DNA from: Candidatus Acidiferrales bacterium
GTDB taxonomy: Bacteria > Acidobacteriota > Terriglobia > Acidiferrales > UBA7541
Assembly (NCBI GenBank): GCA_035551975.1
Contig: DASZMG010000161.1
Coordinates: forward strand, 22,606 to 86,605
DNA: 64,000 nucleotides
Direction: 5' to 3'
The position numbers and the translations under genes are program-made. Below are positions 1 through 64,000 of the stretch, piece by piece. How positions within the stretch are numbered: position 1 is the first letter of the stretch; each line of letters starts with the position of its first letter. The notes under the pieces are model-generated. The model saw only the letters and a list, made by a program, of their open reading frames with translations. It was not told the DNA's origin and searched no databases.

Positions 1-81
1 TCCGTTGAATGCGAAAACGCCGATTTTCAGCTTATTGCGGTTGAAAAGGGGGTTGGTGGCGGAACGCGGGTCGAGATCCAT
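1..81 (-). CDS. 5' end (27 codons) of a gene running off the left edge; N-terminus resembles luciferase-like (LLM-class) flavin-dependent oxidoreductases
   Basis: Reverse-strand ATG at 79-81 reads MDLDPRSATNPLFNRNKLKIGVFAFNG in frame to the window edge. This NKLKIGVF-type start is typical of LLM-class enzymes. The fragment is too short to be certain. Confidence 0.3.
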   Translation of the reverse strand, partial: MDLDPRSATNPLFNRNKLKIGVFAFNG

Positions 82-87
82 TTTCAC

Positions 88-1785
88 CTAACGGATGCGA
101 AGTTCAAAAGGAACCCGCGCTTGCACTGGCTCCATCAGCCCGACAATCCGTCGGAGCGTTTCGTCGATCGAACGCGACTGCATCAGGTCGTTTCGTTCGC
201 GCTCGATTAACTGCTCGATCAGGCTTTTCTCTTCCGGGTACCGCACGATTCGCACCGATTGGCTCGCGGGAATGTGCGCCAGTTCCTTGGCCACGGCAAG
301 TGCGCGGTCGAACCCTCCGATTTCATCCACCAATCCAATATCTTTTCCCTGCTTCCCGGACCACTCGCGTCCCTTGCCGATTTTGTCGACAGCCTCGACG
401 CTCATCTTGCGCCCCTTGGCCACGCCTTCGGTGAATTGCGCGTACGTCTCGTTCAGCGATTTCTGGATGAATGCTTCCTGCTGTGGCGTGAAATTCTGCT
501 GGTCGGAAAAGAGCGTAGCGTTGTCGCTGGTGGCCACGTAATCGGTGCTCAAGCCGAGAAGATTATAGAGTCCGGAAAGATTCATTTTGCCGGTGAGTAC
601 GCCGATCGACCCGGTGATGGTGTTCGCATCGGCCACAATTTTCGCCGCCGGAGTGGCGATCCAGTATCCACCGGACGCCGCCACATCGGACATGGAAACA
701 ACTACGGGCTTTTGTCCCTGTGCCAGTTCCACTTCTCGCCGGATCACTTCGCTGCCGACAACCGAGCCGCCGCCGGAATCGATGCGCAGCACGATAGCCC
801 GCACACCGGAATCTTCACGCGCGTCGCGGATATCTCGCGCCACTGAATCGCCGCCCATCACGAATCCGCCGCCCGGTGTGGATTGCGATTCTCCCGACAC
901 AATTAATCCCGTTGCGTGCACCACCGCGATCTTCGGCCCGCTAATTCCGTCATCCTGCTCGGAGAAGTTTCGGTAGCGGCTCAGTGAGATCGGATTCCAG
1001 CCGTGATATTGCGACTTGAAGAAGTCCTGCACCTGGTCCCAATATCCCAGCCGGTCCACAATCCGGTCATTCACTGCGTCGCTCGACAGCAGCGGCCCGC
1101 TGTTCAGAAACGATTCGAACTTGGCGCGATCCATCCTGCGCGCTTCCGCCGCCCCATTCACGTACTGATCGTAAATGCTGCGCAGCACCGATTCGACTTC
1201 CTCGCGGTGCGGCGGAGTGAATTTCTTCTCCGTGAACATGTTAGTCGCGGTCTTGAATTCCGCGATGTGGTAGAACTCCGGAATAATTTTCAGCTTGTCC
1301 AGCGTGCCGCGCAGGAAGAGCGCTTCGGCCATCATGCCGCGAATGTCCACCGGGTTGGAGGGAACCAGCCACACCTTGTCGCAGGCGCTGGCCAGGTAAT
1401 ATTCGGGATTGCCGACGCCGTCGTAACCCAGATAGCAGATGCTGGGCTTACCGCTCGCGCGAAAATTCAAGAGATGCTGCCGGATCTCTTCGAGCTTGGC
1501 CCAGCCCGTCGAGAGCGGCGCGATTCGCACCACAATCCCTGTAATCCGCGAATCGTTTCGCGCCGAATCGATGGCATCGGTGTAATCGTGCAGCACCGGA
1601 ACGGAGTTGCCGGTCAGCGGACCGAAAAAGCTCGGTGGCACTTGCTCTTCAATCGAGCCTTCGGCATCGATCACCAGCACCGAGTTGGAAGCCAGGCGTT
1701 CCGGTTTCCAGGCCGCCCACAGCAACAGCACCACAAGAAGCAGCAGCACTCCGATTATAATCGCTCGCCGCTTACTCCACGTCAT
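88..1785 (-). CDS. sppA: signal peptide peptidase SppA, 67K type
   Basis: 565-aa ORF with an N-terminal TM anchor (IIIGVLLLLVVLLLWAAW) followed by two tandem ClpP-like SppA halves (SICYLGYDGVGNPEYYLASACDKVWL; VVSMSDVAASGGYWIATPAAKIVA). Confidence 0.9.
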   Translation of the reverse strand: MTWSKRRAIIIGVLLLLVVLLLWAAWKPERLASNSVLVIDAEGSIEEQVPPSFFGPLTGNSVPVLHDYTDAIDSARNDSRITGIVVRIAPLSTGWAKLEEIRQHLLNFRASGKPSICYLGYDGVGNPEYYLASACDKVWLVPSNPVDIRGMMAEALFLRGTLDKLKIIPEFYHIAEFKTATNMFTEKKFTPPHREEVESVLRSIYDQYVNGAAEARRMDRAKFESFLNSGPLLSSDAVNDRIVDRLGYWDQVQDFFKSQYHGWNPISLSRYRNFSEQDDGISGPKIAVVHATGLIVSGESQSTPGGGFVMGGDSVARDIRDAREDSGVRAIVLRIDSGGGSVVGSEVIRREVELAQGQKPVVVSMSDVAASGGYWIATPAAKIVADANTITGSIGVLTGKMNLSGLYNLLGLSTDYVATSDNATLFSDQQNFTPQQEAFIQKSLNETYAQFTEGVAKGRKMSVEAVDKIGKGREWSGKQGKDIGLVDEIGGFDRALAVAKELAHIPASQSVRIVRYPEEKSLIEQLIERERNDLMQSRSIDETLRRIVGLMEPVQARVPFELRIR

Positions 1786-1902
1786 GGCCCCTCACTTCGA
1801 ATCCGTCGCAAAGTGCCGTGCCCGATCACCGAATACTGATCGCTGAACGCTGGACGAATGTCGAACAAAAGTAGCACTCGGCAGGGGAAAAGACCACCGC
1901 GC

Positions 1903-2691
1903 CTATTTGTCCAAACGCACCACGAAAGTGATCAGTAATCCCGCATCTCGAAGTTGATCGGCCAGCGCGCGAGCGGCGGCCTCGGTGGGAAGGCGTCCCA
2001 CGCGTACGCGGTAGAAATGTCCGGTGGGAAGGTCGAACGGCACAGTGACCACAGGTGAGTATCGTTCCGTGAGCTGCGCCCTCAAGCGGTCGGCATTCCC
2101 CTGCATCTGGAACGCGCCTACTTGCACCGCAAAGAAACCCGTGTCGGGGTCCGGTCCTGACATCATTTCCAGGCGCACTTGCGCCGTGCCGGGTCCAACC
2201 ATTTCGAGGGCCTTTGCCGCGGAAAGCGAGAGATCGATGATCCGGTTCGCTACAAATGGGCCGCGATCGTTGATGCGGACCTGCGTTTGCAGGCCATTCG
2301 ACATGTTGGTGACGCGCACAACGGCATTAAACGGCAGCGTCCGATGTGCCGCGGTGAAATCGTGCATGTCGTAAATCTCGCCATCCGAAGTGCGGCGGCC
2401 GTTGAATGTCGGGCCGTACCACGACGCTACGCCTTCTTCTACGTATTCACCGGGCCTGGCAGTCTGGCCCTCAATTGCGGGCGGGGGACCCGATGCCGAA
2501 CTAGGCGCAGGTTGTCCCGCAACGGAAGGCTGCGGAACGGGAGCAGGAGCTTGAGTTTGGTAGGTGCGGTGCCCGCATCCGGCGGCGAAAATCGTGCAAC
2601 ACAGCAGAATTGACAACTGCAGGCACGTGCGGTTTCGCTTGCTGCTAAGACACGTTCGCTTTGGATTTTGAGCCGCTACGTCGCCCTTCAC
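1903..2691 (-). CDS. rlpA: septal ring lytic transglycosylase RlpA family lipoprotein with C-terminal SPOR domain
   Basis: Lipobox FAAGC. DPBB motif ASWYGPTFNGRRTSDGEIYD...RINDRGPF. C-terminal FAVQVGAFQMQGNADRLRAQL is SPOR-like. GTG start. Confidence 0.85.
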   Translation of the reverse strand: MKGDVAAQNPKRTCLSSKRNRTCLQLSILLCCTIFAAGCGHRTYQTQAPAPVPQPSVAGQPAPSSASGPPPAIEGQTARPGEYVEEGVASWYGPTFNGRRTSDGEIYDMHDFTAAHRTLPFNAVVRVTNMSNGLQTQVRINDRGPFVANRIIDLSLSAAKALEMVGPGTAQVRLEMMSGPDPDTGFFAVQVGAFQMQGNADRLRAQLTERYSPVVTVPFDLPTGHFYRVRVGRLPTEAAARALADQLRDAGLLITFVVRLDK

Positions 2692-2785
2692 TCGCCATCC
2701 CGATTCATTTGCTGGCCTTCATTTTTCTGTATGATAGAAGCGAAATAATTATAGAACGCATCTTCGTGCTCGCAAGGACATCCGA

Positions 2786-3790
2786 TTGCCACTTTCCCCT
2801 CAACAACGCTGGAAGCTGGACCGTTTTCGCCGGAAGGTGAGCGGATTTTTCGGCGGCCCGCGCGAAGAGCAGCAACCTCGCCCCAAGCTGTGCCCAAACT
2901 GCGGCACCCTCGTCGGTCCGGGCGCCACTCATTGTTATCAGTGTGGCGCAAGCATGACCTTTTCCATGGCCGCCGCCAGCAAGTCGCTCGGACGCCTGCT
3001 TCCCCAAACCTCGCCCGCCACCTACGCCATTCTCGGCCTCAGCTGCCTGATCTATCTGCTCAGCCTCGTCTGGACCATGCGCATGTCCGGACTACAGCAG
3101 CCCAGCGGCGGAGCTTTCGGAATGCTGAACAGTCTAGGCGGAATCAACGGAGAAGTTTTGCAGCGCCTCGGCGCGTCGCTTCCCCTGGCCTACAATCTCC
3201 AGGAGCCATGGCGTTTTGTCATGGCTATTTTTCTGCACGGCGGCCTTCTCCACATCGGATTCAACATGTGGGTGCTGATGGACATCGGGCCGCAGATTGA
3301 GGAGTTATACGGCTCGGCGCGCTACTTTTTCATTTATGTGATCACCGGCATCGGTGGGTATGTGGTCAGCAGTGTTTCCGGACATTTCAGCGTGGGCGGT
3401 TCAGGGGCGCTGCTTGGGCTGATCGGAATTTTGCTGGCGATTACCACCGGGCGGCGGAGCGCTGGCATGCGAATGCTGCGCCAGCAAATCATTCGCTGGC
3501 TCATCTACATTCTCGTGTGGGGTTTGCTGTTTCCCGGAATCGACAACATGGCCCACCTGGGTGGACTGGCCACTGGGTTTCTGCTGGGGAAAATCATGAT
3601 GGATCGGCCTCCACTGAGCCCCGAAGAACGAAAGAAAGCCTATGCCATGGGCTGGGTTGCTGCGCTGCTGGTTGCGGCCAGCTTCGCCATGGTCGTCTAC
3701 ATCAACGTGCACGTCAGCTCAGATCAAACCGTAATTTCAGCTCCCGGCATGCAACTGCCGCGACACGGTAATGCTGTAATGAAGACCTGA
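2786..3790 (+). CDS. rhomboid family intramembrane serine protease with N-terminal zinc-ribbon
   Basis: CPNCG...CYQCG ribbon, then multi-TM core with HGGLLHIGFNMWVL, catalytic GGSGALLGLIG and HLGGLATGFLLG. The start (TTG at 2786) is uncertain. Confidence 0.85.
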   Translation: MPLSPQQRWKLDRFRRKVSGFFGGPREEQQPRPKLCPNCGTLVGPGATHCYQCGASMTFSMAAASKSLGRLLPQTSPATYAILGLSCLIYLLSLVWTMRMSGLQQPSGGAFGMLNSLGGINGEVLQRLGASLPLAYNLQEPWRFVMAIFLHGGLLHIGFNMWVLMDIGPQIEELYGSARYFFIYVITGIGGYVVSSVSGHFSVGGSGALLGLIGILLAITTGRRSAGMRMLRQQIIRWLIYILVWGLLFPGIDNMAHLGGLATGFLLGKIMMDRPPLSPEERKKAYAMGWVAALLVAASFAMVVYINVHVSSDQTVISAPGMQLPRHGNAVMKT

Positions 3791-4291
3791 GATCACCACC
3801 AGCGCTGCGACAAACCCCGAGCAGATCATCCGCAAGTCCCCGATGAAGCGGTTCTCCCATACCGCCAGCAACAGCACGAGAAACACCATGGAAAGCTCGA
3901 AGAACGTAGCGGCCTTGCCCCACACGCTCGGCGGAAAGGGCCGGTAGCCAACCACGATCAGAATCACCGCGGACGCTATTAGCAGCAAAACGTCGCGGCC
4001 AAGAACCAGAATCGCCAGCCACCAGCCGATCTTTCCTTTCAGCGCCAGCACGAAATAGGACGATGAAAGCAGCAGTTTGTCCGCAATCGGATCGAGATAA
4101 GCGCCGATTGGCGATTTCTGATTCAAACTGCGTGCCAAAAATCCATCGAGCAGGTCGCTGAAGCCCGCGATCACAAAGATGGCCATGGCCACGGCGTAAT
4201 TGTCGTACTTGATGGCGATGATGAAGAACGGCAGAAAGGCCAGACGCAGAAAGGTAAGCTGATTGGGAACGGTAAAGATTCGGCGTTTCAT
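3737..4291 (-). CDS. pgsA: CDP-alcohol phosphatidyltransferase (phosphatidylglycerophosphate synthase-like)
   Basis: 184 aa, multi-TM, with the CDP-alcohol transferase motif DLLDGFLARSLNQKSPIGAYLDPIADKLL. Confidence 0.8.
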   Translation of the reverse strand: MKRRIFTVPNQLTFLRLAFLPFFIIAIKYDNYAVAMAIFVIAGFSDLLDGFLARSLNQKSPIGAYLDPIADKLLLSSSYFVLALKGKIGWWLAILVLGRDVLLLIASAVILIVVGYRPFPPSVWGKAATFFELSMVFLVLLLAVWENRFIGDLRMICSGFVAALVVISGLHYSITVSRQLHAGS

Positions 4292-4322
4292 ATTTTCTTC
4301 CGGCAGACTGCGAGAAAAACCC

Positions 4323-4631
4323 TCAGGCGAACTGCTCGAGATAGCTGGCCAGCGAGCGCCCTACTCTTTTCTCGAACGATTCGGACATCGAAGGAATCGA
4401 GCCGCGCGCCTCATCCAGCGCGATGCGCTCGATGCGCAACATCGGGAAAAATAAAGTGGGCAGGCCGATGCGGTCGCCCTCTGGATGCAGCACCTGGCTC
4501 ACAAAATCGTCGAACGAGCTCAGATCGATTCCGCGCACCGTTGCGCCTGCACTGGAAATATCCACCAGCTCGCCCCAGATGCGTTCCTTGGGGCTGTGCA
4601 GGCTCACTACGACAATTGAGTGCGGCTCCAT
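4323..4631 (-). CDS. small hypothetical protein, PilZ-like C-terminal motif
   Basis: Start taken at the internal MEPHSIVVV. Contains ELVDISSAGATVRG (DxSxxG-like), but no RxxxR motif is visible. Confidence 0.45.
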   Translation of the reverse strand: MEPHSIVVVSLHSPKERIWGELVDISSAGATVRGIDLSSFDDFVSQVLHPEGDRIGLPTLFFPMLRIERIALDEARGSIPSMSESFEKRVGRSLASYLEQFA

Positions 4632-4751
4632 TTTCCCGTCCGGCGCTCTCTGAGTTAGCTGGCTATCAAAATGTTGTTTCGAATAATGGTACCGCAAGCT
4701 CCGCGACGGTGCCACGGTTGCGACGCGCAACGATTCGCCCGGCGAACTGCC

Positions 4752-5417
4752 TTAGACCGCGATCGTTTGCAGATGCGGCGCAAGCTGCAGTTTGGGCTCG
4801 GTGGCTTTTTGCACATCCTCGGGCGTTACCCCGGCGGCCACCTCGCGCAGCAGCAGCCCTTGCGGCGTCACTTCGATCACGGCAAGTTCGGTGACGATCA
4901 GATTCACTACGCCCACTCCGGTGAGCGGCAGGCTGCATTTCTTTACAATTTTATATTCGCCATCCTTAGTGGTGTGTTCCATGGCGATGATCACGCGCTT
5001 TGCGCCCGCAACCAGATCCATCGCTCCGCCCATGCCCTTGAGCATTTTTCCGGGAATGGCCCAGTTCGCGAGATTGCCCTTTTCGTCCACTTGCAGCGCG
5101 CCGAGCACGGTAACGTCTACATGCCCGCCGCGAATCATGGCGAAAGAATCGGCGCTCGAGAAGTACGCCGAGCCGGGAATTTCCGTGATGGTTTCCTTGC
5201 CCGCGTTCACCAGATCGGCGTCCTCATCGCCTTCGTAAGGATAAGGACCGACGCCGAGCATGCCGTTCTCCGATTGCATCACCACTTCCACGCCTGGAGG
5301 CAGAAAATTGGGAATCAGTGTGGGCAAGCCGATGCCGAGGTTGACGTAAAACCCGTCCTTCATTTCCTGCGCCACGCGGCGCGCGATGATTTCGCGTTTA
5401 TCGGTTTGGGGTGACAC
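4752..5417 (-). CDS. scoB: 3-oxoacid CoA-transferase subunit B
   Basis: 221 aa. [27 protein letters not shown] and [12 protein letters not shown] are typical of the class I CoA-transferase beta subunit. Confidence 0.9.
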
Positions 5418-5426
5418 GTTTGCCTC

Positions 5427-6137
5427 CTAGCTGGCCTGCTGCAGCCGCTTGCGCACAGTGCGAATTTCGATGGGCTTCTCGTAGCGCTCGCCTTTGAAAA
5501 TCGCATCCACGTAAATGCTGGGCGTGTGAATATTGTTCGGATCAAGCGATCCCAACTCGACGAGTTCTTCCACTTCGGCGATCACGTAATCGGCAGCGGT
5601 GGCCATCACCGCGTTGTAATTGCGAGCTGTTTTTCGATAGATCAGGTTTCCCCAGCGATCGCCCTTCCACGCTTTCACGAAGGCGACGTCGCCGCGCAGC
5701 GTGGGCACCAGAATGTGCGGGCGCCCATGGAACTCGCGGACTTCCTTGCCTTCCGCCGCCAGCGTGCCGTAACCGGTCGGCGTGAAGAACGCCGGAATGC
5801 CCGCGCCGCCGGAGCGAATGCGCTCCGCCAAAGTGCCCTGCGGATTCAGTTCCAGATCGATTTCGCCCTTGAGCGCGAGCTGCTCGAAAGTTTTATTTCC
5901 GCCGACAAAGCTCGCGATCATCTTCTTCACTTGGTTGTTCTTCAGCAGCAGGTCGATACCGTAGCCCGCGATGCCGGCGTTGTTCGACACAACGGTAAGA
6001 TTTTTGGTCCCCTTGTTGCACAGCGCGCGAATCAGGTTTTCCGGGACCCCGGCGGCGCCGAAACCGCCCATTAATATGGTTGCGCCGTCGGAAATCTTCG
6101 AAACAGCCGCTTCGGCGCCCGCTACTCGCTTGTCCAT
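5427..6137 (-). CDS. scoA: 3-oxoacid CoA-transferase subunit A
   Basis: Start taken at the internal MDKRVAGAEAAVSKISDGATILMGGFG (ATG at 6135-6137). The 61-codon upstream extension in the ORF track looks non-coding. Adjacent to subunit B. Confidence 0.9.
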   Translation of the reverse strand: MDKRVAGAEAAVSKISDGATILMGGFGAAGVPENLIRALCNKGTKNLTVVSNNAGIAGYGIDLLLKNNQVKKMIASFVGGNKTFEQLALKGEIDLELNPQGTLAERIRSGGAGIPAFFTPTGYGTLAAEGKEVREFHGRPHILVPTLRGDVAFVKAWKGDRWGNLIYRKTARNYNAVMATAADYVIAEVEELVELGSLDPNNIHTPSIYVDAIFKGERYEKPIEIRTVRKRLQQAS

Positions 6138-6189
6138 CTCTTCACTTTTCCTTCGATTTTCGGCCTGGGCGCACCCTGAAAATGTGTGT

Positions 6190-6245
6190 CGAGATAGATT
6201 GGGCGCGTTTCTTTGTTTTCTGTAACTTACGGGGAATCTATCTCG
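6190..6245 (-). promoter_or_regulatory. perfect 11-bp inverted repeat (CGAGATAGATT-N34-AATCTATCTCG) in the scoAB upstream/leader region
   Basis: Arms at 6190-6200 and 6235-6245 are exact reverse complements. The element lies 53-108 nt upstream of the scoA ATG and has a T-rich spacer. Confidence 0.4.
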
Positions 6246-6437
6246 GCAGGCCTGTCGACTTAGACTGCCCTTCTGCTGCCTCTGCCTATTCCCACCGCCG
6301 CCTAATTCGTGCTGCGACAATCTTAGGAAGAAACGCAGCGGAGCGCAAGCGGGCGTTGTGGCCGGCTAAAGTCCCGCCGCGACGAAAATTGTCACGCGCA
6401 GAGCGGTTGGGGAGCGCAGGTTTTGCGGCGAGGCTTT

Positions 6438-7316
6438 TTAGCGAGTGGCTGCTTTCAAAGCGCGGATGAGTTCGGCCACTGCCGAGGCAGCGGCATCCAC
6501 GGAAAGATTCGCTTTGGCGGATTTTTCCACTTCGGCGACGAGCGCCGAACCGACCACAGCGGCGTCGGCCACTCCCGCCAGGGATGAGACATGCGCCGGC
6601 TGCGAAATGCCGAATCCCACCGCAATGGGCAACGGCGTAAAGTGGCGAACGCGCCGCACCAGGGCGGGCAATTCCTCGGGCAAGGAATCGCGCGTTCCGG
6701 TGACGCCCGTGCGCGAAATCAAGTAAACGAAACCACTCGAGCACGCAGCGATTTGTTTCAGCCGCGCGTCGGTAGAGGTGGGAGCGCCCAGGAAAATGGT
6801 GTCGAGCTGATGCGCGCGAAGGATGCGGCAATAATCGGCCGACTCCTCGGTAGTCATGTCCGTGGCGAGAACCCCATCAATGCCCGCGCTCGCGGCAGCC
6901 TGAGCGAACTTCTCCAACCCCATCTGCAGAATGGGATTGAAATAGCTGAACAGTACGAAGGGAACCTCGGTGCGCTTGCGGAGCCGCGCGGCCAAGTCGA
7001 GAACGCCGGCGAGTGTGGTGCCGCTCGAAAGTGCGCGTTCGCTAGCGCGCTGAATGGTCGGGCCGTCGGCAACCGGGTCGCTGAACGGCACGCCAAGCTC
7101 GATCACATCCGCGCCTGCTTCTGCCGCCGCGAGAATGATTTCTTCCGAAGTTTCGAGATTTGGATCGCCCGCCGTGAGATAGGCGACCAAGCCGAGTTGG
7201 CGATTCTTGCTCAGTTCAGCGAAGCGGCTGGCGATGCGGCTTTTCGCATGGGAACCTGAAGAGTTCGTCGCGCGGTTCTGGCTTTGTGCGAAGGAAGCGG
7301 AAGTGGCGTCAGACAT
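6438..7316 (-). CDS. trpA: tryptophan synthase alpha chain
   Basis: [47 protein letters not shown] is a TrpA signature. Overlaps the trpB stop by 8 nt. Confidence 0.95.
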
Positions 7317-8520
7317 GGCGTGAGAGAAAATCCATATCTTTGTCGCCGCGTCCGGACAAATTGAAGATGACGATTTCGGATTTTTTCATTTTAGGCGCGC
7401 GCCGCAATAGCTCGCCGAGCGCGTGCGAGGATTCAAGCGCGGGAATAATTCCTTCCTTGCGTGCCAGGGTTTTCGCCGCGTCGATCGCGACCTCGTCGCC
7501 AATGGCCGTATATTTCGCGCGGCCAATTTCAGCCAGCCAGGCATGCTCGGGACCGACAGCCGGATAATCGAGGCCGGCCGAAACAGAATGCGTGGTGGAA
7601 ATTTGGCCGTCGGGCGTTTGAAGAACGTAGGTGTAAGTGCCTTGCAGCACGCCAGGTTTGGCTCCTGAAAAGCCTTCCGCGGCAGCGAGGCGGGAGGCGT
7701 GTTCGCCGAGAACTTTTCCGCGTCCACCGGCTTCCACGCCGACCATTTTTACGCCGCTGTCGCCGAGGAAAGCGTGAAACAAGCCTATGGCATTCGATCC
7801 GCCGCCCACGCAAGCAAAAAGATAGTCGGGGAGGCGCCCTTCGGCTTCGAGAATTTGCCTGCGCGCTTCTTCGCCGATGATTTTGTGAAAGTCGCGCACG
7901 ATTTGCGGGTAAGGATGCGCACCCAGCACGGAGCCGAGAAGATAATGCGTGCTCTGGACGTTGGTAACCCAGTCACGCATGGCCTCATTGATAGCGTCCT
8001 TCAGAGTGCGGCTGCCGGAATCGACTCCGACAACTTCGGCGCCAAGCAGCCTCATGCGAAACACGTTGAGGCGCTGGCGTTCCATATCCTCGGTGCCCAT
8101 GTAGACGGTGCAGGAAAGGCCGAGTAGCGCCGCGACGGTCGCCGTGGCGACGCCATGCTGGCCCGCGCCCGTTTCGGCAATCACGCGCTTCTTGCCCATG
8201 CGCGCGGCCAGCAAACCCTGGCCGAGGCAATTATTGATTTTGTGCGAGCCGGTGTGCAGGAGGTCTTCGCGCTTGATGTAAATTTTCGGCCCGCCACACT
8301 GTTCTGTTAAGCGCGAAGCAAATTGCAGCGGAGTGGGCCGGCCGGCGAAATCGTGAAGCAGCTTTGCGAGCTGCGCTTGAAATTTCGGGTCACTACTCGC
8401 GTCGGCGTAGGCGCGCTCGAGTTCCTCGAGCGGCGCCATCAATGTTTCGGGAACGTAGCGGCCGCCGTAGGGGCCATAGCGTCCTTTCGTGTCCGGTACA
8501 ACTTGTGTGGCGGAACTCAT
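7309..8520 (-). CDS. trpB: tryptophan synthase beta chain
   Basis: Start at [25 protein letters not shown] (ATG at 8518-8520), giving an ATGA overlap with the trpF stop. PLP-site context HTGSHKINN. Confidence 0.95.
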
Positions 8521-9179
8521 TTTGAACCTTTCCGTGCTTTTTCCACTTCGCGCATGAAAGCTTTCAATCGCTTGGGATCTTTCTTGCCTGGCTTCGATTC
8601 CACGCCGCTGCAAACATCCACGGCGTAGGGCTTCGCCGTACGAATGGCCTGCGCAACATTCTCCGGCGTGATGCCCCCCGCCAGAAAAAATTTTGCGCCG
8701 CGCCGCGCGCGCTCCGCGATGCGCCAGTCGAACGTGTGCCCGGTGCCGCCCCATTGCCTGGCATCGAAGCCGTCGAGCAAAAGCGCGCTGGCATGCTTGA
8801 AACGCGCAAGGTTCGCTGGCCGGAAAGATTTTTTCACGCGCACTGCTTTAATCACCGGCAGCGAACGGCCCAACCGCTGCACTGCCGCCGGAGATTCTTC
8901 TCCGTGAAGCTGCACGCGGTCGAGTCCAACAGATTCCGCGATCTCCAGCATCTTTTGTTCGCTTTCGTTCACGAACACACCGACGGAAGCTACATTTTTG
9001 GGTAGGCGGCGCACGATGAGCCGCGCCTTGGCAGGCGTGACGTAGCGTGGGCTGCCCGCATAAAAGTTGAAGCCGAGAAAATCGGCGCCTGCGTTGATCG
9101 CACGCCGCGCATCCGGCCAGTTGGTGATGCCGCAGATTTTCACTTTCACTTTGAGCGATTTCGCCATGGTATCGCTCAC
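8517..9179 (-). CDS. trpF: phosphoribosylanthranilate isomerase
   Basis: [35 protein letters not shown] is a TrpF signature. Located in the trp operon. Confidence 0.9.
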
Positions 9180-9991
9180 TCCGAGTGCCCGTTGTCGCCG
9201 CCGGCAATCAATTGGCGCAGCGGCTCGCCGGGATCTTCCGATTTCATGACCGTTTCGCCGATCAGAAAGGCGTCAAAGCCCGCGGCACGAAGGCGAGCGA
9301 GATCGGCGTGCGAATTCAGTCCCGATTCGCTGACGGCGATGCAATCGTCCGGGATAAATTCAATCAATTCGAGCGAGGTTTCCAGGCGCACTTCGAAATT
9401 GCGCAGATCGCGGTTGTTCACGCCCACGATTTTCGCCCCGACAGCCAAAATGCGGTCCAACTCCACGCGCGAGTGAACTTCGACCAGCGCCTCCATTTTC
9501 AGGGACCGGCCAAGTTCCAGAAGCTCACGCAAAGTGGCGTCGTCGAGAGCGGCGGCGATCAAAAGAAAAGTATCCGCGCCGGCCGCGCGCGCTTCCCATA
9601 CCTGCCAGGGATCGATAATGAAGTCTTTGCGGAGGATGGGAATGTGAGTGACTTTTTTTACTTCCTTGAGGTGGACAAGCGAACCGAGAAAAAATTCCTC
9701 TTCGGTGAGCACGGAGAGCGCGGCGGCGCCAGCGGCTTCGAGTTTCGGCGCAAGGAGCGAGGGCATGTAGTGCTCGCGAATTACGCCGCGCGAAGGCGAA
9801 GCTTTTTTCAGTTCGGCGATGATGTTGAAGTTGCTCCGTGTTAGCGCGGACGCGACATCGCGCGGCGGCTCCGCTTTTTGCACGGCGATTTTCAAAGCCA
9901 CATCGGGCAGCACCCGCTTCCGGTGCGCCACCGATTCGCGGCGCGCGTCGACAATCTTGTCGAGGATGGTTTTTTCGCGTGTGGCAGCCAT
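9176..9991 (-). CDS. trpC: indole-3-glycerol phosphate synthase
   Basis: IIAELKKASPSRGVIR, ALSVLTEEEFFLGS and GVNNRDLRNFEV are TrpC signatures. 4-nt overlap with trpF. Confidence 0.95.
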   Translation of the reverse strand: MAATREKTILDKIVDARRESVAHRKRVLPDVALKIAVQKAEPPRDVASALTRSNFNIIAELKKASPSRGVIREHYMPSLLAPKLEAAGAAALSVLTEEEFFLGSLVHLKEVKKVTHIPILRKDFIIDPWQVWEARAAGADTFLLIAAALDDATLRELLELGRSLKMEALVEVHSRVELDRILAVGAKIVGVNNRDLRNFEVRLETSLELIEFIPDDCIAVSESGLNSHADLARLRAAGFDAFLIGETVMKSEDPGEPLRQLIAGGDNGHSE

Positions 9992-10094
9992 GGGCAGAGT
10001 TGTCGCCAGTCCGGTTAGAAAGGGTACTGCTCAGTTTACCCTGAGCGCTTTCGTTCGTGGTTCAGAAAGATGCCGGCAGCCGCCCGGTTGCAAA

Positions 10095-11795
10095 TCAATT
10101 TGGCTGGGTTATACCCGTGAGCAGCGGCTGAGAGAAGCGGATGGGAATGCCAAAATTCGAGCCACCAAAGCCTTTCAGCACGGCGAAGGTAACCCCTATC
10201 ACCTTGCCATCGGGATTGATGAGCGGCCCGCCAGAGCCGCCGGAAGTTGTCTGCGCGTCGAACACAATTTTGTCCGGCAGAACGTCTCCAATGTGCCCCT
10301 GGGTAATCAGCGGGCGGATCAGATTGCGGCGAGCAAGTTCATCGAGCACCTGAGAAATATCGGCGCCGCTTGCGGATATGATTTTCTGCGAGGTATCTTC
10401 ATCGGTGCGCGCCAGCAGGGCGGCCAGGCCCGTGGCGTAGCCCATCAGCACAATTGATTCGCCGGGCTGGGCAGCGGTCTTGCCGGGGTCGATGGTTAGC
10501 ACGGTGCGCTTCAGATCCTGCATGTTGACGCTGATAGTGGCAAGATCGGTTTCTTTCGAGATGGTTTGGATTTCGGCGCTAAAGGCGCGCGGATCGCCGG
10601 GGAAATAGGCGCGTATCTCGGAGATTTCCGCCTGCACGCCTTCGCCGCCCAGGAAATCGAGGTCGTCGTTCTTCCACCAGGGTTCTGCGACGTGGCGGTT
10701 GGTGATGACGCGTCCGTTCGGCCCGGCCAGAAACCCGGTGCCGAAGACATCCATTTTTACTTCGGGACCGCGGCCGTCGAGGGTGATGATGGGATTCCCG
10801 CTGCTGTCCTGGATGGGCTCTCCCTGTGGATTCAGGCCCGCATAGCGAAGGCGTTGGCCCGATTGCTGATTGCGAAAGGCTACCGAGACATGCAACAGGC
10901 AGACGCTTTGGACGTCCGCTGGAATGACAGCTTCTGCCGAGCCGCGCTCCTGCTCGATGCGCTGCAGACGCGCGTTGGTCTCTGCGAGCTGGCTTCGCAG
11001 GGCCGAAAGGTCACTGGTGCTTGGATCCGCGGTGGCAATGCGCGATTTTAGATCCGCGGCTTTCTTTTTGAGGTCGTCCTTGCTGGCCAGCGGGGCTTCC
11101 TGGGACTCCTGTGAGGCGCGCAGCTTGCGAATTTGAGCAAGCAGATCCTGCTGGCGGATGATTCCGCCTTCGAGGCCGGCAATGAGTTTGGTTGTGCGCA
11201 GGTCCTGCTTTTGCGTGCTGCGCGCGAACAGAAAATAAATGCCGGCCATAACCACGGCAAGCGCGAGCACCGACGTGAGACCGATCTTCAGGCGGCGATC
11301 GAGGCTGAACGCGTCGCTGGTCATTTTCTCGGTGACGGCGAGCGCTTCGAAGGCGGTGTGGGCCATCTGCTGGCCCTCCTCGGCAATTTGCAACTGGCGG
11401 CGCAACCCGTTTTCGGTTTTCAGCAGCCGAAGTTGGTTGCGGATGCGCGCGAGAAGCTCGGTTTGGACGCAGGGACATGAAATGGCATCATCGGCGCCAT
11501 ATTCGAGGGCCGCCGTGCGTTGCGAAGCCTCGGGGCCGACAAGCAGAATCACACGCGCCGCGGAGGTGGGCGCTGCGCCGCGAATTGTGGCAAGCAACTC
11601 GCGCGCTTCCGGGGTCGCACCGGGACAGTCGAGCAGCAGCAGATCGGCTGCGGACTGGCGTGCAGCTTCGAGCATTTCAGTGGGCGACGAAAAGCGGGTC
11701 ACTTCGTGGCCTGCGGCTTGCAACGCGGTTTGCAGGGTGCCGGCGGTTGCCGCGTCAGGCTCGAGCAGGATGATTTTTTCGCGGGTGTCATTCAT
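10095..11795 (-). CDS. response-regulator receiver domain fused via coiled-coil and one TM helix to a trypsin-like (S1/DegP-type, no PDZ) serine protease domain
   Basis: N-terminal REC (KIILLEPDA...ADLLLLDCPG). TM helix IGLTSVLALAVVMAGIYFLFA. Coiled-coil stretch. C-terminal triad candidates VITNRHVAE (His), ETDLATISV (Asp) and TTSGGSGGPLIN (Ser). Confidence 0.8.
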   Translation of the reverse strand: MNDTREKIILLEPDAATAGTLQTALQAAGHEVTRFSSPTEMLEAARQSAADLLLLDCPGATPEARELLATIRGAAPTSAARVILLVGPEASQRTAALEYGADDAISCPCVQTELLARIRNQLRLLKTENGLRRQLQIAEEGQQMAHTAFEALAVTEKMTSDAFSLDRRLKIGLTSVLALAVVMAGIYFLFARSTQKQDLRTTKLIAGLEGGIIRQQDLLAQIRKLRASQESQEAPLASKDDLKKKAADLKSRIATADPSTSDLSALRSQLAETNARLQRIEQERGSAEAVIPADVQSVCLLHVSVAFRNQQSGQRLRYAGLNPQGEPIQDSSGNPIITLDGRGPEVKMDVFGTGFLAGPNGRVITNRHVAEPWWKNDDLDFLGGEGVQAEISEIRAYFPGDPRAFSAEIQTISKETDLATISVNMQDLKRTVLTIDPGKTAAQPGESIVLMGYATGLAALLARTDEDTSQKIISASGADISQVLDELARRNLIRPLITQGHIGDVLPDKIVFDAQTTSGGSGGPLINPDGKVIGVTFAVLKGFGGSNFGIPIRFSQPLLTGITQPN

Positions 11796-11928
11796 AGGGT
11801 GGGCCGGATATGAACCGCGGTGCTTGCCGCCTCAGTATTACCTCGGGGCAGGTGAGGTTAGCACCGTTTTGCGCGACCGGAACGTGCAATCATTTAGATC
11901 GATTCGGAGGGGCCGAGGTTACAGAATC

Positions 11929-12648
11929 GTGGATGAGAAAGGGCGAAAATTGGAGCGGCTCAACGAGGAGATCGTGCGGTGCCGCAAGTGCCCGCGACTG
12001 GTGGTGTATCGGGAGGAGGTCGCTCGCGACAAGAGATTAGCCTTCCGCGAGTGGGACTACTGGGGGAAGCCGGTGCCGGGATTCGGCGACCCGTCCGCGA
12101 AGCTGCTGATTCTCGGCTTGGCTCCCGCAGTACACGGCGCGAACCGTACTGGACGAATGTTCACGGGAGACCGCTCCGGTGATTTTTTGTACAAGGCGCT
12201 GTACAACACCGGATTCGCGAACCAGCCGACTTCGGTGCGAATGGGCGACGGGCTCAAGCTGAGGAATGCGTATATCTCTGCAGGGGCGCGTTGCGCGCCG
12301 CCGGCGAATAACCCTTTGCCATCGGAGTTGGAGAATTGCCGCCCATATTTCGAGCGCGAGCTGGAGATTTTGCGGCCAAAAGCAATTCTGGCGCTGGGAA
12401 GTATCGCTATGCGCGTTTACCTGTCGATTCTGAAACGCGAGGGGAAAATTCAGACCTTCGCTCGCTATTCATTTGTGCATGGGGCGAGCTATTCGTTTGA
12501 GGGCCATTCGCCGAAATTGTTCGCGTCGTATCATCCCAGCCAGCAGAACACTTTTACCGGCAAGCTCACTGAAACGATGCTGGCGGATGTGCTGCTCGGG
12601 ATTCGCGATTTCCTCAGCGGGCGAACTGTTGAACCGCGAGCACGCTAG
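11929..12648 (+). CDS. uracil-DNA glycosylase superfamily protein (family 4/5, Fe-S type)
   Basis: CRKCPRLV cysteines, then GLAPAVHGANRTGRMFTGDRSG and HPSQQN motifs. The start is uncertain: GTG at 11929 was chosen, and the ORF track extends to 11239 with no plausible coding signal. Confidence 0.7.
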   Translation: MDEKGRKLERLNEEIVRCRKCPRLVVYREEVARDKRLAFREWDYWGKPVPGFGDPSAKLLILGLAPAVHGANRTGRMFTGDRSGDFLYKALYNTGFANQPTSVRMGDGLKLRNAYISAGARCAPPANNPLPSELENCRPYFERELEILRPKAILALGSIAMRVYLSILKREGKIQTFARYSFVHGASYSFEGHSPKLFASYHPSQQNTFTGKLTETMLADVLLGIRDFLSGRTVEPRAR

Positions 12649-12756
12649 CGCGCTATCTGATGCCGCTGCCGCGAGTGCTCGATTGACACTGTTGCGGCGC
12701 GCTTGTTAGCCTGCTCAGGACGCAATGTCTCCTCCGCGTCAGTCCCACCCTCTTCT

Positions 12757-13533
12757 ATGGCTCACGAACCCCACACGGCAGCCGCCATCGAATTTGAAGA
12801 TGCCACCTACCGCTTGCCTCAAGGAAAAATTCTGCTGCAGCGCGTACGTTTGCGCGTGCCGGTCGGCGAGACGCTGGTGCTGCTGGGGCGCAGCGGCGCG
12901 GGAAAAACCACGGCCCTGAAGCTGATCAACCGGCTGCTCGAGCCGAGCGGCGGTGCCGTGCGAGTCGATGGAAAATCCACAATGGAATGGGATGTTATTG
13001 CACTGCGGCGGCGCATCGGATACGTGATCCAGGAGGCTGGGCTTTTCCCGCATTACACCGTGGGCGAAAACGTCGCAGTGGTGCCGAAGCTCGAAGGATG
13101 GTCGGAAGACCGGCAACGGAGGCGCGTACGCGAGTTGCTGGCCCTGGTGGGGCTCGAGCCGGACGAATTCCGCGAGCGGTATCCGCACGAACTTTCCGGC
13201 GGCCAGCGGCAACGCGTGGGAGTGGCGCGAGCGCTGGCGGCCGATCCGCCGATTCTGCTGATGGATGAGCCGTTCGGAGCGCTCGACCCGTTGACGCGGG
13301 GCGAAGTGCGGCGCGAATTTCACGAGTTGCAAGCGCGGCTAGGGAAGACCATCGTGATCGTGACGCATGACATCAGCGAGGCATTGCTGCTGGCGACGCG
13401 TATTGGATTGATGGACGCGGGCGAGTTGCGTGGAGTTTATTCGCCGCGCGAATTCCTGAATGCGACTGAGCCAGTGGCCGCGGCCTATTTAGCGCAACTG
13501 CGCGTGCTGGAAGAGGCCGGGGAGGAAAAATGA
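12757..13533 (+). CDS. osmoprotectant (glycine betaine/choline-type) ABC transporter ATP-binding protein
   Basis: Walker A GRSGAGKTT, signature LSGGQRQRVGVARAL and Walker B ILLMDEPFGALD. ATG at 12757. ATGA overlap with the permease gene. Confidence 0.9.
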   Translation: MAHEPHTAAAIEFEDATYRLPQGKILLQRVRLRVPVGETLVLLGRSGAGKTTALKLINRLLEPSGGAVRVDGKSTMEWDVIALRRRIGYVIQEAGLFPHYTVGENVAVVPKLEGWSEDRQRRRVRELLALVGLEPDEFRERYPHELSGGQRQRVGVARALAADPPILLMDEPFGALDPLTRGEVRREFHELQARLGKTIVIVTHDISEALLLATRIGLMDAGELRGVYSPREFLNATEPVAAAYLAQLRVLEEAGEEK

Positions 13534-14165
13534 AACTGGCGAGTTTCTTCGCGCAGCACGCGGACGAAATTCTGCGCGCGACGGGCGAACACGTCTGCCT
13601 GGTGTTTTGGGCGATGCTGATCGCCACTGCGGTGGGCGTGCCGCTCGGAATCCTCGTGACGCGGCGGCCATGGCTCTCGAAACCGATTCTGGGCGGCGCG
13701 AACATTGCCGAGACCATCCCAAGCCTGGCGCTGTTCGGATTTTTGTTGCCGGTGCCCTGGCTGGGAGACCGCGCGGAACGGTTGGCGATTGTGGCGCTGG
13801 CGCTTTATGCATTGCTACCGATCATTCGCAATACAGTCACGGGAATTGCTGGCGTGGATCGCGCCGTTCGTGAGGCTGCGCGCGGCATGGGCATGACGGA
13901 CCGGCAGATACTTTGGAAGGTCGAGCTGCCGCTTTCGCTTTCCACGGTGATTGCGGGAGTGCGCGTGGCCACGGTGCTTACGATCGGTATCGCGACAATC
14001 GCCGCAGCGGTAGGCACCGGCGGCTTGGGCGAATTTATTTTTCGCGGGCTGGCCATGGTGAATAATCAACTAATTCTTGCCGGCGCTATTCCTGCGGCGA
14101 TGCTGGCTCTGGCTGCCGATTTTGGTTTTTCTCTGCTCGAGCGGCGCTTCCGGCCAGTGCGATGA
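13530..14165 (+). CDS. ABC transporter permease (OpuB/OpuC-type)
   Basis: 211 aa, multi-TM, with an EAA-like loop (VDRAVREAARGMGMTDRQILWKVELP). Confidence 0.9.
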   Translation: MKLASFFAQHADEILRATGEHVCLVFWAMLIATAVGVPLGILVTRRPWLSKPILGGANIAETIPSLALFGFLLPVPWLGDRAERLAIVALALYALLPIIRNTVTGIAGVDRAVREAARGMGMTDRQILWKVELPLSLSTVIAGVRVATVLTIGIATIAAAVGTGGLGEFIFRGLAMVNNQLILAGAIPAAMLALAADFGFSLLERRFRPVR

Positions 14166-14172
14166 TGAACCG

Positions 14173-15066
14173 ATGAAGTCGAGCGCGGCGCCGTTGCTGG
14201 CTCTGGCTGCTGTGTGCGTACTGCTTTTCGCCGGATGCGGCGCCGGGCGCAAGAACACGGTTGTCATCGGATCCAAAAATTTTCCCGAGCAGGCGCTGCT
14301 TGGTGAAATTCTGGCCCAGCAGATCGAAGCGCACACGCACTTCCGCGTGGAGCGGCGTTTTTATCTGGCGGGCAGCTTCATTTGCCAGCAGGCCATGCTC
14401 AGCGGACGCATTGACGCTTACGTTGAATATACCGGCACTGCCCTGACCGCAATTTTGCACGATCCGGTGGCGTGGGATCGCGCGAAGGTGCTGGATCAGG
14501 TGCAGCGGGAATATGGGCAGCGATTCAAGTTTGATGTGCTGCCGTCGCTAGGGTTCGATGACACGTTCGCCATGGTGATTCGCGGAGGCGATGCGCGGCG
14601 GCTGAACGTCAAAACGCTTTCGCAAGCCGCGCAATACACGCCGCAGTGGCGTCCGGGATTCGGGTATGAATTCATGGAGCGGCCCGATGGCTACGCGGGG
14701 CTCGCGCGCGCCTATGGGCTGCAATTTGCGGCGCCGCCGCGCATTCTCGATCTCGGCCTGCTGTATCGCGCGCTGCTGTCGGATCAAGTGGACCTAATCG
14801 CGGGGAATTCCACCGATGGATTGCTGTCCGCGCGCGACCTGGTGGTGCTGGAAGACGACAAGCACTATTTCCCGCCGTATGACGCTGTGCCCATCGTGCG
14901 CGAGCAAAGCGAATCGCAATTTCCCGGATTGCGCGAGGCTGTGGCGAAGCTTGGCGATAAAATCTCGGACGCCGATATGCGCAAGATGAATTATGCCGTG
15001 GTGGCGCAGCAGCGGGACATCAGTGACGTGGCGCGGGAATTTTTGCGCGCGAAGCAATTGAACTGA
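14173..15066 (+). CDS. glycine betaine/osmoprotectant ABC transporter substrate-binding lipoprotein
   Basis: Start at MKSSAAPLLALAAVCVLLFAGCG (lipobox). IGSKNFPEQALLGEILAQQIE and YVEYTGTAL are typical of the OpuBC/OsmF family. Confidence 0.9.
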   Translation: MKSSAAPLLALAAVCVLLFAGCGAGRKNTVVIGSKNFPEQALLGEILAQQIEAHTHFRVERRFYLAGSFICQQAMLSGRIDAYVEYTGTALTAILHDPVAWDRAKVLDQVQREYGQRFKFDVLPSLGFDDTFAMVIRGGDARRLNVKTLSQAAQYTPQWRPGFGYEFMERPDGYAGLARAYGLQFAAPPRILDLGLLYRALLSDQVDLIAGNSTDGLLSARDLVVLEDDKHYFPPYDAVPIVREQSESQFPGLREAVAKLGDKISDADMRKMNYAVVAQQRDISDVAREFLRAKQLN

Positions 15067-15081
15067 CGGCGGAGAGGTGGG

Positions 15082-15786
15082 CTAGTCCGCGGAAGCGTCG
15101 GAAGCGGGCACCAATTCAGGCTCAAATTCGCTGGCCTGCATTTCGGTTGCGAGGGACGAAAACCGTTGCATGATTTCGTTCAGGCGCAGCGTCATGCGGT
15201 GGATGGTTTGGATCTGCTCGCGGGTTCTTTCAAATGCCTGGCCAGGCTCGAAGAGAAGCAGGTCGGCGTTGCCCAGAATGGAAGTGAGCGCGTCGTTGAC
15301 GCCAGGACGCATGTCCAGCATGTAACGGCCGAGCGCGGCATAGGCTTGCGATTCGACAACGCAACGTTCGGCGCGGTGCGCGCGTCCGACTGCTTCGACG
15401 CGGCGCAGGATTTCATTTCCGAGCAGACTGAGATTTGCCGCCCAGTCTTCGCGGCGTTCCAGAACCAGCAGAGCGGGGTGGCTGGTTTGTAGCGCATGGC
15501 TTTCACGCACTTCCGCCGTCAAGTAGATGACTGGTTTGCCTGTGGCAGCGTTCAGGATGGACAGCAGCAAGGAACGCGCATCGTTGCGCAAGGCGCCGGC
15601 GATGATCAGATCGTGCTGCGACGCGGCCGCGGGCCGCCAGGTGTCGCTGGTGGCCAGCGTGATTTCCGGAGCAGACTTTTCGCTTTGCCACCGCGCAAGA
15701 AGAGGGCGAGCGAATTCCGGATCGTCCGACAGAATCAAAACACTCGGACGTGCTATCGAGGAACGAGGTTCTTCGCGGTGGGTCAC
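15082..15786 (-). CDS. hypothetical two-component mimic: receiver-like N-domain plus DHp (HisKA)-like helix, apparently lacking both phospho-acceptor residues and any ATPase domain
   Basis: SVLILSDDPEF...HDLIIAGAL looks REC-like with no Asp at the acceptor position. PGVNDALTSILGNADLLL aligns to the H-box SHELRTPLTSILGYAELL with Pro in place of His. GTGA overlap with the upstream gene. Confidence 0.6.
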   Translation of the reverse strand: MTHREEPRSSIARPSVLILSDDPEFARPLLARWQSEKSAPEITLATSDTWRPAAASQHDLIIAGALRNDARSLLLSILNAATGKPVIYLTAEVRESHALQTSHPALLVLERREDWAANLSLLGNEILRRVEAVGRAHRAERCVVESQAYAALGRYMLDMRPGVNDALTSILGNADLLLFEPGQAFERTREQIQTIHRMTLRLNEIMQRFSSLATEMQASEFEPELVPASDASAD

Positions 15787-17339
15787 GATTGAAGCTTTTC
15801 TGCCTCTTCGATGGACGAGACCAGGCGCTTTGCGCTGATTCCCAGGTTGATGGCGGATTCTGTGTTATTCATGCGCTTGGCGTTCTCCACCCGGCCCTGA
15901 AGATAGGAAATCTCCGCGCGCGCGAACGAGAGCGATGAAGCGAGCGCCTTCTGCTCGCCGGAACGCTTGCGCTGATCGATGGCCACGGCCAGCAAAGAAC
16001 GGGCAACCACGGCACGGCGAATGTCTTCCGACTTCACGCCGTTGTCGCCGGTGAAAGCGGCCACTTCCCAGGAGGAAAGCAGCACCTTGGTGTCCTGCAA
16101 AGATATGGTAGCCATGGCGCGCGCGCCGGTGCTGGGAACTCCGGTGAGTTGCTGAGTAATGCGCTTCGCGCAACCTTCCGCACCGAGAGCGTTCGATGAG
16201 GCTGGAGCTTCGTCGATATTCTGCGCTTGCTCGGAGCCGGCTTGATCTCCGCGACCCTTCCAGAAGCGGCCCCATTTGAATCTTGGCGCCGGCGTCTCGC
16301 GTTTGTTCTGTAGGGCTACGGGACTGTCTTTTGCGGCCTGGTCCACATCCTGAGTGGTTCTCTGAGATTCCGCCTGATGCAGCGCATCCTCCAGGTCGGT
16401 TCGCAGCGCCTGGAGCTGCTCGAAGGAGCGCGTGACCGAGCCTTCCGTATAGTCCTTTTGGAATGGCTGTTTCCAGTTCGCACAGAAGTAGCGAAGTTGG
16501 GAAGTAGTTTCCGCGGCGGAAAGGCCGGCCCGGCGGCAATCCACCGTCTTCTTGCCTTTCGCTTCAAGGGCGTCGATTGCCTCGCCCATAGCTTTCAAAT
16601 CGTTATGAAGCACGCGAATAAAAGCACGGCGCAGCAGAAAATTGAAGCGCGAGAAGGCAATCAGGGCCGCGGGCTCGTAAAAGGCGACTCCGATGGAATC
16701 TTTCACCAGCCTGCTTTGCTCGAAAATGCCGGTTTCCGTTACGTCGCGAAGGCAATGGCAATATTCGAGGTCCGCCAGGATTTTCTCGAGCGGACCGATG
16801 CATTCGCTAGTTTGCGCGGGGCTGGAGATGACCGGCTGTAGAACACGGGCAACGTCGTCGATCCCAATTTCCTCGCGGTAAAGTTCTTCCGGCGCGCACA
16901 GCGCAAAGTATTGCGCCAGCAGCCAGTCCAGCTTGTCGCGATGAACGACGGTTCGATCGAGCTTCTTCACGTGGCGCTGGATGAAAGCGCGCAGGCTGGG
17001 CTCGCTCCCGTTCAGGATTTCCGAGGGAATCTGGCGGAGCTGATAGGCAAGCACACTCGCGTCGATTTCATCGAGCCACTTCAGGTCGCGGTCGAAGGCG
17101 CTACGCGTGGGACGCGCCGGTGGCACTTCGCCCCCGGGATAGGGAGCGGGAATCAGCTTGAATTGCGAAGCAAGGGCGGCATAAATCGGATATGCCAGCC
17201 GAGCCTCGGCCCATTGAGCGGCCAATTCAGCATTCGTTTTTTTTGCCTGGCTTGGGTGTGTATCGGCGGAAACTCCGGCAACTCCCGATGGGTTCATAGT
17301 GGTAGTCGACAAGGTCTGGCTCACGGTTTGACGATCCAA
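15783..17339 (-). CDS. hypothetical protein (518 aa), no recognisable domain, no TM segment or signal peptide seen
   Basis: Long ORF in the operon. TTG start at 17339 is preceded by a strong SD (GAAGGAGAGG). Coupled to the downstream gene by a 4-nt overlap. Confidence 0.7.
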   Translation of the reverse strand: MDRQTVSQTLSTTTMNPSGVAGVSADTHPSQAKKTNAELAAQWAEARLAYPIYAALASQFKLIPAPYPGGEVPPARPTRSAFDRDLKWLDEIDASVLAYQLRQIPSEILNGSEPSLRAFIQRHVKKLDRTVVHRDKLDWLLAQYFALCAPEELYREEIGIDDVARVLQPVISSPAQTSECIGPLEKILADLEYCHCLRDVTETGIFEQSRLVKDSIGVAFYEPAALIAFSRFNFLLRRAFIRVLHNDLKAMGEAIDALEAKGKKTVDCRRAGLSAAETTSQLRYFCANWKQPFQKDYTEGSVTRSFEQLQALRTDLEDALHQAESQRTTQDVDQAAKDSPVALQNKRETPAPRFKWGRFWKGRGDQAGSEQAQNIDEAPASSNALGAEGCAKRITQQLTGVPSTGARAMATISLQDTKVLLSSWEVAAFTGDNGVKSEDIRRAVVARSLLAVAIDQRKRSGEQKALASSLSFARAEISYLQGRVENAKRMNNTESAINLGISAKRLVSSIEEAEKLQS

Positions 17340-17668
17340 TTCTCGACCTCTCCTTCAAATCGCGCGGCGACGGCTTTACTCCCGTGGTGATAGCGGACAG
17401 CTACCACCGTTGCGCGCGCGTCCAGAGATCGGTCCGAACTAACGACGCGAATATGATCTTCAAATTCCAACGGAAGCGACGACACGAACAAAATTTCATT
17501 TGCGGTGCCAAATTCCAGAACGGTTCTTTCTTGCAGGCGCCGGCGTCCGTTGCTACGCGTTACCAGCCGAACCGGTATGCGAATCGAGCAAGAATTCGGA
17601 AAAAGCTCAGCGAGCTTGTCTATACAGCTTTCTTCAATGGGAGTTGCGACGGCCGCCTCGCGAGGCAT
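17321..17668 (-). CDS. small PilZ-like protein (partial motif set)
   Basis: 115 aa with RIPVR (RxxxR-like) near the N-terminus and a beta-rich remainder. SD AAGGA lies 8 nt upstream of the ATG at 17668. No clear DxSxxG motif. Confidence 0.55.
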   Translation of the reverse strand: MPREAAVATPIEESCIDKLAELFPNSCSIRIPVRLVTRSNGRRRLQERTVLEFGTANEILFVSSLPLEFEDHIRVVSSDRSLDARATVVAVRYHHGSKAVAARFEGEVENWIVKP

Positions 17669-17731
17669 CCTGTTTCCTTAGGGCTGAAAGCTTATTGCAA
17701 AGCGCACTTGTTCTGGCCCGAACCGAAAAGA

Positions 17732-17747
17732 TGCACGAAGCGGGCCA
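17732..17747 (-). promoter_or_regulatory. candidate sigma-54 (-24/-12) promoter for the PilZ-like / 518-aa / mimic operon
   Basis: The minus strand reads TGGCCC-GCTTC-GTGCA with exact GG-N10-GC spacing, about 65 nt upstream of the ATG at 17668. Confidence 0.45.
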
Positions 17748-17873
17748 AAGAAAAGGAGGCGATAGTGACGCTAAGTCTTGGTCGCTGCGTGGATTAAGGG
17801 AGAGGCTTCCGTGGTCTTGGTCTCAACCTGAAACACATGCGTCTCATTCGCACCGCCGGCCCCAATCGTCAGC

Positions 17874-19277
17874 CTATCGCCCAGCCTGGGCGAACTGTGG
17901 TCTTTCAGAAGGCCGCAACGGGATGTTATAGCGCTTTAATTTTCGGTAGAGGGTCGCGCGACTGATGCCGAGCATTTTCCCGGCGAGCGCTTTGTCTCCG
18001 TGAGCCTGTTCGAACACCCGTTGAATGGTGATCCGTTCCAGGTCAGCAAGCGCCGTGGTTGAAAGCGATGTGCCGTCGTTCACGATCAATCCGGCTTCCT
18101 GCGTATCTCGAATCGCCGGAGGCAGGTCTTCCATATCAATCATATTGTCTTCCCCGAGCGCCAGTGCACGAGCAATGCAATTTTCCAACTCGCGGACGTT
18201 TCCCGGCCAGTCGTACTGCAGGAATGCTTTCATAACGGCGGTGGAAACCTGAATGGCCCTGCCCGGTGCGTACCGATCCAAAAAACAGTGTACTAGCTGC
18301 GGAATATCGGAACGGTGTTCCCGCAACGACGGCAGCCGGATGGTCACTACGTTGAGCCGGAAATAGAGATCTTTGCGGAATGTGCCGCCGCGATAGGCTT
18401 CTTCCAGGTCGCGGTTGGTAGCCGCGATCACGCGGACATTAACGGAAACCTTCTCATTGCTGCCCACCGGCCGCACTTCGCGCTCCTGCAGCACCCGCAA
18501 AAGCTTGGCCTGCATCTCGAGCGGCAACTCGCCAATTTCGTCCAGGAAGATCGTGCCCCCGTTGGCGGCCTGGAATAGTCCGGATTTCGCTTTGAGCGCG
18601 CCGGTAAACGCGCCTTTATGATGGCCGAAAAGTTCGCTTTCCATCAGCGTGGGAACTAACGTGCCGCAATCCACTGCAATAAAGGGCATTTTCGCGAGGG
18701 ATCCGCGAAAGTGAATGGCGCGGGCAACCAGTTCTTTCCCCGTTCCACTCTCGCCCATGATCAGAACCGGCGCGCGGTTGTCCTTGAGTCGGGAAACGAT
18801 TCGCAGCACATCCTGGATTTTTCCGGAAGTGCCCACGATTCCGTCCAACTGCGATTCAGTTTCGGCGCGTTCCCTCAGGAAATCGTTTTCGGTGACCAGG
18901 CGCACTTTTTCCGCCATGCGCTGAAGCAGCAATCGCAGACGTTCGACGCGAAACGGCTTCTCGATATAGTCGTAAGCCCCCTTGCGCATAGCGTCGACGG
19001 CCGATTCGATGGAACCGTATCCGGTCATGATGGCCACTTCGGTACGCGGGTTCGATTGCTTGATCTTGCGGAGAAGGTCGAGGCCCGACATCGTAGACAT
19101 CTTCAAGTCCGAGAGCACAATGTCGGTGGGGGATCCTTCGAGAAGTTCCGCCGCGGTTTCGGCGCTTTCCGCTTCGCCACACACGAAGCCAAGGCCCTGC
19201 CCCACTGTCAGGCACAGCCGCCGGATGCTCTGTTCGTCATCGACTACCAGAAAGCGAAGCCTCAACTCATCCGTCAT
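17874..19277 (-). CDS. sigma-54-dependent response regulator (NtrC family: REC - AAA+ - HTH)
   Basis: REC ([13 protein letters not shown]...DIVLSDLKM). AAA+ domain with Walker A GESGTGKE and the sigma-54 contact loop GAFTGA. C-terminal Fis-type HTH ([18 protein letters not shown]). Start taken at MTDELRLRF. Confidence 0.9.
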
Positions 19278-19624
19278 AGTTTTTTTAAGTCCCAGTCGAC
19301 TGAAACTCGTCAGCGGGGCTGAATTTTGCCCGCCGCTGCAACACGCTGCCACCCACGCGCCTCAGGGTTACTTACGAACACAAAGGCGCTATTTCGGTTG
19401 ATGGAACGAAGTTATGAGCCATCTCAAAATGAGTCAACGACACGGGTAACTCGTGTTGCGTAAGTGCCAACTCGGAACAGTCGTAATTTGAGACACTTTC
19501 GGCCCCGCTTTACCCCTCAATGAGACAACTCCCCCCATTGCAGCTGGAGAGCACAGCTCTCAAACCCCAACTCACACCGAAGCAGTAACTTGCCGAGGTT
19601 ATCGCTTTGGAACAAATGTGCCGA

Positions 19625-19640
19625 TGGCACTGGCCGTGCA
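19625..19640 (+). promoter_or_regulatory. candidate sigma-54 (-24/-12) promoter for the chemosensory operon
   Basis: TGGCAC-TGGCC-GTGCA with exact GG-N10-GC spacing, about 175 nt upstream of the MCP ATG. Lies in the 539-bp divergent region shared with the NtrC-type activator gene. Confidence 0.6.
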
Positions 19641-19816
19641 ATTTCACTCACCGGATTTCCATGCGGGCGCGCCACGGCCGGCACGAGAGACCGACAAATG
19701 CGAGTCTGGCCGCTCAACACGCGGTCAAAGATTGTTTGTTTCTAACAATTTGATGGAAGAAGCCCCGGCATGAACAGGAGAACGGCGGCGAATGCGGACC
19801 CGGGGGAGGCATCTTG

Positions 19817-21823
19817 ATGACGATCGGTAAGAAGCTCTATCTGAGATTTGGCGCGGTCCTTGCGATCATGCTCTGTTTGCTGATGCTGAATATTTTTACT
19901 CTTCGGCGTCAATTCGCGGCCCGAGCGGCGGTGGCCTCGACGCTCTTTGACGTACAGACCATCGAAAGCGTGCGCTACCAGATCATGGAGAACCGCCTGG
20001 CGCTCGGCGATTATCTTCGCAGCGGAGACCGGCGCGACGAAGAGCGCGTGAACAAAGGCGTGAACGATTTACGCCAGTTGCTGCACCAGGGAGAGGGTAT
20101 GGCGGAAGACCCGGAATTGCGCGGAGCTCTCGCACAGGTGGAGGAGAACGAGCGCGTCTGGGCGGATAGTTTTGCCAGTTCGATGTTGCAGAAACGGCAC
20201 CAGGTGGACTCCGGGAAAGCGACAATCTCGGAACTCGAAGCCTATTATCTGCAGCAAAATCCTGGCGGTTTTAACAGTAAGTCCAACAGCATTTTGGATG
20301 AGGCGAGCCGCGAGGTACGACGGGCGCAGGAGAGGTCCAATGAATCTTCCGACTCTGCCACCATGTGGACCGCCATTGTGGCCACAGTGGGGACACTACT
20401 GGCGCTGTTGCTCGGTGGACTGATCGCATTTCACACCGCGAAATCCATTCAGGAGCCGCTGCATTATTTCATCAATGTGGCCCGTCGGATCGGAGAAACG
20501 GGCGACCTGGACCAGTCGATTGACATTAACCGCAGCGATGAAGTGGGTCTGCTCGCCGAACACTTCAACAAGATGATCGTGCATTTGAAGGAGATGGCTT
20601 CGGTTTCGGCGGCCATTGCCGAAGGCGAGCTCTCTGTTTCAGTGAAGCCACGCTCGGAGCGCGACACCATGGCCACCGCTTTTGAGCGCATGACGCATGG
20701 GTTGCGCGAGATCGTGCGGCAGGTGCGTGATAGCGCTTCGCAAGTGGCCGCGGGCGCCGGGCAAATGGCCGGCGCGTCGGACGAATCGGCAAAAGTGAGC
20801 GTCCGCGCGGCCTCCGCTATCGATGAAGTGACCAGCACCATGCATGAGATGAGCATCAACGTCCAAAATGTCGTGAAAAACACGCAAGTGCAATCGTCGA
20901 GTGTCGCGGAAACCTCCGCATCGATCGACGATATGGTCACCTCGATTCAGCGAGTGGCGGACACTGCAAGATTGTTGGTGGAAATGTCGCATCGCTCACG
21001 GGAAGAGGCCAAAACCGGCATGTCCACCATGGATAAAGCCACCGCAGGCCTCAACCGCGCCAGCCAATCGATTCAGTCTTCCTCCGAGATTATCGATGCG
21101 CTGGGACGTCGCGCGGACGATATCGGCAAAATCGTGGAAGTGATCGATGACTTGGCTGAGCAGACCAACCTGTTGGCCTTGAATGCAGCCATTGAGGCCG
21201 CGCGTGCCGGTGAACACGGATTGGGCTTTGCGGTGGTGGCCGAGGAAGTGCGCAAACTCGCCGAAAAATCCACGCAGTCCACCAAGGAAATTTCGGAACT
21301 GATTGAAGGCATTCAGAAGGAAGCGCGCGAAGCCGTGGACAACATGGAACACAGCACCACCATGGTGCACGAAGGCTTGGTGCTGAATAAGGATCTCAGC
21401 ATCGCGCTCGACAAAATCTCCGCCGTGGTTTCTGAGGTGTACAAATTCTCCCAGGAGATCGGCGCCGCAACCACGGAGCAGTCCAACGGCTCGGCGCAGA
21501 TCGCCAAAGCCACCAATCGCCTTACAGAAATTACCCACGAGATCAATTCCTCTGTCGAGGAGCAGGCTACCGGTGTCCAAGCGGTAGCTCGCGCGATGAA
21601 CCGCATGCGCGAGATGGTGCAGCAATCGACTTCGAGCTCCACCGAACTCGCCGCGGCAGCCGAGCAAATGTCCAAGCTATCGCGGGCGCTTCTCGAGTCC
21701 ATGGACCGCTTTGCCATCGATGAAAGCCACCCGCCGCAGCCGCCGAGGCCTCTGCCAAGAAACACCAGCGTCCGGCCCGAGCCGAAACCTATCCCGGAAT
21801 ATGCCGAGACGCTGCGGTCCTGA
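19817..21823 (+). CDS. methyl-accepting chemotaxis protein (two TM helices, periplasmic helical sensor, HAMP, MCP signalling domain)
   Basis: HAMP ([24 protein letters not shown]...[15 protein letters not shown]). Conserved hairpin [45 protein letters not shown] lies 7 nt upstream of the ATG at 19817. Confidence 0.9.
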
Positions 21824-21837
21824 GCGGCGGGCGAACC

Positions 21838-22326
21838 ATGGATAAGGAACTCCAGATCGTCGGATTCCAGATCGGGGCCGAAACCTTCGGGCTGCCGATT
21901 GCCGCCGTGCGCGAAATCATTCGCGTGCCCGAGATTACCGCGGTTCCAAATGTGCCGGATCACATCGTAGGTGTGATCAACCTCCGCGGAAAAATTGTTC
22001 CGGTAATCGATTTGCCGAAGAGATTCGGCGCGGCTCCTTCGGAGCGAAACGCCAAAAATCGCATTGTTGTAGCGGAGCTCGACGGGCGATCGGTGGGACT
22101 CATCGTTCATTCGGCGTCCGAAGTCCTGCGGCTGCCGCAGTCTAAGATCGAAAGTCCTCAGGATCTATTTTCCGATAGCTCCATCGACTACGTATCGGGC
22201 GTAGGCAAATTGAATGGGCGGCTCGTGATTCTTCTCGATCTGCAAAAGATTGCCAGGCGAGGAGAATTGCGCAACGCGGACCTGCACGAACAATTCGCCA
22301 CGCCCAGCGCAGTAACAGTCGTGTAA
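21838..22326 (+). CDS. cheW: chemotaxis coupling protein CheW
   Basis: 162 aa. FQIGAETFGLPIAAVREIIRVPEITAVPNVPDHIVGVINLRGKIVPVIDL is typical of the CheW domain. Confidence 0.9.
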   Translation: MDKELQIVGFQIGAETFGLPIAAVREIIRVPEITAVPNVPDHIVGVINLRGKIVPVIDLPKRFGAAPSERNAKNRIVVAELDGRSVGLIVHSASEVLRLPQSKIESPQDLFSDSSIDYVSGVGKLNGRLVILLDLQKIARRGELRNADLHEQFATPSAVTVV

Positions 22327-22361
22327 CACATACAGCCCGGAACTCAGGTTCAGGAGAGAAC

Positions 22362-23270
22362 ATGCCCACGCTCGCGGCGGACATTCCGGTTAGCCAGGCT
22401 GAATTGAGGCTCCTGCAGACGCTCATCTATCAGGAATGCGGGATGTTTTTCGACGAACGCCGCATGCAGTTTTTGCAGGAGCGCGTGCAGCAGCGGTTGA
22501 AAACGTCCCAACTGGAGTCGTTTTACAGCTATTACCTGCTGCTTACGTCGGCGGAGGGCCGACATGAACTGTCTGCGCTGCTCGAGCACCTCAGCGTGAT
22601 CGAAACCAGTTTTTTCCGGATCCGTCCACAGCTCGAAATTTTCAAGAAGCAGGTTTTGGACGATCTGTTGAAGCGGAAGGAAGCAGCGCGCGATTACAGT
22701 CTGCGCATCTGGAGCGCCGGATGCTCCACCGGGCAGGAGCCCTACACGCTGGCCATGCTGATTTGCGACGCTCTGGCATATTACGGGCTGCGCGGCTCGC
22801 CGCTGCCAGAGAAAATGATTCCGCGGCCGCTGGTTCCTGCGCCATGGAATGTCGAAATCCTGGCTTCGGACATCAATTATTCGGCACTGCTCACCGCGCA
22901 GCAGGGAAGCTACACCGAGGCACAGATGGAGACGGTCGATTATCCCTCCCGCCTGCGCTATTTCGACAAAGCCGGCGACCGCTATTTGGTGAAGCCGGAA
23001 CTGAAAAAGTTCGTCCACTTCGATTTCCACAACCTGAAAACGGAATTCCTGCCGCTTCGAAATGACGTGATCTTCTGCCGCAACGTAATGATCTATTTCG
23101 ACGCCGCGGAGCAGCGGCGTCTGATCGACAAGCTGAATTATTGCCTGAATCCCGAAGGCTATCTCTTTGTCGGGCACGCGGAGAGCCTGGCTGGTCTTAC
23201 AGAGAAATTGCGCGCGGTTCATCAGAACGGGGCAACCGTGTACCAGCGCGTTGAAAAGGCGGCTCGGTGA
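22362..23270 (+). CDS. cheR: chemotaxis protein methyltransferase CheR
   Basis: ETSFFR, IWSAGCSTGQEPYTLAM and IFCRNVMIYFD are CheR SAM-methyltransferase signatures. Confidence 0.9.
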   Translation: MPTLAADIPVSQAELRLLQTLIYQECGMFFDERRMQFLQERVQQRLKTSQLESFYSYYLLLTSAEGRHELSALLEHLSVIETSFFRIRPQLEIFKKQVLDDLLKRKEAARDYSLRIWSAGCSTGQEPYTLAMLICDALAYYGLRGSPLPEKMIPRPLVPAPWNVEILASDINYSALLTAQQGSYTEAQMETVDYPSRLRYFDKAGDRYLVKPELKKFVHFDFHNLKTEFLPLRNDVIFCRNVMIYFDAAEQRRLIDKLNYCLNPEGYLFVGHAESLAGLTEKLRAVHQNGATVYQRVEKAAR

Positions 23271-25321
23271 ATTTTCCCTCGAATCAGCACGCTTCGGAGC
23301 TTCTAGAAGTTTTCTTCGAGAGCGCCGACGAAATTCTGGAAGGGATGAATCGCGCAGGCTTGGCGCTCGAAGCGAATCCAGGTGATGTGAAGCATCTGCG
23401 CCATGTTCGCCGCGCGGTGCACACGCTCAAGGGAGACTCCGCGGCTTGCGGATTCCGGGAACTCAGCGAGTTAGCCCACCGTCTGGAAGATGTGCTCACG
23501 CCGGAAGTCGCGGGCAAAAATACGCAGAAGATCGCGGAAGTGGTGCTGGCGGCCACCGATTCATTCCAGCAATGTCTGGCGGCGCACCGCCGAAATGAGG
23601 CGCCTCCCGCCTCGAACAGTTTGCGGGAACTTATCAATGACTTGTTGCGCGAGCACGAGAATGCCGAATCGCCCCCTTCGCAGGCGAAGCCGGAGTGGAC
23701 GGAGTATGAGCGGCTGCTCATTGAGGAGGCCAACCGGCGAGGCGAGCGCGTCTGTCAAGTATCAGTGCGTCTTACGCTCGAATCACAAGCCATCGGATTC
23801 GAGCTGGCGCGCAAGGCGCTCGAAAGCGCGGGCCGCGTAATCGCTCTTCAACCTAAGGAGTTCGTCGCGTCCGCAACCGCTTCATGGGTACATGCTGCGT
23901 TGGCAACCCCTGTTCCAACAGAGCACCTGAAACGGAGATGCTCCGTGCCGTCGATCGTTGCCGAAGTAGCCGTGGAAATTTTGGACGTGCCGGCGCCCGC
24001 GTCCGCGGCATCCCATGGCGCTGCGAACGACGCGCTCCAGGTGCTGTTGGAAGCAGAAGCCGCCGCCACCACACGCACCTTGCCCAGCACGCCAAGAGCG
24101 ATTCCGCAACCTTCGGAGACAAGCAGCTTGCGCGTGGAGCCGGTTCGCATCGACAGCGTGATGAACCTGGTCGGCGAGCTGATCATCGGCAAATCGATGT
24201 TGCAGCGTGCCGTGGATGATTTTGGCCGCCGCTATCCGAAAGATCCGCTGCGGGGCAAGTTTTCCGACGCGCTTTCCTTTCAGTCCCGGGTGCTGGGCGA
24301 GTTGCAAAAATCCGTGATGAAGATTCGCATGGTGCCCGTCGAGCAGCTTTTCCGGCGTTTTCCGCGCATCGTGCGGGATGTGGCGCGGCTGCGCAACAAG
24401 GAAATCGCGCTGGAGGTTCGCGGGCAGAACACGGACCTCGACAAAAGTATTCTCGATACGCTGGCCGAGCCGGTGGCTCATTTGGTCCGTAATTCGGCCG
24501 ACCACGGGATTGAATCCACCTCCGCGCGCAAGACCGCGGGAAAGCCGGCGCGCGGAATGATTCGGCTCAGCGCTTACCACGAAGGCGATCAGGTGGTGAT
24601 TGAAGTGGCCGACGACGGGTGCGGGCTGGACAAGGAACGAATTCTGCAGCGTGCTATTGAGCGCGGTATTGTCACGCCAAATGAGGCTCAAAAACTCAGC
24701 GATTCCGAAGCGCAGCAATTGATTTTCCGCGCCGGCCTGAGTACCGCCGAAGAAATTACCGAGATATCAGGTCGCGGAGTGGGACTCGATGTCGTCAAGT
24801 CCGTGCTGGAGAACTTGAAGGGTTCCATCGAAGTGCACAGCGAACACGGGCGCGGCACTACCTTTCGGCTGCTCGTGCCGTTGACCCTGGCCAGCATTCA
24901 AGCCCTCCTTTTCAACGTGAACGAGCGCTTGTACGCCGTACCCATCGCCTCGGTGGTGGAAATTACGCGCGTCGCCGAAGGCCAGATCCATCGCATTGAG
25001 GGCAGGGAAGTGTTTCAACTCCGCCATCAGCTTCTGACGCTGATGCGCCTGGAACAACTGGAGCCTGTCTCACGCAACGAGCACCAGAAAAGAACCTTTG
25101 TGATCGTAATCGGAACGGGCGCTCGCCGCTTTGGCCTGGCAGTGGACAAGCTCATGGGCGAAGAAGAGTTGGTTATCAAAGCGCTCGAAGATCAATTGGT
25201 TACGTCTCCGCTCATCAGCGGGGCGTCCATACTTGGTGATGGAACAGTGGTGTTGATTCTAAACGTGTCCGCGCTCGTCTCCCAGTACACGAAAGCGGTT
25301 CCGGCAGGAGCGATGGCATGA
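23267..25321 (+). CDS. cheA: chemotaxis histidine kinase CheA (Hpt-dimerisation-HATPase-CheW-like)
   Basis: Hpt H-box HTLKGDSAACG, N-box HLVRNSADHGIE, G-boxes DDGCGLD and GRGVGLDVV, and a C-terminal CheW-like domain. GTGA overlap with cheR. Confidence 0.9.
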   Translation: MNFPSNQHASELLEVFFESADEILEGMNRAGLALEANPGDVKHLRHVRRAVHTLKGDSAACGFRELSELAHRLEDVLTPEVAGKNTQKIAEVVLAATDSFQQCLAAHRRNEAPPASNSLRELINDLLREHENAESPPSQAKPEWTEYERLLIEEANRRGERVCQVSVRLTLESQAIGFELARKALESAGRVIALQPKEFVASATASWVHAALATPVPTEHLKRRCSVPSIVAEVAVEILDVPAPASAASHGAANDALQVLLEAEAAATTRTLPSTPRAIPQPSETSSLRVEPVRIDSVMNLVGELIIGKSMLQRAVDDFGRRYPKDPLRGKFSDALSFQSRVLGELQKSVMKIRMVPVEQLFRRFPRIVRDVARLRNKEIALEVRGQNTDLDKSILDTLAEPVAHLVRNSADHGIESTSARKTAGKPARGMIRLSAYHEGDQVVIEVADDGCGLDKERILQRAIERGIVTPNEAQKLSDSEAQQLIFRAGLSTAEEITEISGRGVGLDVVKSVLENLKGSIEVHSEHGRGTTFRLLVPLTLASIQALLFNVNERLYAVPIASVVEITRVAEGQIHRIEGREVFQLRHQLLTLMRLEQLEPVSRNEHQKRTFVIVIGTGARRFGLAVDKLMGEEELVIKALEDQLVTSPLISGASILGDGTVVLILNVSALVSQYTKAVPAGAMA

Positions 25322-26466
25322 GCCGCAAGATTCGTGTGCTGGTGGTTGACGATTCGGCGTTGATGCGGAAGCTGATTCCTGAAACCTTGCGGCGCGACCC
25401 CTCCATTGAAGTAGTGGGCACCGCGATGGATGGTTTAATCGGGCTGAAGCGTATCGAAGACTTGCATCCGGATGTGGTCACTCTCGACCTGGAAATGCCG
25501 CGGATGGATGGAATGGAAATGCTGCGGCAGATTACCCGCAAGCAGCGCATTCCGGTGATCATTTTTGGCGCGCGCTCCGAGCAAGGCGCCGATTTTGCGT
25601 TGCGAGCGCTTTCGGTAGGTGCCTTTGATGTGGTCACTAAGCCAGACGAAGCCGCTTCCGGCAATCTGGAACAAGTCGCTGCGGAGCTAGCCTCTCGCGT
25701 CAGGGCTGCCGCGAAAGCCGGCGCGCCAAAGCTGATACCTGGCGAAGAACTGCTCCCGAATCAAGCGCGCAAAGTCCTACTCGGTCCGCGGCCAGCCTCG
25801 CGTGTGATTGGAATCGGTGTCTCGACCGGCGGCCCCGCCGCTCTGCAATATCTGTTCTCGCAACTTCCCGCCACTTTCCCAGGCTGTCTCATGGTGGTTC
25901 AGCACATGCCTGAAGGGTTCACGGAAAGATTCGCCCGGCGTCTGAACGATTCTTCGGCCATTGAAGTCAAAGAGGCGCGATCGGGCGATCTGCTGCTCGC
26001 AGGCCGCGCTTTGATTTGCCCGGGAAACCGTCACCTGAGAGTCCGTCGCATGGACCGCGGAGACGTGGCCATGGTAGTCGATGCCGCGCCGGTAAATGGC
26101 CACAAGCCTTCGGTGGATGTCTTATTCAATTCATTGGCGCAGGAATTTCGTGCCAAATCGGCCGCCGTTCTGATGACAGGCATGGGTGAGGATGGCGTTG
26201 CGGGTCTGGGAGCGGTTCGGGCTGCGGGAGGATACACCGTCGCGCAAAGTCCCGAAACCTGCGTGGTGGACAGCATGCCCCGCTCGGCAATCGATCGCAG
26301 GTTTGCGCTCCGTGTGGTTCCGCTGGATCAGATGGCGGGCGCACTGGAAGCGATCGGCGAGCCGAGCCAAGAATGTGCCTCCGGGCTGAGCCATTCGCCA
26401 GTAAGTTCCGCAACCAGTCCAACAGTCAGTCCCGACGATGTCGCGATGAGAAGGAGATCGCTATGA
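25318..26466 (+). CDS. cheB: protein-glutamate methylesterase CheB (REC + esterase)
   Basis: REC (IRVLVVDDSALMRK...DVVTLDLEMPRMDG). Esterase motifs GVSTGGPAAL, VVQHMPEGFT and MTGMGEDG. ATGA overlap with cheA. Confidence 0.9.
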   Translation: MSRKIRVLVVDDSALMRKLIPETLRRDPSIEVVGTAMDGLIGLKRIEDLHPDVVTLDLEMPRMDGMEMLRQITRKQRIPVIIFGARSEQGADFALRALSVGAFDVVTKPDEAASGNLEQVAAELASRVRAAAKAGAPKLIPGEELLPNQARKVLLGPRPASRVIGIGVSTGGPAALQYLFSQLPATFPGCLMVVQHMPEGFTERFARRLNDSSAIEVKEARSGDLLLAGRALICPGNRHLRVRRMDRGDVAMVVDAAPVNGHKPSVDVLFNSLAQEFRAKSAAVLMTGMGEDGVAGLGAVRAAGGYTVAQSPETCVVDSMPRSAIDRRFALRVVPLDQMAGALEAIGEPSQECASGLSHSPVSSATSPTVSPDDVAMRRRSL

Positions 26467-26906
26467 GCGGATTTGAACCCTTGCGGCGAAAACAGGACGG
26501 CCAGCCAGTTCGTTTCCTGATCGTCGACGACTCCGTTTTCGCCCGCAAGAGCATCGCGAAAATGGTGGAGAACTTTGGCGGCCAGGTGGTCGGCGAAGCG
26601 GGCGACGGCTGCACCGCAATCACCGAATATGCGCGCACCCGCCCCGACATGGTCCTCATGGATATCACCATGCCCCACATGGAAGGCATTGAAGCTGTCG
26701 AGCGCATCGTGAAGCAGGATCCCGAAGCGCGCGTGGTCATGGTCTCCTCTGTGGGATACCAGGAAAACATTCTGGCCGCGCTGCAAAAAGGCGCGCGCCA
26801 TTTCGTGCAGAAGCCGGTGAAGGCCGATGTGCTTTATGACGTATTACGCTTCGTCTTGGCTCAGGAAGCGCCTGCCCCAATGGCTGCTCAGGGAGGAAAT
26901 CAATGA
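26463..26906 (+). CDS. cheY: single-domain response regulator CheY
   Basis: Start at MSGFEPLRR (ATGA overlap with the cheB stop). VRFLIVDDSVFARK...DMVLMDITMPHMEG...VSSVG...K. Confidence 0.9.
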   Translation: MSGFEPLRRKQDGQPVRFLIVDDSVFARKSIAKMVENFGGQVVGEAGDGCTAITEYARTRPDMVLMDITMPHMEGIEAVERIVKQDPEARVVMVSSVGYQENILAALQKGARHFVQKPVKADVLYDVLRFVLAQEAPAPMAAQGGNQ

Positions 26907-27406
26907 AGATGGATTTGATTCAGCCGTTCATCGGCTCGCTCGATGCTGTGTTGGCGCAAATGACCGGCGCACCGGTCACCATCGCCGATGTGACCATGGA
27001 AGAAGAGGCTTACCAGCGCAAGGGCATCGCAGCGGTGGTCGTTTTCCAGGGACAAATCGAGGGCCGCGTTGTAGTCGATGTGGATCCCGGCGTCGCCGCG
27101 AAAGTCGCCGGAAATATGTCCGGCGGGGAAGTCGAGGCTTCGGAACCAATCGTCCCCGAAGCTATCTGCGAGCTCGCCAACATGGTGATTGGCAATGCCG
27201 TCACGCAGTTGAACGATCAAGGCTCGCAATTCAAAGTCTTGCCGCCCTCGATCCTCACCGAAGAGCAATGCGCGAAAATCGGCTCGGACTCCGAAGCGAC
27301 CATTCTTTCGTTTCACACTCCGGCCGGCGAAGTTCGCTTGAACATTTCCATGCACTATCACACCCGACGGTTCGGCGAACGCTCGCCGGTAGCAATGGTC
27401 AGGTAA
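26903..27406 (+). CDS. cheX: CheY-P phosphatase CheX (CheC/CheX family, single active-site motif)
   Basis: A single E-x2-N...P motif (ICELANMVIGNAVTQLNDQGSQFKVLPP). 167 aa. ATGA overlap with cheY. Confidence 0.75.
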   Translation: MKMDLIQPFIGSLDAVLAQMTGAPVTIADVTMEEEAYQRKGIAAVVVFQGQIEGRVVVDVDPGVAAKVAGNMSGGEVEASEPIVPEAICELANMVIGNAVTQLNDQGSQFKVLPPSILTEEQCAKIGSDSEATILSFHTPAGEVRLNISMHYHTRRFGERSPVAMVR

Positions 27407-27433
27407 GCTCCACTCGAAGATCGCGCATTCTGA

Positions 27434-28303
27434 TTAGCGCGCCCGCGGTCCCACGCGGCGATACTCTGTGCCATGCCGGAACAATCCAGCCTTCGGCAAT
27501 TCCTCTGAATACACCACGCGTGCGGGAAGGAAAATATTCGCCGAATCCGGCGAATAGGGGACGGCCACTTCGATTGGCGCATTGGCTTCGAATCGCCGCT
27601 TACTGCGGAAACACATGCCAATCGGGGAAATGTCCTCGCAGACAGCAAGTTCGTCATCCTCGCCGGATTGGCGGATGCATGCCGTGAGTCGCGTTTGCAC
27701 CCGCAACCGCTGCCGCTCGCGCTGCTCCCCATTCCCGGGTTGCGGTTCCGCGGTTTCGGGGGCGCGTCGTGCCTTTGTTCCGCGGCTCGATGATTTTTTC
27801 TCTTCTTCGTGCGGCACCTGAACCCAGATGCTCGGCACATTGCATTTCTTGCAGTGCCGTGCGATTCCACGATTGCTCTCGAATGCCCGCAGTTCCATTT
27901 CGTTGAGGTAAGCCACCTCGCGCTGGTGGCAGTAGGTGCACTCCAGCAACATTTTGGCAACCGCTTCAGAGCTTTCCAGCACGGCCGGAAAGTCGACGCC
28001 CCACATATCGACTTCTTCACCCAGGATCTCCAGGCTGTAGAGATACCCGTCGCCCTGGCGTCCCATTTGATTGACGATACGCGCCTGGCCTTGCCTGCTC
28101 GACTCTGCTGGCGCCCGGCGGCGAATATGGATCTTCTGTTCGGGCTTCAAGTCGCGGGCCAGCGCAATGAGCGCTCCATTTTGGCTGACCATCACTGTTT
28201 TTGCCGGCTCATGGAATTCCTGGCCGTGCGCGTCAGTGCCCGAAGCGTCCAGCAGAACCGTCAGCGAAACCCGGTCGCTCGCGCGGCGCGAAGTTAAGGT
28301 CAT
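27434..28303 (-). CDS. PilZ - zinc ribbon - PilZ protein
   Basis: N-terminal RASDR...VSQNGALI is a partial PilZ motif set. Central CTYCH...CKKC is a four-Cys ribbon. C-terminal RQRLR...EDISPIGMCF carries canonical RxxxR and DxSxxG. Confidence 0.75.
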   Translation of the reverse strand: MTLTSRRASDRVSLTVLLDASGTDAHGQEFHEPAKTVMVSQNGALIALARDLKPEQKIHIRRRAPAESSRQGQARIVNQMGRQGDGYLYSLEILGEEVDMWGVDFPAVLESSEAVAKMLLECTYCHQREVAYLNEMELRAFESNRGIARHCKKCNVPSIWVQVPHEEEKKSSSRGTKARRAPETAEPQPGNGEQRERQRLRVQTRLTACIRQSGEDDELAVCEDISPIGMCFRSKRRFEANAPIEVAVPYSPDSANIFLPARVVYSEELPKAGLFRHGTEYRRVGPRAR

Positions 28304-28458
28304 TGCTTCCTCCCAAGGGCCGCCTATAAGTGCAATAGCATACCCCGATTAAGGCAAGTGTTACGACGTGCGGGGCGGTCCCACGGTTTTCCGGCAGGCA
28401 CGGGTTACAATGCCCTGACACAGAGGCGGCTGTCTCGCAAAATTACGGAGTTCCGACG

Positions 28459-29604
28459 TTGAACCTTGAATTGGATGAAGAGCAGCAGCTTTTGCAGAAA
28501 AGCGTCCGCGACTTTGCCGAAGCGGAGGTAAGCCCGCGCGCAAAGGATCTCGACGATACCGGACATTTCCCGCTCGATCTTTTTCAAAAGGCCGCCCGGC
28601 TTGGATTGACCGCCGTAGCCATTCCCGAGGTTGAAGGTGGATCGGGAATGGACCACCTGAGTTATTCCATCGTGATCGAGGAAGTATCTCGCGCTTGCGC
28701 TTCCACCGGCGTGATTCTCTCCGTCCAGAATTCGCTCTACTGCGATCCCGTCTTTCGATTTGGAACCGAAGAACAAAAAAGGAAATTTCTCGCTCCGTTC
28801 GCCCGAGGAGAAAAAATCGGCTGCTACGCTCTCACCGAGCCCCAGGCCGGTTCCAACGCCGCCGCGCTCGCTACGAAGGCCGTTCTAAAAGGCGACCGCT
28901 ATATCGTGAATGGGGCCAAAGCCTGGATCACCAATGGGGGCGTGGCCGATGCTGCCATCATTTTCGTGAATACGCATCCCGAAAAAGGCGAGAAGGGGAT
29001 TACCGCGCTCCTCGTGGAAAAAGGGACGCCGGGATTCAGTGCAGGAAAAGAGGAAAAGAAGCTGGGAATTCACGCTACGGCCTGCGCAGAGCTTTCCTTT
29101 GCGGAATGCGAAGTGCCTGTTGGGAATCGGCTCGGCCAGGAAGGCGAAGGCTACAAGATCGCGCTATCCACACTGGACGGCGGCCGCATCGGCATTGCGG
29201 CGCAGGCAGTCGGAATCGCGCAGGGCGCATTCGAAGCGGCGCTTTCTTACGCGCAGCAGCGCCAGGCCTTCGGGCATCCCATTTCTGAGTTTCAAGCAAT
29301 CCAATTCATGCTCGCGGACATGACCACGGAAATTGGAGCGGCGCGGTTGCTGGTGCGTCGCGCCGCCTGGAAGCAGGACGCGGGCACGCGCTTTACCATG
29401 GAAGCTTCCGTGGCCAAACTTTTCGCCAGCGAAATGACTACGCGCGTGGCGCACAAAGCAATTCAAATCCACGGCGGTTACGGGTACAGCCACGAGTACC
29501 CGGTGGAACGCGCCTACCGCGACGCGCGCATCACCGAAATTTACGAAGGCACCAGCGAAATTCAGCGTCTGGTGATCGCCGCCTCTCTTCTGCGAGCGGG
29601 CTAA
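28459..29604 (+). CDS. acyl-CoA dehydrogenase (short/medium-chain type)
   Basis: 381 aa, TTG start. GCYALTEPQAGSNAAAL, GAKAWITNG and the C-terminal RITEIYEGTSEIQRLVIA are ACAD signatures. Confidence 0.9.
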   Translation: MNLELDEEQQLLQKSVRDFAEAEVSPRAKDLDDTGHFPLDLFQKAARLGLTAVAIPEVEGGSGMDHLSYSIVIEEVSRACASTGVILSVQNSLYCDPVFRFGTEEQKRKFLAPFARGEKIGCYALTEPQAGSNAAALATKAVLKGDRYIVNGAKAWITNGGVADAAIIFVNTHPEKGEKGITALLVEKGTPGFSAGKEEKKLGIHATACAELSFAECEVPVGNRLGQEGEGYKIALSTLDGGRIGIAAQAVGIAQGAFEAALSYAQQRQAFGHPISEFQAIQFMLADMTTEIGAARLLVRRAAWKQDAGTRFTMEASVAKLFASEMTTRVAHKAIQIHGGYGYSHEYPVERAYRDARITEIYEGTSEIQRLVIAASLLRAG

Positions 29605-29645
29605 TCCTCAAGTTCGCATGATTGACCGCCGGCACGATCCCGCAT

Positions 29646-31031
29646 TTACTTTACGAATTCCGGTTTCTCGCCTTTTGCCCAGGGATCGTAATTCAGCACA
29701 AATTTCACCCGGTCCGAAATGGGCGGGTGGGTATAAAACAAAAACACGTCGATCGGATTCGGATCGGGATCCGACAATGAAGACTCGCCTTCCACCTGGA
29801 AGGAATCCGCAGTCACTTGTCCCGCATCGGGCAGAATTCCATGCGTCACTTCCAGCCCGTACACATCCGCCTGATGCTCCACATGTCGACTGTAGGCATT
29901 CGAGATCGGATCGAACAGGAAACTGAAAATCGAAAGCAGCAGCAATAGCGCAGGCAACGACGCCCAGTCATCCAGCCCCCGCACGTGCCATCCGCTGCCC
30001 CATTTCGCCAGCATCCATCCAATACTTCGATAACCAAGCCACAGCATTGCGAACAGCACCACCAGCGTGAAGATCAGCCCTTTCCACACGTGCCCCAGCA
30101 CGTAATGTCCCATCTCATGCCCCAGCACGGACACAATCTCTGGCGTCGTTTCCTTGTCGATGGTTGTATCCCAAACCACGATGCGCTTCGACGCTCCCAA
30201 CCCGCTTACGTACGCGTTCATCGTCGGCGTCTTGTCGCTCGCCTTCATCCAGAACATCCGATCCGGTGGAATGTTCAGCCCCGCGCGCGCCACCACCTTC
30301 TCCAGCTCCACCACCAGCGCCGGATCTTTTTGTTGCAGTGGCGCGAAGGTGAAGAACATCGGCTCCAGCACAAATGGTTCGACGAACGAAAGGAAGACGA
30401 TGATCGGCACCGACACCAGCCAGAAGTAAAACCACCATTTGCGCGGCGACTTCCGGATCACTCCATACAAAATCCAAACCATGAAGCCGCCAATCACCAT
30501 GAAAATCAAAATGCCCTTGGTCCAATCCCATGCCAGCGCACCCCAGCCTTCCACCGATAATCCATATTTCGTTGAAACAATATGTTCGTAAATTGACAGT
30601 GGAGACTCCAGCACCGCCACCAGCAGGATCAGCGCTGGCGTGAATACGAAAGCCTGCACCAATCGATTTTTCGAAACTCTTTCCGCCCAATCCCGGAATT
30701 TCGGCGCCAATCCAAGCTTCAGCGCCAGCCAAAACACGAAGATTCCGTAAAACGCGTCAATCAGGTTCAACGCAAAGTGGATTCGTCCCAGTGTTTTCGC
30801 TTTTCTATATAGATCCGGAGGAAGGGTGTACGCGGTTACTCTGGCTTGCGACTCAATCGGCCGGACGATTTCCTGCCGCGGCGTGGTCTGGTGATTCGTC
30901 TGCGCTGCGGCGAAAGCTTGTTCTCCGCCCGGCGCATTCCCCGGCGCGGCCGCGGTAATTCGCGAGCCTGCCAGAGCCGCCGCGAAAAGTGAAAATCCTA
31001 AAACTACTGCGCGAAGCCAGCATCTCTTCAT
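29646..31031 (-). CDS. M48 family (Ste24-like) membrane metalloprotease
   Basis: Multi-TM N-terminal half plus zinc motif VLGHEMGHYVLGH and a downstream EHQAD. Confidence 0.85.
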   Translation of the reverse strand: MKRCWLRAVVLGFSLFAAALAGSRITAAAPGNAPGGEQAFAAAQTNHQTTPRQEIVRPIESQARVTAYTLPPDLYRKAKTLGRIHFALNLIDAFYGIFVFWLALKLGLAPKFRDWAERVSKNRLVQAFVFTPALILLVAVLESPLSIYEHIVSTKYGLSVEGWGALAWDWTKGILIFMVIGGFMVWILYGVIRKSPRKWWFYFWLVSVPIIVFLSFVEPFVLEPMFFTFAPLQQKDPALVVELEKVVARAGLNIPPDRMFWMKASDKTPTMNAYVSGLGASKRIVVWDTTIDKETTPEIVSVLGHEMGHYVLGHVWKGLIFTLVVLFAMLWLGYRSIGWMLAKWGSGWHVRGLDDWASLPALLLLLSIFSFLFDPISNAYSRHVEHQADVYGLEVTHGILPDAGQVTADSFQVEGESSLSDPDPNPIDVFLFYTHPPISDRVKFVLNYDPWAKGEKPEFVK

Positions 31032-31069
31032 TAGTCGGCTCCTGAAACGATTCTGGCATAATACGCACC

Positions 31070-32110
31070 ATGTCAGCCATCAGCCCCACTCAGAGTCCTA
31101 CCGTAAATCGCCAATTCATTCTCGTCGCGCGTCCTGTGGGATTGCCGAAGGAATCCGATTTCGAGCTCGTCGAGCTTCCGTTGCCTTCTCTCGCGGACGG
31201 CCAGATTTTGTTGCGGACGCACTTTCTCTCGGTCGATCCTTACATGCGCAGCCGCATCAGCGGCATCCGCACCTACGCCGATCCTGTGAACATCGGCCAG
31301 CGCATGGTCGGCGGCACCGTGAGAGAAGTCATCGAATCGAAGAATTCGAAATTCCAAGTCGGCGGATTTTACGAAGGTTACTGGGGCTGGCAGGAGTATT
31401 TTGTATCAACGGGAGAGCGGCTTCGCAAGCTCGATCCTGCTTTCGCTCCGATTTCCACCGCGCTGGGCGTTCTCGGGATGCCCGGCATGACTGCCTTTTT
31501 CGGTCTGCTCGATATCTGCAATCCTCAGCCCGGCGAAACCGTGTTAGTTTCCGGCGCCGCCGGTGCGGTCGGCTCGCTCGTCGGACAAATCGCCAAAATT
31601 ATCGGCTGCCGCGCGGTTGGCATCGCCGGCAGCGACGAGAAAATCGCCTGGCTCGTCAATGAACTTGGCTTTGATGCCGCCTTCAATTACAAGACCGCCG
31701 AAAATTACGTGGAAGCCCTGAAGAAAGTTTGCCCCAACGGAGTCGACTGCTATTTCGACAACGTCGGCGGCGCCATCACGGACGCCGTTTTTCCTGTGCT
31801 CAATTCCCAATCCCGCATTTCCATTTGTGGACAAATCGCGCAATACAATGCCACTAAGCCTGAGCCCGGCCTGCGCAATTTCATTTACTTACTCACGAAA
31901 CAGGCCCGCGCGGAAGGTTTTCTCGTCTATCAGTTCACCGACCGCTATCCCGAAGGCATCGCGCAAATGGCCAAGTGGATCGCCGAAGGAAAGCTCAAAT
32001 ACCGCGAGCAGACCGTCGAAGGATTTGAGAAGGCGCCCGCCGCCCTGATTGGCCTTTTCCATGGCGACAACACCGGGAAAATGCTGGTTCACGTCGCCAA
32101 CGCTCAGTAA
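31070..32110 (+). CDS. NADP-dependent oxidoreductase, medium-chain dehydrogenase/reductase family (YncB/CurA/PTGR1-like)
   Basis: 346 aa. GETVLVSGAAGAVGSLVGQIAK Rossmann motif and the C-terminal GLFHGDNTGKMLV typical of this subfamily. Confidence 0.85.
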   Translation: MSAISPTQSPTVNRQFILVARPVGLPKESDFELVELPLPSLADGQILLRTHFLSVDPYMRSRISGIRTYADPVNIGQRMVGGTVREVIESKNSKFQVGGFYEGYWGWQEYFVSTGERLRKLDPAFAPISTALGVLGMPGMTAFFGLLDICNPQPGETVLVSGAAGAVGSLVGQIAKIIGCRAVGIAGSDEKIAWLVNELGFDAAFNYKTAENYVEALKKVCPNGVDCYFDNVGGAITDAVFPVLNSQSRISICGQIAQYNATKPEPGLRNFIYLLTKQARAEGFLVYQFTDRYPEGIAQMAKWIAEGKLKYREQTVEGFEKAPAALIGLFHGDNTGKMLVHVANAQ

Positions 32111-32143
32111 ATCCCCGAATCCCGTTTTGTTCGGTTCCCCCCT

Positions 32144-32166
32144 GCTTTCGGACAGCGAAAGCTGTC
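32144..32166 (+). other. two mutually exclusive hairpins downstream of the oxidoreductase gene (GCTTTCG-gacag-CGAAAGC or GACAGC-GAAA-GCTGTC); weak terminator candidate
   Basis: Exact complementarity seen in the sequence. No U-tract follows, so terminator function is doubtful. Confidence 0.25.
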
Positions 32167-32254
32167 TCTACGGCCCGTTTACTCCTTCGGTCTGTGCTTC
32201 CAACCTTATTTGCGCGGCCTGCTTACGCATGACTAGTATAAAGAGGGTGATAAA

Positions 32255-32851
32255 ATGGCCTTGATTGGGAGAATTCTTATGCGACGTTCGGCTTTGACGA
32301 TGGCGATTCTATCTGTTGCGCTCGCGGGCACCGCGGCCGCGCGGCAATCTGCTTCGCAGGAAGACTCTCTCGCCGCTGCTGCTCGCCGCGCTCGCGAGCA
32401 AAAGAAGGATCAGCCAAAGCCGGTGCGCGTCTGGGACAACGACAACATTCCCAAGAAGGCCGACGAAATAACCGTCCTCAACAGTCATCAAACCGCCGCT
32501 GCCACGGCCGATTCTGCCGCCGCCTCTGACGGCAACAAACAGGTACCGCCTGCAGTCCAGGATTCGTCAGCCGAAAAGAAAGCCAAGCTCGAAGCGGATC
32601 TGGCTGCCGCCAAAGAAGATCTGCAAACCTTGCAGAACGATCTCGACATTCTCAAGCGCAAGTTCGTTCTCGACCAGCAGACCTACTACAGCAAGCCGAA
32701 TTACACTACCGATAAAGACGGTGCCGCGGCCCTCAGCGACGAGCAATCTCAGATCGACGCCAAGCAACTCGACATGGGCGCTGCTCAGCAGAAAATCACC
32801 GACCTGCAAGCCCAACTCAACGTTCTCGCCGAGCAAAAACAGCCGAAATAA
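32255..32851 (+). CDS. secreted coiled-coil hypothetical protein
   Basis: Signal-like ALTMAILSVALAGTAAA, then SLAAAARRAREQKKDQPKPVRVWDNDNIP, then a Q/K/D/L-rich heptad-like region. Which of the first two Met codons is the start is uncertain. Confidence 0.55.
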   Translation: MALIGRILMRRSALTMAILSVALAGTAAARQSASQEDSLAAAARRAREQKKDQPKPVRVWDNDNIPKKADEITVLNSHQTAAATADSAAASDGNKQVPPAVQDSSAEKKAKLEADLAAAKEDLQTLQNDLDILKRKFVLDQQTYYSKPNYTTDKDGAAALSDEQSQIDAKQLDMGAAQQKITDLQAQLNVLAEQKQPK

Positions 32852-33019
32852 CAATTTGCCAGCGAGCAATCGGGTTCAAATCACCCCAGGCCCATCAACG
32901 AAGTCCACGTTTCTCGTACTTCATTGACTGCGTGAGTCTCGCCCTTTTCCGCGGAATCTCCTCCGCCGGACGAAATCCACAGCCCGCAAGCCTTGCCCCA
33001 CTAATTGTATTCATTTCCC

Positions 33020-33048
33020 ATTGACACACTAGCAACACTGCCGCAAAA
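33020..33048 (+). promoter_or_regulatory. candidate sigma-70 promoter (TTGACA-N17-CAAAAT)
   Basis: TTGACA at 33020-33025 and CAAAAT at 33043-33048 with a 17-nt spacer, about 95 nt upstream of the small ORF at 33143. Confidence 0.3.
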
Positions 33049-33142
33049 TTCACGCCAGCTTTTCAGTATTAGGCTTTGTTCCCGCTGGACGCGATGATTT
33101 CTCATCGCCTTTTCGGCGGCATCTCTTCTCAGAAGAGGGACG

Positions 33143-33349
33143 ATGCAATATCTGCCCGGCTGGACTGTTCAATGCCTGAACGCTGAATGCGCCGCCCGTG
33201 GCCAATGGCTGCGGGTGGAAACCTCTTCGCAGGAGTGCTGCAGCAATTGCGGCGCGCCGCTTCAGAATGTTCCTCCGCCGCTCGGCCCCCGCCTTCGTCT
33301 CCGCCCGCGGCCTCTGGCCAGCTATCGCCCCATGGGCCATCGCCGGTAA
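33143..33349 (+). CDS. possible small zinc-ribbon protein (68 aa)
   Basis: CLNAEC...CSNCG cysteine pairs followed by a Pro/Arg-rich tail. The SD is weak and close. This could be a chance ORF in GC-rich DNA. Confidence 0.3.
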   Translation: MQYLPGWTVQCLNAECAARGQWLRVETSSQECCSNCGAPLQNVPPPLGPRLRLRPRPLASYRPMGHRR

Positions 33350-33459
33350 CGCCAAAGTCCGACGGTCACGCTACAAGATTCCGATTGTGGTGGGTGCCTC
33401 TTTTCCCTCTTTTAAATCGCTATTTCAATTTCAGGAAAACTTAGGAATTTGTTGTAGCC

Positions 33460-33497
33460 AAAAAGAGGTGAGCGGCTGGCGGGGGAACCAGCCGCTC
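33460..33497 (-). terminator. hairpin plus T-tract on the minus strand (GAGCGGCTGG-ttcccccg-CCAGCCGCTC-acctcTTTTT)
   Basis: 10-bp perfect GC-rich stem at 33470-33497, followed on the minus strand by a T5 run 5 nt downstream. No minus-strand CDS ends nearby. Confidence 0.45.
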
Positions 33498-33700
33498 GGG
33501 GCATGGGGTCTATCTAGGTGCAGGAATTTGAGTCCGTCTCCGGAGCGCCCCGGCACGGCTCAGGGGCTTTCCTTCCCTGTTCCCTGCCGGAGCGCTGAGC
33601 CAGTCTCAAATCCAAGGTGATAATGCCTGGGGCTTTCGCCGCGGTCGATAGGACGGAAGGTTCAATTAGTTTTAGTACGAAAGTCCTACGAACAAAACGG
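33460..33700 (-). ncRNA. candidate structured small RNA (unclassified) ending at the 33460-33497 terminator
   Basis: 422-bp non-coding gap. Nested helices are visible on the minus strand: GGATTTGAG/CTCAAATTCC, GCGCTCCGG/CCGGGGCGC (the latter needs a G-U pair that is only possible on the minus strand) and GGCTCAG/CTGAGCC. The 5' end is not defined. Confidence 0.3.
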
Positions 33701-33771
33701 TTCGGGCAAAGGGTGGAAGTCTTCATCGCGTTCAAATTTAGCGATGGCTGCTGTTTGCGGCGGCTTGCTCG

Positions 33772-34893
33772 ATGTACTACGATGCTCCCTCGCGAATGAC
33801 TGATCCCTCTTCTCCCGCCGCCAAATCCCGCGCCAGCGAAATGCTTTGGGAGTTCTGGTACCCCGCGATGCGCACTCGCGAGCTGCGCTCCTCGAAGCTT
33901 CAGCGCGTGTTGTTGCTCGACGTGCCGCTGGTTCTCGGCCGCGATTCCGTCAGGAAGCCGTTTGCCTTGCGCGATATTTGTCCGCATCGTGCTTATCCGC
34001 TTTCCTTCGGACAGTTCGACGGCGCCAACGTCGAATGCGCCTACCACGGCTGGCAGTTTGACGCTCACACCGGCCAATGCCGCGTGATTCCTTCGCTCAC
34101 TCCAGACTCAAAGCTCAAGTGCGAACGCATCTATGCCGGCAGCTTTGCCTGCGAAGAGCGAGACGGCTACATCTGGGTGTTCATGTCCAATCCCGAAGGC
34201 CGCTCGCTGCAAGCTCCCCCGCCTGCGGTGCCGGAGCTTCCCACCTTCAGCGCTCGCTATCAAATGGCTCGGCTCTGGGCCTATCTTCCTTGCGGCATCG
34301 ACCAGGCCATCATCGGCCTCATGGATCCCGCGCACGGCCCTTTCGTGCATCAGGCCTGGTGGTGGCGCACCCGCCATAGCATTCGCGAAAAGGCCAAGCA
34401 GTTTGAGCCCATCCCCAATGGTTTTCGCATGAGCCCGCACGCGCCGTCCGCGAACAGCGCGCCTTACAAGATTTTGAAATGGATTACCGGTGAGCCCGCC
34501 ACTACCACCATCGACTTCGTTTTGCCTAATCAGCGCTTTGAGCAGATTCGCGCCCGCAAATACTGGCTCTCCAGCCGCACCACCGTCACTCCCGTTACGT
34601 CTGAGCTTTGCCGTCTCGACTTCTGCGCTGCCTGGAACATTCTGCCGTGGATTCCCATCGTGCCCTTCATCCTCGACGTTCTTGGCCCGCGCTTCATTCG
34701 CCAGGATACCGAAGTGATTCAGAAGCAGTCGCTCGGATTGAAATACGAAGATCGCATGATGCTGGTGGACGACGCGGACCGCCAGGCGCGCTGGTATTTC
34801 GAATTAAAGGCTGCTCATGCGGAATCCAGACGCACCGGCGAACCCATGCGCCATCCGATGACTGGCCCGGTTACCCTGCGCTGGCGGTCGTAA
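33772..34893 (+). CDS. Rieske [2Fe-2S] domain oxygenase (PaO/ring-hydroxylating alpha-subunit-like)
   Basis: Rieske motif CPHRAYPLSFGQFDGANVECAYHGWQF followed by a catalytic-domain-sized C-terminus. The start is uncertain (33772, 33796 or 33841). Confidence 0.8.
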   Translation: MYYDAPSRMTDPSSPAAKSRASEMLWEFWYPAMRTRELRSSKLQRVLLLDVPLVLGRDSVRKPFALRDICPHRAYPLSFGQFDGANVECAYHGWQFDAHTGQCRVIPSLTPDSKLKCERIYAGSFACEERDGYIWVFMSNPEGRSLQAPPPAVPELPTFSARYQMARLWAYLPCGIDQAIIGLMDPAHGPFVHQAWWWRTRHSIREKAKQFEPIPNGFRMSPHAPSANSAPYKILKWITGEPATTTIDFVLPNQRFEQIRARKYWLSSRTTVTPVTSELCRLDFCAAWNILPWIPIVPFILDVLGPRFIRQDTEVIQKQSLGLKYEDRMMLVDDADRQARWYFELKAAHAESRRTGEPMRHPMTGPVTLRWRS

Positions 34894-34895
34894 TA

Positions 34896-35702
34896 TCAGC
34901 CACCCAGAAACGGAAAGTGTTCCGCAGCAGCCATGAAGAACAGCATTGGAAACGAAAGCCAGAATCCCACGCGCGATGCCAGAAAACTCCAGCGTGCCAG
35001 CCGCTCCGCTTCCGCTGGCATCGGCGCTTCCTGTTCTGCAGTCGCGCGCGTCCACGCAATCAATTTTTTCTGAACGCGCCACACCACTCCCCAGGTGTTC
35101 AGCAGCATCAGCAGTCCCAGCCCGCCGCCAAGGCTGATCGATAAGTGCGCGTTTGAGGCTTGTGGGTCTGAATTCAGGCGCAGCACGATCAGCGACGCGG
35201 CAATCACAATCGCGGCAATCGCAACCGCTCGTACCCACCGATTGTGCACCCAGGAATTGTTCAGCGCGCCCTTGCTCGGCATCTGCAGCGGATAAATCAG
35301 CGCGTACGCCGTCAGCCATACCAACGCCCACCAGCCAAACCACTTCCAAGCGAGTGAGGGCATTCCCGCATTCTGCGCGTCGATGCCCAGCAACTCTGAG
35401 TAATATCGGAGCCCCGCCAGCACCGTGAACACCGCCGACCAGCGGAACCACCACATCGCCCGGCCCATCAGCACCTGATACATCTTCACCCGCACCGCCG
35501 GCTCGAGCACCGCCGGCTCGAGTTGCTTCATGGCCGGCATTCCAACCAGATTGAAGAAGTAGAGCAGCCCAACCCAGATGATTCCTGCCACAATGTGAAC
35601 CCACCGCAGCAGGATCTGCTCGCCGCTAAGCGGGTCGGTTGGGAAGCTGATGTGGCTGCCAAATGTCTGAAGAGCGGCGATAGTATAAAGGTGGGAAGTC
35701 AA
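34896..35702 (-). CDS. integral membrane protein resembling the transmembrane domain of urate hydroxylase PuuD (no cytochrome c CxxCH motif present)
   Basis: LLRWVHIVAGIIWVGLLYFFNLV and several further TM helices. The family assignment is from memory only. Confidence 0.6.
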   Translation of the reverse strand: MTSHLYTIAALQTFGSHISFPTDPLSGEQILLRWVHIVAGIIWVGLLYFFNLVGMPAMKQLEPAVLEPAVRVKMYQVLMGRAMWWFRWSAVFTVLAGLRYYSELLGIDAQNAGMPSLAWKWFGWWALVWLTAYALIYPLQMPSKGALNNSWVHNRWVRAVAIAAIVIAASLIVLRLNSDPQASNAHLSISLGGGLGLLMLLNTWGVVWRVQKKLIAWTRATAEQEAPMPAEAERLARWSFLASRVGFWLSFPMLFFMAAAEHFPFLGG

Positions 35703-35828
35703 TTTTTGAGCCTGGTGCCAGCAGGTGCGGCACGGAGCAGGGAAAGCCGTTGGCGATTGGACCCCAAGCTCACGAAACAGTCAATTGAAACGTAATTGAC
35801 ATCATTTGCTATAGCTGCCTACCATCAA

Positions 35829-35838
35829 TTGCTAGCAA
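35829..35838. promoter_or_regulatory. 10-bp perfect palindrome TTGCTAGCAA in the divergent promoter region, near a TCAATT-N7-AATTGA dyad
   Basis: Seen in the AT-rich stretch at 35780-35840, 57 nt upstream of the MBL-PilZ gene start. Confidence 0.25.
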
Positions 35839-35894
35839 ATCCTTTGTTCTCCTGAGGGGCCGATAGGCGCACGCATCAAACGGGCCCGCCAGCA

Positions 35895-37085
35895 ATGACG
35901 CAGAACACAGCGAAGCTCGTCTTTTGGGGAGTTCGCGGGTCCACGCCCACCGTCGAACGCGACACTTGGCGCTATGGTGGCAATACGCCTTGTCTGGAGC
36001 TTACTGCGCCCGGGGGCGCTCACTTCATACTGGACTGCGGTACCGGCCTGCGCACTCTCGGCAATCGCTGGGCCCAGGCCAACAGTGAATTCGGCATCGA
36101 AGCCCATGTTTTGGTGACCCATTTTCATTGGGACCACATTCAGGGCATTCCCTTCTTTCGTCCGTTCTTCGAGGCGCAGAACCGCTTTCATTTTTATGGC
36201 TTCCAATCGAAGTGTCTTGGCCCGGACAGCCTCCGCCAGGTCTTCGAATCGCAATTAACTGGCCCGTATTTCCCGGTGGACGTCAGCCTCATGGCCGCTC
36301 CGCGCTCTTTTCGAGAAGTCACCGGCGGCGAGCGCTGGGAAATCGACGGCACCCGCATTTCGACTGCCTGGCTGAATCACCCGCAAGGCTGTCTCGGTTA
36401 TCGCCTGGACACTACGGCCGGCTCGATTGTTTACGCCACCGATAACGAGCCCGGCGCGCCTGAATTTGACAGGAGTCTCCGCCAGTTCGCTCAGGGCGCG
36501 GACATTCTCATATACGACGCGCAATATTCGCCCGAACAGATTGCTTCCACCCGCAAAGGTTGGGGTCATTCGAGCTGGCTCGAAGGGGTAAAAATCGCGC
36601 GTGACGCTCGCGTCGGGAATCTCATCCTATTCCACCACAATCCGGAATCGTCCGACAACGTAATCGACGGCTTTTTATCCGCGGCTCGCCTCGAATTTCC
36701 ATCCACCTGGGCCGCCGCCGAAGGCATGTGCCTGACGCTTAGCGATCGCGGCGTCAACGTGACTCTTCGCGAACGCCGGTCCGCCCCGCGTCGCCGCCTG
36801 CGCTTCAACGCCGTTGTTAGCGGCCAGACCGAGGAAGGGCGTTCCTTCGAGGAAAAAGCTACCGTACGCGATTTGAGTCTGCAGGGCGCTTACATCGTGC
36901 TGGACAACCGTCCCAAGCTTCAGTCCGAACTCCGCGTGGTCATTGAAGCGGCTGAACAAACCAGCAATAGCCAAATGATTTTTCGCGGAACGGTGATTCA
37001 CTGCAATGCGGGTCGCGAGAATTCGCAAAACGGCGTCGGCGTTATTTTCGTCGCCGAGGTCGATCCCGCCGCTCCCAGCGATTAG
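35895..37085 (+). CDS. MBL-fold metallo-hydrolase fused to a C-terminal canonical PilZ domain
   Basis: MBL motif VTHFHWDHIQG and the later HHNPES. C-terminal RRRLR (RxxxR) and RDLSLQGAYIVL (DxSxxG). Confidence 0.85.
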   Translation: MTQNTAKLVFWGVRGSTPTVERDTWRYGGNTPCLELTAPGGAHFILDCGTGLRTLGNRWAQANSEFGIEAHVLVTHFHWDHIQGIPFFRPFFEAQNRFHFYGFQSKCLGPDSLRQVFESQLTGPYFPVDVSLMAAPRSFREVTGGERWEIDGTRISTAWLNHPQGCLGYRLDTTAGSIVYATDNEPGAPEFDRSLRQFAQGADILIYDAQYSPEQIASTRKGWGHSSWLEGVKIARDARVGNLILFHHNPESSDNVIDGFLSAARLEFPSTWAAAEGMCLTLSDRGVNVTLRERRSAPRRRLRFNAVVSGQTEEGRSFEEKATVRDLSLQGAYIVLDNRPKLQSELRVVIEAAEQTSNSQMIFRGTVIHCNAGRENSQNGVGVIFVAEVDPAAPSD

Positions 37086-37228
37086 CTCACGCGCCTCTTT
37101 AGACTCACTTCACGCACAAGTACGTCACTGGCGTCGAGCGAAGATGCCTCGTGGTCCGCACTTACATCGTGACAGCGGAGTCGAAAGGCTTCGATTTTGC
37201 TGTTCACTTCAGAATTCAAGATTGGAGA

Positions 37229-37477
37229 CTACTCTTCCAGCGCCGATATCTGCGCGTCGAGGTCGGACAGGGCCTTGGCAAGCTGGGCCTTGTAGCGCTC
37301 ATTCTGGCTCGCGTTTAGATCCTTCTCCACACGCGCGCGCGAAAGGAGCAGAACGGCTTTCCGCCGGTGCGCTTCCATTTGCTGCGGGGTCAACTGCTTC
37401 CTGCGGTTGTCCTTCGGGGATTTCTCAGCTTCTTGAACCTGGTCCTCTACGGCTTTACTTTCCCAACCCTTGGCCAT
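37229..37477 (-). CDS. small charged coiled-coil hypothetical protein (82 aa)
   Basis: ORF with K/E/Q/R-rich helical sequence. The SD is poorly spaced. Coding status is uncertain. Confidence 0.4.
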   Translation of the reverse strand: MAKGWESKAVEDQVQEAEKSPKDNRRKQLTPQQMEAHRRKAVLLLSRARVEKDLNASQNERYKAQLAKALSDLDAQISALEE

Positions 37478-37699
37478 GCCTCTATTCTAGAACTCCGCAT
37501 GCCTGTTGATTGAGCTTTTTCTTTGGGTGTTCTTCCCGATGCAATACGGCTCGTCCGCGGTCGTCGCCAAGCCCGTTGCTGAATCGGGTTTGCCGCCCAT
37601 TTACCGCGAATACACATCTTCCACTGATTTCCTTGCTCGGTGCTCACGGCTGGGTAATTATAGTACCAGTACCATACTTCGTCCGATTGGTGGTTTGCC

Positions 37700-39115
37700 A
37701 TGAGCAACGAAACGACGCGCCGCACCACAGCTTCTATCGCTCTACTGGTATCGGGACTGCTCTTCACCAGCTCGCCGGTCTTCCCTCAGACCGTTGCCGA
37801 GGCCGCCCGGCAGGAGCGCGAACGCAAGAACCATGCCGCTCACGCCGTGCATGTCTATACCAACGAAGATTTGAAGCGTCCGGAGATTCTCGTTCCTGAG
37901 GATCGCACGCACACCGACGCCGCGGGTGAGCCGGCGCAAGCCTCCGCCACCCCTGGACCCGAGACCGCTCCCAACAGCCAGAACGACCCGGCCCTCGCAA
38001 TAGCTCCGCGTGACGTCGTACCGCAGACCGCCAAGGGCCCGGCATCCTTCGCTCCGGGCGCGGCGCCGAACGTTGATTCGAACGCTTTCGTGCCCGATTC
38101 CGGTCTCTCACTGGCCACTGCGGTTCCGGACAGCCCACAGTTCCCTCTGTCTAAAGCGGTCGCAAGCCCCCGTATGGTGGATAGGGAAGCCGTTCCGATT
38201 CCTGTCGTGAATCTACCCATGCAGATCTTAAACGCCACGCCGCTTGCTGACCCCAAAGACAGCGTCCTGTTCCCGATGCTGAACCCCTCGGACTTTACCT
38301 CGCGCCATTCAGCATCTCGGTTTTCAGCTGTCCCAGCGCCGGTCGTACCCTATGCCGGTCCCTATGCTGCGCCCCAAGGTTTGCCCGTATCGCCCCAGCA
38401 GATATCCATCGCTGTTCCCGCTGAGCTAGCGGCCACTCCCTGGCTGGCAACCCCCCGCGCAGAACATATCGCAACCGTCGAACCGCCGGCAATGCCTCCA
38501 GCCGCCGCCGCAGAAACTTTTGTAACGCCTTATCAAATTTCACTTGGCGCTCCGGCTGATTTCGTTAGTGCGCCGTGGCTCGCGGCCCCAAAGCTTGCGG
38601 AACGAATCGCTGGTATTGAGCCGCCCGCTATGCCGCCAGTGGCAGCACCCACAAATCCAGCAGCTACTTCATTCGATACGCCTGCACCCTTGCAGGTGCC
38701 GCTCGCTCCGGTGGCCCCCTTAATACCCGCTGAGCTCCCAATTCAGCCACTAGCTATCACACCAGAAGAATCTGCCATGCGCACGGTTGTTGTGCAGGCA
38801 GGCGATTCGTTGTGGAAGCTGGCCGTATGCTATCTCGGTAAGGGAGAGCGCTGGGTTGAACTCGCCAAGCTTAATCCGCAGCTCGCCAATCCTGGGTTGA
38901 TCCATCCCGGCGACCCGGTCCATGTGCCCGTGCCGCTTCCTCAGAACGCCAAGCAGGTGGTCATCCGCCGCGGCGACACACTTTGGAGTGTGGCTCGCGC
39001 CGAATTTGGCCAGGGACTCGCGTTTTCCTGCATCGCCCACGCGAATCAGCTTCCGTCCGCGGACCTCATCCTTGCTGGCGAAACCTTGGTGCTGCCAGCA
39101 GACTGCTCCCGGTAA
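37700..39115 (+). CDS. secreted Pro/Ala-rich protein with two C-terminal LysM domains
   Basis: Signal-like IALLVSGLLFTSSPVFPQ. Two ~45-aa tandem repeats. LysM 1 VVVQAGDSLWKLAVCYLGKGERWVELAKLNP. LysM 2 VVIRRGDTLWSVARAEFGQGLAFSCIAHANQL. Confidence 0.8.
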   Translation: MSNETTRRTTASIALLVSGLLFTSSPVFPQTVAEAARQERERKNHAAHAVHVYTNEDLKRPEILVPEDRTHTDAAGEPAQASATPGPETAPNSQNDPALAIAPRDVVPQTAKGPASFAPGAAPNVDSNAFVPDSGLSLATAVPDSPQFPLSKAVASPRMVDREAVPIPVVNLPMQILNATPLADPKDSVLFPMLNPSDFTSRHSASRFSAVPAPVVPYAGPYAAPQGLPVSPQQISIAVPAELAATPWLATPRAEHIATVEPPAMPPAAAAETFVTPYQISLGAPADFVSAPWLAAPKLAERIAGIEPPAMPPVAAPTNPAATSFDTPAPLQVPLAPVAPLIPAELPIQPLAITPEESAMRTVVVQAGDSLWKLAVCYLGKGERWVELAKLNPQLANPGLIHPGDPVHVPVPLPQNAKQVVIRRGDTLWSVARAEFGQGLAFSCIAHANQLPSADLILAGETLVLPADCSR

Positions 39116-39176
39116 CGCGAGCGCTTTCGCATTCCGCCGGCGCACTGGCAGCAAGCTCCGCATCCTGAAGACAGGT

Positions 39177-39614
39177 TTAGCTCTTCGCGGCCCGAGCTGC
39201 GTCCAACGAAAACGGACCTGCTCCGTTCGTGGCTAGGAACAGCAGCCCGCCCATGATGGCCATATTCTTGAAGAAGTGCGCTTCCATCGCCGCCCGCAAC
39301 GCGCCCTGCAGCGCCCAATAGTTGTGGAAGATGACGCTCGTCGGAATCAGGTACACGAACAAAATCCAGCTCACCAGTTTCACCTGGAATCCCGTTAAGA
39401 TCGCCAGCCCGCCGGCAATCTCCAGAGTCGCCGCTGCCACGATCGACGCCGCAGGGAAGGGCATGCCGTGCCCGGCAGCAAGCTGCACGTAGTAGCCAAA
39501 GGTGGTGATCTTCAGCACGCCGAAGATCAGAAACACCGAACTCATTAGAATTCGCCCCATCAGCGGCACTGCACTTTTTATCTCCTCTGCCATCGTTTTC
39601 TCCCTTGAAGCCAA
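39177..39614 (-). CDS. DoxX family membrane protein
   Basis: 145 aa, four TM helices, with IFGVLKITTFGYYVQLAAGHGMPFP typical of DoxX. Confidence 0.8.
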   Translation of the reverse strand: MASREKTMAEEIKSAVPLMGRILMSSVFLIFGVLKITTFGYYVQLAAGHGMPFPAASIVAAATLEIAGGLAILTGFQVKLVSWILFVYLIPTSVIFHNYWALQGALRAAMEAHFFKNMAIMGGLLFLATNGAGPFSLDAARAAKS

Positions 39615-39767
39615 ATCATGGCCCGAGCTTTGGTGCTGAGCGAGCGTTTTGGCGACCGCAAAAGAATGACCCGGCTAGGGTCGCAAAGAATTCCGGTTAA
39701 GGGTCGCAATCGAAAGTCCGAAGCGAGGCTCTCGGTATTGCCGCAAGCCTCGCTCCAACGTCGGCGT

Positions 39768-40457
39768 TCACGCCAGATCGAACAGCAGCACTTCAGCCGG
39801 CTCGGTTGCCCTGGCGCGAATTTCCGTTTCTCTCGAAACCGCCGCTCCGTCGCCTGCCTTCAATTCTGTGCCGTTGACCTTCACCGTTCCGCGCGCCACC
39901 TGAATCCAGGCGTAGCGTCCCGCTGCGAGTTCGTGCTTGGCTTCTGCGCCCTCGTCCAGTCGCGCGATGTGGAGGTTCGCATCCTGATGTACCGTCACCG
40001 GCGCGTTCGGTCCCGCTACTAGGGTGAACCTGTTCCGCAACTCGGCGTCGGAAAACGAGAGCTGCTCGTATTCCGGCTTCAATCCGCGCCGCTCCGGCAC
40101 AATCCAGATTTGCAGCAAGTGAGCCGAATCTTTCTTAGACGGGTTGAACTCACTGTGCACCACGCCCGTTCCGGCCGACATGTGCTGCAGCTCTCCTGGC
40201 CGAATTACGCCGCTTCCGCCGGTGTTGTCGCGGTGTTCGATCGCGCCGTCCAGTATCCACGTCAGAATTTCCATGTCGCGATGCGGATGCATCGGAAATC
40301 CGCTTCCCGGCGCCACTACATCCTCGTTCAGCACGCGCAGCGAACGGAATTGCACGTGTTCGGGGTCGTAGTATTGATCGAAGGAAAAAGTGAAATGCGT
40401 GTCCAACCACGAAAGCTTGTTGCGTCCGCGTTCTTCGCTTGGCCGCACTTGTATCAT
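39768..40457 (-). CDS. pirin family protein
   Basis: FPMHPHRDMEILTWILDGAIEHRDNTG and MSAGTGVVHSEFN are cupin metal-site motifs of pirins. Confidence 0.9.
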   Translation of the reverse strand: MIQVRPSEERGRNKLSWLDTHFTFSFDQYYDPEHVQFRSLRVLNEDVVAPGSGFPMHPHRDMEILTWILDGAIEHRDNTGGSGVIRPGELQHMSAGTGVVHSEFNPSKKDSAHLLQIWIVPERRGLKPEYEQLSFSDAELRNRFTLVAGPNAPVTVHQDANLHIARLDEGAEAKHELAAGRYAWIQVARGTVKVNGTELKAGDGAAVSRETEIRARATEPAEVLLFDLA

Positions 40458-40492
40458 TGTCTTGCTCCTTTACTTTGCTTCATTGAAAATTG

Positions 40493-40957
40493 TTACGCTT
40501 CGGTTTCGCTGCCCGTTCCGCGGCCCAACGTTCGGCACAATCGCCGCAGCGTTTGCTGTTGTTCGAGGCTAAGCCGCGAAAATTCCTGAACGATCGCCTG
40601 TACATGGCCCGGCAGAATCCGCTCCATCAATTTCAGGCCCGCGCTCGTCAGCCGCACCACAATCTGCCGCTGATCGGCCTTCATTCGCTCGCGCTTCACC
40701 AGCCCGCGCCGTTCCAGGTTGTTGATCACGTAGGTTACGTTGCCGCCGGTTCGCAGCAGCTTCTCGCTCAACTCGTGCTGGCACATTGGCCCCAGATGAA
40801 ACAGCGCCTCGAGCGCTCCGAACTGCGCCAACGTTACGCCCTTTGCCGCTAAATCCTCGCCCGCCCGTGTGAGCACGGTTTCGCTCGCCCGCACCAGGTT
40901 GATGTACGCGTTCAGCGCCGCTGTATCCTGCCTGTTTCCTTTGTAGTGGGTTGGCAT
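40493..40957 (-). CDS. MarR family transcriptional regulator
   Basis: 154 aa. Winged HTH GVTLAQFGALEALFHLGPMCQHELSEKLLRTGGNVTYVINNLERRGLVKR. Confidence 0.9.
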   Translation of the reverse strand: MPTHYKGNRQDTAALNAYINLVRASETVLTRAGEDLAAKGVTLAQFGALEALFHLGPMCQHELSEKLLRTGGNVTYVINNLERRGLVKRERMKADQRQIVVRLTSAGLKLMERILPGHVQAIVQEFSRLSLEQQQTLRRLCRTLGRGTGSETEA

Positions 40958-40971
40958 CTCGCCTCGCCAAA

Positions 40972-40993
40972 TATCGTTTAAGCTTAAACGATA
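40972..40993. promoter_or_regulatory. perfect 22-bp palindrome TATCGTTTAAGCTTAAACGATA, likely a MarR operator; a third half-site AAACGAT lies at 41011-41017
   Basis: Exact dyad 15-36 bp upstream of the marR ATG. The extra half-site lies about 20 bp further upstream. Confidence 0.6.
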
Positions 40994-41301
40994 AGATGCG
41001 CCATCTCTCCAAACGATTCAGCTGATCATCCATCTCGCGGCCGGAATTTTGTACGGCGGGATTCAGCGCGCGATCCTTGCCTAGGATGTTGGTTGTCAAC
41101 CCCGAGTGAACGAAGGGTTCTCTTTGCGACGAGGGATGTCTCTTCGTTTCGGACAAATCACGCAGCGTCGGCCTCGCGAGTGAAATCCGCCCGTCGAGTG
41201 CCGCATGCCCCGCGCCCTTTCGAGGAGAATCGTGCGAGGCTCCGCGAAACGCTTCAAGATGTTTAGGTTTCGGGAGTCTTCCGCTACAGAGGTATCGTTC
41301 T

Positions 41302-42009
41302 CTACGGTTTTTGTATCGGCCTTAGCACCACTTCGCTGATAAAACTCTGCGGCTGCTGCGTCACAATCGTCTCCACCGCGTGCGCGATGTCATCCGGCTG
41401 CAGCATCTTCTTCACGTCTTTCCCCGCGTGCGGCGAAAATTCCGTGTTCACGCTTCCAGGACAGATGACGCTGACGCGTATCCCTTGCGGCCGCAAATCC
41501 TCAGCCATGCATTGCGTCAGCCCCAGCACGCCCCATTTCGAAGCGCAATAAATCCCGCCGCCCGCAAACGCGCTCTTTCCCGCAATCGAGGCAATATTAA
41601 TAATGTCCCCGCGGCCCATTCGGATCATTCCCGGCGCAACAGCTTTGCTCACCAGGAACACGCTTTTCAAATTCGTATCTAATACTCGGTCCCAATTCTC
41701 TTCGGCGGCTTCGTGCATGGGGCCGAAATACCCGATGCCCGCATTGTTCACAAGAATTTCCACGGGACCGAGACCTTGCTGCGCCTTCCGCGCCAGCGAG
41801 TCAACATCCGCGGCCCGGGAAACATCCGCCGCCACGGCCAGGCATTTGCCGCCGGCCTTTTCGATTTCGCCCTTTGCGCTCTCTAATCCACTCGTGTCCC
41901 GCGCGCAAATGCACACGCTCGCGCCCATCTGCGCGAGTCTCTTCGCCACGGCCAACCCGATCCCGCGGCTCGCTCCCGTAACCAGCGCAACTTTTCTAAG
42001 AAGTGTCAC
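41302..42009 (-). CDS. SDR family oxidoreductase
   Basis: TGASRGIG cofactor motif, NNAG, and the YCASK catalytic Tyr-x3-Lys. Confidence 0.9.
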   Translation of the reverse strand: MTLLRKVALVTGASRGIGLAVAKRLAQMGASVCICARDTSGLESAKGEIEKAGGKCLAVAADVSRAADVDSLARKAQQGLGPVEILVNNAGIGYFGPMHEAAEENWDRVLDTNLKSVFLVSKAVAPGMIRMGRGDIINIASIAGKSAFAGGGIYCASKWGVLGLTQCMAEDLRPQGIRVSVICPGSVNTEFSPHAGKDVKKMLQPDDIAHAVETIVTQQPQSFISEVVLRPIQKP

Positions 42010-42135
42010 GGAATTCTTGATATTTGACTCGCGCGAGGCGACACGCTAGCCTGATGCCATCATCGTATCACCCACAGGCGTCGGACCACATAGTGGGGTG
42101 CGGGAGATAGAAGACTGACGTTTCTGGATTTCACC

Positions 42136-42165
42136 TTGCGCCCACGGGATACTTTTCCCTATAAT
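42136..42165 (+). promoter_or_regulatory. candidate sigma-70 promoter (TTGCGC-N18-TATAAT)
   Basis: Perfect TATAAT at 42160-42165, about 90 nt upstream of the TPR protein gene. Confidence 0.35.
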
Positions 42166-42253
42166 CCGGTCGATTTGTCTATCCTTATTTGACGAGGCTC
42201 CTTACCCTCGTTCTTTAGGCTCCACCCGAAGCTGGCCCAGGAGGCAGAGAAGT

Positions 42254-43627
42254 ATGAAGCGAAGAACTCTCAACCTGACGGCGGCAATACTCACCGCGCT
42301 CCTCTCCGTCTCGATGTTCGCACGGCCAGCGGCCGCGCACGCGGCGCAGGATCAGGCGAAGCCGTCCTATACCATTCCGGAATACAACGCATTTCAGGCG
42401 GCGAACGCGGAAAAAGATCCGGCCACCAAGATCAAGGATCTCGACGACTTCGTTTCGAAGTTTCCCAACTCGACGCTGATGCAGTACGTCTACCAGCTCT
42501 ATTTTCAGACCTACTTCGCCATGAAGAATTATCCCAAGACCATCGAATACGCCGACAAGCTTTTGGCCATGGGCAACAAGGTCGACCCGGCCGTCGCCCT
42601 CGGCGCTCTGCAGGCTCGCGTGCAGGCCTTCTCGGCCATGCAGTTCAATCCCTCCGCGCCGGACGCCACCGACCAGCTCACCAAGGAACGCGACGCCGCT
42701 CTGGAAGGCGCGAAAATGCTCGAGGCTTTTCCTAAGCCGGCCAACTCCAAAATGTCGGACGATGATTTTGCCAAGCAAAAGAAGCCCGGCATTGCTTTCT
42801 TTGATTCCGCCGCCGGCGCCGCCGCTCTGCAGTTGAAGGATTATCCCGGCGCGGTGAACGCCTTCAAAGCGGCGCTGACCAACAAGCCGGACGACGCAGT
42901 CTCCGCCTATCGCCTCGGCTTGGCCTACCTCGCCATGAATCCACCGCAAACGCTCGACGGTTTCTGGGCTCTGGCTCGCGCGGTCGACATGAAGGTCCCG
43001 GACACCGATAAGGTGAAGGATTACTTGCGCGCTAAACTGCTGGCCTACGAGCAACCCGGTTGTGATTCCCAAGTCGACGCGCAGGTCAGCGAGATGCTGC
43101 AGCTCGCCGCCAATTCACCCGACCGTCCAGCGACCTACGCCATTCCTAGTGCCGATGATCTCAACAAGGTTCGCCAGTCCAGCAACATCATCACCGTCAT
43201 CAGCGATCTGAGTGGTGGCGGAGACAAAGCCAAAATGACTTGGCTGGCTATCTGCGGCGCGGAATTTCCTGAAGTCGTCGGCAAGATCATCGACGTGCAG
43301 AAGACCGACGCCTATGTCGACTTCATGGTCTACACCGGCGCCACGCCAGAAGACATGCAGGCCGCCACCATGGCCAACATGGACGTGAAGGTCTGGATTA
43401 CCGCTCCGCCTGCTGCTGCACCTCCTACAAGCGGGGCTGCAGCTGCTGCTCCGATTCCGCCGCAACCAGATGTGGTGCGCTTGTCGAAGGATGACGGCAT
43501 TCGTTTTTCCGGCACCCTCGTCAGCTACGATCCTTCGCCATTTCTCTTGCACTGGGACCAGGTCAAGGTTGATCCCACGGTTATTCCCGAAGCAGGCAAG
43601 GGCAGGGCGGCAGGCAAGAAAAAGTAA
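42254..43627 (+). CDS. secreted TPR-like repeat protein, function unknown
   Basis: Signal peptide LTAAILTALLSVSMFARPAAAHA and helical repeat region (YPKTIEYADKLLAMG; DDAVSAYRLGLAYLAMN). Confidence 0.75.
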   Translation: MKRRTLNLTAAILTALLSVSMFARPAAAHAAQDQAKPSYTIPEYNAFQAANAEKDPATKIKDLDDFVSKFPNSTLMQYVYQLYFQTYFAMKNYPKTIEYADKLLAMGNKVDPAVALGALQARVQAFSAMQFNPSAPDATDQLTKERDAALEGAKMLEAFPKPANSKMSDDDFAKQKKPGIAFFDSAAGAAALQLKDYPGAVNAFKAALTNKPDDAVSAYRLGLAYLAMNPPQTLDGFWALARAVDMKVPDTDKVKDYLRAKLLAYEQPGCDSQVDAQVSEMLQLAANSPDRPATYAIPSADDLNKVRQSSNIITVISDLSGGGDKAKMTWLAICGAEFPEVVGKIIDVQKTDAYVDFMVYTGATPEDMQAATMANMDVKVWITAPPAAAPPTSGAAAAAPIPPQPDVVRLSKDDGIRFSGTLVSYDPSPFLLHWDQVKVDPTVIPEAGKGRAAGKKK

Positions 43628-43653
43628 CGCCGTACGTGCTTTCGTACGAATTC

Positions 43654-43688
43654 AAAGGCCGGTCCGTCAGGACCGGCCTTTTCTTTTT
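43654..43688 (+). terminator. rho-independent terminator
   Basis: AAAGGCCGGTCC-gtca-GGACCGGCCTTT followed by TCTTTTT, 27 nt after the stop codon. Confidence 0.85.
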
Positions 43689-43696
43689 GTCTAGAC

Positions 43697-43738
43697 GTAC
43701 CGCCTGGCTTCGGCCCGCCAGATGTCGCCTTTACTTTT
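43697..43738 (+). repeat. degenerate copy of the TGTAG/TTCA-loop hairpin repeat family
   Basis: ccgcctggcttcggcccgccagatgtcgcctttactttt matches 60092-60125 (ggcgggcttcagcccgccagatgttgcctttcttcc) but has a damaged 5' arm. Confidence 0.5.
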
Positions 43739-43821
43739 GCGTTTTCATTCCGAAGCGAGCCGCGCTCGGTCAGGGCGTATGAAAAAGTTCAGCGGGTCGA
43801 GGAATCTCTCTCCACCGTGTT

Positions 43822-44379
43822 TTAGTGGAGGCCGGACCAGTCGTCCGCGAGAAGGATGGAGTTGCTCGGATTGGAGGGATCGTACTTCACACTCGCGGTT
43901 TGGCCCGCGGCGACGCGGTCGAGATGAAGCTGCTCTTCGAGACCGGTAATGTCCTGCGCGGTCTCGTAGGTGACGCCGGAAATGGAGTAGCTGTAAAAAA
44001 GCAGCTTGGGCAAGCCGTTGGCAGAAATGCCATCGCCGCGACGGTTGGCGACCATGGCTTCGTGCTTCATGGCCCGCGGCTCCAGAGATATTTTCGCGCC
44101 CACCGTGGATTTAGCTTCGGGCGCTGCGACGGGTGCTGGCGGAGCAGAAGCATTGACGGCGCGAGAATGTGAGGCTGGCGAGGATTTGCCATCCATGACT
44201 TCGACAACATGGCCTTCGACGATGCGCCCCACGCGGTTCAAATACGCCCGGCGCTCGCGTTCGAGGGTCGCAGGATCTTCCTTCTTTGGGCGCAGAAAAT
44301 AGTACAGGCCCGTGACGGCCAGCACGCCCAGACCCGCGATCGGCAAGGCATTTCGCCAGTCCGCAAGAAAAGTTCTCAA
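43822..44379 (-). CDS. membrane-anchored hypothetical protein (DUF3592-like C-terminal beta domain)
   Basis: N-terminal TM helix [31 protein letters not shown]...[18 protein letters not shown] resembles DUF3592 (from memory). Confidence 0.55.
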
Positions 44380-45071
44380 CGCGCTCCTCTACGGGCCCCT
44401 GCCGGTTCCGCAATTTCTCCCAGAGTCGCTCGCGCTTTTTCCCAATCGCTTGCGAAAAGCTCCAGGCCGCGGTCGGTGAGCGGGTGCTTGAATAGCATTT
44501 CGAAAACCTTGTAAGGCATGGTGCCGATGTGCGCGCCCATTTTGGCGGCTTCCACCACGTGCAAAGGGTGGCGCAAGCTGGCCGCGAGCACTTGCGTCTT
44601 ATAATCGTAGGCGCGATAAATTTCCATGATTTCGCGAAGAACGGTAAGGCCGTCCTGCGAAGTGTCGTCGAGCCGTCCGAGAAACGGGCTGACGAAATAG
44701 GCTCCAGCTTTGGCAACGATCAGCGCCTGCGCCGGTGAAAACACCAGCGTGATATTGACGCGAACGTCCTCGCGTGAAAGTTTGCTGAGCGCGCGGACGC
44801 CGTCGGGGGTCATGGGAATCTTGGCCACCACGTTGGGATGCCAGCTCACCACTTCGTGCGCCTCGCGCAGCATGCCCTCGTAATCGGAGGCGACCACTTC
44901 GGCGTTGACCACGCCGTCTTTTACGATGTCGCAGATTTCCAGGATCAGGTCGCGAAAGGGCCGCTTCTCTTTGGCGGCAAGCGTGGGATTGGTAGTGACG
45001 CCGTCCAGAATGCCGAAAGAGGCGCCCTTACGAATTTCGTCGAGATTGGCGGTGTCCAGAAAGAATTTCAT
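44376..45071 (-). CDS. tal: transaldolase / fructose-6-phosphate aldolase (short type 3B)
   Basis: [31 protein letters not shown] and the Schiff-base region VAKIPMT. Confidence 0.9.
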
Positions 45072-45385
45072 GATTGGCCCCTGTCATTATTAACTGTTCG
45101 CCCTGCGGCGAACAGGACGAGGTTGGGAGTTGTGTCAAAAACGCTACGGTTTCGTGGGGGCGGCAAGGGCCAGGGAACCAACCCACACGAATATTATGGG
45201 GCAGATTTGGAGCGATGGTGGCAAATTTTGCGGGCACGCCGACGGCGGTCTGGCGACAATGGCCAGCCCATCAGCATAGTCCATTAGCGTCAAAGCACCT
45301 TTTTGGCAGCGGCGTTTGGCGCGTGCCGCAGGGTATGGCAATATTTCGGGTCCACAGCAGATAAGCTTTTATAACTGGAGGAACC

Positions 45386-46090
45386 ATGAATCTGAAGAAT
45401 GCGGTGGCACTGGTGACGGGCGGGAGCAGCGGAATCGGAGAGGCAATCGCGAAAACGCTGGCGGCCAGCGGCGCGCGCGTGGCCATCACGGGGCGAAACG
45501 AGAAGCGTTTGAAGGAAGCTGCAAGCACGTTGGGCGTGCATCCGATTCACGCGGATGTGTCGAAGGAAGAGGACGTGCTGCGGACCTACCGCGACCTGCT
45601 GGCGAAGTTCGGCGACCTCGACATTCTGGTGAACAATGCCGGCATCGGGTTCTTCAAGAATCTGGTGGATTTCGATTTGAAGGAGTTCGAGGCGACCTTC
45701 GCGACCAACGTCACCGGCGCGATGCTCATGGCGCGCGAAGCGGCGCGGCACTTCGTGAAGAAGGGCAAGGGGAACATCGTGAACATTTCCTCGACGGCCG
45801 GAACACGCGGCGCGCCAAGCGGGACGGCGTATTACGCGAGCAAGTTCGCGCTGCGCGGCATGACGGAATGTTGGCGCGCGGAGCTGCGCAAGCACAACAT
45901 TCGTGTGATTCTCGTAAATCCAAGCGAAGTGGTGACCAATTTCTTTCAGACTGCGAACCTGCCCCAAAACGCAAACGAGACGAAGCTGCGCGGCGAGGAA
46001 ATCGCCTTCGCAGTGAAGGCCGCTCTGGAAATGGACGACCGCGGATTTATTCCGGAGCTGTCGGTGTTCGCCACGAACCCGAAAGACTGA
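45386..46090 (+). CDS. SDR family oxidoreductase
   Basis: TGGSSGIG, NNAG and YYASK motifs. Confidence 0.9.
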   Translation: MNLKNAVALVTGGSSGIGEAIAKTLAASGARVAITGRNEKRLKEAASTLGVHPIHADVSKEEDVLRTYRDLLAKFGDLDILVNNAGIGFFKNLVDFDLKEFEATFATNVTGAMLMAREAARHFVKKGKGNIVNISSTAGTRGAPSGTAYYASKFALRGMTECWRAELRKHNIRVILVNPSEVVTNFFQTANLPQNANETKLRGEEIAFAVKAALEMDDRGFIPELSVFATNPKD

Positions 46091-46300
46091 AGGTACTGCC
46101 GGCAATTCAGGGGACTTCCACTGGCGCTGAACTATGTGTGTTCAGGTTCTTTGTAGGTCGCCGTTTTAACCGCGATATGAAGACATCGGCGCGAAGCGCC
46201 AAGCCGCTCGCGGTGCCACTCCCGCGAGCCTTCCGCCAGCGCGTTATCTGCGATGGCACCACGGATTTCCCCGAAAATACGTGGCCCTGCGACCTCGCGG

Positions 46301-47452
46301 CTAGGGTTTTTTGCAGTATTTGTCCATGTAAGCGAGCGAATCCTTCACCACCTGTGCCTGAATCGGATCCGGGACGTAGGCGCCCTGCGGGTCGCGGCGC
46401 ACAAAAATAAAGCCGTGCTCGTCGTGATCGTAGGATTGCCATACCACATCCTTGCCCGCTTCTTTCAGCAGCTCATAATTTAAGCGGAAGACGGCCTGGT
46501 TGTGGTCTCGGTCGCGTCCCTGGACGCGAATGGGCGTCTGAATGGTGTTGATGCGCTGCATGGCCACCGCCATGTCGATCTGCCCGCGCAGCTTTTCGAC
46601 GGCTTCCTTCTGCATTTCCGGAGTGTTCTCCTTGAAAGTTTCCGTGACGGGCGGCGCGTTTGGATCGCGCGGGATGGGGCGGCGCGCCAGAAAGTCGATG
46701 GAAGCGGGCTCGCTGGCGATTCCCGCGCGTAAGCCGTTGTATTCCGAAGTAATTTTCATCAGCATTTCGCCGCCGTGGCTCAGGCCGACGTAGCCAACAC
46801 GATCGGGATCGACGTACGGCAGCGTCTTCACCCACTTGATGATGGCAATGGCATCGTCATATTCAAGCGGCGCGCGGCTGAAAGCCTGGCGCCCTTCGCG
46901 CTTTCCTTCTTTTAATGGCGCGCCATAAACCGGATCTGTGTTAACTTCCGCGCGGTAGCGCATCCAGGCCACGGCGTAGTCCGCCTTGAGGAATTGCTCG
47001 AGCGTCCAGCTTCCGTACTGCGTCCACTCTCGAATCCATTGAGTGCCCATGCCGCCATTCATGTGCGCGAACACCACAAAGGGAAACGGACCGTCACCCG
47101 CGGGTTTGCGCACGCCAACGGGCGCATACATGCCATCGACCGTTTCGACGTAGGTGAGTTGCAGCGGAATTTTCGATCCCATGACCGGCTCAGTGACCAC
47201 GGTGATCGGATTTTTCACCGGCCGCGGAATAAAAATATGCTCGGGATCGATACTGGCGTTGTTGGCGCTATCGTCGCCCGCAGGGGCAGCAGGCACGGGC
47301 GGTTCCGGCAGAGTTGGTTCAGCAGCGGTCACTTCGGAATTGGCGAGCAGAAAGCCAGCCACTGACGCGGCAAGTCCCGCAGAAGCCCGGGTGAGCACAT
47401 CGCGGCGCGAAAATTCCGAAGTGTTCTTTCTATCCTGCTTCGAGTCGTCCAT
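46301..47452 (-). CDS. Tat-exported alpha/beta hydrolase (S9 peptidase / dienelactone hydrolase-like)
   Basis: Start at MDDSKQDRK. Twin-arginine signal SRRDVLTRASAGLAASVAG. Nucleophile elbow GLSHGG. Confidence 0.8.
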   Translation of the reverse strand: MDDSKQDRKNTSEFSRRDVLTRASAGLAASVAGFLLANSEVTAAEPTLPEPPVPAAPAGDDSANNASIDPEHIFIPRPVKNPITVVTEPVMGSKIPLQLTYVETVDGMYAPVGVRKPAGDGPFPFVVFAHMNGGMGTQWIREWTQYGSWTLEQFLKADYAVAWMRYRAEVNTDPVYGAPLKEGKREGRQAFSRAPLEYDDAIAIIKWVKTLPYVDPDRVGYVGLSHGGEMLMKITSEYNGLRAGIASEPASIDFLARRPIPRDPNAPPVTETFKENTPEMQKEAVEKLRGQIDMAVAMQRINTIQTPIRVQGRDRDHNQAVFRLNYELLKEAGKDVVWQSYDHDEHGFIFVRRDPQGAYVPDPIQAQVVKDSLAYMDKYCKKP

Positions 47453-47606
47453 TTTTCCTCCGCGAGGCCCTGATAACGGGCGAATTCTAGCACTTTCGTA
47501 AGGACAGTTGGATATTACCTGTCCCGACAACCCGTACTGGCGGTCCATTGCCTGCGGAAAGTTTCGACCCCTACCATTGACTTTCGGTGGCATCTGGGGG
47601 ATCCGC

Positions 47607-48197
47607 ATGCGTTTCAGATTGGCTGTTTTTGTGTGCATTTTGATGGGCATGTGCGTGCCCGTGCGCGCGCAAGACCGTAAATCGCAAAACAGCCTGACCG
47701 TTTCGTTTCCGAATAAAACTTGGTGGGTGGAAGTGGACTCGCCGGGATTCGCGGTGAAAGGTAAAGGGCGAAAACCCGACGGCCGCTACTATTTGTTCGC
47801 TCACGACGCACGCACTGGCGTGATTCTGTCGGTGATGCTCGAGCAGGCCCCGGAGGGCGCCGATAGCAGCACGTGCGCCGCGTATTTGCAGGGGCGGATG
47901 GATTCAGTGGCGAAGCTGGGTGTGGTGCCGATAGATGCCAAAAATTCGGAATTCAACTCCATGGCGGTTTTGGAGTACATGATTCCCACGGTAGATGGAA
48001 AAGCCGTGCAGCAGAAAAACTTGATGGCCTGCACGATGAAAGAGGATGTCTATGTGGACGTGCATCTTTCAAAGGCTCAGTTTCAGGCCTCGGACGAAGA
48101 GATGCTGCTCGACATTCTGAATCACGTGGAGGTCACTAGCGCCAGCTCCCCGGTGCGTACCTCCGCCGCAGTTTCTTCCGAAGTTCCCGCGCATTGA
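47607..48197 (+). CDS. secreted hypothetical protein
   Basis: Start at MRFRLAVFVCILMGMCVPVRA (signal peptide). No recognisable domain. Confidence 0.6.
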   Translation: MRFRLAVFVCILMGMCVPVRAQDRKSQNSLTVSFPNKTWWVEVDSPGFAVKGKGRKPDGRYYLFAHDARTGVILSVMLEQAPEGADSSTCAAYLQGRMDSVAKLGVVPIDAKNSEFNSMAVLEYMIPTVDGKAVQQKNLMACTMKEDVYVDVHLSKAQFQASDEEMLLDILNHVEVTSASSPVRTSAAVSSEVPAH

Positions 48198-48206
48198 TCC
48201 CGCGCA

Positions 48207-48237
48207 TTGCGCAAACCATTCGGCGACGCGGTATAAT
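48207..48237 (+). promoter_or_regulatory. candidate promoter with perfect -10 TATAAT ending 6 nt before the hslV ATG (possible leaderless transcript)
   Basis: TTGCGC (48207-48212), a 19-nt spacer, then TATAAT (48232-48237). The ATG is at 48244 and there is no SD in between. Confidence 0.35.
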
Positions 48238-48243
48238 CGCTGA

Positions 48244-48795
48244 ATGCCCAATCGTCAAAATAAACAACGGATACGCAGCACCACCGTGCTGTGCGTCCGC
48301 AAGGACAACAAAGTAGTGCTCGCCTCCGATGGTCAGGTGACCATGGGCGAAGGCGTGATCAAGCACACCGCGAAAAAAACGCGGCGCCTTTATAACGACA
48401 AGATTATCGCGGGATTCGCTGGCAGCACCGCGGACGCCCTTTCGCTTTTTGGCCGCTTCGAGAATAAATTGCAGGAGTATCACGGCAATCTTCCGCGCGC
48501 GGCGGTGGAGCTCGCCAAGGAGTGGCGCACGGACCGCTCTCTGCGGCACCTGGAAGCGCTGTTGGTGGTGGCCGATGCGAAAAATACCTTTCTGCTTTCC
48601 GGCAATGGCGACGTGATCGAACCGGACGATGGGATTACGGCTATCGGGTCCGGTGGACCTTACGCGCTGGCCGCAGCGCGCGCGCTGTCCAAAAATACCA
48701 AGATGGGCGCGAAGGAGATATCACAGGAAGCCATGCGCATCGCCAGCGAAATTTGCATCTTCACAAATTCCAATTTCAGCATCGAAGAGCTATGA
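48244..48795 (+). CDS. hslV: ATP-dependent protease subunit HslV
   Basis: [24 protein letters not shown] (N-terminal Thr nucleophile context) and [14 protein letters not shown]. Confidence 0.95.
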
Positions 48796-50225
48796 GCGAA
48801 AAAGAGAAGGACAAAGACATGGTGATTTATCTTTCGGGTGAACAGCCTGCTCCGGAGCCCGAGCCGATTCCTTCGTTCGACGAGCTCACGCCGCGAGAAA
48901 TCGTCATCGAGCTGGACAAATATATCGTCGGGCAAAACGCGGCCAAAAAAGCTGTGGCCATCGCGCTACGCAATCGCGTGCGGCGGCAGAAGCTGCAGCC
49001 GGAGCTGGCCGAAGACATTTTGCCCAAGAATATCCTGATGATCGGGCCCACCGGCGTGGGCAAAACGGAGATTGCCCGGCGGCTGGCCCGGCTCGCGGGA
49101 TGCCCGTTCGTGAAGGTGGAAGCGTCAAAATACACCGAAGTGGGTTACGTGGGCCGCGATGTGGAGTCGATGGTGCGCGATTTAGTCGAGACAGCCATTG
49201 ATATGGTGCGCGAGGAAAAACTGGATGAAGTCGCCGAGCGCGCCGAGCAGTCCGCCGAAGAGCGGTTGCTGGACCTGCTGCTCCCCGCTGCACCTGTTTC
49301 GGCGGACAATGCCCCGGGGGCTGAAGCGCAGCGGCGCGAGCAGACCCAACGCACTCGCGACAAGCTTCGGGCGCAATTGCGCGAAGGAAAGCTCGACCAG
49401 CGCCTGGTAGAAGTAGAAGTGCGCGAGCGCTCCATGCCCTCCTTCGAGATTGTCACGAATCAGGGCGTGGAAGAAATGGACATCAACGTGAAGGACATGC
49501 TTTCCGGCATGTTCGGCCAGCAGAAAAAGAAGCGCAAGATGACCGTTTCCGAGGCTTTCGACTACTTGATCCAAGAGGAAGAAAATCGGCTCATCGATAT
49601 GGATCAGGTGACCCGCATCGCGGTGGACCGCGTGGAGCAGATGGGCATTCTGTTCATCGATGAGGTGGACAAGATCGCGGGACGCGAAAGCGGCCACGGG
49701 CCGGACGTCTCGCGCGAAGGCGTGCAGCGAGACATTCTGCCCATCGTGGAAGGAACTACGGTCAATACGCGCTATGGCATGGTGCGCACCGATCACATTT
49801 TGTTCATTGCTGCCGGTGCCTTTCACACCACAAAACCCTCGGATCTGATTCCTGAGCTGCAAGGGCGCTTCCCGATTCGCGTGGAGCTTAGCTCGCTCTC
49901 CGAGGCGGATTTCATCCGCATTCTCACCGAGCCGAAGAACGCTCTAATCAAGCAGTACGTGGCGCTTCTCGACACCGAGTCGCTGAAGCTTTCCTTCAGC
50001 GACGACGCCATCGCAACCATCGCGCGCTTCGCGGCCATGGTGAACGAGCAGACGGAGAACATCGGTGCGCGGCGGCTGCACACCATCCTCGAAAAGGTGC
50101 TCGAAGAAATTTCCTTCGAGGCGCCGGAGCTGAAGAAGAAAACTGTGAAAGTGGACGCAGCCTATGTGCAGAAGCAACTCGCCAACATCGTCAAGGATCA
50201 CGATCTGAGCCGTTACATCCTCTAA
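48792..50225 (+). CDS. hslU: ATP-dependent protease ATPase subunit HslU
   Basis: Start at MSEKEKDK (ATGA overlap with the hslV stop). [31 protein letters not shown], Walker [16 protein letters not shown] and Walker [11 protein letters not shown]. Confidence 0.95.
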
Positions 50226-50232
50226 AAGCCCG

Positions 50233-51432
50233 ATGCTCACACGCCGGGGGAAACCAGCGCAGCGGGCATCGCGAATCCCCCTTTCCTTTTTGGTTTCCGC
50301 ATTCTTCGCATGTGCCGGCGCTGCGGCTATGCTGGGCGGATGCGCATCTCCCGGCGAGCCTATTGAGCGTAAGCCGCCGGTTGCTCAAGCCATCGGCGAC
50401 CTTGCCGCGCAGCAGGTGGGCAACAGTGCGGAGTTGACATTCACGATGCCGCAACAGACCACCGGCGGCCGCCCGCTGACGCAGCCAATTGCCGTGGAAA
50501 TTTTCCGAAATTTTGTTGCGCCCGCGGCCGCGCGCACTGCCGGACCTCCTGCCACGCTGTTGGTTACCATTCCCCCGGCAATGGTGTCGAATTATGTGAC
50601 GCAAGGGCGCTTCCGCTACACCGACGAATTGCGCGCGGAAGATTTCGAGCAGCATCCCGCTAGCCTTCTGGTTTATGCGGTGCGCACGCGGGCTTCGGCG
50701 AAAAAAGAGTCCGCTGCGTCCAATGTAGCCACCGTGCGTGTGTATCCGCTCCCCGGTCCGATCGATGATCTGAAGGCCGAAGTAACGCACACGGGTATTC
50801 AGCTTACCTGGACACCGCCCACGAAAACGCCGGTGGGAACGGCGCCGCCGATCGCCACGTATCGGATCTATCGCGCGTTACTGCCGCAAGCTGCCACGGC
50901 GCAACCAGCCGGCAATCCACCAGCCGGAGCGAACGCGCAAAATGCGCCGCTCACGAAAATTGGCGAGACGCAGACGCCGGCCTTTCTCGACACGCAGATG
51001 CAATTCGGAAACACCTATGTCTACTCGGTGCGCAGCGTGGTGCAAACGGAAGGTCAGCAGCTTGAATCAGGCGACTCGAACCGCGTCACCATTCTGGCAC
51101 GCGACACGTTTCCACCCGCGGCGCCTGAAGGTTTGATCGTTGCCTTTGTGCCGGCGCAGAGCGCCGAGCTTGCGCACCTGGAGCTTTCCTGGAACATCAG
51201 CTCTGAAACCGACCTGGCCGGCTACAACGTCTATCGAAGTGAACAGAGTGGCGTTCAGGGAACACGCATCAACAGCGAACTCTTGCCAACTCCCGCGTTC
51301 CGCGATATGAATGCCGTCCCCGGGCGCACCTACTACTACAGCGTAACCGCCGTTGACCGCTCCGGGAATGAAAGCACGCCAAGCGCGGCCGTTTCCGGTG
51401 AGGTGCTGGCGGAAAACCAACCGGCTCGGTGA
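50233..51432 (+). CDS. lipoprotein with fibronectin type III-like repeats, function unknown
   Basis: Lipobox MLGGCAS and two FN3-like modules (IQLTWTPP...YRIYR; LELSWNISS...YNVYRSE...YYYSVTAVDRSGNES). Confidence 0.7.
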   Translation: MLTRRGKPAQRASRIPLSFLVSAFFACAGAAAMLGGCASPGEPIERKPPVAQAIGDLAAQQVGNSAELTFTMPQQTTGGRPLTQPIAVEIFRNFVAPAAARTAGPPATLLVTIPPAMVSNYVTQGRFRYTDELRAEDFEQHPASLLVYAVRTRASAKKESAASNVATVRVYPLPGPIDDLKAEVTHTGIQLTWTPPTKTPVGTAPPIATYRIYRALLPQAATAQPAGNPPAGANAQNAPLTKIGETQTPAFLDTQMQFGNTYVYSVRSVVQTEGQQLESGDSNRVTILARDTFPPAAPEGLIVAFVPAQSAELAHLELSWNISSETDLAGYNVYRSEQSGVQGTRINSELLPTPAFRDMNAVPGRTYYYSVTAVDRSGNESTPSAAVSGEVLAENQPAR

Positions 51433-51471
51433 ACGCGAAGACCGCGATAGCAGACGAAAGCGTGAGTCAAA

Positions 51472-52005
51472 ATGCCCAACAACATCAACGGTCCCTCCAT
51501 TTTCGAATCCGCCGCTCGAGCGGAAGCCGCAGCTGAACAAGCAACCCGGGCTCTCACCGGGGAAAAATCCGCCAGCCCTGCTCTTTGGACAGGCGTTTGC
51601 ATCGGCGCGCTTCTGAATATCGAGATGATCGGCGCTCTCGTCGCGGCCAACCGCTTTCCGAAGCTCGATCCATACGCGCTCGAGCGCAATGCCATCTCCT
51701 ACAGCGTATTTGTGTTGCTGCTGTTGATCCCGGTGCTGCGCTTCCTGAGACGCCCTAAGCAGATGTTCGTGGCGGGAATTATCGGCTGGGTACTATTTGC
51801 CGCGGGCTACGACGTCGCCGGACTCTTTTTTCACAATTTGTATGATGTTCTTCGCACGCCTCTCGAAGTGCTGATCGAAGGCGCGGTGCTATACGGAGTA
51901 GCGGCTGTGCTATCGTGGGTTGTGGGAATGATCGTTCACGCCAGGAGGCATTCGATTGCGCCGCGGCGACGTACTGAGCATCACGCGGCGCACTTTCGCT
52001 CATGA
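51472..52005 (+). CDS. integral membrane hypothetical protein
   Basis: Four predicted TM helices. 4-nt overlap with the downstream FAH-family gene. Confidence 0.55.
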   Translation: MPNNINGPSIFESAARAEAAAEQATRALTGEKSASPALWTGVCIGALLNIEMIGALVAANRFPKLDPYALERNAISYSVFVLLLLIPVLRFLRRPKQMFVAGIIGWVLFAAGYDVAGLFFHNLYDVLRTPLEVLIEGAVLYGVAAVLSWVVGMIVHARRHSIAPRRRTEHHAAHFRS

Positions 52006-52808
52006 AACTCTGCCGATTTCAACCGCTCGAATTCGCGATCAAAGATCTGGGACGTTCTGGCAACGAAGTCCAGGCACAAACCCTCAGCGGCATTCTTGAA
52101 GGCGGCTCCGTTTATGAAATCCGGGGCGGATTTATGGGAGCGCGCGAGCGCACTGGGCGCAAGTGGCCCGCGGACCAGGTGAAATATTTGCCGCCGTCCG
52201 CGCCCACGAAGATTGTGGCAGTGGGCCGCAACTACCAGGAGCACGTAAAGGAATTCAACAATCCCTTGCCGAAGGAGCCGGCGATTTTCCTGAAGCCGCC
52301 CTCGTCGGTATTGGCGCCTGACGATCCCATCGTGCTGCCGGTGCTTTCGCAGCGCGTGGAATACGAAGGCGAGTTGGCTGTGGTGATGGCCAAGCGCTGC
52401 TTTCACGTGTCGCAGGACGATGACGTAAAGCCGCTCATCCTCGGCTACACCGCGCTGAACGACGTGACCGCTCGCGATCTGCAGCGCGCCGATCTGCAAT
52501 GGACGCGCGGCAAGGGTTTCGACACGTTCTGTCCCTTTGGTCCCGTGCTCGAAACTGAGCATCCGACTTCAGCGACGAAGGTTGAAACACTACTCAACGG
52601 CGAAGTAAAACAGTCGGCCACGGTTGGCGACATGATTTTTCCGATTGAGGTGATCATCCGCTGGATCACCGCGGTGATGACCCTCGAACCGGGCGACGTA
52701 ATCGCCACCGGAACGCCGGGAGGCGTAGGACCGATTGCCGCAGGAGACATCGTGGAAGTGAGTGTCAGCGGCATTGCCACGCTGCGCAATCCGGTGGCCG
52801 CGGCATAG
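52002..52808 (+). CDS. fumarylacetoacetate hydrolase (FAH) family protein
   Basis: KIVAVGRNYQEHVKE, VEYEGELAVVM, WTRGKGFDTFCPFGP and GDVIATGTPGGVGP are FAH-fold signatures. Confidence 0.9.
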   Translation: MKLCRFQPLEFAIKDLGRSGNEVQAQTLSGILEGGSVYEIRGGFMGARERTGRKWPADQVKYLPPSAPTKIVAVGRNYQEHVKEFNNPLPKEPAIFLKPPSSVLAPDDPIVLPVLSQRVEYEGELAVVMAKRCFHVSQDDDVKPLILGYTALNDVTARDLQRADLQWTRGKGFDTFCPFGPVLETEHPTSATKVETLLNGEVKQSATVGDMIFPIEVIIRWITAVMTLEPGDVIATGTPGGVGPIAAGDIVEVSVSGIATLRNPVAAA

Positions 52809-52925
52809 ACCGTTCACGAATCAAGTCCTAAGCAATCTGGCTGAGCGGAAATTACAGAAGAGACGTCATCCCCACCCAAGGAACCACCCGATGCCGCAGT
52901 ATTCGAAGACCCATATAGTGGGTGC

Positions 52926-53108
52926 ATGTTCACCCCGAGGGCCATCGTGATTTGCTCGGCGATTTTCATAGTGGAAATGGTGGTGTACGTTACGAAAGTT
53001 CAGCGCCCCGGGTTTCCAGGCACGGTTGCGGTTATTTTCCTGCTGATTTTGGTGGCAGTCTTCCTGGGAATCTTTGCCGACAAATTACTTCCCCGCTGCC
53101 GGGCCTGA
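52926..53108 (+). CDS. possible small two-TM membrane protein (60 aa)
   Basis: Two hydrophobic stretches (IVICSAIFIVEMVVYV; VAVIFLLILVAVFLGIF) in an otherwise empty 438-bp gap. No clear SD. Confidence 0.3.
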   Translation: MFTPRAIVICSAIFIVEMVVYVTKVQRPGFPGTVAVIFLLILVAVFLGIFADKLLPRCRA

Positions 53109-53246
53109 GAAACGCATCCGCAAATTCCGCCTCGAATCGTGAGTGTAGTGGCCGAATCCGTTTCCTTTGAATGCGAGTGTGCGTCGATGCGGTATTGACG
53201 CGCGGGCGGTTTCCGTCGAGGATACTAACTCTCTTCTGAGGACCGC

Positions 53247-54095
53247 ATGCAACGAATTCTTTCCACCTACCGGTACATCAAGCAGCCACTCGCGCCAACC
53301 GTGCTGGCAGAAATTTCGCAGGCGGGCATCAAAAGTATCGAAGTTTTTTGCGCGCCGGTGCATTTTGTGTACCGTTCGCCGCTGGGGTTGCGGGCGTTTG
53401 CCGGCGCTTTGCAGGAGTACGGGCTGACGCTTCATTCGCTGCATTCTCCCACCGAGCGCGAACTTTCTCCCGGACGGGAAAGTGGAGTGCCCATTTCCAT
53501 CTGTGACCCGGAGCGAATCCGTCGCGTCGATGCAGTGGATGAAGTGAAGCGCGCTCTGGAAGTGGCCGAGCGAATCCCGTTTCGCTACCTGGTGCAGCAT
53601 CTGGGGCATAGCCACGACAAGCAGAGTCCGAAGGCCATCGACGCCGCATTCAATTCCCTGGAACATCTTTCGATTTTCGCCAAGGAGCGCGGCGTGACCA
53701 TCGCGCTCGAAAACACGCGCAGCGAGTTCGGCTCGCCGGAAGCGTTGTGCCAACTGATCCGCGAGACGCACCTGCGCGATTTGAAATTCTGTTTCGATAC
53801 GGGACACGCTCACATGGAAGAAGGAATCCCGAAAAGCCTGGAACTGATGGGCGAACGTGTGGCGACGACGCACGGTCACGACAATCACGGCGAAAAGGAC
53901 GAGCACCTGCTGCCGTTTGACGGGACCATCGACTGGGAAGAAACGCTCGCCGCGCTGGCACGTCTGCCGCAGGCTCCGGATATCGTGCTCGAGCTGAAGG
54001 AACAGGCGGGCGCGAAACCGACGCTCGATCAGATCCAGGAAACTTTCGACAAAATCGAAAAACATTTTGGCGATGCGCGGGCGCACACCGCATAG
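53247..54095 (+). CDS. sugar phosphate isomerase/epimerase (xylose isomerase-like TIM barrel)
   Basis: 282 aa. YLVQHLGH, TIALENT, CFDTGHAH and LLPFDGTIDW match the metal ligand pattern of this fold. Confidence 0.8.
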   Translation: MQRILSTYRYIKQPLAPTVLAEISQAGIKSIEVFCAPVHFVYRSPLGLRAFAGALQEYGLTLHSLHSPTERELSPGRESGVPISICDPERIRRVDAVDEVKRALEVAERIPFRYLVQHLGHSHDKQSPKAIDAAFNSLEHLSIFAKERGVTIALENTRSEFGSPEALCQLIRETHLRDLKFCFDTGHAHMEEGIPKSLELMGERVATTHGHDNHGEKDEHLLPFDGTIDWEETLAALARLPQAPDIVLELKEQAGAKPTLDQIQETFDKIEKHFGDARAHTA

Positions 54096-54110
54096 GTCAT
54101 GCGATAGATC

Positions 54111-55427
54111 ATGAGCGCAGAGACTCCCACGGTTATTTCGATCGAACAAGCCGGCCAGAATGCCGGCCATGAAGTGACCATTCGCGGATGGCTCTACAAC
54201 ATGCGCGAATCAGGCAAGCTGCTGTTTCCCATTTTTCGCGACGGAACGGGCGTGATGCAAGGGGTCGTATCCTTAAAGGAGCATCCCGAAGCGTTCGCCG
54301 CGCTGAAGGGGTTAACGCAGGAATCGAGCGTGGAGGCCACCGGAAAAATTCAGGCCGAGCTGCGCGCGCCGGGCGGATACGAGATGCACGTCAGCGGGAT
54401 TGAAGTCGTGCAGCGTGTGCCGGAATCCGAGCCTTATCCGATTCAGCTGAAAGAGCACGGGGTCGATTTTTTGCTCGACCAGCGGCATTTGTGGATTCGC
54501 ACGCCGCGGCAAGCGGCCATCTTGCGCATTCGCGCCGAAGCCCAACGCGCCGCCCGAAATTTCATGGACAGCCAGGGCTACACGCTCACCGACGCGCCGA
54601 TTTTCACTCCCGCGGCCTGCGAAGGAACCACGACACTTTTCGAAGTGAACTACATCGACGACCAGAAGGCCTATCTCACCCAGTCGGGCCAGCTTTACGT
54701 CGAAGCGACGGCCGCTGCGCTCGGCAAGGTGTACACCTTCGGTCCGACGTTTCGCGCGGAGAAATCGAAAACGCGCCGGCACCTGACTGAATTCTGGATG
54801 CTCGAGCCCGAAGCGGCCTACGCCCGGCTCGAGGACATGATCCAGTTGGCCGAAGGCCTGGTGAGCGCGATCGTGCAGGGATCGGCGAAAAACCGCGCGC
54901 GCGAACTCGCCGTGCTGCAGCGCGACGTGGCCAAACTTAAAAAAATCACCCCTCCGTTTCCACGCATCAGTTACAACGAAGCGGTGGAAGTGTTGCAAAA
55001 GGCTGGCAATCGCACGAAATGGGGCGACGATTTCGGCGGCGATGAAGAGACCATTCTCTCGAAGAATTTTGACAAGCCGGTGGTGATTCACCGCTACCCC
55101 AGCGGGATGAAGCCCTTTTACATGGCGCGCGACGGGGAGCATCCCGAGCTCGCGTCGAACTTCGACATGATCGCGCCCGAAGGCTACGGCGAGATTATCG
55201 GCGGCAGCGAGCGCGAATCGAGCTACGACGCGCTATTGGCGCGCATCCGCGAAGAGAAACTGCCGGAGCGCGAATTCCAGTGGTATCTCGACCTGCGCCG
55301 TTACGGAAGCGTGCCGCACGCCGGATTCGGGCTCGGCCTGGAGCGCACCGTGGCCTGGATTTGCGGAACCGAGCACATCCGCGAAGTGATTCCCTTCCCA
55401 CGCATGCTGTACCGCGTCTATCCTTAG
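54111..55427 (+). CDS. asnS: asparagine--tRNA ligase
   Basis: Class IIb aaRS, 438 aa. OB-fold N-terminus ([26 protein letters not shown]). Motif 2 [25 protein letters not shown]. Motif 3 [13 protein letters not shown]. Confidence 0.9.
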
Positions 55428-55591
55428 GTTCTGTGCGGCGAGTCTCGAATCGCACCTTAACGATCAAATGACGATTTTCGGCGGCTTAATGGTGCGGCAG
55501 TGGCCGCACTCCGGCAATCACTGGGTTTCGCCGCACAGGGCGCTACGGTGCTTCTTCCCAAACCGCTTGCGACGGACCGCGACGATAAGCC

Positions 55592-56503
55592 ATGCCTGAA
55601 AAAATACGTATCATCGGCGTGCCGATGGATCTGGGCGCCAGCCGCCGTGGCGTAGATATGGGCCCTTCCGCATTGCGCGTCGCCGGATTGCAGGCGCGCC
55701 TGAAGCAGCTTGGCCGGCAGGTGGAAGACGCGGGGAATGTGATCGTGCCCCAGCCGGAAGAACAGCCCTACGGCGAAAAGAACGCCAAGTACCTCGACGA
55801 AATCTCCGAAACCTGCAAGCGCCTGGCGGAAATGGTGGGCGACGCCCTCGAAAAAGGATCGCTGCCGCTGGTGCTGGGCGGCGACCATTCCATTGCGGTG
55901 GGCACCGCGGCAGGCGCGGCGGGCCATTTTCACAAGCAGAGCAAACGTATCGGATTGATCTGGCTGGACGCGCACGGCGACATGAACACGCCGGAGACGT
56001 CCCCTTCCGGCAATGTGCACGGGATGCCGCTCGCCTCGATTATCGGCTATGGCCCGGCAGAGCTGGCCGGGATAGCCGGGTTGAAACCCATGGTCGAGCC
56101 GCGCAACGCGGTGCTCGTAGGAATCCGGGAGCTGGATACGAAAGAGCGCAGGCTGATCAAGGAATCCGGCGTGCGCGTATTCACCATGCGCGACATCGAC
56201 GAGCGCGGTATGCGCGAAGTGATGGCGGAAGCGCTGCGGCTGGCCAGCGACGATACTGACGGAATTGCCGTAAGCCTCGACATGGATTTTGTCGATCCAT
56301 CTGACGCACCCGGAGTGGGCACGCCGGTGCGCGGCGGCGCCACCTATCGCGAGGCGCACCTGGCGCTGGAGATGATCGCCGACAGCAAGTCGATGGTCTC
56401 CTTCGAGCTGGTCGAGATCAATCCGGTGATCGACTTGCACAACACCACCGCGACGCTCGGCGTCGAGTTGGTGCTTTCGGGGCTGGGCAAAAAGATTTTG
56501 TGA
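55592..56503 (+). CDS. rocF: arginase
   Basis: Ureohydrolase Mn-site motifs GGDHSIAVG, DAHGDMNTP and SLDMDFVDP. Confidence 0.9.
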   Translation: MPEKIRIIGVPMDLGASRRGVDMGPSALRVAGLQARLKQLGRQVEDAGNVIVPQPEEQPYGEKNAKYLDEISETCKRLAEMVGDALEKGSLPLVLGGDHSIAVGTAAGAAGHFHKQSKRIGLIWLDAHGDMNTPETSPSGNVHGMPLASIIGYGPAELAGIAGLKPMVEPRNAVLVGIRELDTKERRLIKESGVRVFTMRDIDERGMREVMAEALRLASDDTDGIAVSLDMDFVDPSDAPGVGTPVRGGATYREAHLALEMIADSKSMVSFELVEINPVIDLHNTTATLGVELVLSGLGKKIL

Positions 56504-56558
56504 GAAGCGATATGTGCCGCGCTACGAGCGCGGTTTTGGCGAGAAGGGATGAAAGAGG

Positions 56559-57692
56559 ATGACTTCGGGTAAGCGGTTGCGAGTAGGAGTGCTGTTTGGA
56601 GGGCGATCCGGTGAGCATGAGGTGTCGCTGGCGTCGGCGGCGTCGGTAATTCGGGCGCTCGATCCAGAAAAGTACGAAGCGGTGCCGATCGGGATCTCGA
56701 AAGATGGCCGCTGGCTCGCCGGCACGAAAGCAAATCAGATGCTGCCGGAAGTCTTGAAGAAAGGCGAGCGCGTGTCGCTTCCGCCGGACCCCACCGCGGG
56801 GGCGCTGCTGCCGATTTCGCAAGGCGCGGGGCGCCCGAGCATTGCGGTGGAGGTAATGTTTCCCGTGCTGCATGGAACGTTCGGAGAAGATGGCACCGTG
56901 CAAGGCCTCCTCGAACTGGCCGGACTCCCCTACGTAGGCGCCGGTGTGCTGGGCTCCGCGGTTGGCATGGACAAGGATGTGCAGAAGCGATTGTTCGAGC
57001 AGGCAGGGCTGCCCACGGTCCCGTTTGTCGCTATCCGGCGTTCGGAATGGGAGCAGCATCGCGAAGCAGTTCTGGCGCGGATCAAGAAGAAGCTGAAATT
57101 TCCAGTGTTCGTGAAGCCAGCTACTCTCGGGTCTTCGGTGGGAATGTCGCGAGTGAAAAATGCAGGTGAACTGTCGCCGGCGATGGACCTGGCCGCTGAG
57201 TTTGCGTTAAAGATTGTGGTCGAGCGCGGCGTCAATGCGCGCGAAATCGAAGTCTCCGTGCTGGGAAATGATGACGTGAAGGTTTCTGTTCCCGGCGAAA
57301 TCGTTCCGCACCGCGAATATTACGATTACGCCGCGAAATATTTGGAGCAGGGAACCAAGCTTGAGATTCCGGCGAAACTCAGCAAGCAGCAGGTGGCGAA
57401 ATTTCAGGAACTGGCGGTGAAAGCGTTCCAGTGCATCGACGGAGCGGGGTTGGCGCGCTGCGATTTCTTCCTCGAGAAAAAGACCAACCGCATTTTCGTG
57501 AACGAGCTGAACACCATTCCCGGTTTCACCGCCATCAGCATGTATCCGAAGTTGTGGGAAGCGAGCGGATTATCCTACCCGAAGCTGATCGACCGGCTGA
57601 TCGAGCTGGCCTTTGAGCTGCATCGCGAAAAAGCTCGTACGAAATATTCTATCGAGCTGCCGGCAGGCGCCGCCGGAGCTCTCGATGCCTGA
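56559..57692 (+). CDS. ddl: D-alanine--D-alanine ligase
   Basis: RVGVLFGGRSGEHEVSLASA, HGTFGEDGTVQGLLELAGLPYVG and VNELNTIPGFT. Confidence 0.95.
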   Translation: MTSGKRLRVGVLFGGRSGEHEVSLASAASVIRALDPEKYEAVPIGISKDGRWLAGTKANQMLPEVLKKGERVSLPPDPTAGALLPISQGAGRPSIAVEVMFPVLHGTFGEDGTVQGLLELAGLPYVGAGVLGSAVGMDKDVQKRLFEQAGLPTVPFVAIRRSEWEQHREAVLARIKKKLKFPVFVKPATLGSSVGMSRVKNAGELSPAMDLAAEFALKIVVERGVNAREIEVSVLGNDDVKVSVPGEIVPHREYYDYAAKYLEQGTKLEIPAKLSKQQVAKFQELAVKAFQCIDGAGLARCDFFLEKKTNRIFVNELNTIPGFTAISMYPKLWEASGLSYPKLIDRLIELAFELHREKARTKYSIELPAGAAGALDA

Positions 57693-57721
57693 ACGCCGCC
57701 CGAGCGCGTGAACCCTACCAG

Positions 57722-58531
57722 CTATTTCTGGCTTTTCCCTGTGGTCGAAAGATCGATCACGCGCTTCTGAAACTCCTGCGATTCCGACATCGAGCAGATT
57801 CCTTCCCCCAAGGGCGAATCCGACGCCTTGAAGGTCTTCGTCCCGGTGAAAGTTTTCGTGTAGGCCTTGGGATCGTCTACGGTCATCTGCAACTCGAGGG
57901 TTTTATTGTCGATGCGGCGGAAGCGCTCGATCAGGTGCAGCGCCTCGCTGTGCGGATGGCCGAGATGGTCAAGCCAGGTCTTATCGTTGAAGCCGATCGT
58001 ATCGATCACCAGCGCGTCGCCATCGTATTTCCCCACCGACTCCCCCAGCCAAGTGGAATCGGGATCCTTGGAGTGCTCTTTATTCAGCGGGATCGCGCGC
58101 CACATTTTCGTGTATTCGTACAGGATGTAAACGGTGTCGGGCGTCTGGATGAACTTGAATTCCCAGGGATACAAATAGATGCGCGACACACCGGGAGGAT
58201 CGCAATAATTCTGCACCGGATCGTTGATGGCCTCGAACGTGGCGTCGGCGCCGAACGGAGGATGCGCTGTCTTAAATTTCGCCTCAGCCCACGGCGTCAT
58301 CGGGGCCTTTTCAGGATGTTGCCCACGCGGATCGTCAGGAAACCAGTTGTTCACCGTTTTTCCGCCGGGACCCCAGTTGCGCGAAAGATCGGGAACTTGT
58401 GCGCCGGCTGCGGATTTCATGCCAGCTCCTGACGCCACTGCTGCGCCCTGCGCAGCAGCGCTTTGCGAATACAACATCGGCGAGGCCATCGCAGAACCGA
58501 ACAGTGCTATCAAAAGCGCCATATTACGCAT
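57722..58531 (-). CDS. secreted hypothetical protein (~270 aa), paralog of 61973-62716
   Basis: Signal peptide MRNMALLIALFGSAMASP. Shares GKYDGDALVIDTIGFNDKTWLD...ALHLIERFRRIDNKTLE...DDPKAYTK with the paralog. Confidence 0.7.
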   Translation of the reverse strand: MRNMALLIALFGSAMASPMLYSQSAAAQGAAVASGAGMKSAAGAQVPDLSRNWGPGGKTVNNWFPDDPRGQHPEKAPMTPWAEAKFKTAHPPFGADATFEAINDPVQNYCDPPGVSRIYLYPWEFKFIQTPDTVYILYEYTKMWRAIPLNKEHSKDPDSTWLGESVGKYDGDALVIDTIGFNDKTWLDHLGHPHSEALHLIERFRRIDNKTLELQMTVDDPKAYTKTFTGTKTFKASDSPLGEGICSMSESQEFQKRVIDLSTTGKSQK

Positions 58532-58566
58532 GGAAATCCTCCAACACACTTCAGAAGATGCGAAAT

Positions 58567-58956
58567 CTATTTTGTCGTGAGCGGCACACCGTTCACGATC
58601 ACTTTGAGCACCGAAGATTGCATCCCAGTTGTGCCCACCGGGGCGCCATTCTTGGCCGGGTGCGTTTCCGCGGCGATATCGTCGCCCACCTTAATGGAAT
58701 TTTTGCTCCAGCCTGAACGGATCATGTGCTGCGGCGCGCCCAGTTCCAGGGCCCAATGCTGCACGTCGCCGTTGTCGTCTTTCGCGTCGACGTAGATCAC
58801 GCAGTGCGGATTCACCCAGTCGAATTCGGTGACCTTGCCCTTTACGGTGATCACTTTCTCCATGTCATAGCCGGCCGTGCCGTGGTGCGCGTAGGAAGGG
58901 GCGGCGGAAGGCAACAGGGCTATTGCCAGGACGCATGCAAGCAAGCTGAGTTTCAT
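58567..58956 (-). CDS. small secreted protein with predicted mature N-terminal His-His, paralog of 63225-63623
   Basis: MKLSLLACVLAIALLPSAAPSYA/HHGTAGYD... with the conserved KGKVTEFDWVNPH. Lies 35 nt upstream of its partner gene on the same strand. Confidence 0.7.
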   Translation of the reverse strand: MKLSLLACVLAIALLPSAAPSYAHHGTAGYDMEKVITVKGKVTEFDWVNPHCVIYVDAKDDNGDVQHWALELGAPQHMIRSGWSKNSIKVGDDIAAETHPAKNGAPVGTTGMQSSVLKVIVNGVPLTTK

Positions 58957-59101
58957 AAAACCTCCGAGCAAATCCGTTCAATTGTGGGCCGGGAGCAAAG
59001 GAACTTGAGCGAACCGGATCATATCAGGATCAATACAGTAAGGAAATCGGCAACCCTGGGCGTTGCCCGAAGCATCCGTGATATTCTCGGGCAAGAACGG
59101 A

Positions 59102-59923
59102 ATGAAATTTCTGAAAGCATTGGCGGCATTCAGCTTAGTCCTCCTCCTGGTAACCGTTCTTTACGCGCAGCGTGCCTTTCGCGAATATCCCTCAGTTGAA
59201 TACGGCTATCAACCCTTGCCTCCTGATTACAAACAGCCTGCGGAGTTTGCCTTCGCCAGGCTGATGTATCCCCCGGGACCAAATGACGGCTATCGCGGGC
59301 GCTTCGACGGCGACTGGCGCGAAGGGCTTTCTCTGTGGACACAGGATTATCCGCCGGCGGACCGAAAATTTTCCGAAGCGGTGCGGCGGCTCACGCGCAT
59401 CAGCACACGCTCTGTGGAGCAGGCGGTGAATCTGGAAGATGACGGAGAGGTTTACAACTGGCCTTGGCTCTATGCGGTGCAGGTGGGCGAGTGGGGACTC
59501 ACGCCGAACCAGGGAAGAATTCTTCGCGATTACCTGCTGCGCGGCGGATTTTTCATGGCCGACGATTTCCATGGCAGCGAAGAGTTCGAAGTATTCGTGC
59601 AGCGTATGAAATATGTTTTTCCGGACCGTCCGCTGGTGGATATTCCGGACAACGATCCGATCTTCCACACGGTGTTCGACCTGAACGACCGCTATCGCAT
59701 CACCGGCGCGGAACATCTCGCAGTGGGTTACAAAAATGACGGTCGCGTGCCGCGCTGGCTGGGAATCTATGACGATAAAGGCCGCGTGATGGTCGCGGCC
59801 TCCTACAACTCGGACATCGGCGATTCGTGGGAATGGGCCGATGAGCCACGTTACCCGGAAAAATTCTCAGCGCTCGGAATCCGGATCGGCGTGAACTACG
59901 TTGTTTACGCCATGACCCACTGA
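59102..59923 (+). CDS. DUF4159-like secreted protein
   Basis: Signal peptide MKFLKALAAFSLVLLLVTVLYA. WTQDYPPADRKFSEAVRRLT...WPWLYAVQVGEWGLTPNQGRILRDYLLRGGFFMADDFHG matches my memory of DUF4159. Confidence 0.65.
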   Translation: MKFLKALAAFSLVLLLVTVLYAQRAFREYPSVEYGYQPLPPDYKQPAEFAFARLMYPPGPNDGYRGRFDGDWREGLSLWTQDYPPADRKFSEAVRRLTRISTRSVEQAVNLEDDGEVYNWPWLYAVQVGEWGLTPNQGRILRDYLLRGGFFMADDFHGSEEFEVFVQRMKYVFPDRPLVDIPDNDPIFHTVFDLNDRYRITGAEHLAVGYKNDGRVPRWLGIYDDKGRVMVAASYNSDIGDSWEWADEPRYPEKFSALGIRIGVNYVVYAMTH

Positions 59924-59935
59924 TCCCGTTTCAAT

Positions 59936-60010
59936 GTCATCCCCAGCCGAGCGCCTTCGCGGCCCGGCGAGGGTCGCAGAGCGCAGTCGAGGGATATGCA
60001 TCTTCTCTTG
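59936..60010 (+). repeat. GTCAT-type hairpin repeat, ATCCC/GGGAT stem variant (long, degenerate)
   Basis: gtcATCCCcagccgagcg...gcagtcGAGGGATatgcatcttctctt is related to 63016-63072. Confidence 0.6.
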
Positions 60011-60031
60011 TGCTCTTCACTTGCCGTTGCC

Positions 60032-60070
60032 GTCATTCTGAGCGCCGAATCTGCGCGAAGAATCTCTCTT
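60032..60070 (+). repeat. GTCAT-type hairpin repeat, ATTCT/AGAAT stem variant
   Basis: gtc-ATTCT-GA-GCGC-cgaatct-GCGC-GA-AGAAT-ctctctt. Matches 62809-62847 at 35 of 39 positions. Confidence 0.75.
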
Positions 60071-60085
60071 CGCCGTTTCGGCACT

Positions 60086-60114
60086 TGTAGCGGCGGGCTT
60101 CAGCCCGCCAGATG
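60086..60114 (+). repeat. TGTAG-flanked GC hairpin with TTCA loop
   Basis: tgtagc-GGCGGGC-ttca-GCCCGCC-agatg (stem at 60092-60109). Confidence 0.75.
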
Positions 60115-60140
60115 TTGCCTTTCTTCCGTGGTTCGAAAAA

Positions 60141-61736
60141 TCAGACGGCGGCCTCGCCGGTAATGGGCGCGGCGGCCGGCTTGCTGCGCTTCAGCAAAAA
60201 AAGTAGCGGAATCACAATCAGAGCAACCCCTGCCAGAATTCGAAAGCTATCGACGAACGCGGCCATCATAGCCTGGCGCTCGAGACCCTGATACATCAAC
60301 ACCTGCACCTTGCCGGCCATATTTGAAGCGCTGGGCGAAAGCACGGCGGCGCCGTGGCCCAGAGCCGCGGCAGCCATCGATGATCCCCCCAACATTCCGA
60401 AGTGATAGCTCGCGCGCCAGTAGAGCGTGGTCGTGACGAACGAAATGCCCATGCTCCCGCCAATATTGCGCGAAAGATTCACCAGTCCGCTGGCCTGATT
60501 GGTCTTGTCGCGTCCCACATTACGGAAGGCCATCACGTTCGCCGGCACAAAAAGAAAAGACGTCGCGATGCGCGAGATGATCCAATCGCCGGCCGGCGCG
60601 CGCATGGACGCGCCGAATCCCACGTGGGAAAGCTGCAGTACGCCGAAGGAGAGAATAATCAAGCCGATGAAAATCAGCCGGCGCGGATCGGCTTTCGTAA
60701 GAACGCGCCCGATGATGGGGAGCGCCAGCAATCCGGCGATGCCGCCGGGCAATAAAACAAGGCCGCTATTCTCGGCGGTGAAGCCCACCACGGTTTGCAG
60801 AAGGATGGGCAGCAGCACGATTGTGCCGTACAGAATGAAGCCGATCAGAAAAATGAGCGCCGTGGAAACGAAGAAATTGCGATTGAGCAGCAGGTGCAAT
60901 TCCACAACAGGATTGGGCACATGGAATTCCCACCAAACCAGGGTGATCAAAGCAGCGGCGGCGACGACGGTCATGACGACAATGAATTGCGACTGGAACC
61001 ATTCCGAGCGCTGGCCCTTGTCTAGCACGACTTGGGTGAAGCCAAGACCGACGCTGAGCAGGCTGAGTCCGATGTAATCGATCTGCCGCGCGCTACCGGC
61101 TTGTTTCGAGGCGTGCGGAGGATCGGAAAGCACGAAGGAACTCAGCGCGATGGAAAGAATGCCGATGGGAATGTTGATCAGGAAAATCCAACGCCAGGAA
61201 TAGCTGTCGGTGATCCAGCCGCCGATGGTAGGGCCGATAGCCGGAGCGATCAGCGCGCCGGTGGCGTACATGGCCATGGCCATGCCGTGCTGCTTGCGGG
61301 GAAAACTGTCGATGAGAATGGCTTGCGCGGAAGGCTGCATGCCGCCGCCCCCGGCACCTTGCAGCACGCGGAAGAAAATGAGGAGCGGCAGGGTGGGGGC
61401 GAGTCCGCAGAGAAGCGAGCTCACCGTGAACACCAGCGTGCAGCACATGAAGAATTGTTTCCGCCCGATGAGCTTTGAAAACCAGCCAACCAGCGGCAGC
61501 ACGATAGCATTTGAAACCAGGTAGGAAGTAAGAATCCAGGTGCTCTGGTCGACGCCAGCCGACATGCTGCGGGAGATGTGCGGCAGCGAAACGTTGGCGA
61601 TGCTCGAATCGAGCAGTTCCATGAACGTGGCGAGCATCACCGTCGCGGTGATAATCCAGGGATTCACTGCGGGCGCCTGGTATGTTTCCGCGTGATCGGC
61701 AATCGTGCTGCTCAAGGTTCGCGACCCTCGATACAC
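60141..61736 (-). CDS. MFS transporter, DHA2 (EmrB/QacA, 14-TM) drug:H+ antiporter family
   Basis: 531 aa. LDSSIANVSLPHI, GWFSKLIGRKQFF and LQGAGGGGM motifs, with about 14 hydrophobic segments. Confidence 0.9.
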   Translation of the reverse strand: MYRGSRTLSSTIADHAETYQAPAVNPWIITATVMLATFMELLDSSIANVSLPHISRSMSAGVDQSTWILTSYLVSNAIVLPLVGWFSKLIGRKQFFMCCTLVFTVSSLLCGLAPTLPLLIFFRVLQGAGGGGMQPSAQAILIDSFPRKQHGMAMAMYATGALIAPAIGPTIGGWITDSYSWRWIFLINIPIGILSIALSSFVLSDPPHASKQAGSARQIDYIGLSLLSVGLGFTQVVLDKGQRSEWFQSQFIVVMTVVAAAALITLVWWEFHVPNPVVELHLLLNRNFFVSTALIFLIGFILYGTIVLLPILLQTVVGFTAENSGLVLLPGGIAGLLALPIIGRVLTKADPRRLIFIGLIILSFGVLQLSHVGFGASMRAPAGDWIISRIATSFLFVPANVMAFRNVGRDKTNQASGLVNLSRNIGGSMGISFVTTTLYWRASYHFGMLGGSSMAAAALGHGAAVLSPSASNMAGKVQVLMYQGLERQAMMAAFVDSFRILAGVALIVIPLLFLLKRSKPAAAPITGEAAV

Positions 61737-61885
61737 GACGACTCAGCGAATGCGTAAGCGATGATGAAATGCTGCTGAGGTGGCCGGGCGAAAATATCCT
61801 AGCATGGAGCGTGGGCGGGCTGAAGGCGGGAACTGCTCGCGGGAACGGCACCGCGAGTGGTATGGCGCTTCGCGCCGGTTGTTTT

Positions 61886-61905
61886 GTCCCGGCTAAAGCC
61901 GGGAC
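61886..61905 (-). repeat. TGTAG-flanked GC hairpin with TTTA loop (same family, opposite orientation)
   Basis: The minus strand reads tttgtag-GTCCCGGC-ttta-GCCGGGAC-aaaac, a perfect 8-bp stem. Confidence 0.65.
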
Positions 61906-61972
61906 CTACAAAGGTCGCGCGATGTCGAGCTCGCTCGGGGCGAGAGCGGCAAGAGAGCGCCGCGCGGCGGTT

Positions 61973-62716
61973 CTAGTGGGTGAGGTTGTTTTCAGCGCAG
62001 ACGTATTCCTTGATTTGCCAATCCGGCTTCAGGGTGAACCGCTTCGTCGCGGTCCACGGCTTTGTGTACATTTTCGGATCGTCAATGGTGAAGGCAGCCT
62101 CGAGAGTCTTGTAATCGATGCGGCGAATGCGTTCGGTCACATGCAACGCATCGCTCGTGGGCAATCCCTTAGGATCGAGCCAGGTCTTTCCGTTGAATCC
62201 AATGTCGTCGACCACCAGCGTGTCGCCGTCCCATTTGCCGATGGAATTGCCCATATAGGTGGAGTCGAGATCTTTCGGATGGCCGCGGCCGTCGGTGAAA
62301 ACTTGCCGCACCAGCGATTGATATTCGAAGATCATCACGATGCGATCGCGCGCCATCACGATTTCCCAGGGAAATGGCTGCAGCATGGTCCGCGGAATTC
62401 CCGGCGGAATGCAGCGCGGCGCCGGATCGGGGCCGCGCTCAGGATCGGAATGCTCCTTCTCGTAATTCCATTTCTTGTACAACGCTTCGGCGGCGGGACG
62501 GAACGGCGGATCCTCCTTAGGCAAAATGGTCTGGTAGTAGGGTTCGATGAACCACACGCCCGAGAGATCGCGCGGAGAAAATTTGGCCTGACTTTTTGGA
62601 GCCGGGGTTTGCCGCGCCGCCTGCGCGGAGAAAATCCCGCAAGCGAGCAAAGCAGCGGCGGCGAAGATTAGAATTGCGGCGCTCTTTCGCAACGGACGCT
62701 CCTTTCTACAAGTCAT
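61973..62716 (-). CDS. secreted hypothetical protein (~247 aa), paralog of 57722-58531
   Basis: Start at MTCRKERPLRKSAAILIFAAAALLACGIFSAQA. GKWDGDTLVVDDIGFNGKTWLD...ALHVTERIRRIDYKTLE...DDPKMYTK. Confidence 0.7.
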   Translation of the reverse strand: MTCRKERPLRKSAAILIFAAAALLACGIFSAQAARQTPAPKSQAKFSPRDLSGVWFIEPYYQTILPKEDPPFRPAAEALYKKWNYEKEHSDPERGPDPAPRCIPPGIPRTMLQPFPWEIVMARDRIVMIFEYQSLVRQVFTDGRGHPKDLDSTYMGNSIGKWDGDTLVVDDIGFNGKTWLDPKGLPTSDALHVTERIRRIDYKTLEAAFTIDDPKMYTKPWTATKRFTLKPDWQIKEYVCAENNLTH

Positions 62717-62808
62717 CCCATAAAACCAGTTTAGGCGGTCGGCGTTCCAGCTCCGACAGATAAGCCTCGGACTATATTGGGCTTTACAGCCCGCCATGGG
62801 TAGCGCTC

Positions 62809-62847
62809 GTCATTCTGAGCGCCGGATTTGCGCGAAGAATCCCTCTT
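62809..62847 (+). repeat. GTCAT-type hairpin repeat, ATTCT/AGAAT stem variant
   Basis: gtc-ATTCT-GA-GCGC-cggattt-GCGC-GA-AGAAT-ccctctt. Confidence 0.75.
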
Positions 62848-62915
62848 GCCGTTCGTCAGGGCACGCCTTCGAAGTTTGTGTCGCAACTCGCTGCCGATTC
62901 AGCCGTGCGCCCTGT

Positions 62916-62943
62916 CGTAGCGGCGGACTTCAGTCCGCCATCC
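62916..62943 (+). repeat. CGTAG-flanked GC hairpin with TTCA loop
   Basis: cgtagc-GGCGGAC-ttca-GTCCGCC-atcc (stem at 62922-62939). Degenerate or split copies are visible at 62781-62797 and 62855-62915. Confidence 0.7.
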
Positions 62944-63015
62944 TCGCTTTTCTCGCTTACTCCTTTCGTATTTCCGCGAGGAAACTCCGCGACTTAATAC
63001 AGACCAAACGAAAGT

Positions 63016-63072
63016 GTCATCCCGAGTGAGCGAAATGCCGCTCTTCGCGACGAGGGATCTGCTTCCTCTTTT
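63016..63072 (+). repeat. GTCAT-type hairpin repeat, ATCCC/GGGAT stem variant
   Basis: gtc-ATCCC-GA-GT...AC-GA-GGGAT-ctgcttcctctt. Confidence 0.7.
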
Positions 63073-63078
63073 GATGTC

Positions 63079-63110
63079 CGTCAGGGCACGGCTTCAGCCG
63101 TGCCGTAAAG
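63079..63110 (+). repeat. GC hairpin with TTCA loop
   Basis: cgtcag-GGCACGGC-ttca-GCCGTGCC-gtaaag (stem at 63085-63104). A short CGGC-ttca-GCCG copy lies at 63126-63137. Confidence 0.7.
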
Positions 63111-63224
63111 AACCACGATTCGGTGCGGCTTCAGCCGACTGAGGGATTGAACTTACGGTTTTCATACAGACTCTTTATCCCTTCAAGCAACTTGCCCCCC
63201 GGAGTTTAAGTATTTATGAGATAG

Positions 63225-63623
63225 CTAGTGTCCGTAACTGAAGCCCTGGCCATCCAGTTTCTGGCCGTTGGCCAGGACCACGCTTGCCAGACGCATCACT
63301 TCGGAGCCGTTGTTCGCGGGCGCGCCGTTCACGGTGATTTCATCGCCCTCTTTGATGATGTCGCGACTCCATCCCACGCGGCTGAGCATGTTGGGGCTGT
63401 TGGCCTCCACGCGCCATTCGTCCACGCCGCCATTCTTGTTCTTCACGTTGAGGTAGATGAAAGCGTGCGGATTGGCCCAGTCGAATTTGGTGACTTTGCC
63501 CTTGATCGCGATGGGATGCTGAAGATTAAATCCTGCGCTGGAGTGGTGCGCCGCAGCGCGTGGCGCGAAAAGCGGCGCCAGCATAACCGCCGCCAGCATC
63601 AGCACGAAAACCCGAACCTTCAT
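63225..63623 (-). CDS. small secreted protein with predicted mature N-terminal His-His, paralog of 58567-58956
   Basis: MKVRVFVLMLAAVMLAPLFAPRAAA/HHSSAGFN... with the conserved KGKVTKFDWANPH. Start at the ATG at 63621-63623. Confidence 0.7.
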   Translation of the reverse strand: MKVRVFVLMLAAVMLAPLFAPRAAAHHSSAGFNLQHPIAIKGKVTKFDWANPHAFIYLNVKNKNGGVDEWRVEANSPNMLSRVGWSRDIIKEGDEITVNGAPANNGSEVMRLASVVLANGQKLDGQGFSYGH

Positions 63624-64000
63624 CGGAGCACCTCCGCTCGCGAACCTGTGCGCTCGCGATCCCCATTGCCGCCGTACTATACACCCGCTCCGGCTGCATC
63701 GGCCATCTCCGCGCATCGTCCGCCAACTAGCAGTTGAAACGTCCCTGCCTTCATTGCTAGGGTGTTGCGTCGCGTTGGAACGTGACGGAACGGAGAGGGG
63801 ATGGAGGCGGTAACCGGAGAATTGATGCGACGTTTTTTGCCCATGGCCGGGACCGCGATGTCCTGCAGTCGATTCGCGAACATCCCTTCACGAACGAAAA
63901 ACGAAACCTATGTCGACACGTCGTGCAAACTTAGGTCTCACGTAAGTTATTGCAAACAAAGAATCCGGCCCTTGCTACGTCGACACACATTTCAGCCCTT

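Follow-up and report, generated by a model that had tools for sequence, protein, structure and literature searches.

The locus analyzed here belongs to a soil acidobacterium and lies within a window of 64 kb, by which the whole stretch of DNA under study is meant. On its plus strand, Pfam searches recovered the chemosensory gene set MCP-CheW-CheR-CheA-CheB-CheY-CheX that the original prediction had placed at 19817-27406. The MCP (19814/19817-21823; HAMP and MCPsignal), which combines an N-terminal transmembrane/periplasmic region with a long signalling domain, is followed by CheW (21838..22326; E 1e-43), the methyltransferase CheR (22362..23270; CheR and CheR_N), CheA (23267..25321; Hpt, dimerisation, HATPase_c and CheW domains), the methylesterase CheB with its receiver (25318..26466), the single-domain receiver CheY (26463..26906; Response_reg) and the phosphatase CheX (26903..27406; CheX and CheC). 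The four 4-nt overlaps claimed for this operon are present as GTGA at 23267 and as ATGA at 25318, 26463 and 26903. According to Pfam, CheA has a single Hpt domain and no receiver, and its nearest PDB sequences are the CheA proteins of E. coli and T. maritima. The top single-domain NCBIfam match of CheY was CheY_Halo and CheX matched CheX_Thtogales, both below cut-off. Convergent with cheX, the minus strand encodes the expected PilZ–Zn-ribbon–PilZ protein (27434..28303), in which two PilZ stretches (Pfam PilZ, E 3e-14) surround a CxxC...CxxC motif and the C-terminal PilZ carries RxxxR and DISPIG motifs. Of 55 metagenome loci having sufficient flank, 47 have the same gene in this convergent orientation to CheX.

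Divergently from the che operon, the minus strand encodes an NtrC-family sigma-54 activator of 467 aa (17874..19277; the longest ORF extends to 19352) with Pfam matches to Response_reg, Sigma54_activat and HTH_8. As predicted, it contains a receiver and an AAA+ domain with an intact GAFTGA (at residue 222), in addition to a Fis-type HTH. No NCBIfam equivalog cut-off was reached, the best matches being AtoC and NtrC, and rpoN is absent from the 64-kb window. On the same strand, the three predicted ORFs of uncharacterized proteins were confirmed, encoding U115 (115 aa, 17321..17668), U518 (518 aa, 15783..17339) and U234 (234 aa, 15082..15786). They form a translationally coupled operon with a GTGA overlap at both junctions if U518 starts at GTG 17324, which is its likely start.

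An AF2 model of U115 (pLDDT 80) shows a PilZ-type beta-barrel fold, and its top Foldseek matches in the PDB are the PilZ domains of Alg44 (E 9.6e-4, TM ~0.5), BcsA, MotI, YcgR and PA0012. None of 27 members of this family gave a Pfam PilZ match, even at E<=10, and no recognisable c-di-GMP motifs were found. The earlier label "PilZ-like" thus holds at the level of the fold but not at that of the sequence, and U115 is predicted to be a degenerate PilZ-fold protein. U518 is conserved and without matching family in Pfam, NCBIfam or PADLOC. Its AF2 model (pLDDT 78) is all-helical and comprises two domains, the second with a small beta-hairpin, which are connected through a disordered linker at residues ~333-382. 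Foldseek against the PDB returned nothing at E<0.001 and a PDB profile search was also empty. Its more than 2771 homologues, every one of them annotated as hypothetical, form 616 clusters at 50% identity and are found in 497 species genomes; U518 is a novel helical protein.

Several of these features would also be expected of an ordinary flagellar chemotaxis operon (F1-like) within a sigma-54 flagellar-type hierarchy, the three genes then encoding new proteins that are flagellum-related or serve motor control, e.g., as a PilZ-fold brake. Residues 332-604 of the MCP align without any gap to T. maritima TM1143 (2ch7), which we take to be a class 44H receptor. Receptors of class 44H group with F1 systems (bioRxiv 10.1101/2022.05.07.491037). 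The presence of CheX, a CheY that is nearest to archaeal CheY and the CheA with one Hpt domain and no receiver point in the same direction, as do MotI and YcgR among the fold matches of U115 and the flagella or flagellar genes of Koribacter-clade isolates (PMC13362970). However, a Pfam survey of ~50 further window ORFs agreed with the claim that flagellar, pilus and gliding genes are absent from the 64 kb, the genes called at three distant loci included none for flagella, and AtoC and NtrC are better NCBIfam matches for the activator than FlbD or FlgR. We consider it unlikely that the operon belongs to a flagellar hierarchy of this kind.

The synteny that the original prediction called for was borne out in a sample of 80 species-level Acidobacteriota genomes, of which 77-80 have che, the activator and the three unknown genes in the same order. 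The three-gene operon was found together with che and the activator in essentially every relative examined, and a recurrence of this extent indicates that the arrangement is more than chance. Both the activator and the divergent che/activator arrangement are kept in 78/80 relatives, and the genes of U115 and U234 in 79/80 each. The order of the module is also kept in three distant genomes, among them Koribacter versatilis Ellin345, whose counterpart of U518 has an identity of ~29%. Most relatives have an operon of the order HK-REC-NtrC, ending with the activator gene, in which a cytoplasmic GAF/PAS histidine kinase (75/80) and a single receiver (59/80) are encoded with overlapping genes. These kinase and single-receiver genes are deleted in the source genome and its closest relative, and no kinase adjoins the activator or is present elsewhere in the 64 kb of the source genome. 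Deletion in the two genomes has also removed a small TonB_C gene preceding that of the MCP as well as a second che cluster of Chp/Wsp-like type. The latter, which is found neither in the window nor in the Koribacter clade, has in relatives its own sigma-54 promoter upstream and the order CheY-CheW-MCP-CheR-CheA(2 Hpt + receiver)-CheB-CheW, with a receiver-PatA_N protein encoded after the last CheW. As part of the overall explanation that we hold with moderate confidence, the locus would represent, in reduced form, a module that is conserved across Terriglobia (Acidobacteriota).

U234, the third protein of the operon, consists of an N-terminal pseudo-receiver without phospho-Asp and a DHp-like segment, lacks an ATPase domain and is covered by no sequence family. 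Its Pfam HisKA match remained below cut-off (E 0.0015), and an hhalign comparison with the kinase DHp from the relatives' loci gave an E of 6e-5, with Pro161 aligned to the column of the phospho-accepting His. On the strength of this alignment, the DHp of U234 is homologous to that of the kinase encoded at the locus in relatives, and its earlier description as a mimic proved apt. The His position is occupied by Pro in 78/80 sequences, the +1 position is acidic in none of the 80, and the +4 position is Asn in 76/80 but Asp in the window. [quoted passage not shown] The U234 homologues of the Koribacter clade and of L164 have a His at the phospho-acceptor position (MRHSLNNALTS), again without an acidic +1 residue and without an ATPase domain. 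This His, together with the location of the single-domain receiver between the kinase and activator genes, might be a trace of a four-step phosphorelay running from the kinase via the single receiver and the His of the DHp protein to the NtrC-type activator, in which case U234 would derive from a Spo0B/ChpT-like phosphotransferase that is now non-functional or re-purposed in the window lineage. Nevertheless, U234 is still highly conserved despite the exchange of His for Pro in 78/80 sequences of the window lineage, which implies that its function needs no phosphorylation, and the window keeps U234 although the kinase and receiver are missing. A remnant of such a relay is thus quite improbable.

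Two intergenic sigma-54 matches outscore all others in the 64 kb, one facing che and the other the three-gene operon, and both were recognised by a scan of the window and by their conservation. The -24/-12 element that precedes che, TGGCACTGGCCGTGCA (19625..19640, plus strand), is the top-scoring site in the window and is kept in 72/77 relatives; for the element TGGCCCGCTTCGTGCA upstream of U115 (17732..17747, minus strand), an equivalent TGGC-N8-KTGCA is present in ~72/79 relatives. The Koribacter clade has both. Further upstream lie candidate activator-binding sites, namely TGAGAC-N6-GTTTCA-N3-TGAGAC for the three-gene operon (17820..17846, minus strand) and GTCGTA-N3-TGAGAC with a second TGAGAC 32 bp downstream for the che operon (19480..19526, plus strand). 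The pattern TGAGAC-N10-30-TGAGAC was observed twice in the window, compared to 0.05 expected occurrences, once upstream of each of the two promoters and nowhere else. Likewise, TGAGAC pairs in 1.62 Mb of related loci are almost confined to the two promoters, with 67 loci each. At the three-gene operon, the pair is located at ~-110/-90 in 61-70/74 relatives' loci and the positions of GTNTCA-N3-TGAGAC are conserved in 68/70; at the che operon, it is located at ~-160/-130 in 58-66/73 relatives, with a conservation per position of GTCGCA-N3-TGAGAC of 62-67/67. The element common to both promoters can be written as GTNNCA-N3-TGAGAC plus an extra TGAGAC, and its 15-bp near-palindrome, which is perfect in Koribacter, shows a conservation of >90% per position. 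A third related element, ATCTCA-N3-TGAGTC (19421..19435, plus strand), is part of a conserved ...TCTCAnnnTGAGTCAA, and TGAGTCAA was found in 70/73 che-promoter regions of relatives. We tentatively assign the candidate sites to the activator since it is the sole sigma-54 activator encoded at the locus.

That che and the three-gene operon are preceded by the same type of promoter and upstream element suggests that che is regulated downstream of the activator. Based on these sequence features, we lean towards a reading in which one sigma-54 activator co-activates both operons and che is its output rather than its input. The activator would bind the near-palindromic sites, each with its extra half-site, ~75-145 bp upstream of the two promoters in the window. 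It would thereby switch on a complete taxis-type operon with a long-type MCP, CheW, CheR, CheA, CheB, CheY and CheX, which would signal via its own CheY, and a second operon for the PilZ-fold protein, the helical 518-aa protein and the kinase-dead pseudo-receiver/DHp protein. That the latter operon is a dedicated target of the activator, as originally proposed, is very probable given its conserved promoter and upstream element. Its three products may be co-expressed accessory, output or feedback parts, and U234 would most likely dock a receiver domain, either that of the activator or CheY, without phosphotransfer and could serve as a phosphatase or sequestering factor.

The original prediction had proposed the opposite, Che3/CrdA-like direction, in which the MCP-CheA complex sets the phosphorylation state of the activator, whose transcriptional output would be the three-gene operon. 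The divergent layout retained in nearly all relatives and the lack of a kinase in the 64 kb of the source genome would suit such a wiring. Moreover, the receiver alpha-1 helix of the activator is the same in genomes with and without the neighbouring kinase, so that the partner of the activator may be present in all genomes, CheA being one candidate. In Myxococcus xanthus, the classical kinase CrdS and CheA3 both act on CrdA (PMC3147164), and a kinase at the locus is hence compatible with an input by CheA. However, the che operon shares the sigma-54 promoter and upstream element with its supposed output and includes CheY and CheX, and most relatives co-transcribe the activator with the kinase and single receiver, which are likely to be its phosphodonors there. 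We therefore do not favour CheA as input and regard this wiring as rather unlikely in general, though CheA could matter for the activator in the source genome, which has lost the neighbouring kinase.

Compared to known systems, U115 resembles the PilZ-domain c-di-GMP receptors Alg44, YcgR, MotI and BcsA in its predicted beta-barrel fold, and the neighbouring 27434-28303 product is a true PilZ protein. In contrast to these proteins, U115 fails the Pfam PilZ model and does not have RxxxR and D/NxSxxG in their usual N-terminal arrangement. Regulators or phosphotransferases of two-component systems that consist of a DHp only are represented by Spo0B and ChpT, and the isolated DHp domain of EnvZ acts as a phosphatase. 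U234 is similar to them in its HisKA-like two-helix segment without catalytic domain, in the phosphatase-linked Asn of most members and in the His of distant lineages, but differs by the Pro of the window lineage and by its pseudo-receiver without phospho-Asp. Sigma-54 activator cascades such as FleQ/FleR, FlrA/FlrC, FlgR and FlbD drive motility and chemotaxis operons. The locus shares with FleQ/FleR-type cascades the NtrC-family activator, sigma-54 promoters before che and, in relatives, an adjoining kinase partner, whereas it has no linked flagellar genes, its activator is nearer to AtoC and NtrC, and three novel proteins belong to its putative regulon. Tfp or ACF systems account for most CheA proteins that carry a receiver and several Hpt domains (PMC10782961). 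This likeness to Pil-Chp/Wsp-type systems, seen in the gene order, concerns the relatives' second che cluster. The Che3 system of M. xanthus is defined by the absence of CheY and has CrdA as its output (PMC3147164). Che3 has no counterpart of the three genes downstream of the activator, and the locus differs further in its CheY and CheX, in the promoter and upstream element before che and in the lack of a CrdB- or CrdC-like gene. Common to both are a che operon divergent from an NtrC-family sigma-54 activator and a classical NtrB-like kinase for this activator, here in most relatives, and like Che3/CrdS-CrdA the module is probably used for gene regulation.

All genes on which the original prediction was built were found in their places. 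The che operon (MCP-CheW-CheR-CheA-CheB-CheY-CheX, plus strand) contains the four proposed 4-nt start/stop overlaps (GTGA at 23267 and ATGA at 25318, 26463, and 26903), and its last two genes, cheY (26463-26906) and cheX (26903-27406), were identified with Pfam and are kept in relatives. The divergent activator gene (17874-19277, minus strand) had been described as encoding an NtrC-type protein with a receiver and an intact GAFTGA loop, which agrees with its Pfam domains Response_reg (1.7e-25), Sigma54_activat (2e-68), and HTH_8 (4e-11) and with GAFTGA at residue 222, so that receiver, AAA+ domain with GAFTGA, and Fis-type HTH of an NtrC-family bacterial enhancer-binding protein are all present. 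Downstream on the same strand, the open reading frames for proteins of 115, 518, and 234 amino acids (U115, U518, and U234, forming the U operon, 15082-17668) were likewise recovered, and their junctions are coupled via GTGA overlaps, provided that U518 starts with the GTG at 17324. The double-PilZ gene (27434-28303, minus strand) is convergent with cheX; in its product two PilZ stretches flank a CxxC...CxxC arrangement, and the C-terminal PilZ domain carries RxxxR and DISPIG. Rfam gave no match anywhere in the window, and scans for sigma-70 promoters and terminators stayed at background level. The genes upstream of the locus (6438-9991, minus strand) are trpA, a PALP-family trpB-like gene, and trpC/IGPS, an ordinary housekeeping context. 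A 566-aa protein with an N-terminal receiver and a C-terminal trypsin-like peptidase domain is encoded at 10095-11795 (minus strand), and the three closest relatives likewise have its gene beside the locus.

Relatives of U518 were sought in one genome per species, which gave 497 genomes; the best 80 loci of these were kept, and conservation was counted by tblastn of the window proteins against them. A 'Candidatus Acidoferrales bacterium' MAG encodes a hypothetical protein with 100% identity to U518 itself, and the relatives fall into UBA7541, an uncultured soil family in subgroup 2 of the Acidobacteriota. Among the best 80 loci, the MCP was matched in all 80, CheW, CheR, U115, and U234 in 79 each, and the activator in 78, in which it is encoded divergently beside the che operon. 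Order and orientation are constant, with [CheA CheR CheW MCP] divergent from [activator, U115, U518, U234]. The same gene order was found in three distant genomes, whose U518 shares only ~29-32% identity; these include the cultured Candidatus Koribacter versatilis Ellin345 with Acid345_1780 as U518 homolog. Since the order is kept in the 80 loci and in three distant genomes, the expected co-occurrence of the U operon with activator and che operon is borne out. Of the 55 metagenome loci with enough flanking sequence, 47 have the double-PilZ gene convergent with cheX.

The two operons also appear to share their regulation. When the window was scored for GG-N10-GC elements (consensus TGGCAC-N5-TTGCW), the two best intergenic matches were located just upstream of the che operon (19625-19640, plus strand, TGGCACTGGCCGTGCA) and of the U operon (17747-17732, minus strand, TGGCCCGCTTCGTGCA), each facing its operon. 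Equivalents exist in 72 of 77 relatives for the che operon and in ~72 of 79 for the U operon, and the Koribacter clade has both as well. Judged by consensus, orientation, and conservation, both elements are thus predicted sigma-54 promoters. A k-mer comparison across relatives revealed TGAGAC as common to the regions upstream of both promoters. This hexamer is rarer than expected in the window (11 copies vs. 22.6), and four of the 11 copies fall into two tandem pairs, at 17846-17820 (minus strand) and 19489-19526 (plus strand); TGAGAC-N10-30-TGAGAC was observed twice, with 0.05 occurrences expected. Across 1.62 Mb of related loci, pairs of this kind are nearly confined to these two promoters, with 67 loci each. 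One TGAGAC copy of each pair makes up the right-hand half of a near-palindrome of 15 bp, which reads GTNTCA-N3-TGAGAC at the U-operon promoter (68 of 70 per position) and GTCGCA-N3-TGAGAC at the che promoter (62-67 of 67 per position), while the Koribacter site, GTCTCA-N3-TGAGAC, is a perfect palindrome. As far as its sequence tells, the near-palindrome has the form expected of a site for a dimeric Fis-type HTH protein, and it can probably be assigned to the activator, since the locus encodes no other sigma-54 activator. The shared predicted promoter and site would make the che operon a transcriptional target of the activator alongside the U operon.

Most relatives contain additional genes at this locus. 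The activator gene is preceded by a gene for a cytoplasmic GAF-PAS-HisKA-HATPase kinase in 75 of 80 relatives and also by one for a single receiver of 134 aa in 59 of 80, each overlapping the next gene by 4 nt. The kinase comprises 662 aa in the UBA7541 lineage, whereas that of the Koribacter clade is about twice that length (1255-1284 aa) and has multiple GAF and PAS domains (3907-7674 in locus L161, 3837-7691 in locus L163). A secreted TonB_C protein of 118 aa, possibly the receiver's partner in the periplasm, is encoded between che promoter and MCP in 70 of 80 relatives (L010, a relative's locus: 4874-5230, minus strand). This small gene is the first of the che operon in Koribacter as well (L161, 3192-3560; L163, 3131-3490) and is deleted in the window. 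Furthermore, in 64-73 of 80 relatives the U234 gene is followed by a second che cluster that shares only ~30% identity with the first (12425-21552 in L010; 12407-21530 in L164, the locus of a distant relative). Its order is CheY-CheW-MCP-CheR-CheA-CheB-CheW(-CheW), the CheA having two Hpt domains and a receiver, followed by a receiver-PatA_N (DUF4388) protein, which is a Chp/Wsp-like layout; a CheA combining multiple Hpt domains with a receiver is in most cases of the Tfp or ACF type (PMC10782961). A third conserved predicted sigma-54 element is present at this cluster in 67 of 73 relatives, with a TGAGAC pair upstream in 13-17 loci. For kinase, single receiver, TonB_C gene, and second che cluster, neither an orthologue nor a relocated copy was detected in the 64 kb, so the window represents a reduced version of the module. 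The deletion is real, since the closest relative (92% identity, 3.4-Mb contig) has an equally short spacer.

Sequence-profile searches of the PDB with U115, U518, and U234 yielded nothing useful. Among 27 members of the U115 family, none matched a Pfam model, including PF07238 (PilZ), even at E<=10. Its AF2 model (pLDDT 80) nevertheless points to a PilZ beta-barrel fold, as the top Foldseek matches are the PilZ domains of Alg44 (E 9.6e-4, TM ~0.5), BcsA, MotI, YcgR, and PA0012. The canonical c-di-GMP motifs RxxxR and D/NxSxxG are not in place; a conserved EFGTAxE occupies the expected DxSxxG position, and RIPVR lies within the first strand. While U115 has the PilZ fold only, the window encodes, besides the double-PilZ protein, one more protein with a true PilZ domain (35895-37085, plus strand), which joins a metallo-beta-lactamase-fold domain to a C-terminal PilZ domain. 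U518 belongs to no Pfam, NCBIfam, or PADLOC family. Its AF2 model, which is confident (pLDDT 78 overall, ~90 in the folded parts), consists of two helical domains connected by a disordered linker, the second of them including a small beta-hairpin, and Foldseek gave no PDB relative at E<0.001. The U518 family comprises 616 clusters at 50% identity, and no Pfam domain is fused to its long members (611-785 aa) that might point to a function. The many family invariants include Cys148, His245, Cys268, and Cys390, and these conserved residues might form a metal or redox site. A reading as defense system was dropped, as no NCBIfam or PADLOC family was found for U115, U518, U234, or the double-PilZ protein.

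The N-terminus of U234 is a flavodoxin-like pseudo-receiver, in which the VLIVSDD strand is kept and DLVIVG takes the place of the phospho-Asp strand. At its C-terminus, U234 carries a segment with homology to the DHp of the kinase found at the relatives' loci (tblastn E 1.5e-4; hhalign E 6e-5). This two-helix dimerization segment matches Pfam HisKA weakly, and a HisKA match is on record for the Koribacter homolog. No HATPase_c is present, the protein ending ~20-25 residues past the DHp segment. The phospho-acceptor His is replaced by Pro in 78 of 80 loci, the acidic residue at +1 is always lost (Ser, Gly, or Asn), and +4 is Asn in 76 of 80 and Asp in the window. In HisKA domains, the +1 acid is required for kinase but not for phosphatase activity, and the converse holds for the +4 Thr/Asn (PMC3510030). 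Where the window lineage has Pro, the Koribacter clade and L164 have His (MRHSLNNALTS; L161, 11542-12234; L163, 11516-12202; L164, 11579-12277). The family has hence switched between possibly phosphorylatable and phospho-dead forms, and this His suggests that the ancestor of U234 may have been a Spo0B/ChpT-like transferase between single receiver and activator.

Regarding the type of the che operon, a gapless alignment pairs residues 332-604 of the MCP with the 273 corresponding residues of Thermotoga maritima TM1143, presumably a class 44H receptor. Such receptors group with F1 systems (bioRxiv 10.1101/2022.05.07.491037); the accessible part of the supplementary table of PMC10782961 does not list the lineage of the window. 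CheY is closest to archaeal CheY, and CheA has one Hpt domain and lacks a receiver. Together with CheX, these features are consistent with a taxis-type pathway that has an output of its own. Isolates of the Koribacter clade have flagella or flagellar genes (PMC13362970), so that the che operon could have a flagellar role. Within the 64-kb window, Pfam analysis of ~50 other open reading frames found housekeeping genes and, as originally noted, no flagellar, pilus, or gliding genes.

The original prediction had CheA signaling to the activator and the activator to the U operon. Since the che operon shares the activator-type promoter and site, this direction is probably wrong or at best secondary. 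Gene content, synteny, and conservation of promoters and sites are observed; as mechanism we propose that the activator would bind the palindromes and drive both sigma-54 promoters, its usual phosphodonor being the co-transcribed GAF/PAS kinase, which has been lost here. The che system would then signal via its own CheY, reset by CheX, and U115, U518, and U234 would be co-expressed as accessory, output, or feedback parts, with U234 docking a receiver without phosphotransfer. [quoted passage not shown] A bolder and rather doubtful extension is that U115, U518, and U234 form a hitherto undescribed output or adaptor module restricted to Terriglobia, through which a taxis-type CheA-CheY pathway (in most relatives together with a second, Chp/Wsp-like one) controls a target other than a flagellar motor, U234 docking a phosphorylated receiver.

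Acidobacteriota rank with the most abundant bacteria in soil and, to our knowledge, almost nothing is known of how they perceive their environment and react to it. The module, present in at least 497 species-level genomes, combines a two-component sigma-54 regulon with chemosensory pathways and three protein families unnamed in any database, one of them with a fold lacking a PDB relative; literature searches on Acidobacteria revealed no paper describing it. The two predicted promoters and the 15-bp candidate site are open to direct test, and the predictions are testable in the laboratory because the culturable Candidatus Koribacter versatilis Ellin345 has the ancestral version in full (Acid345_1780 and neighbors).

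The nearest described system is Che3/CrdS/CrdA of Myxococcus xanthus (PMC3147164), with which the locus shares a che operon divergent from an NtrC-family activator, here and in 78 of 80 relatives, and, in relatives of the window genome, a classical kinase, too. A che operon beside an NtrC-type activator does not by itself amount to Che3-like wiring. The Che3 cluster lacks CheY and uses the NtrC homolog as output (PMC3147164), whereas the operon of the window encodes both CheY and CheX. Moreover, no promoter of the type used by the activator is known to precede Che3, and nothing in Che3 corresponds to the U operon, which in the window and its relatives accompanies activator and che operon.
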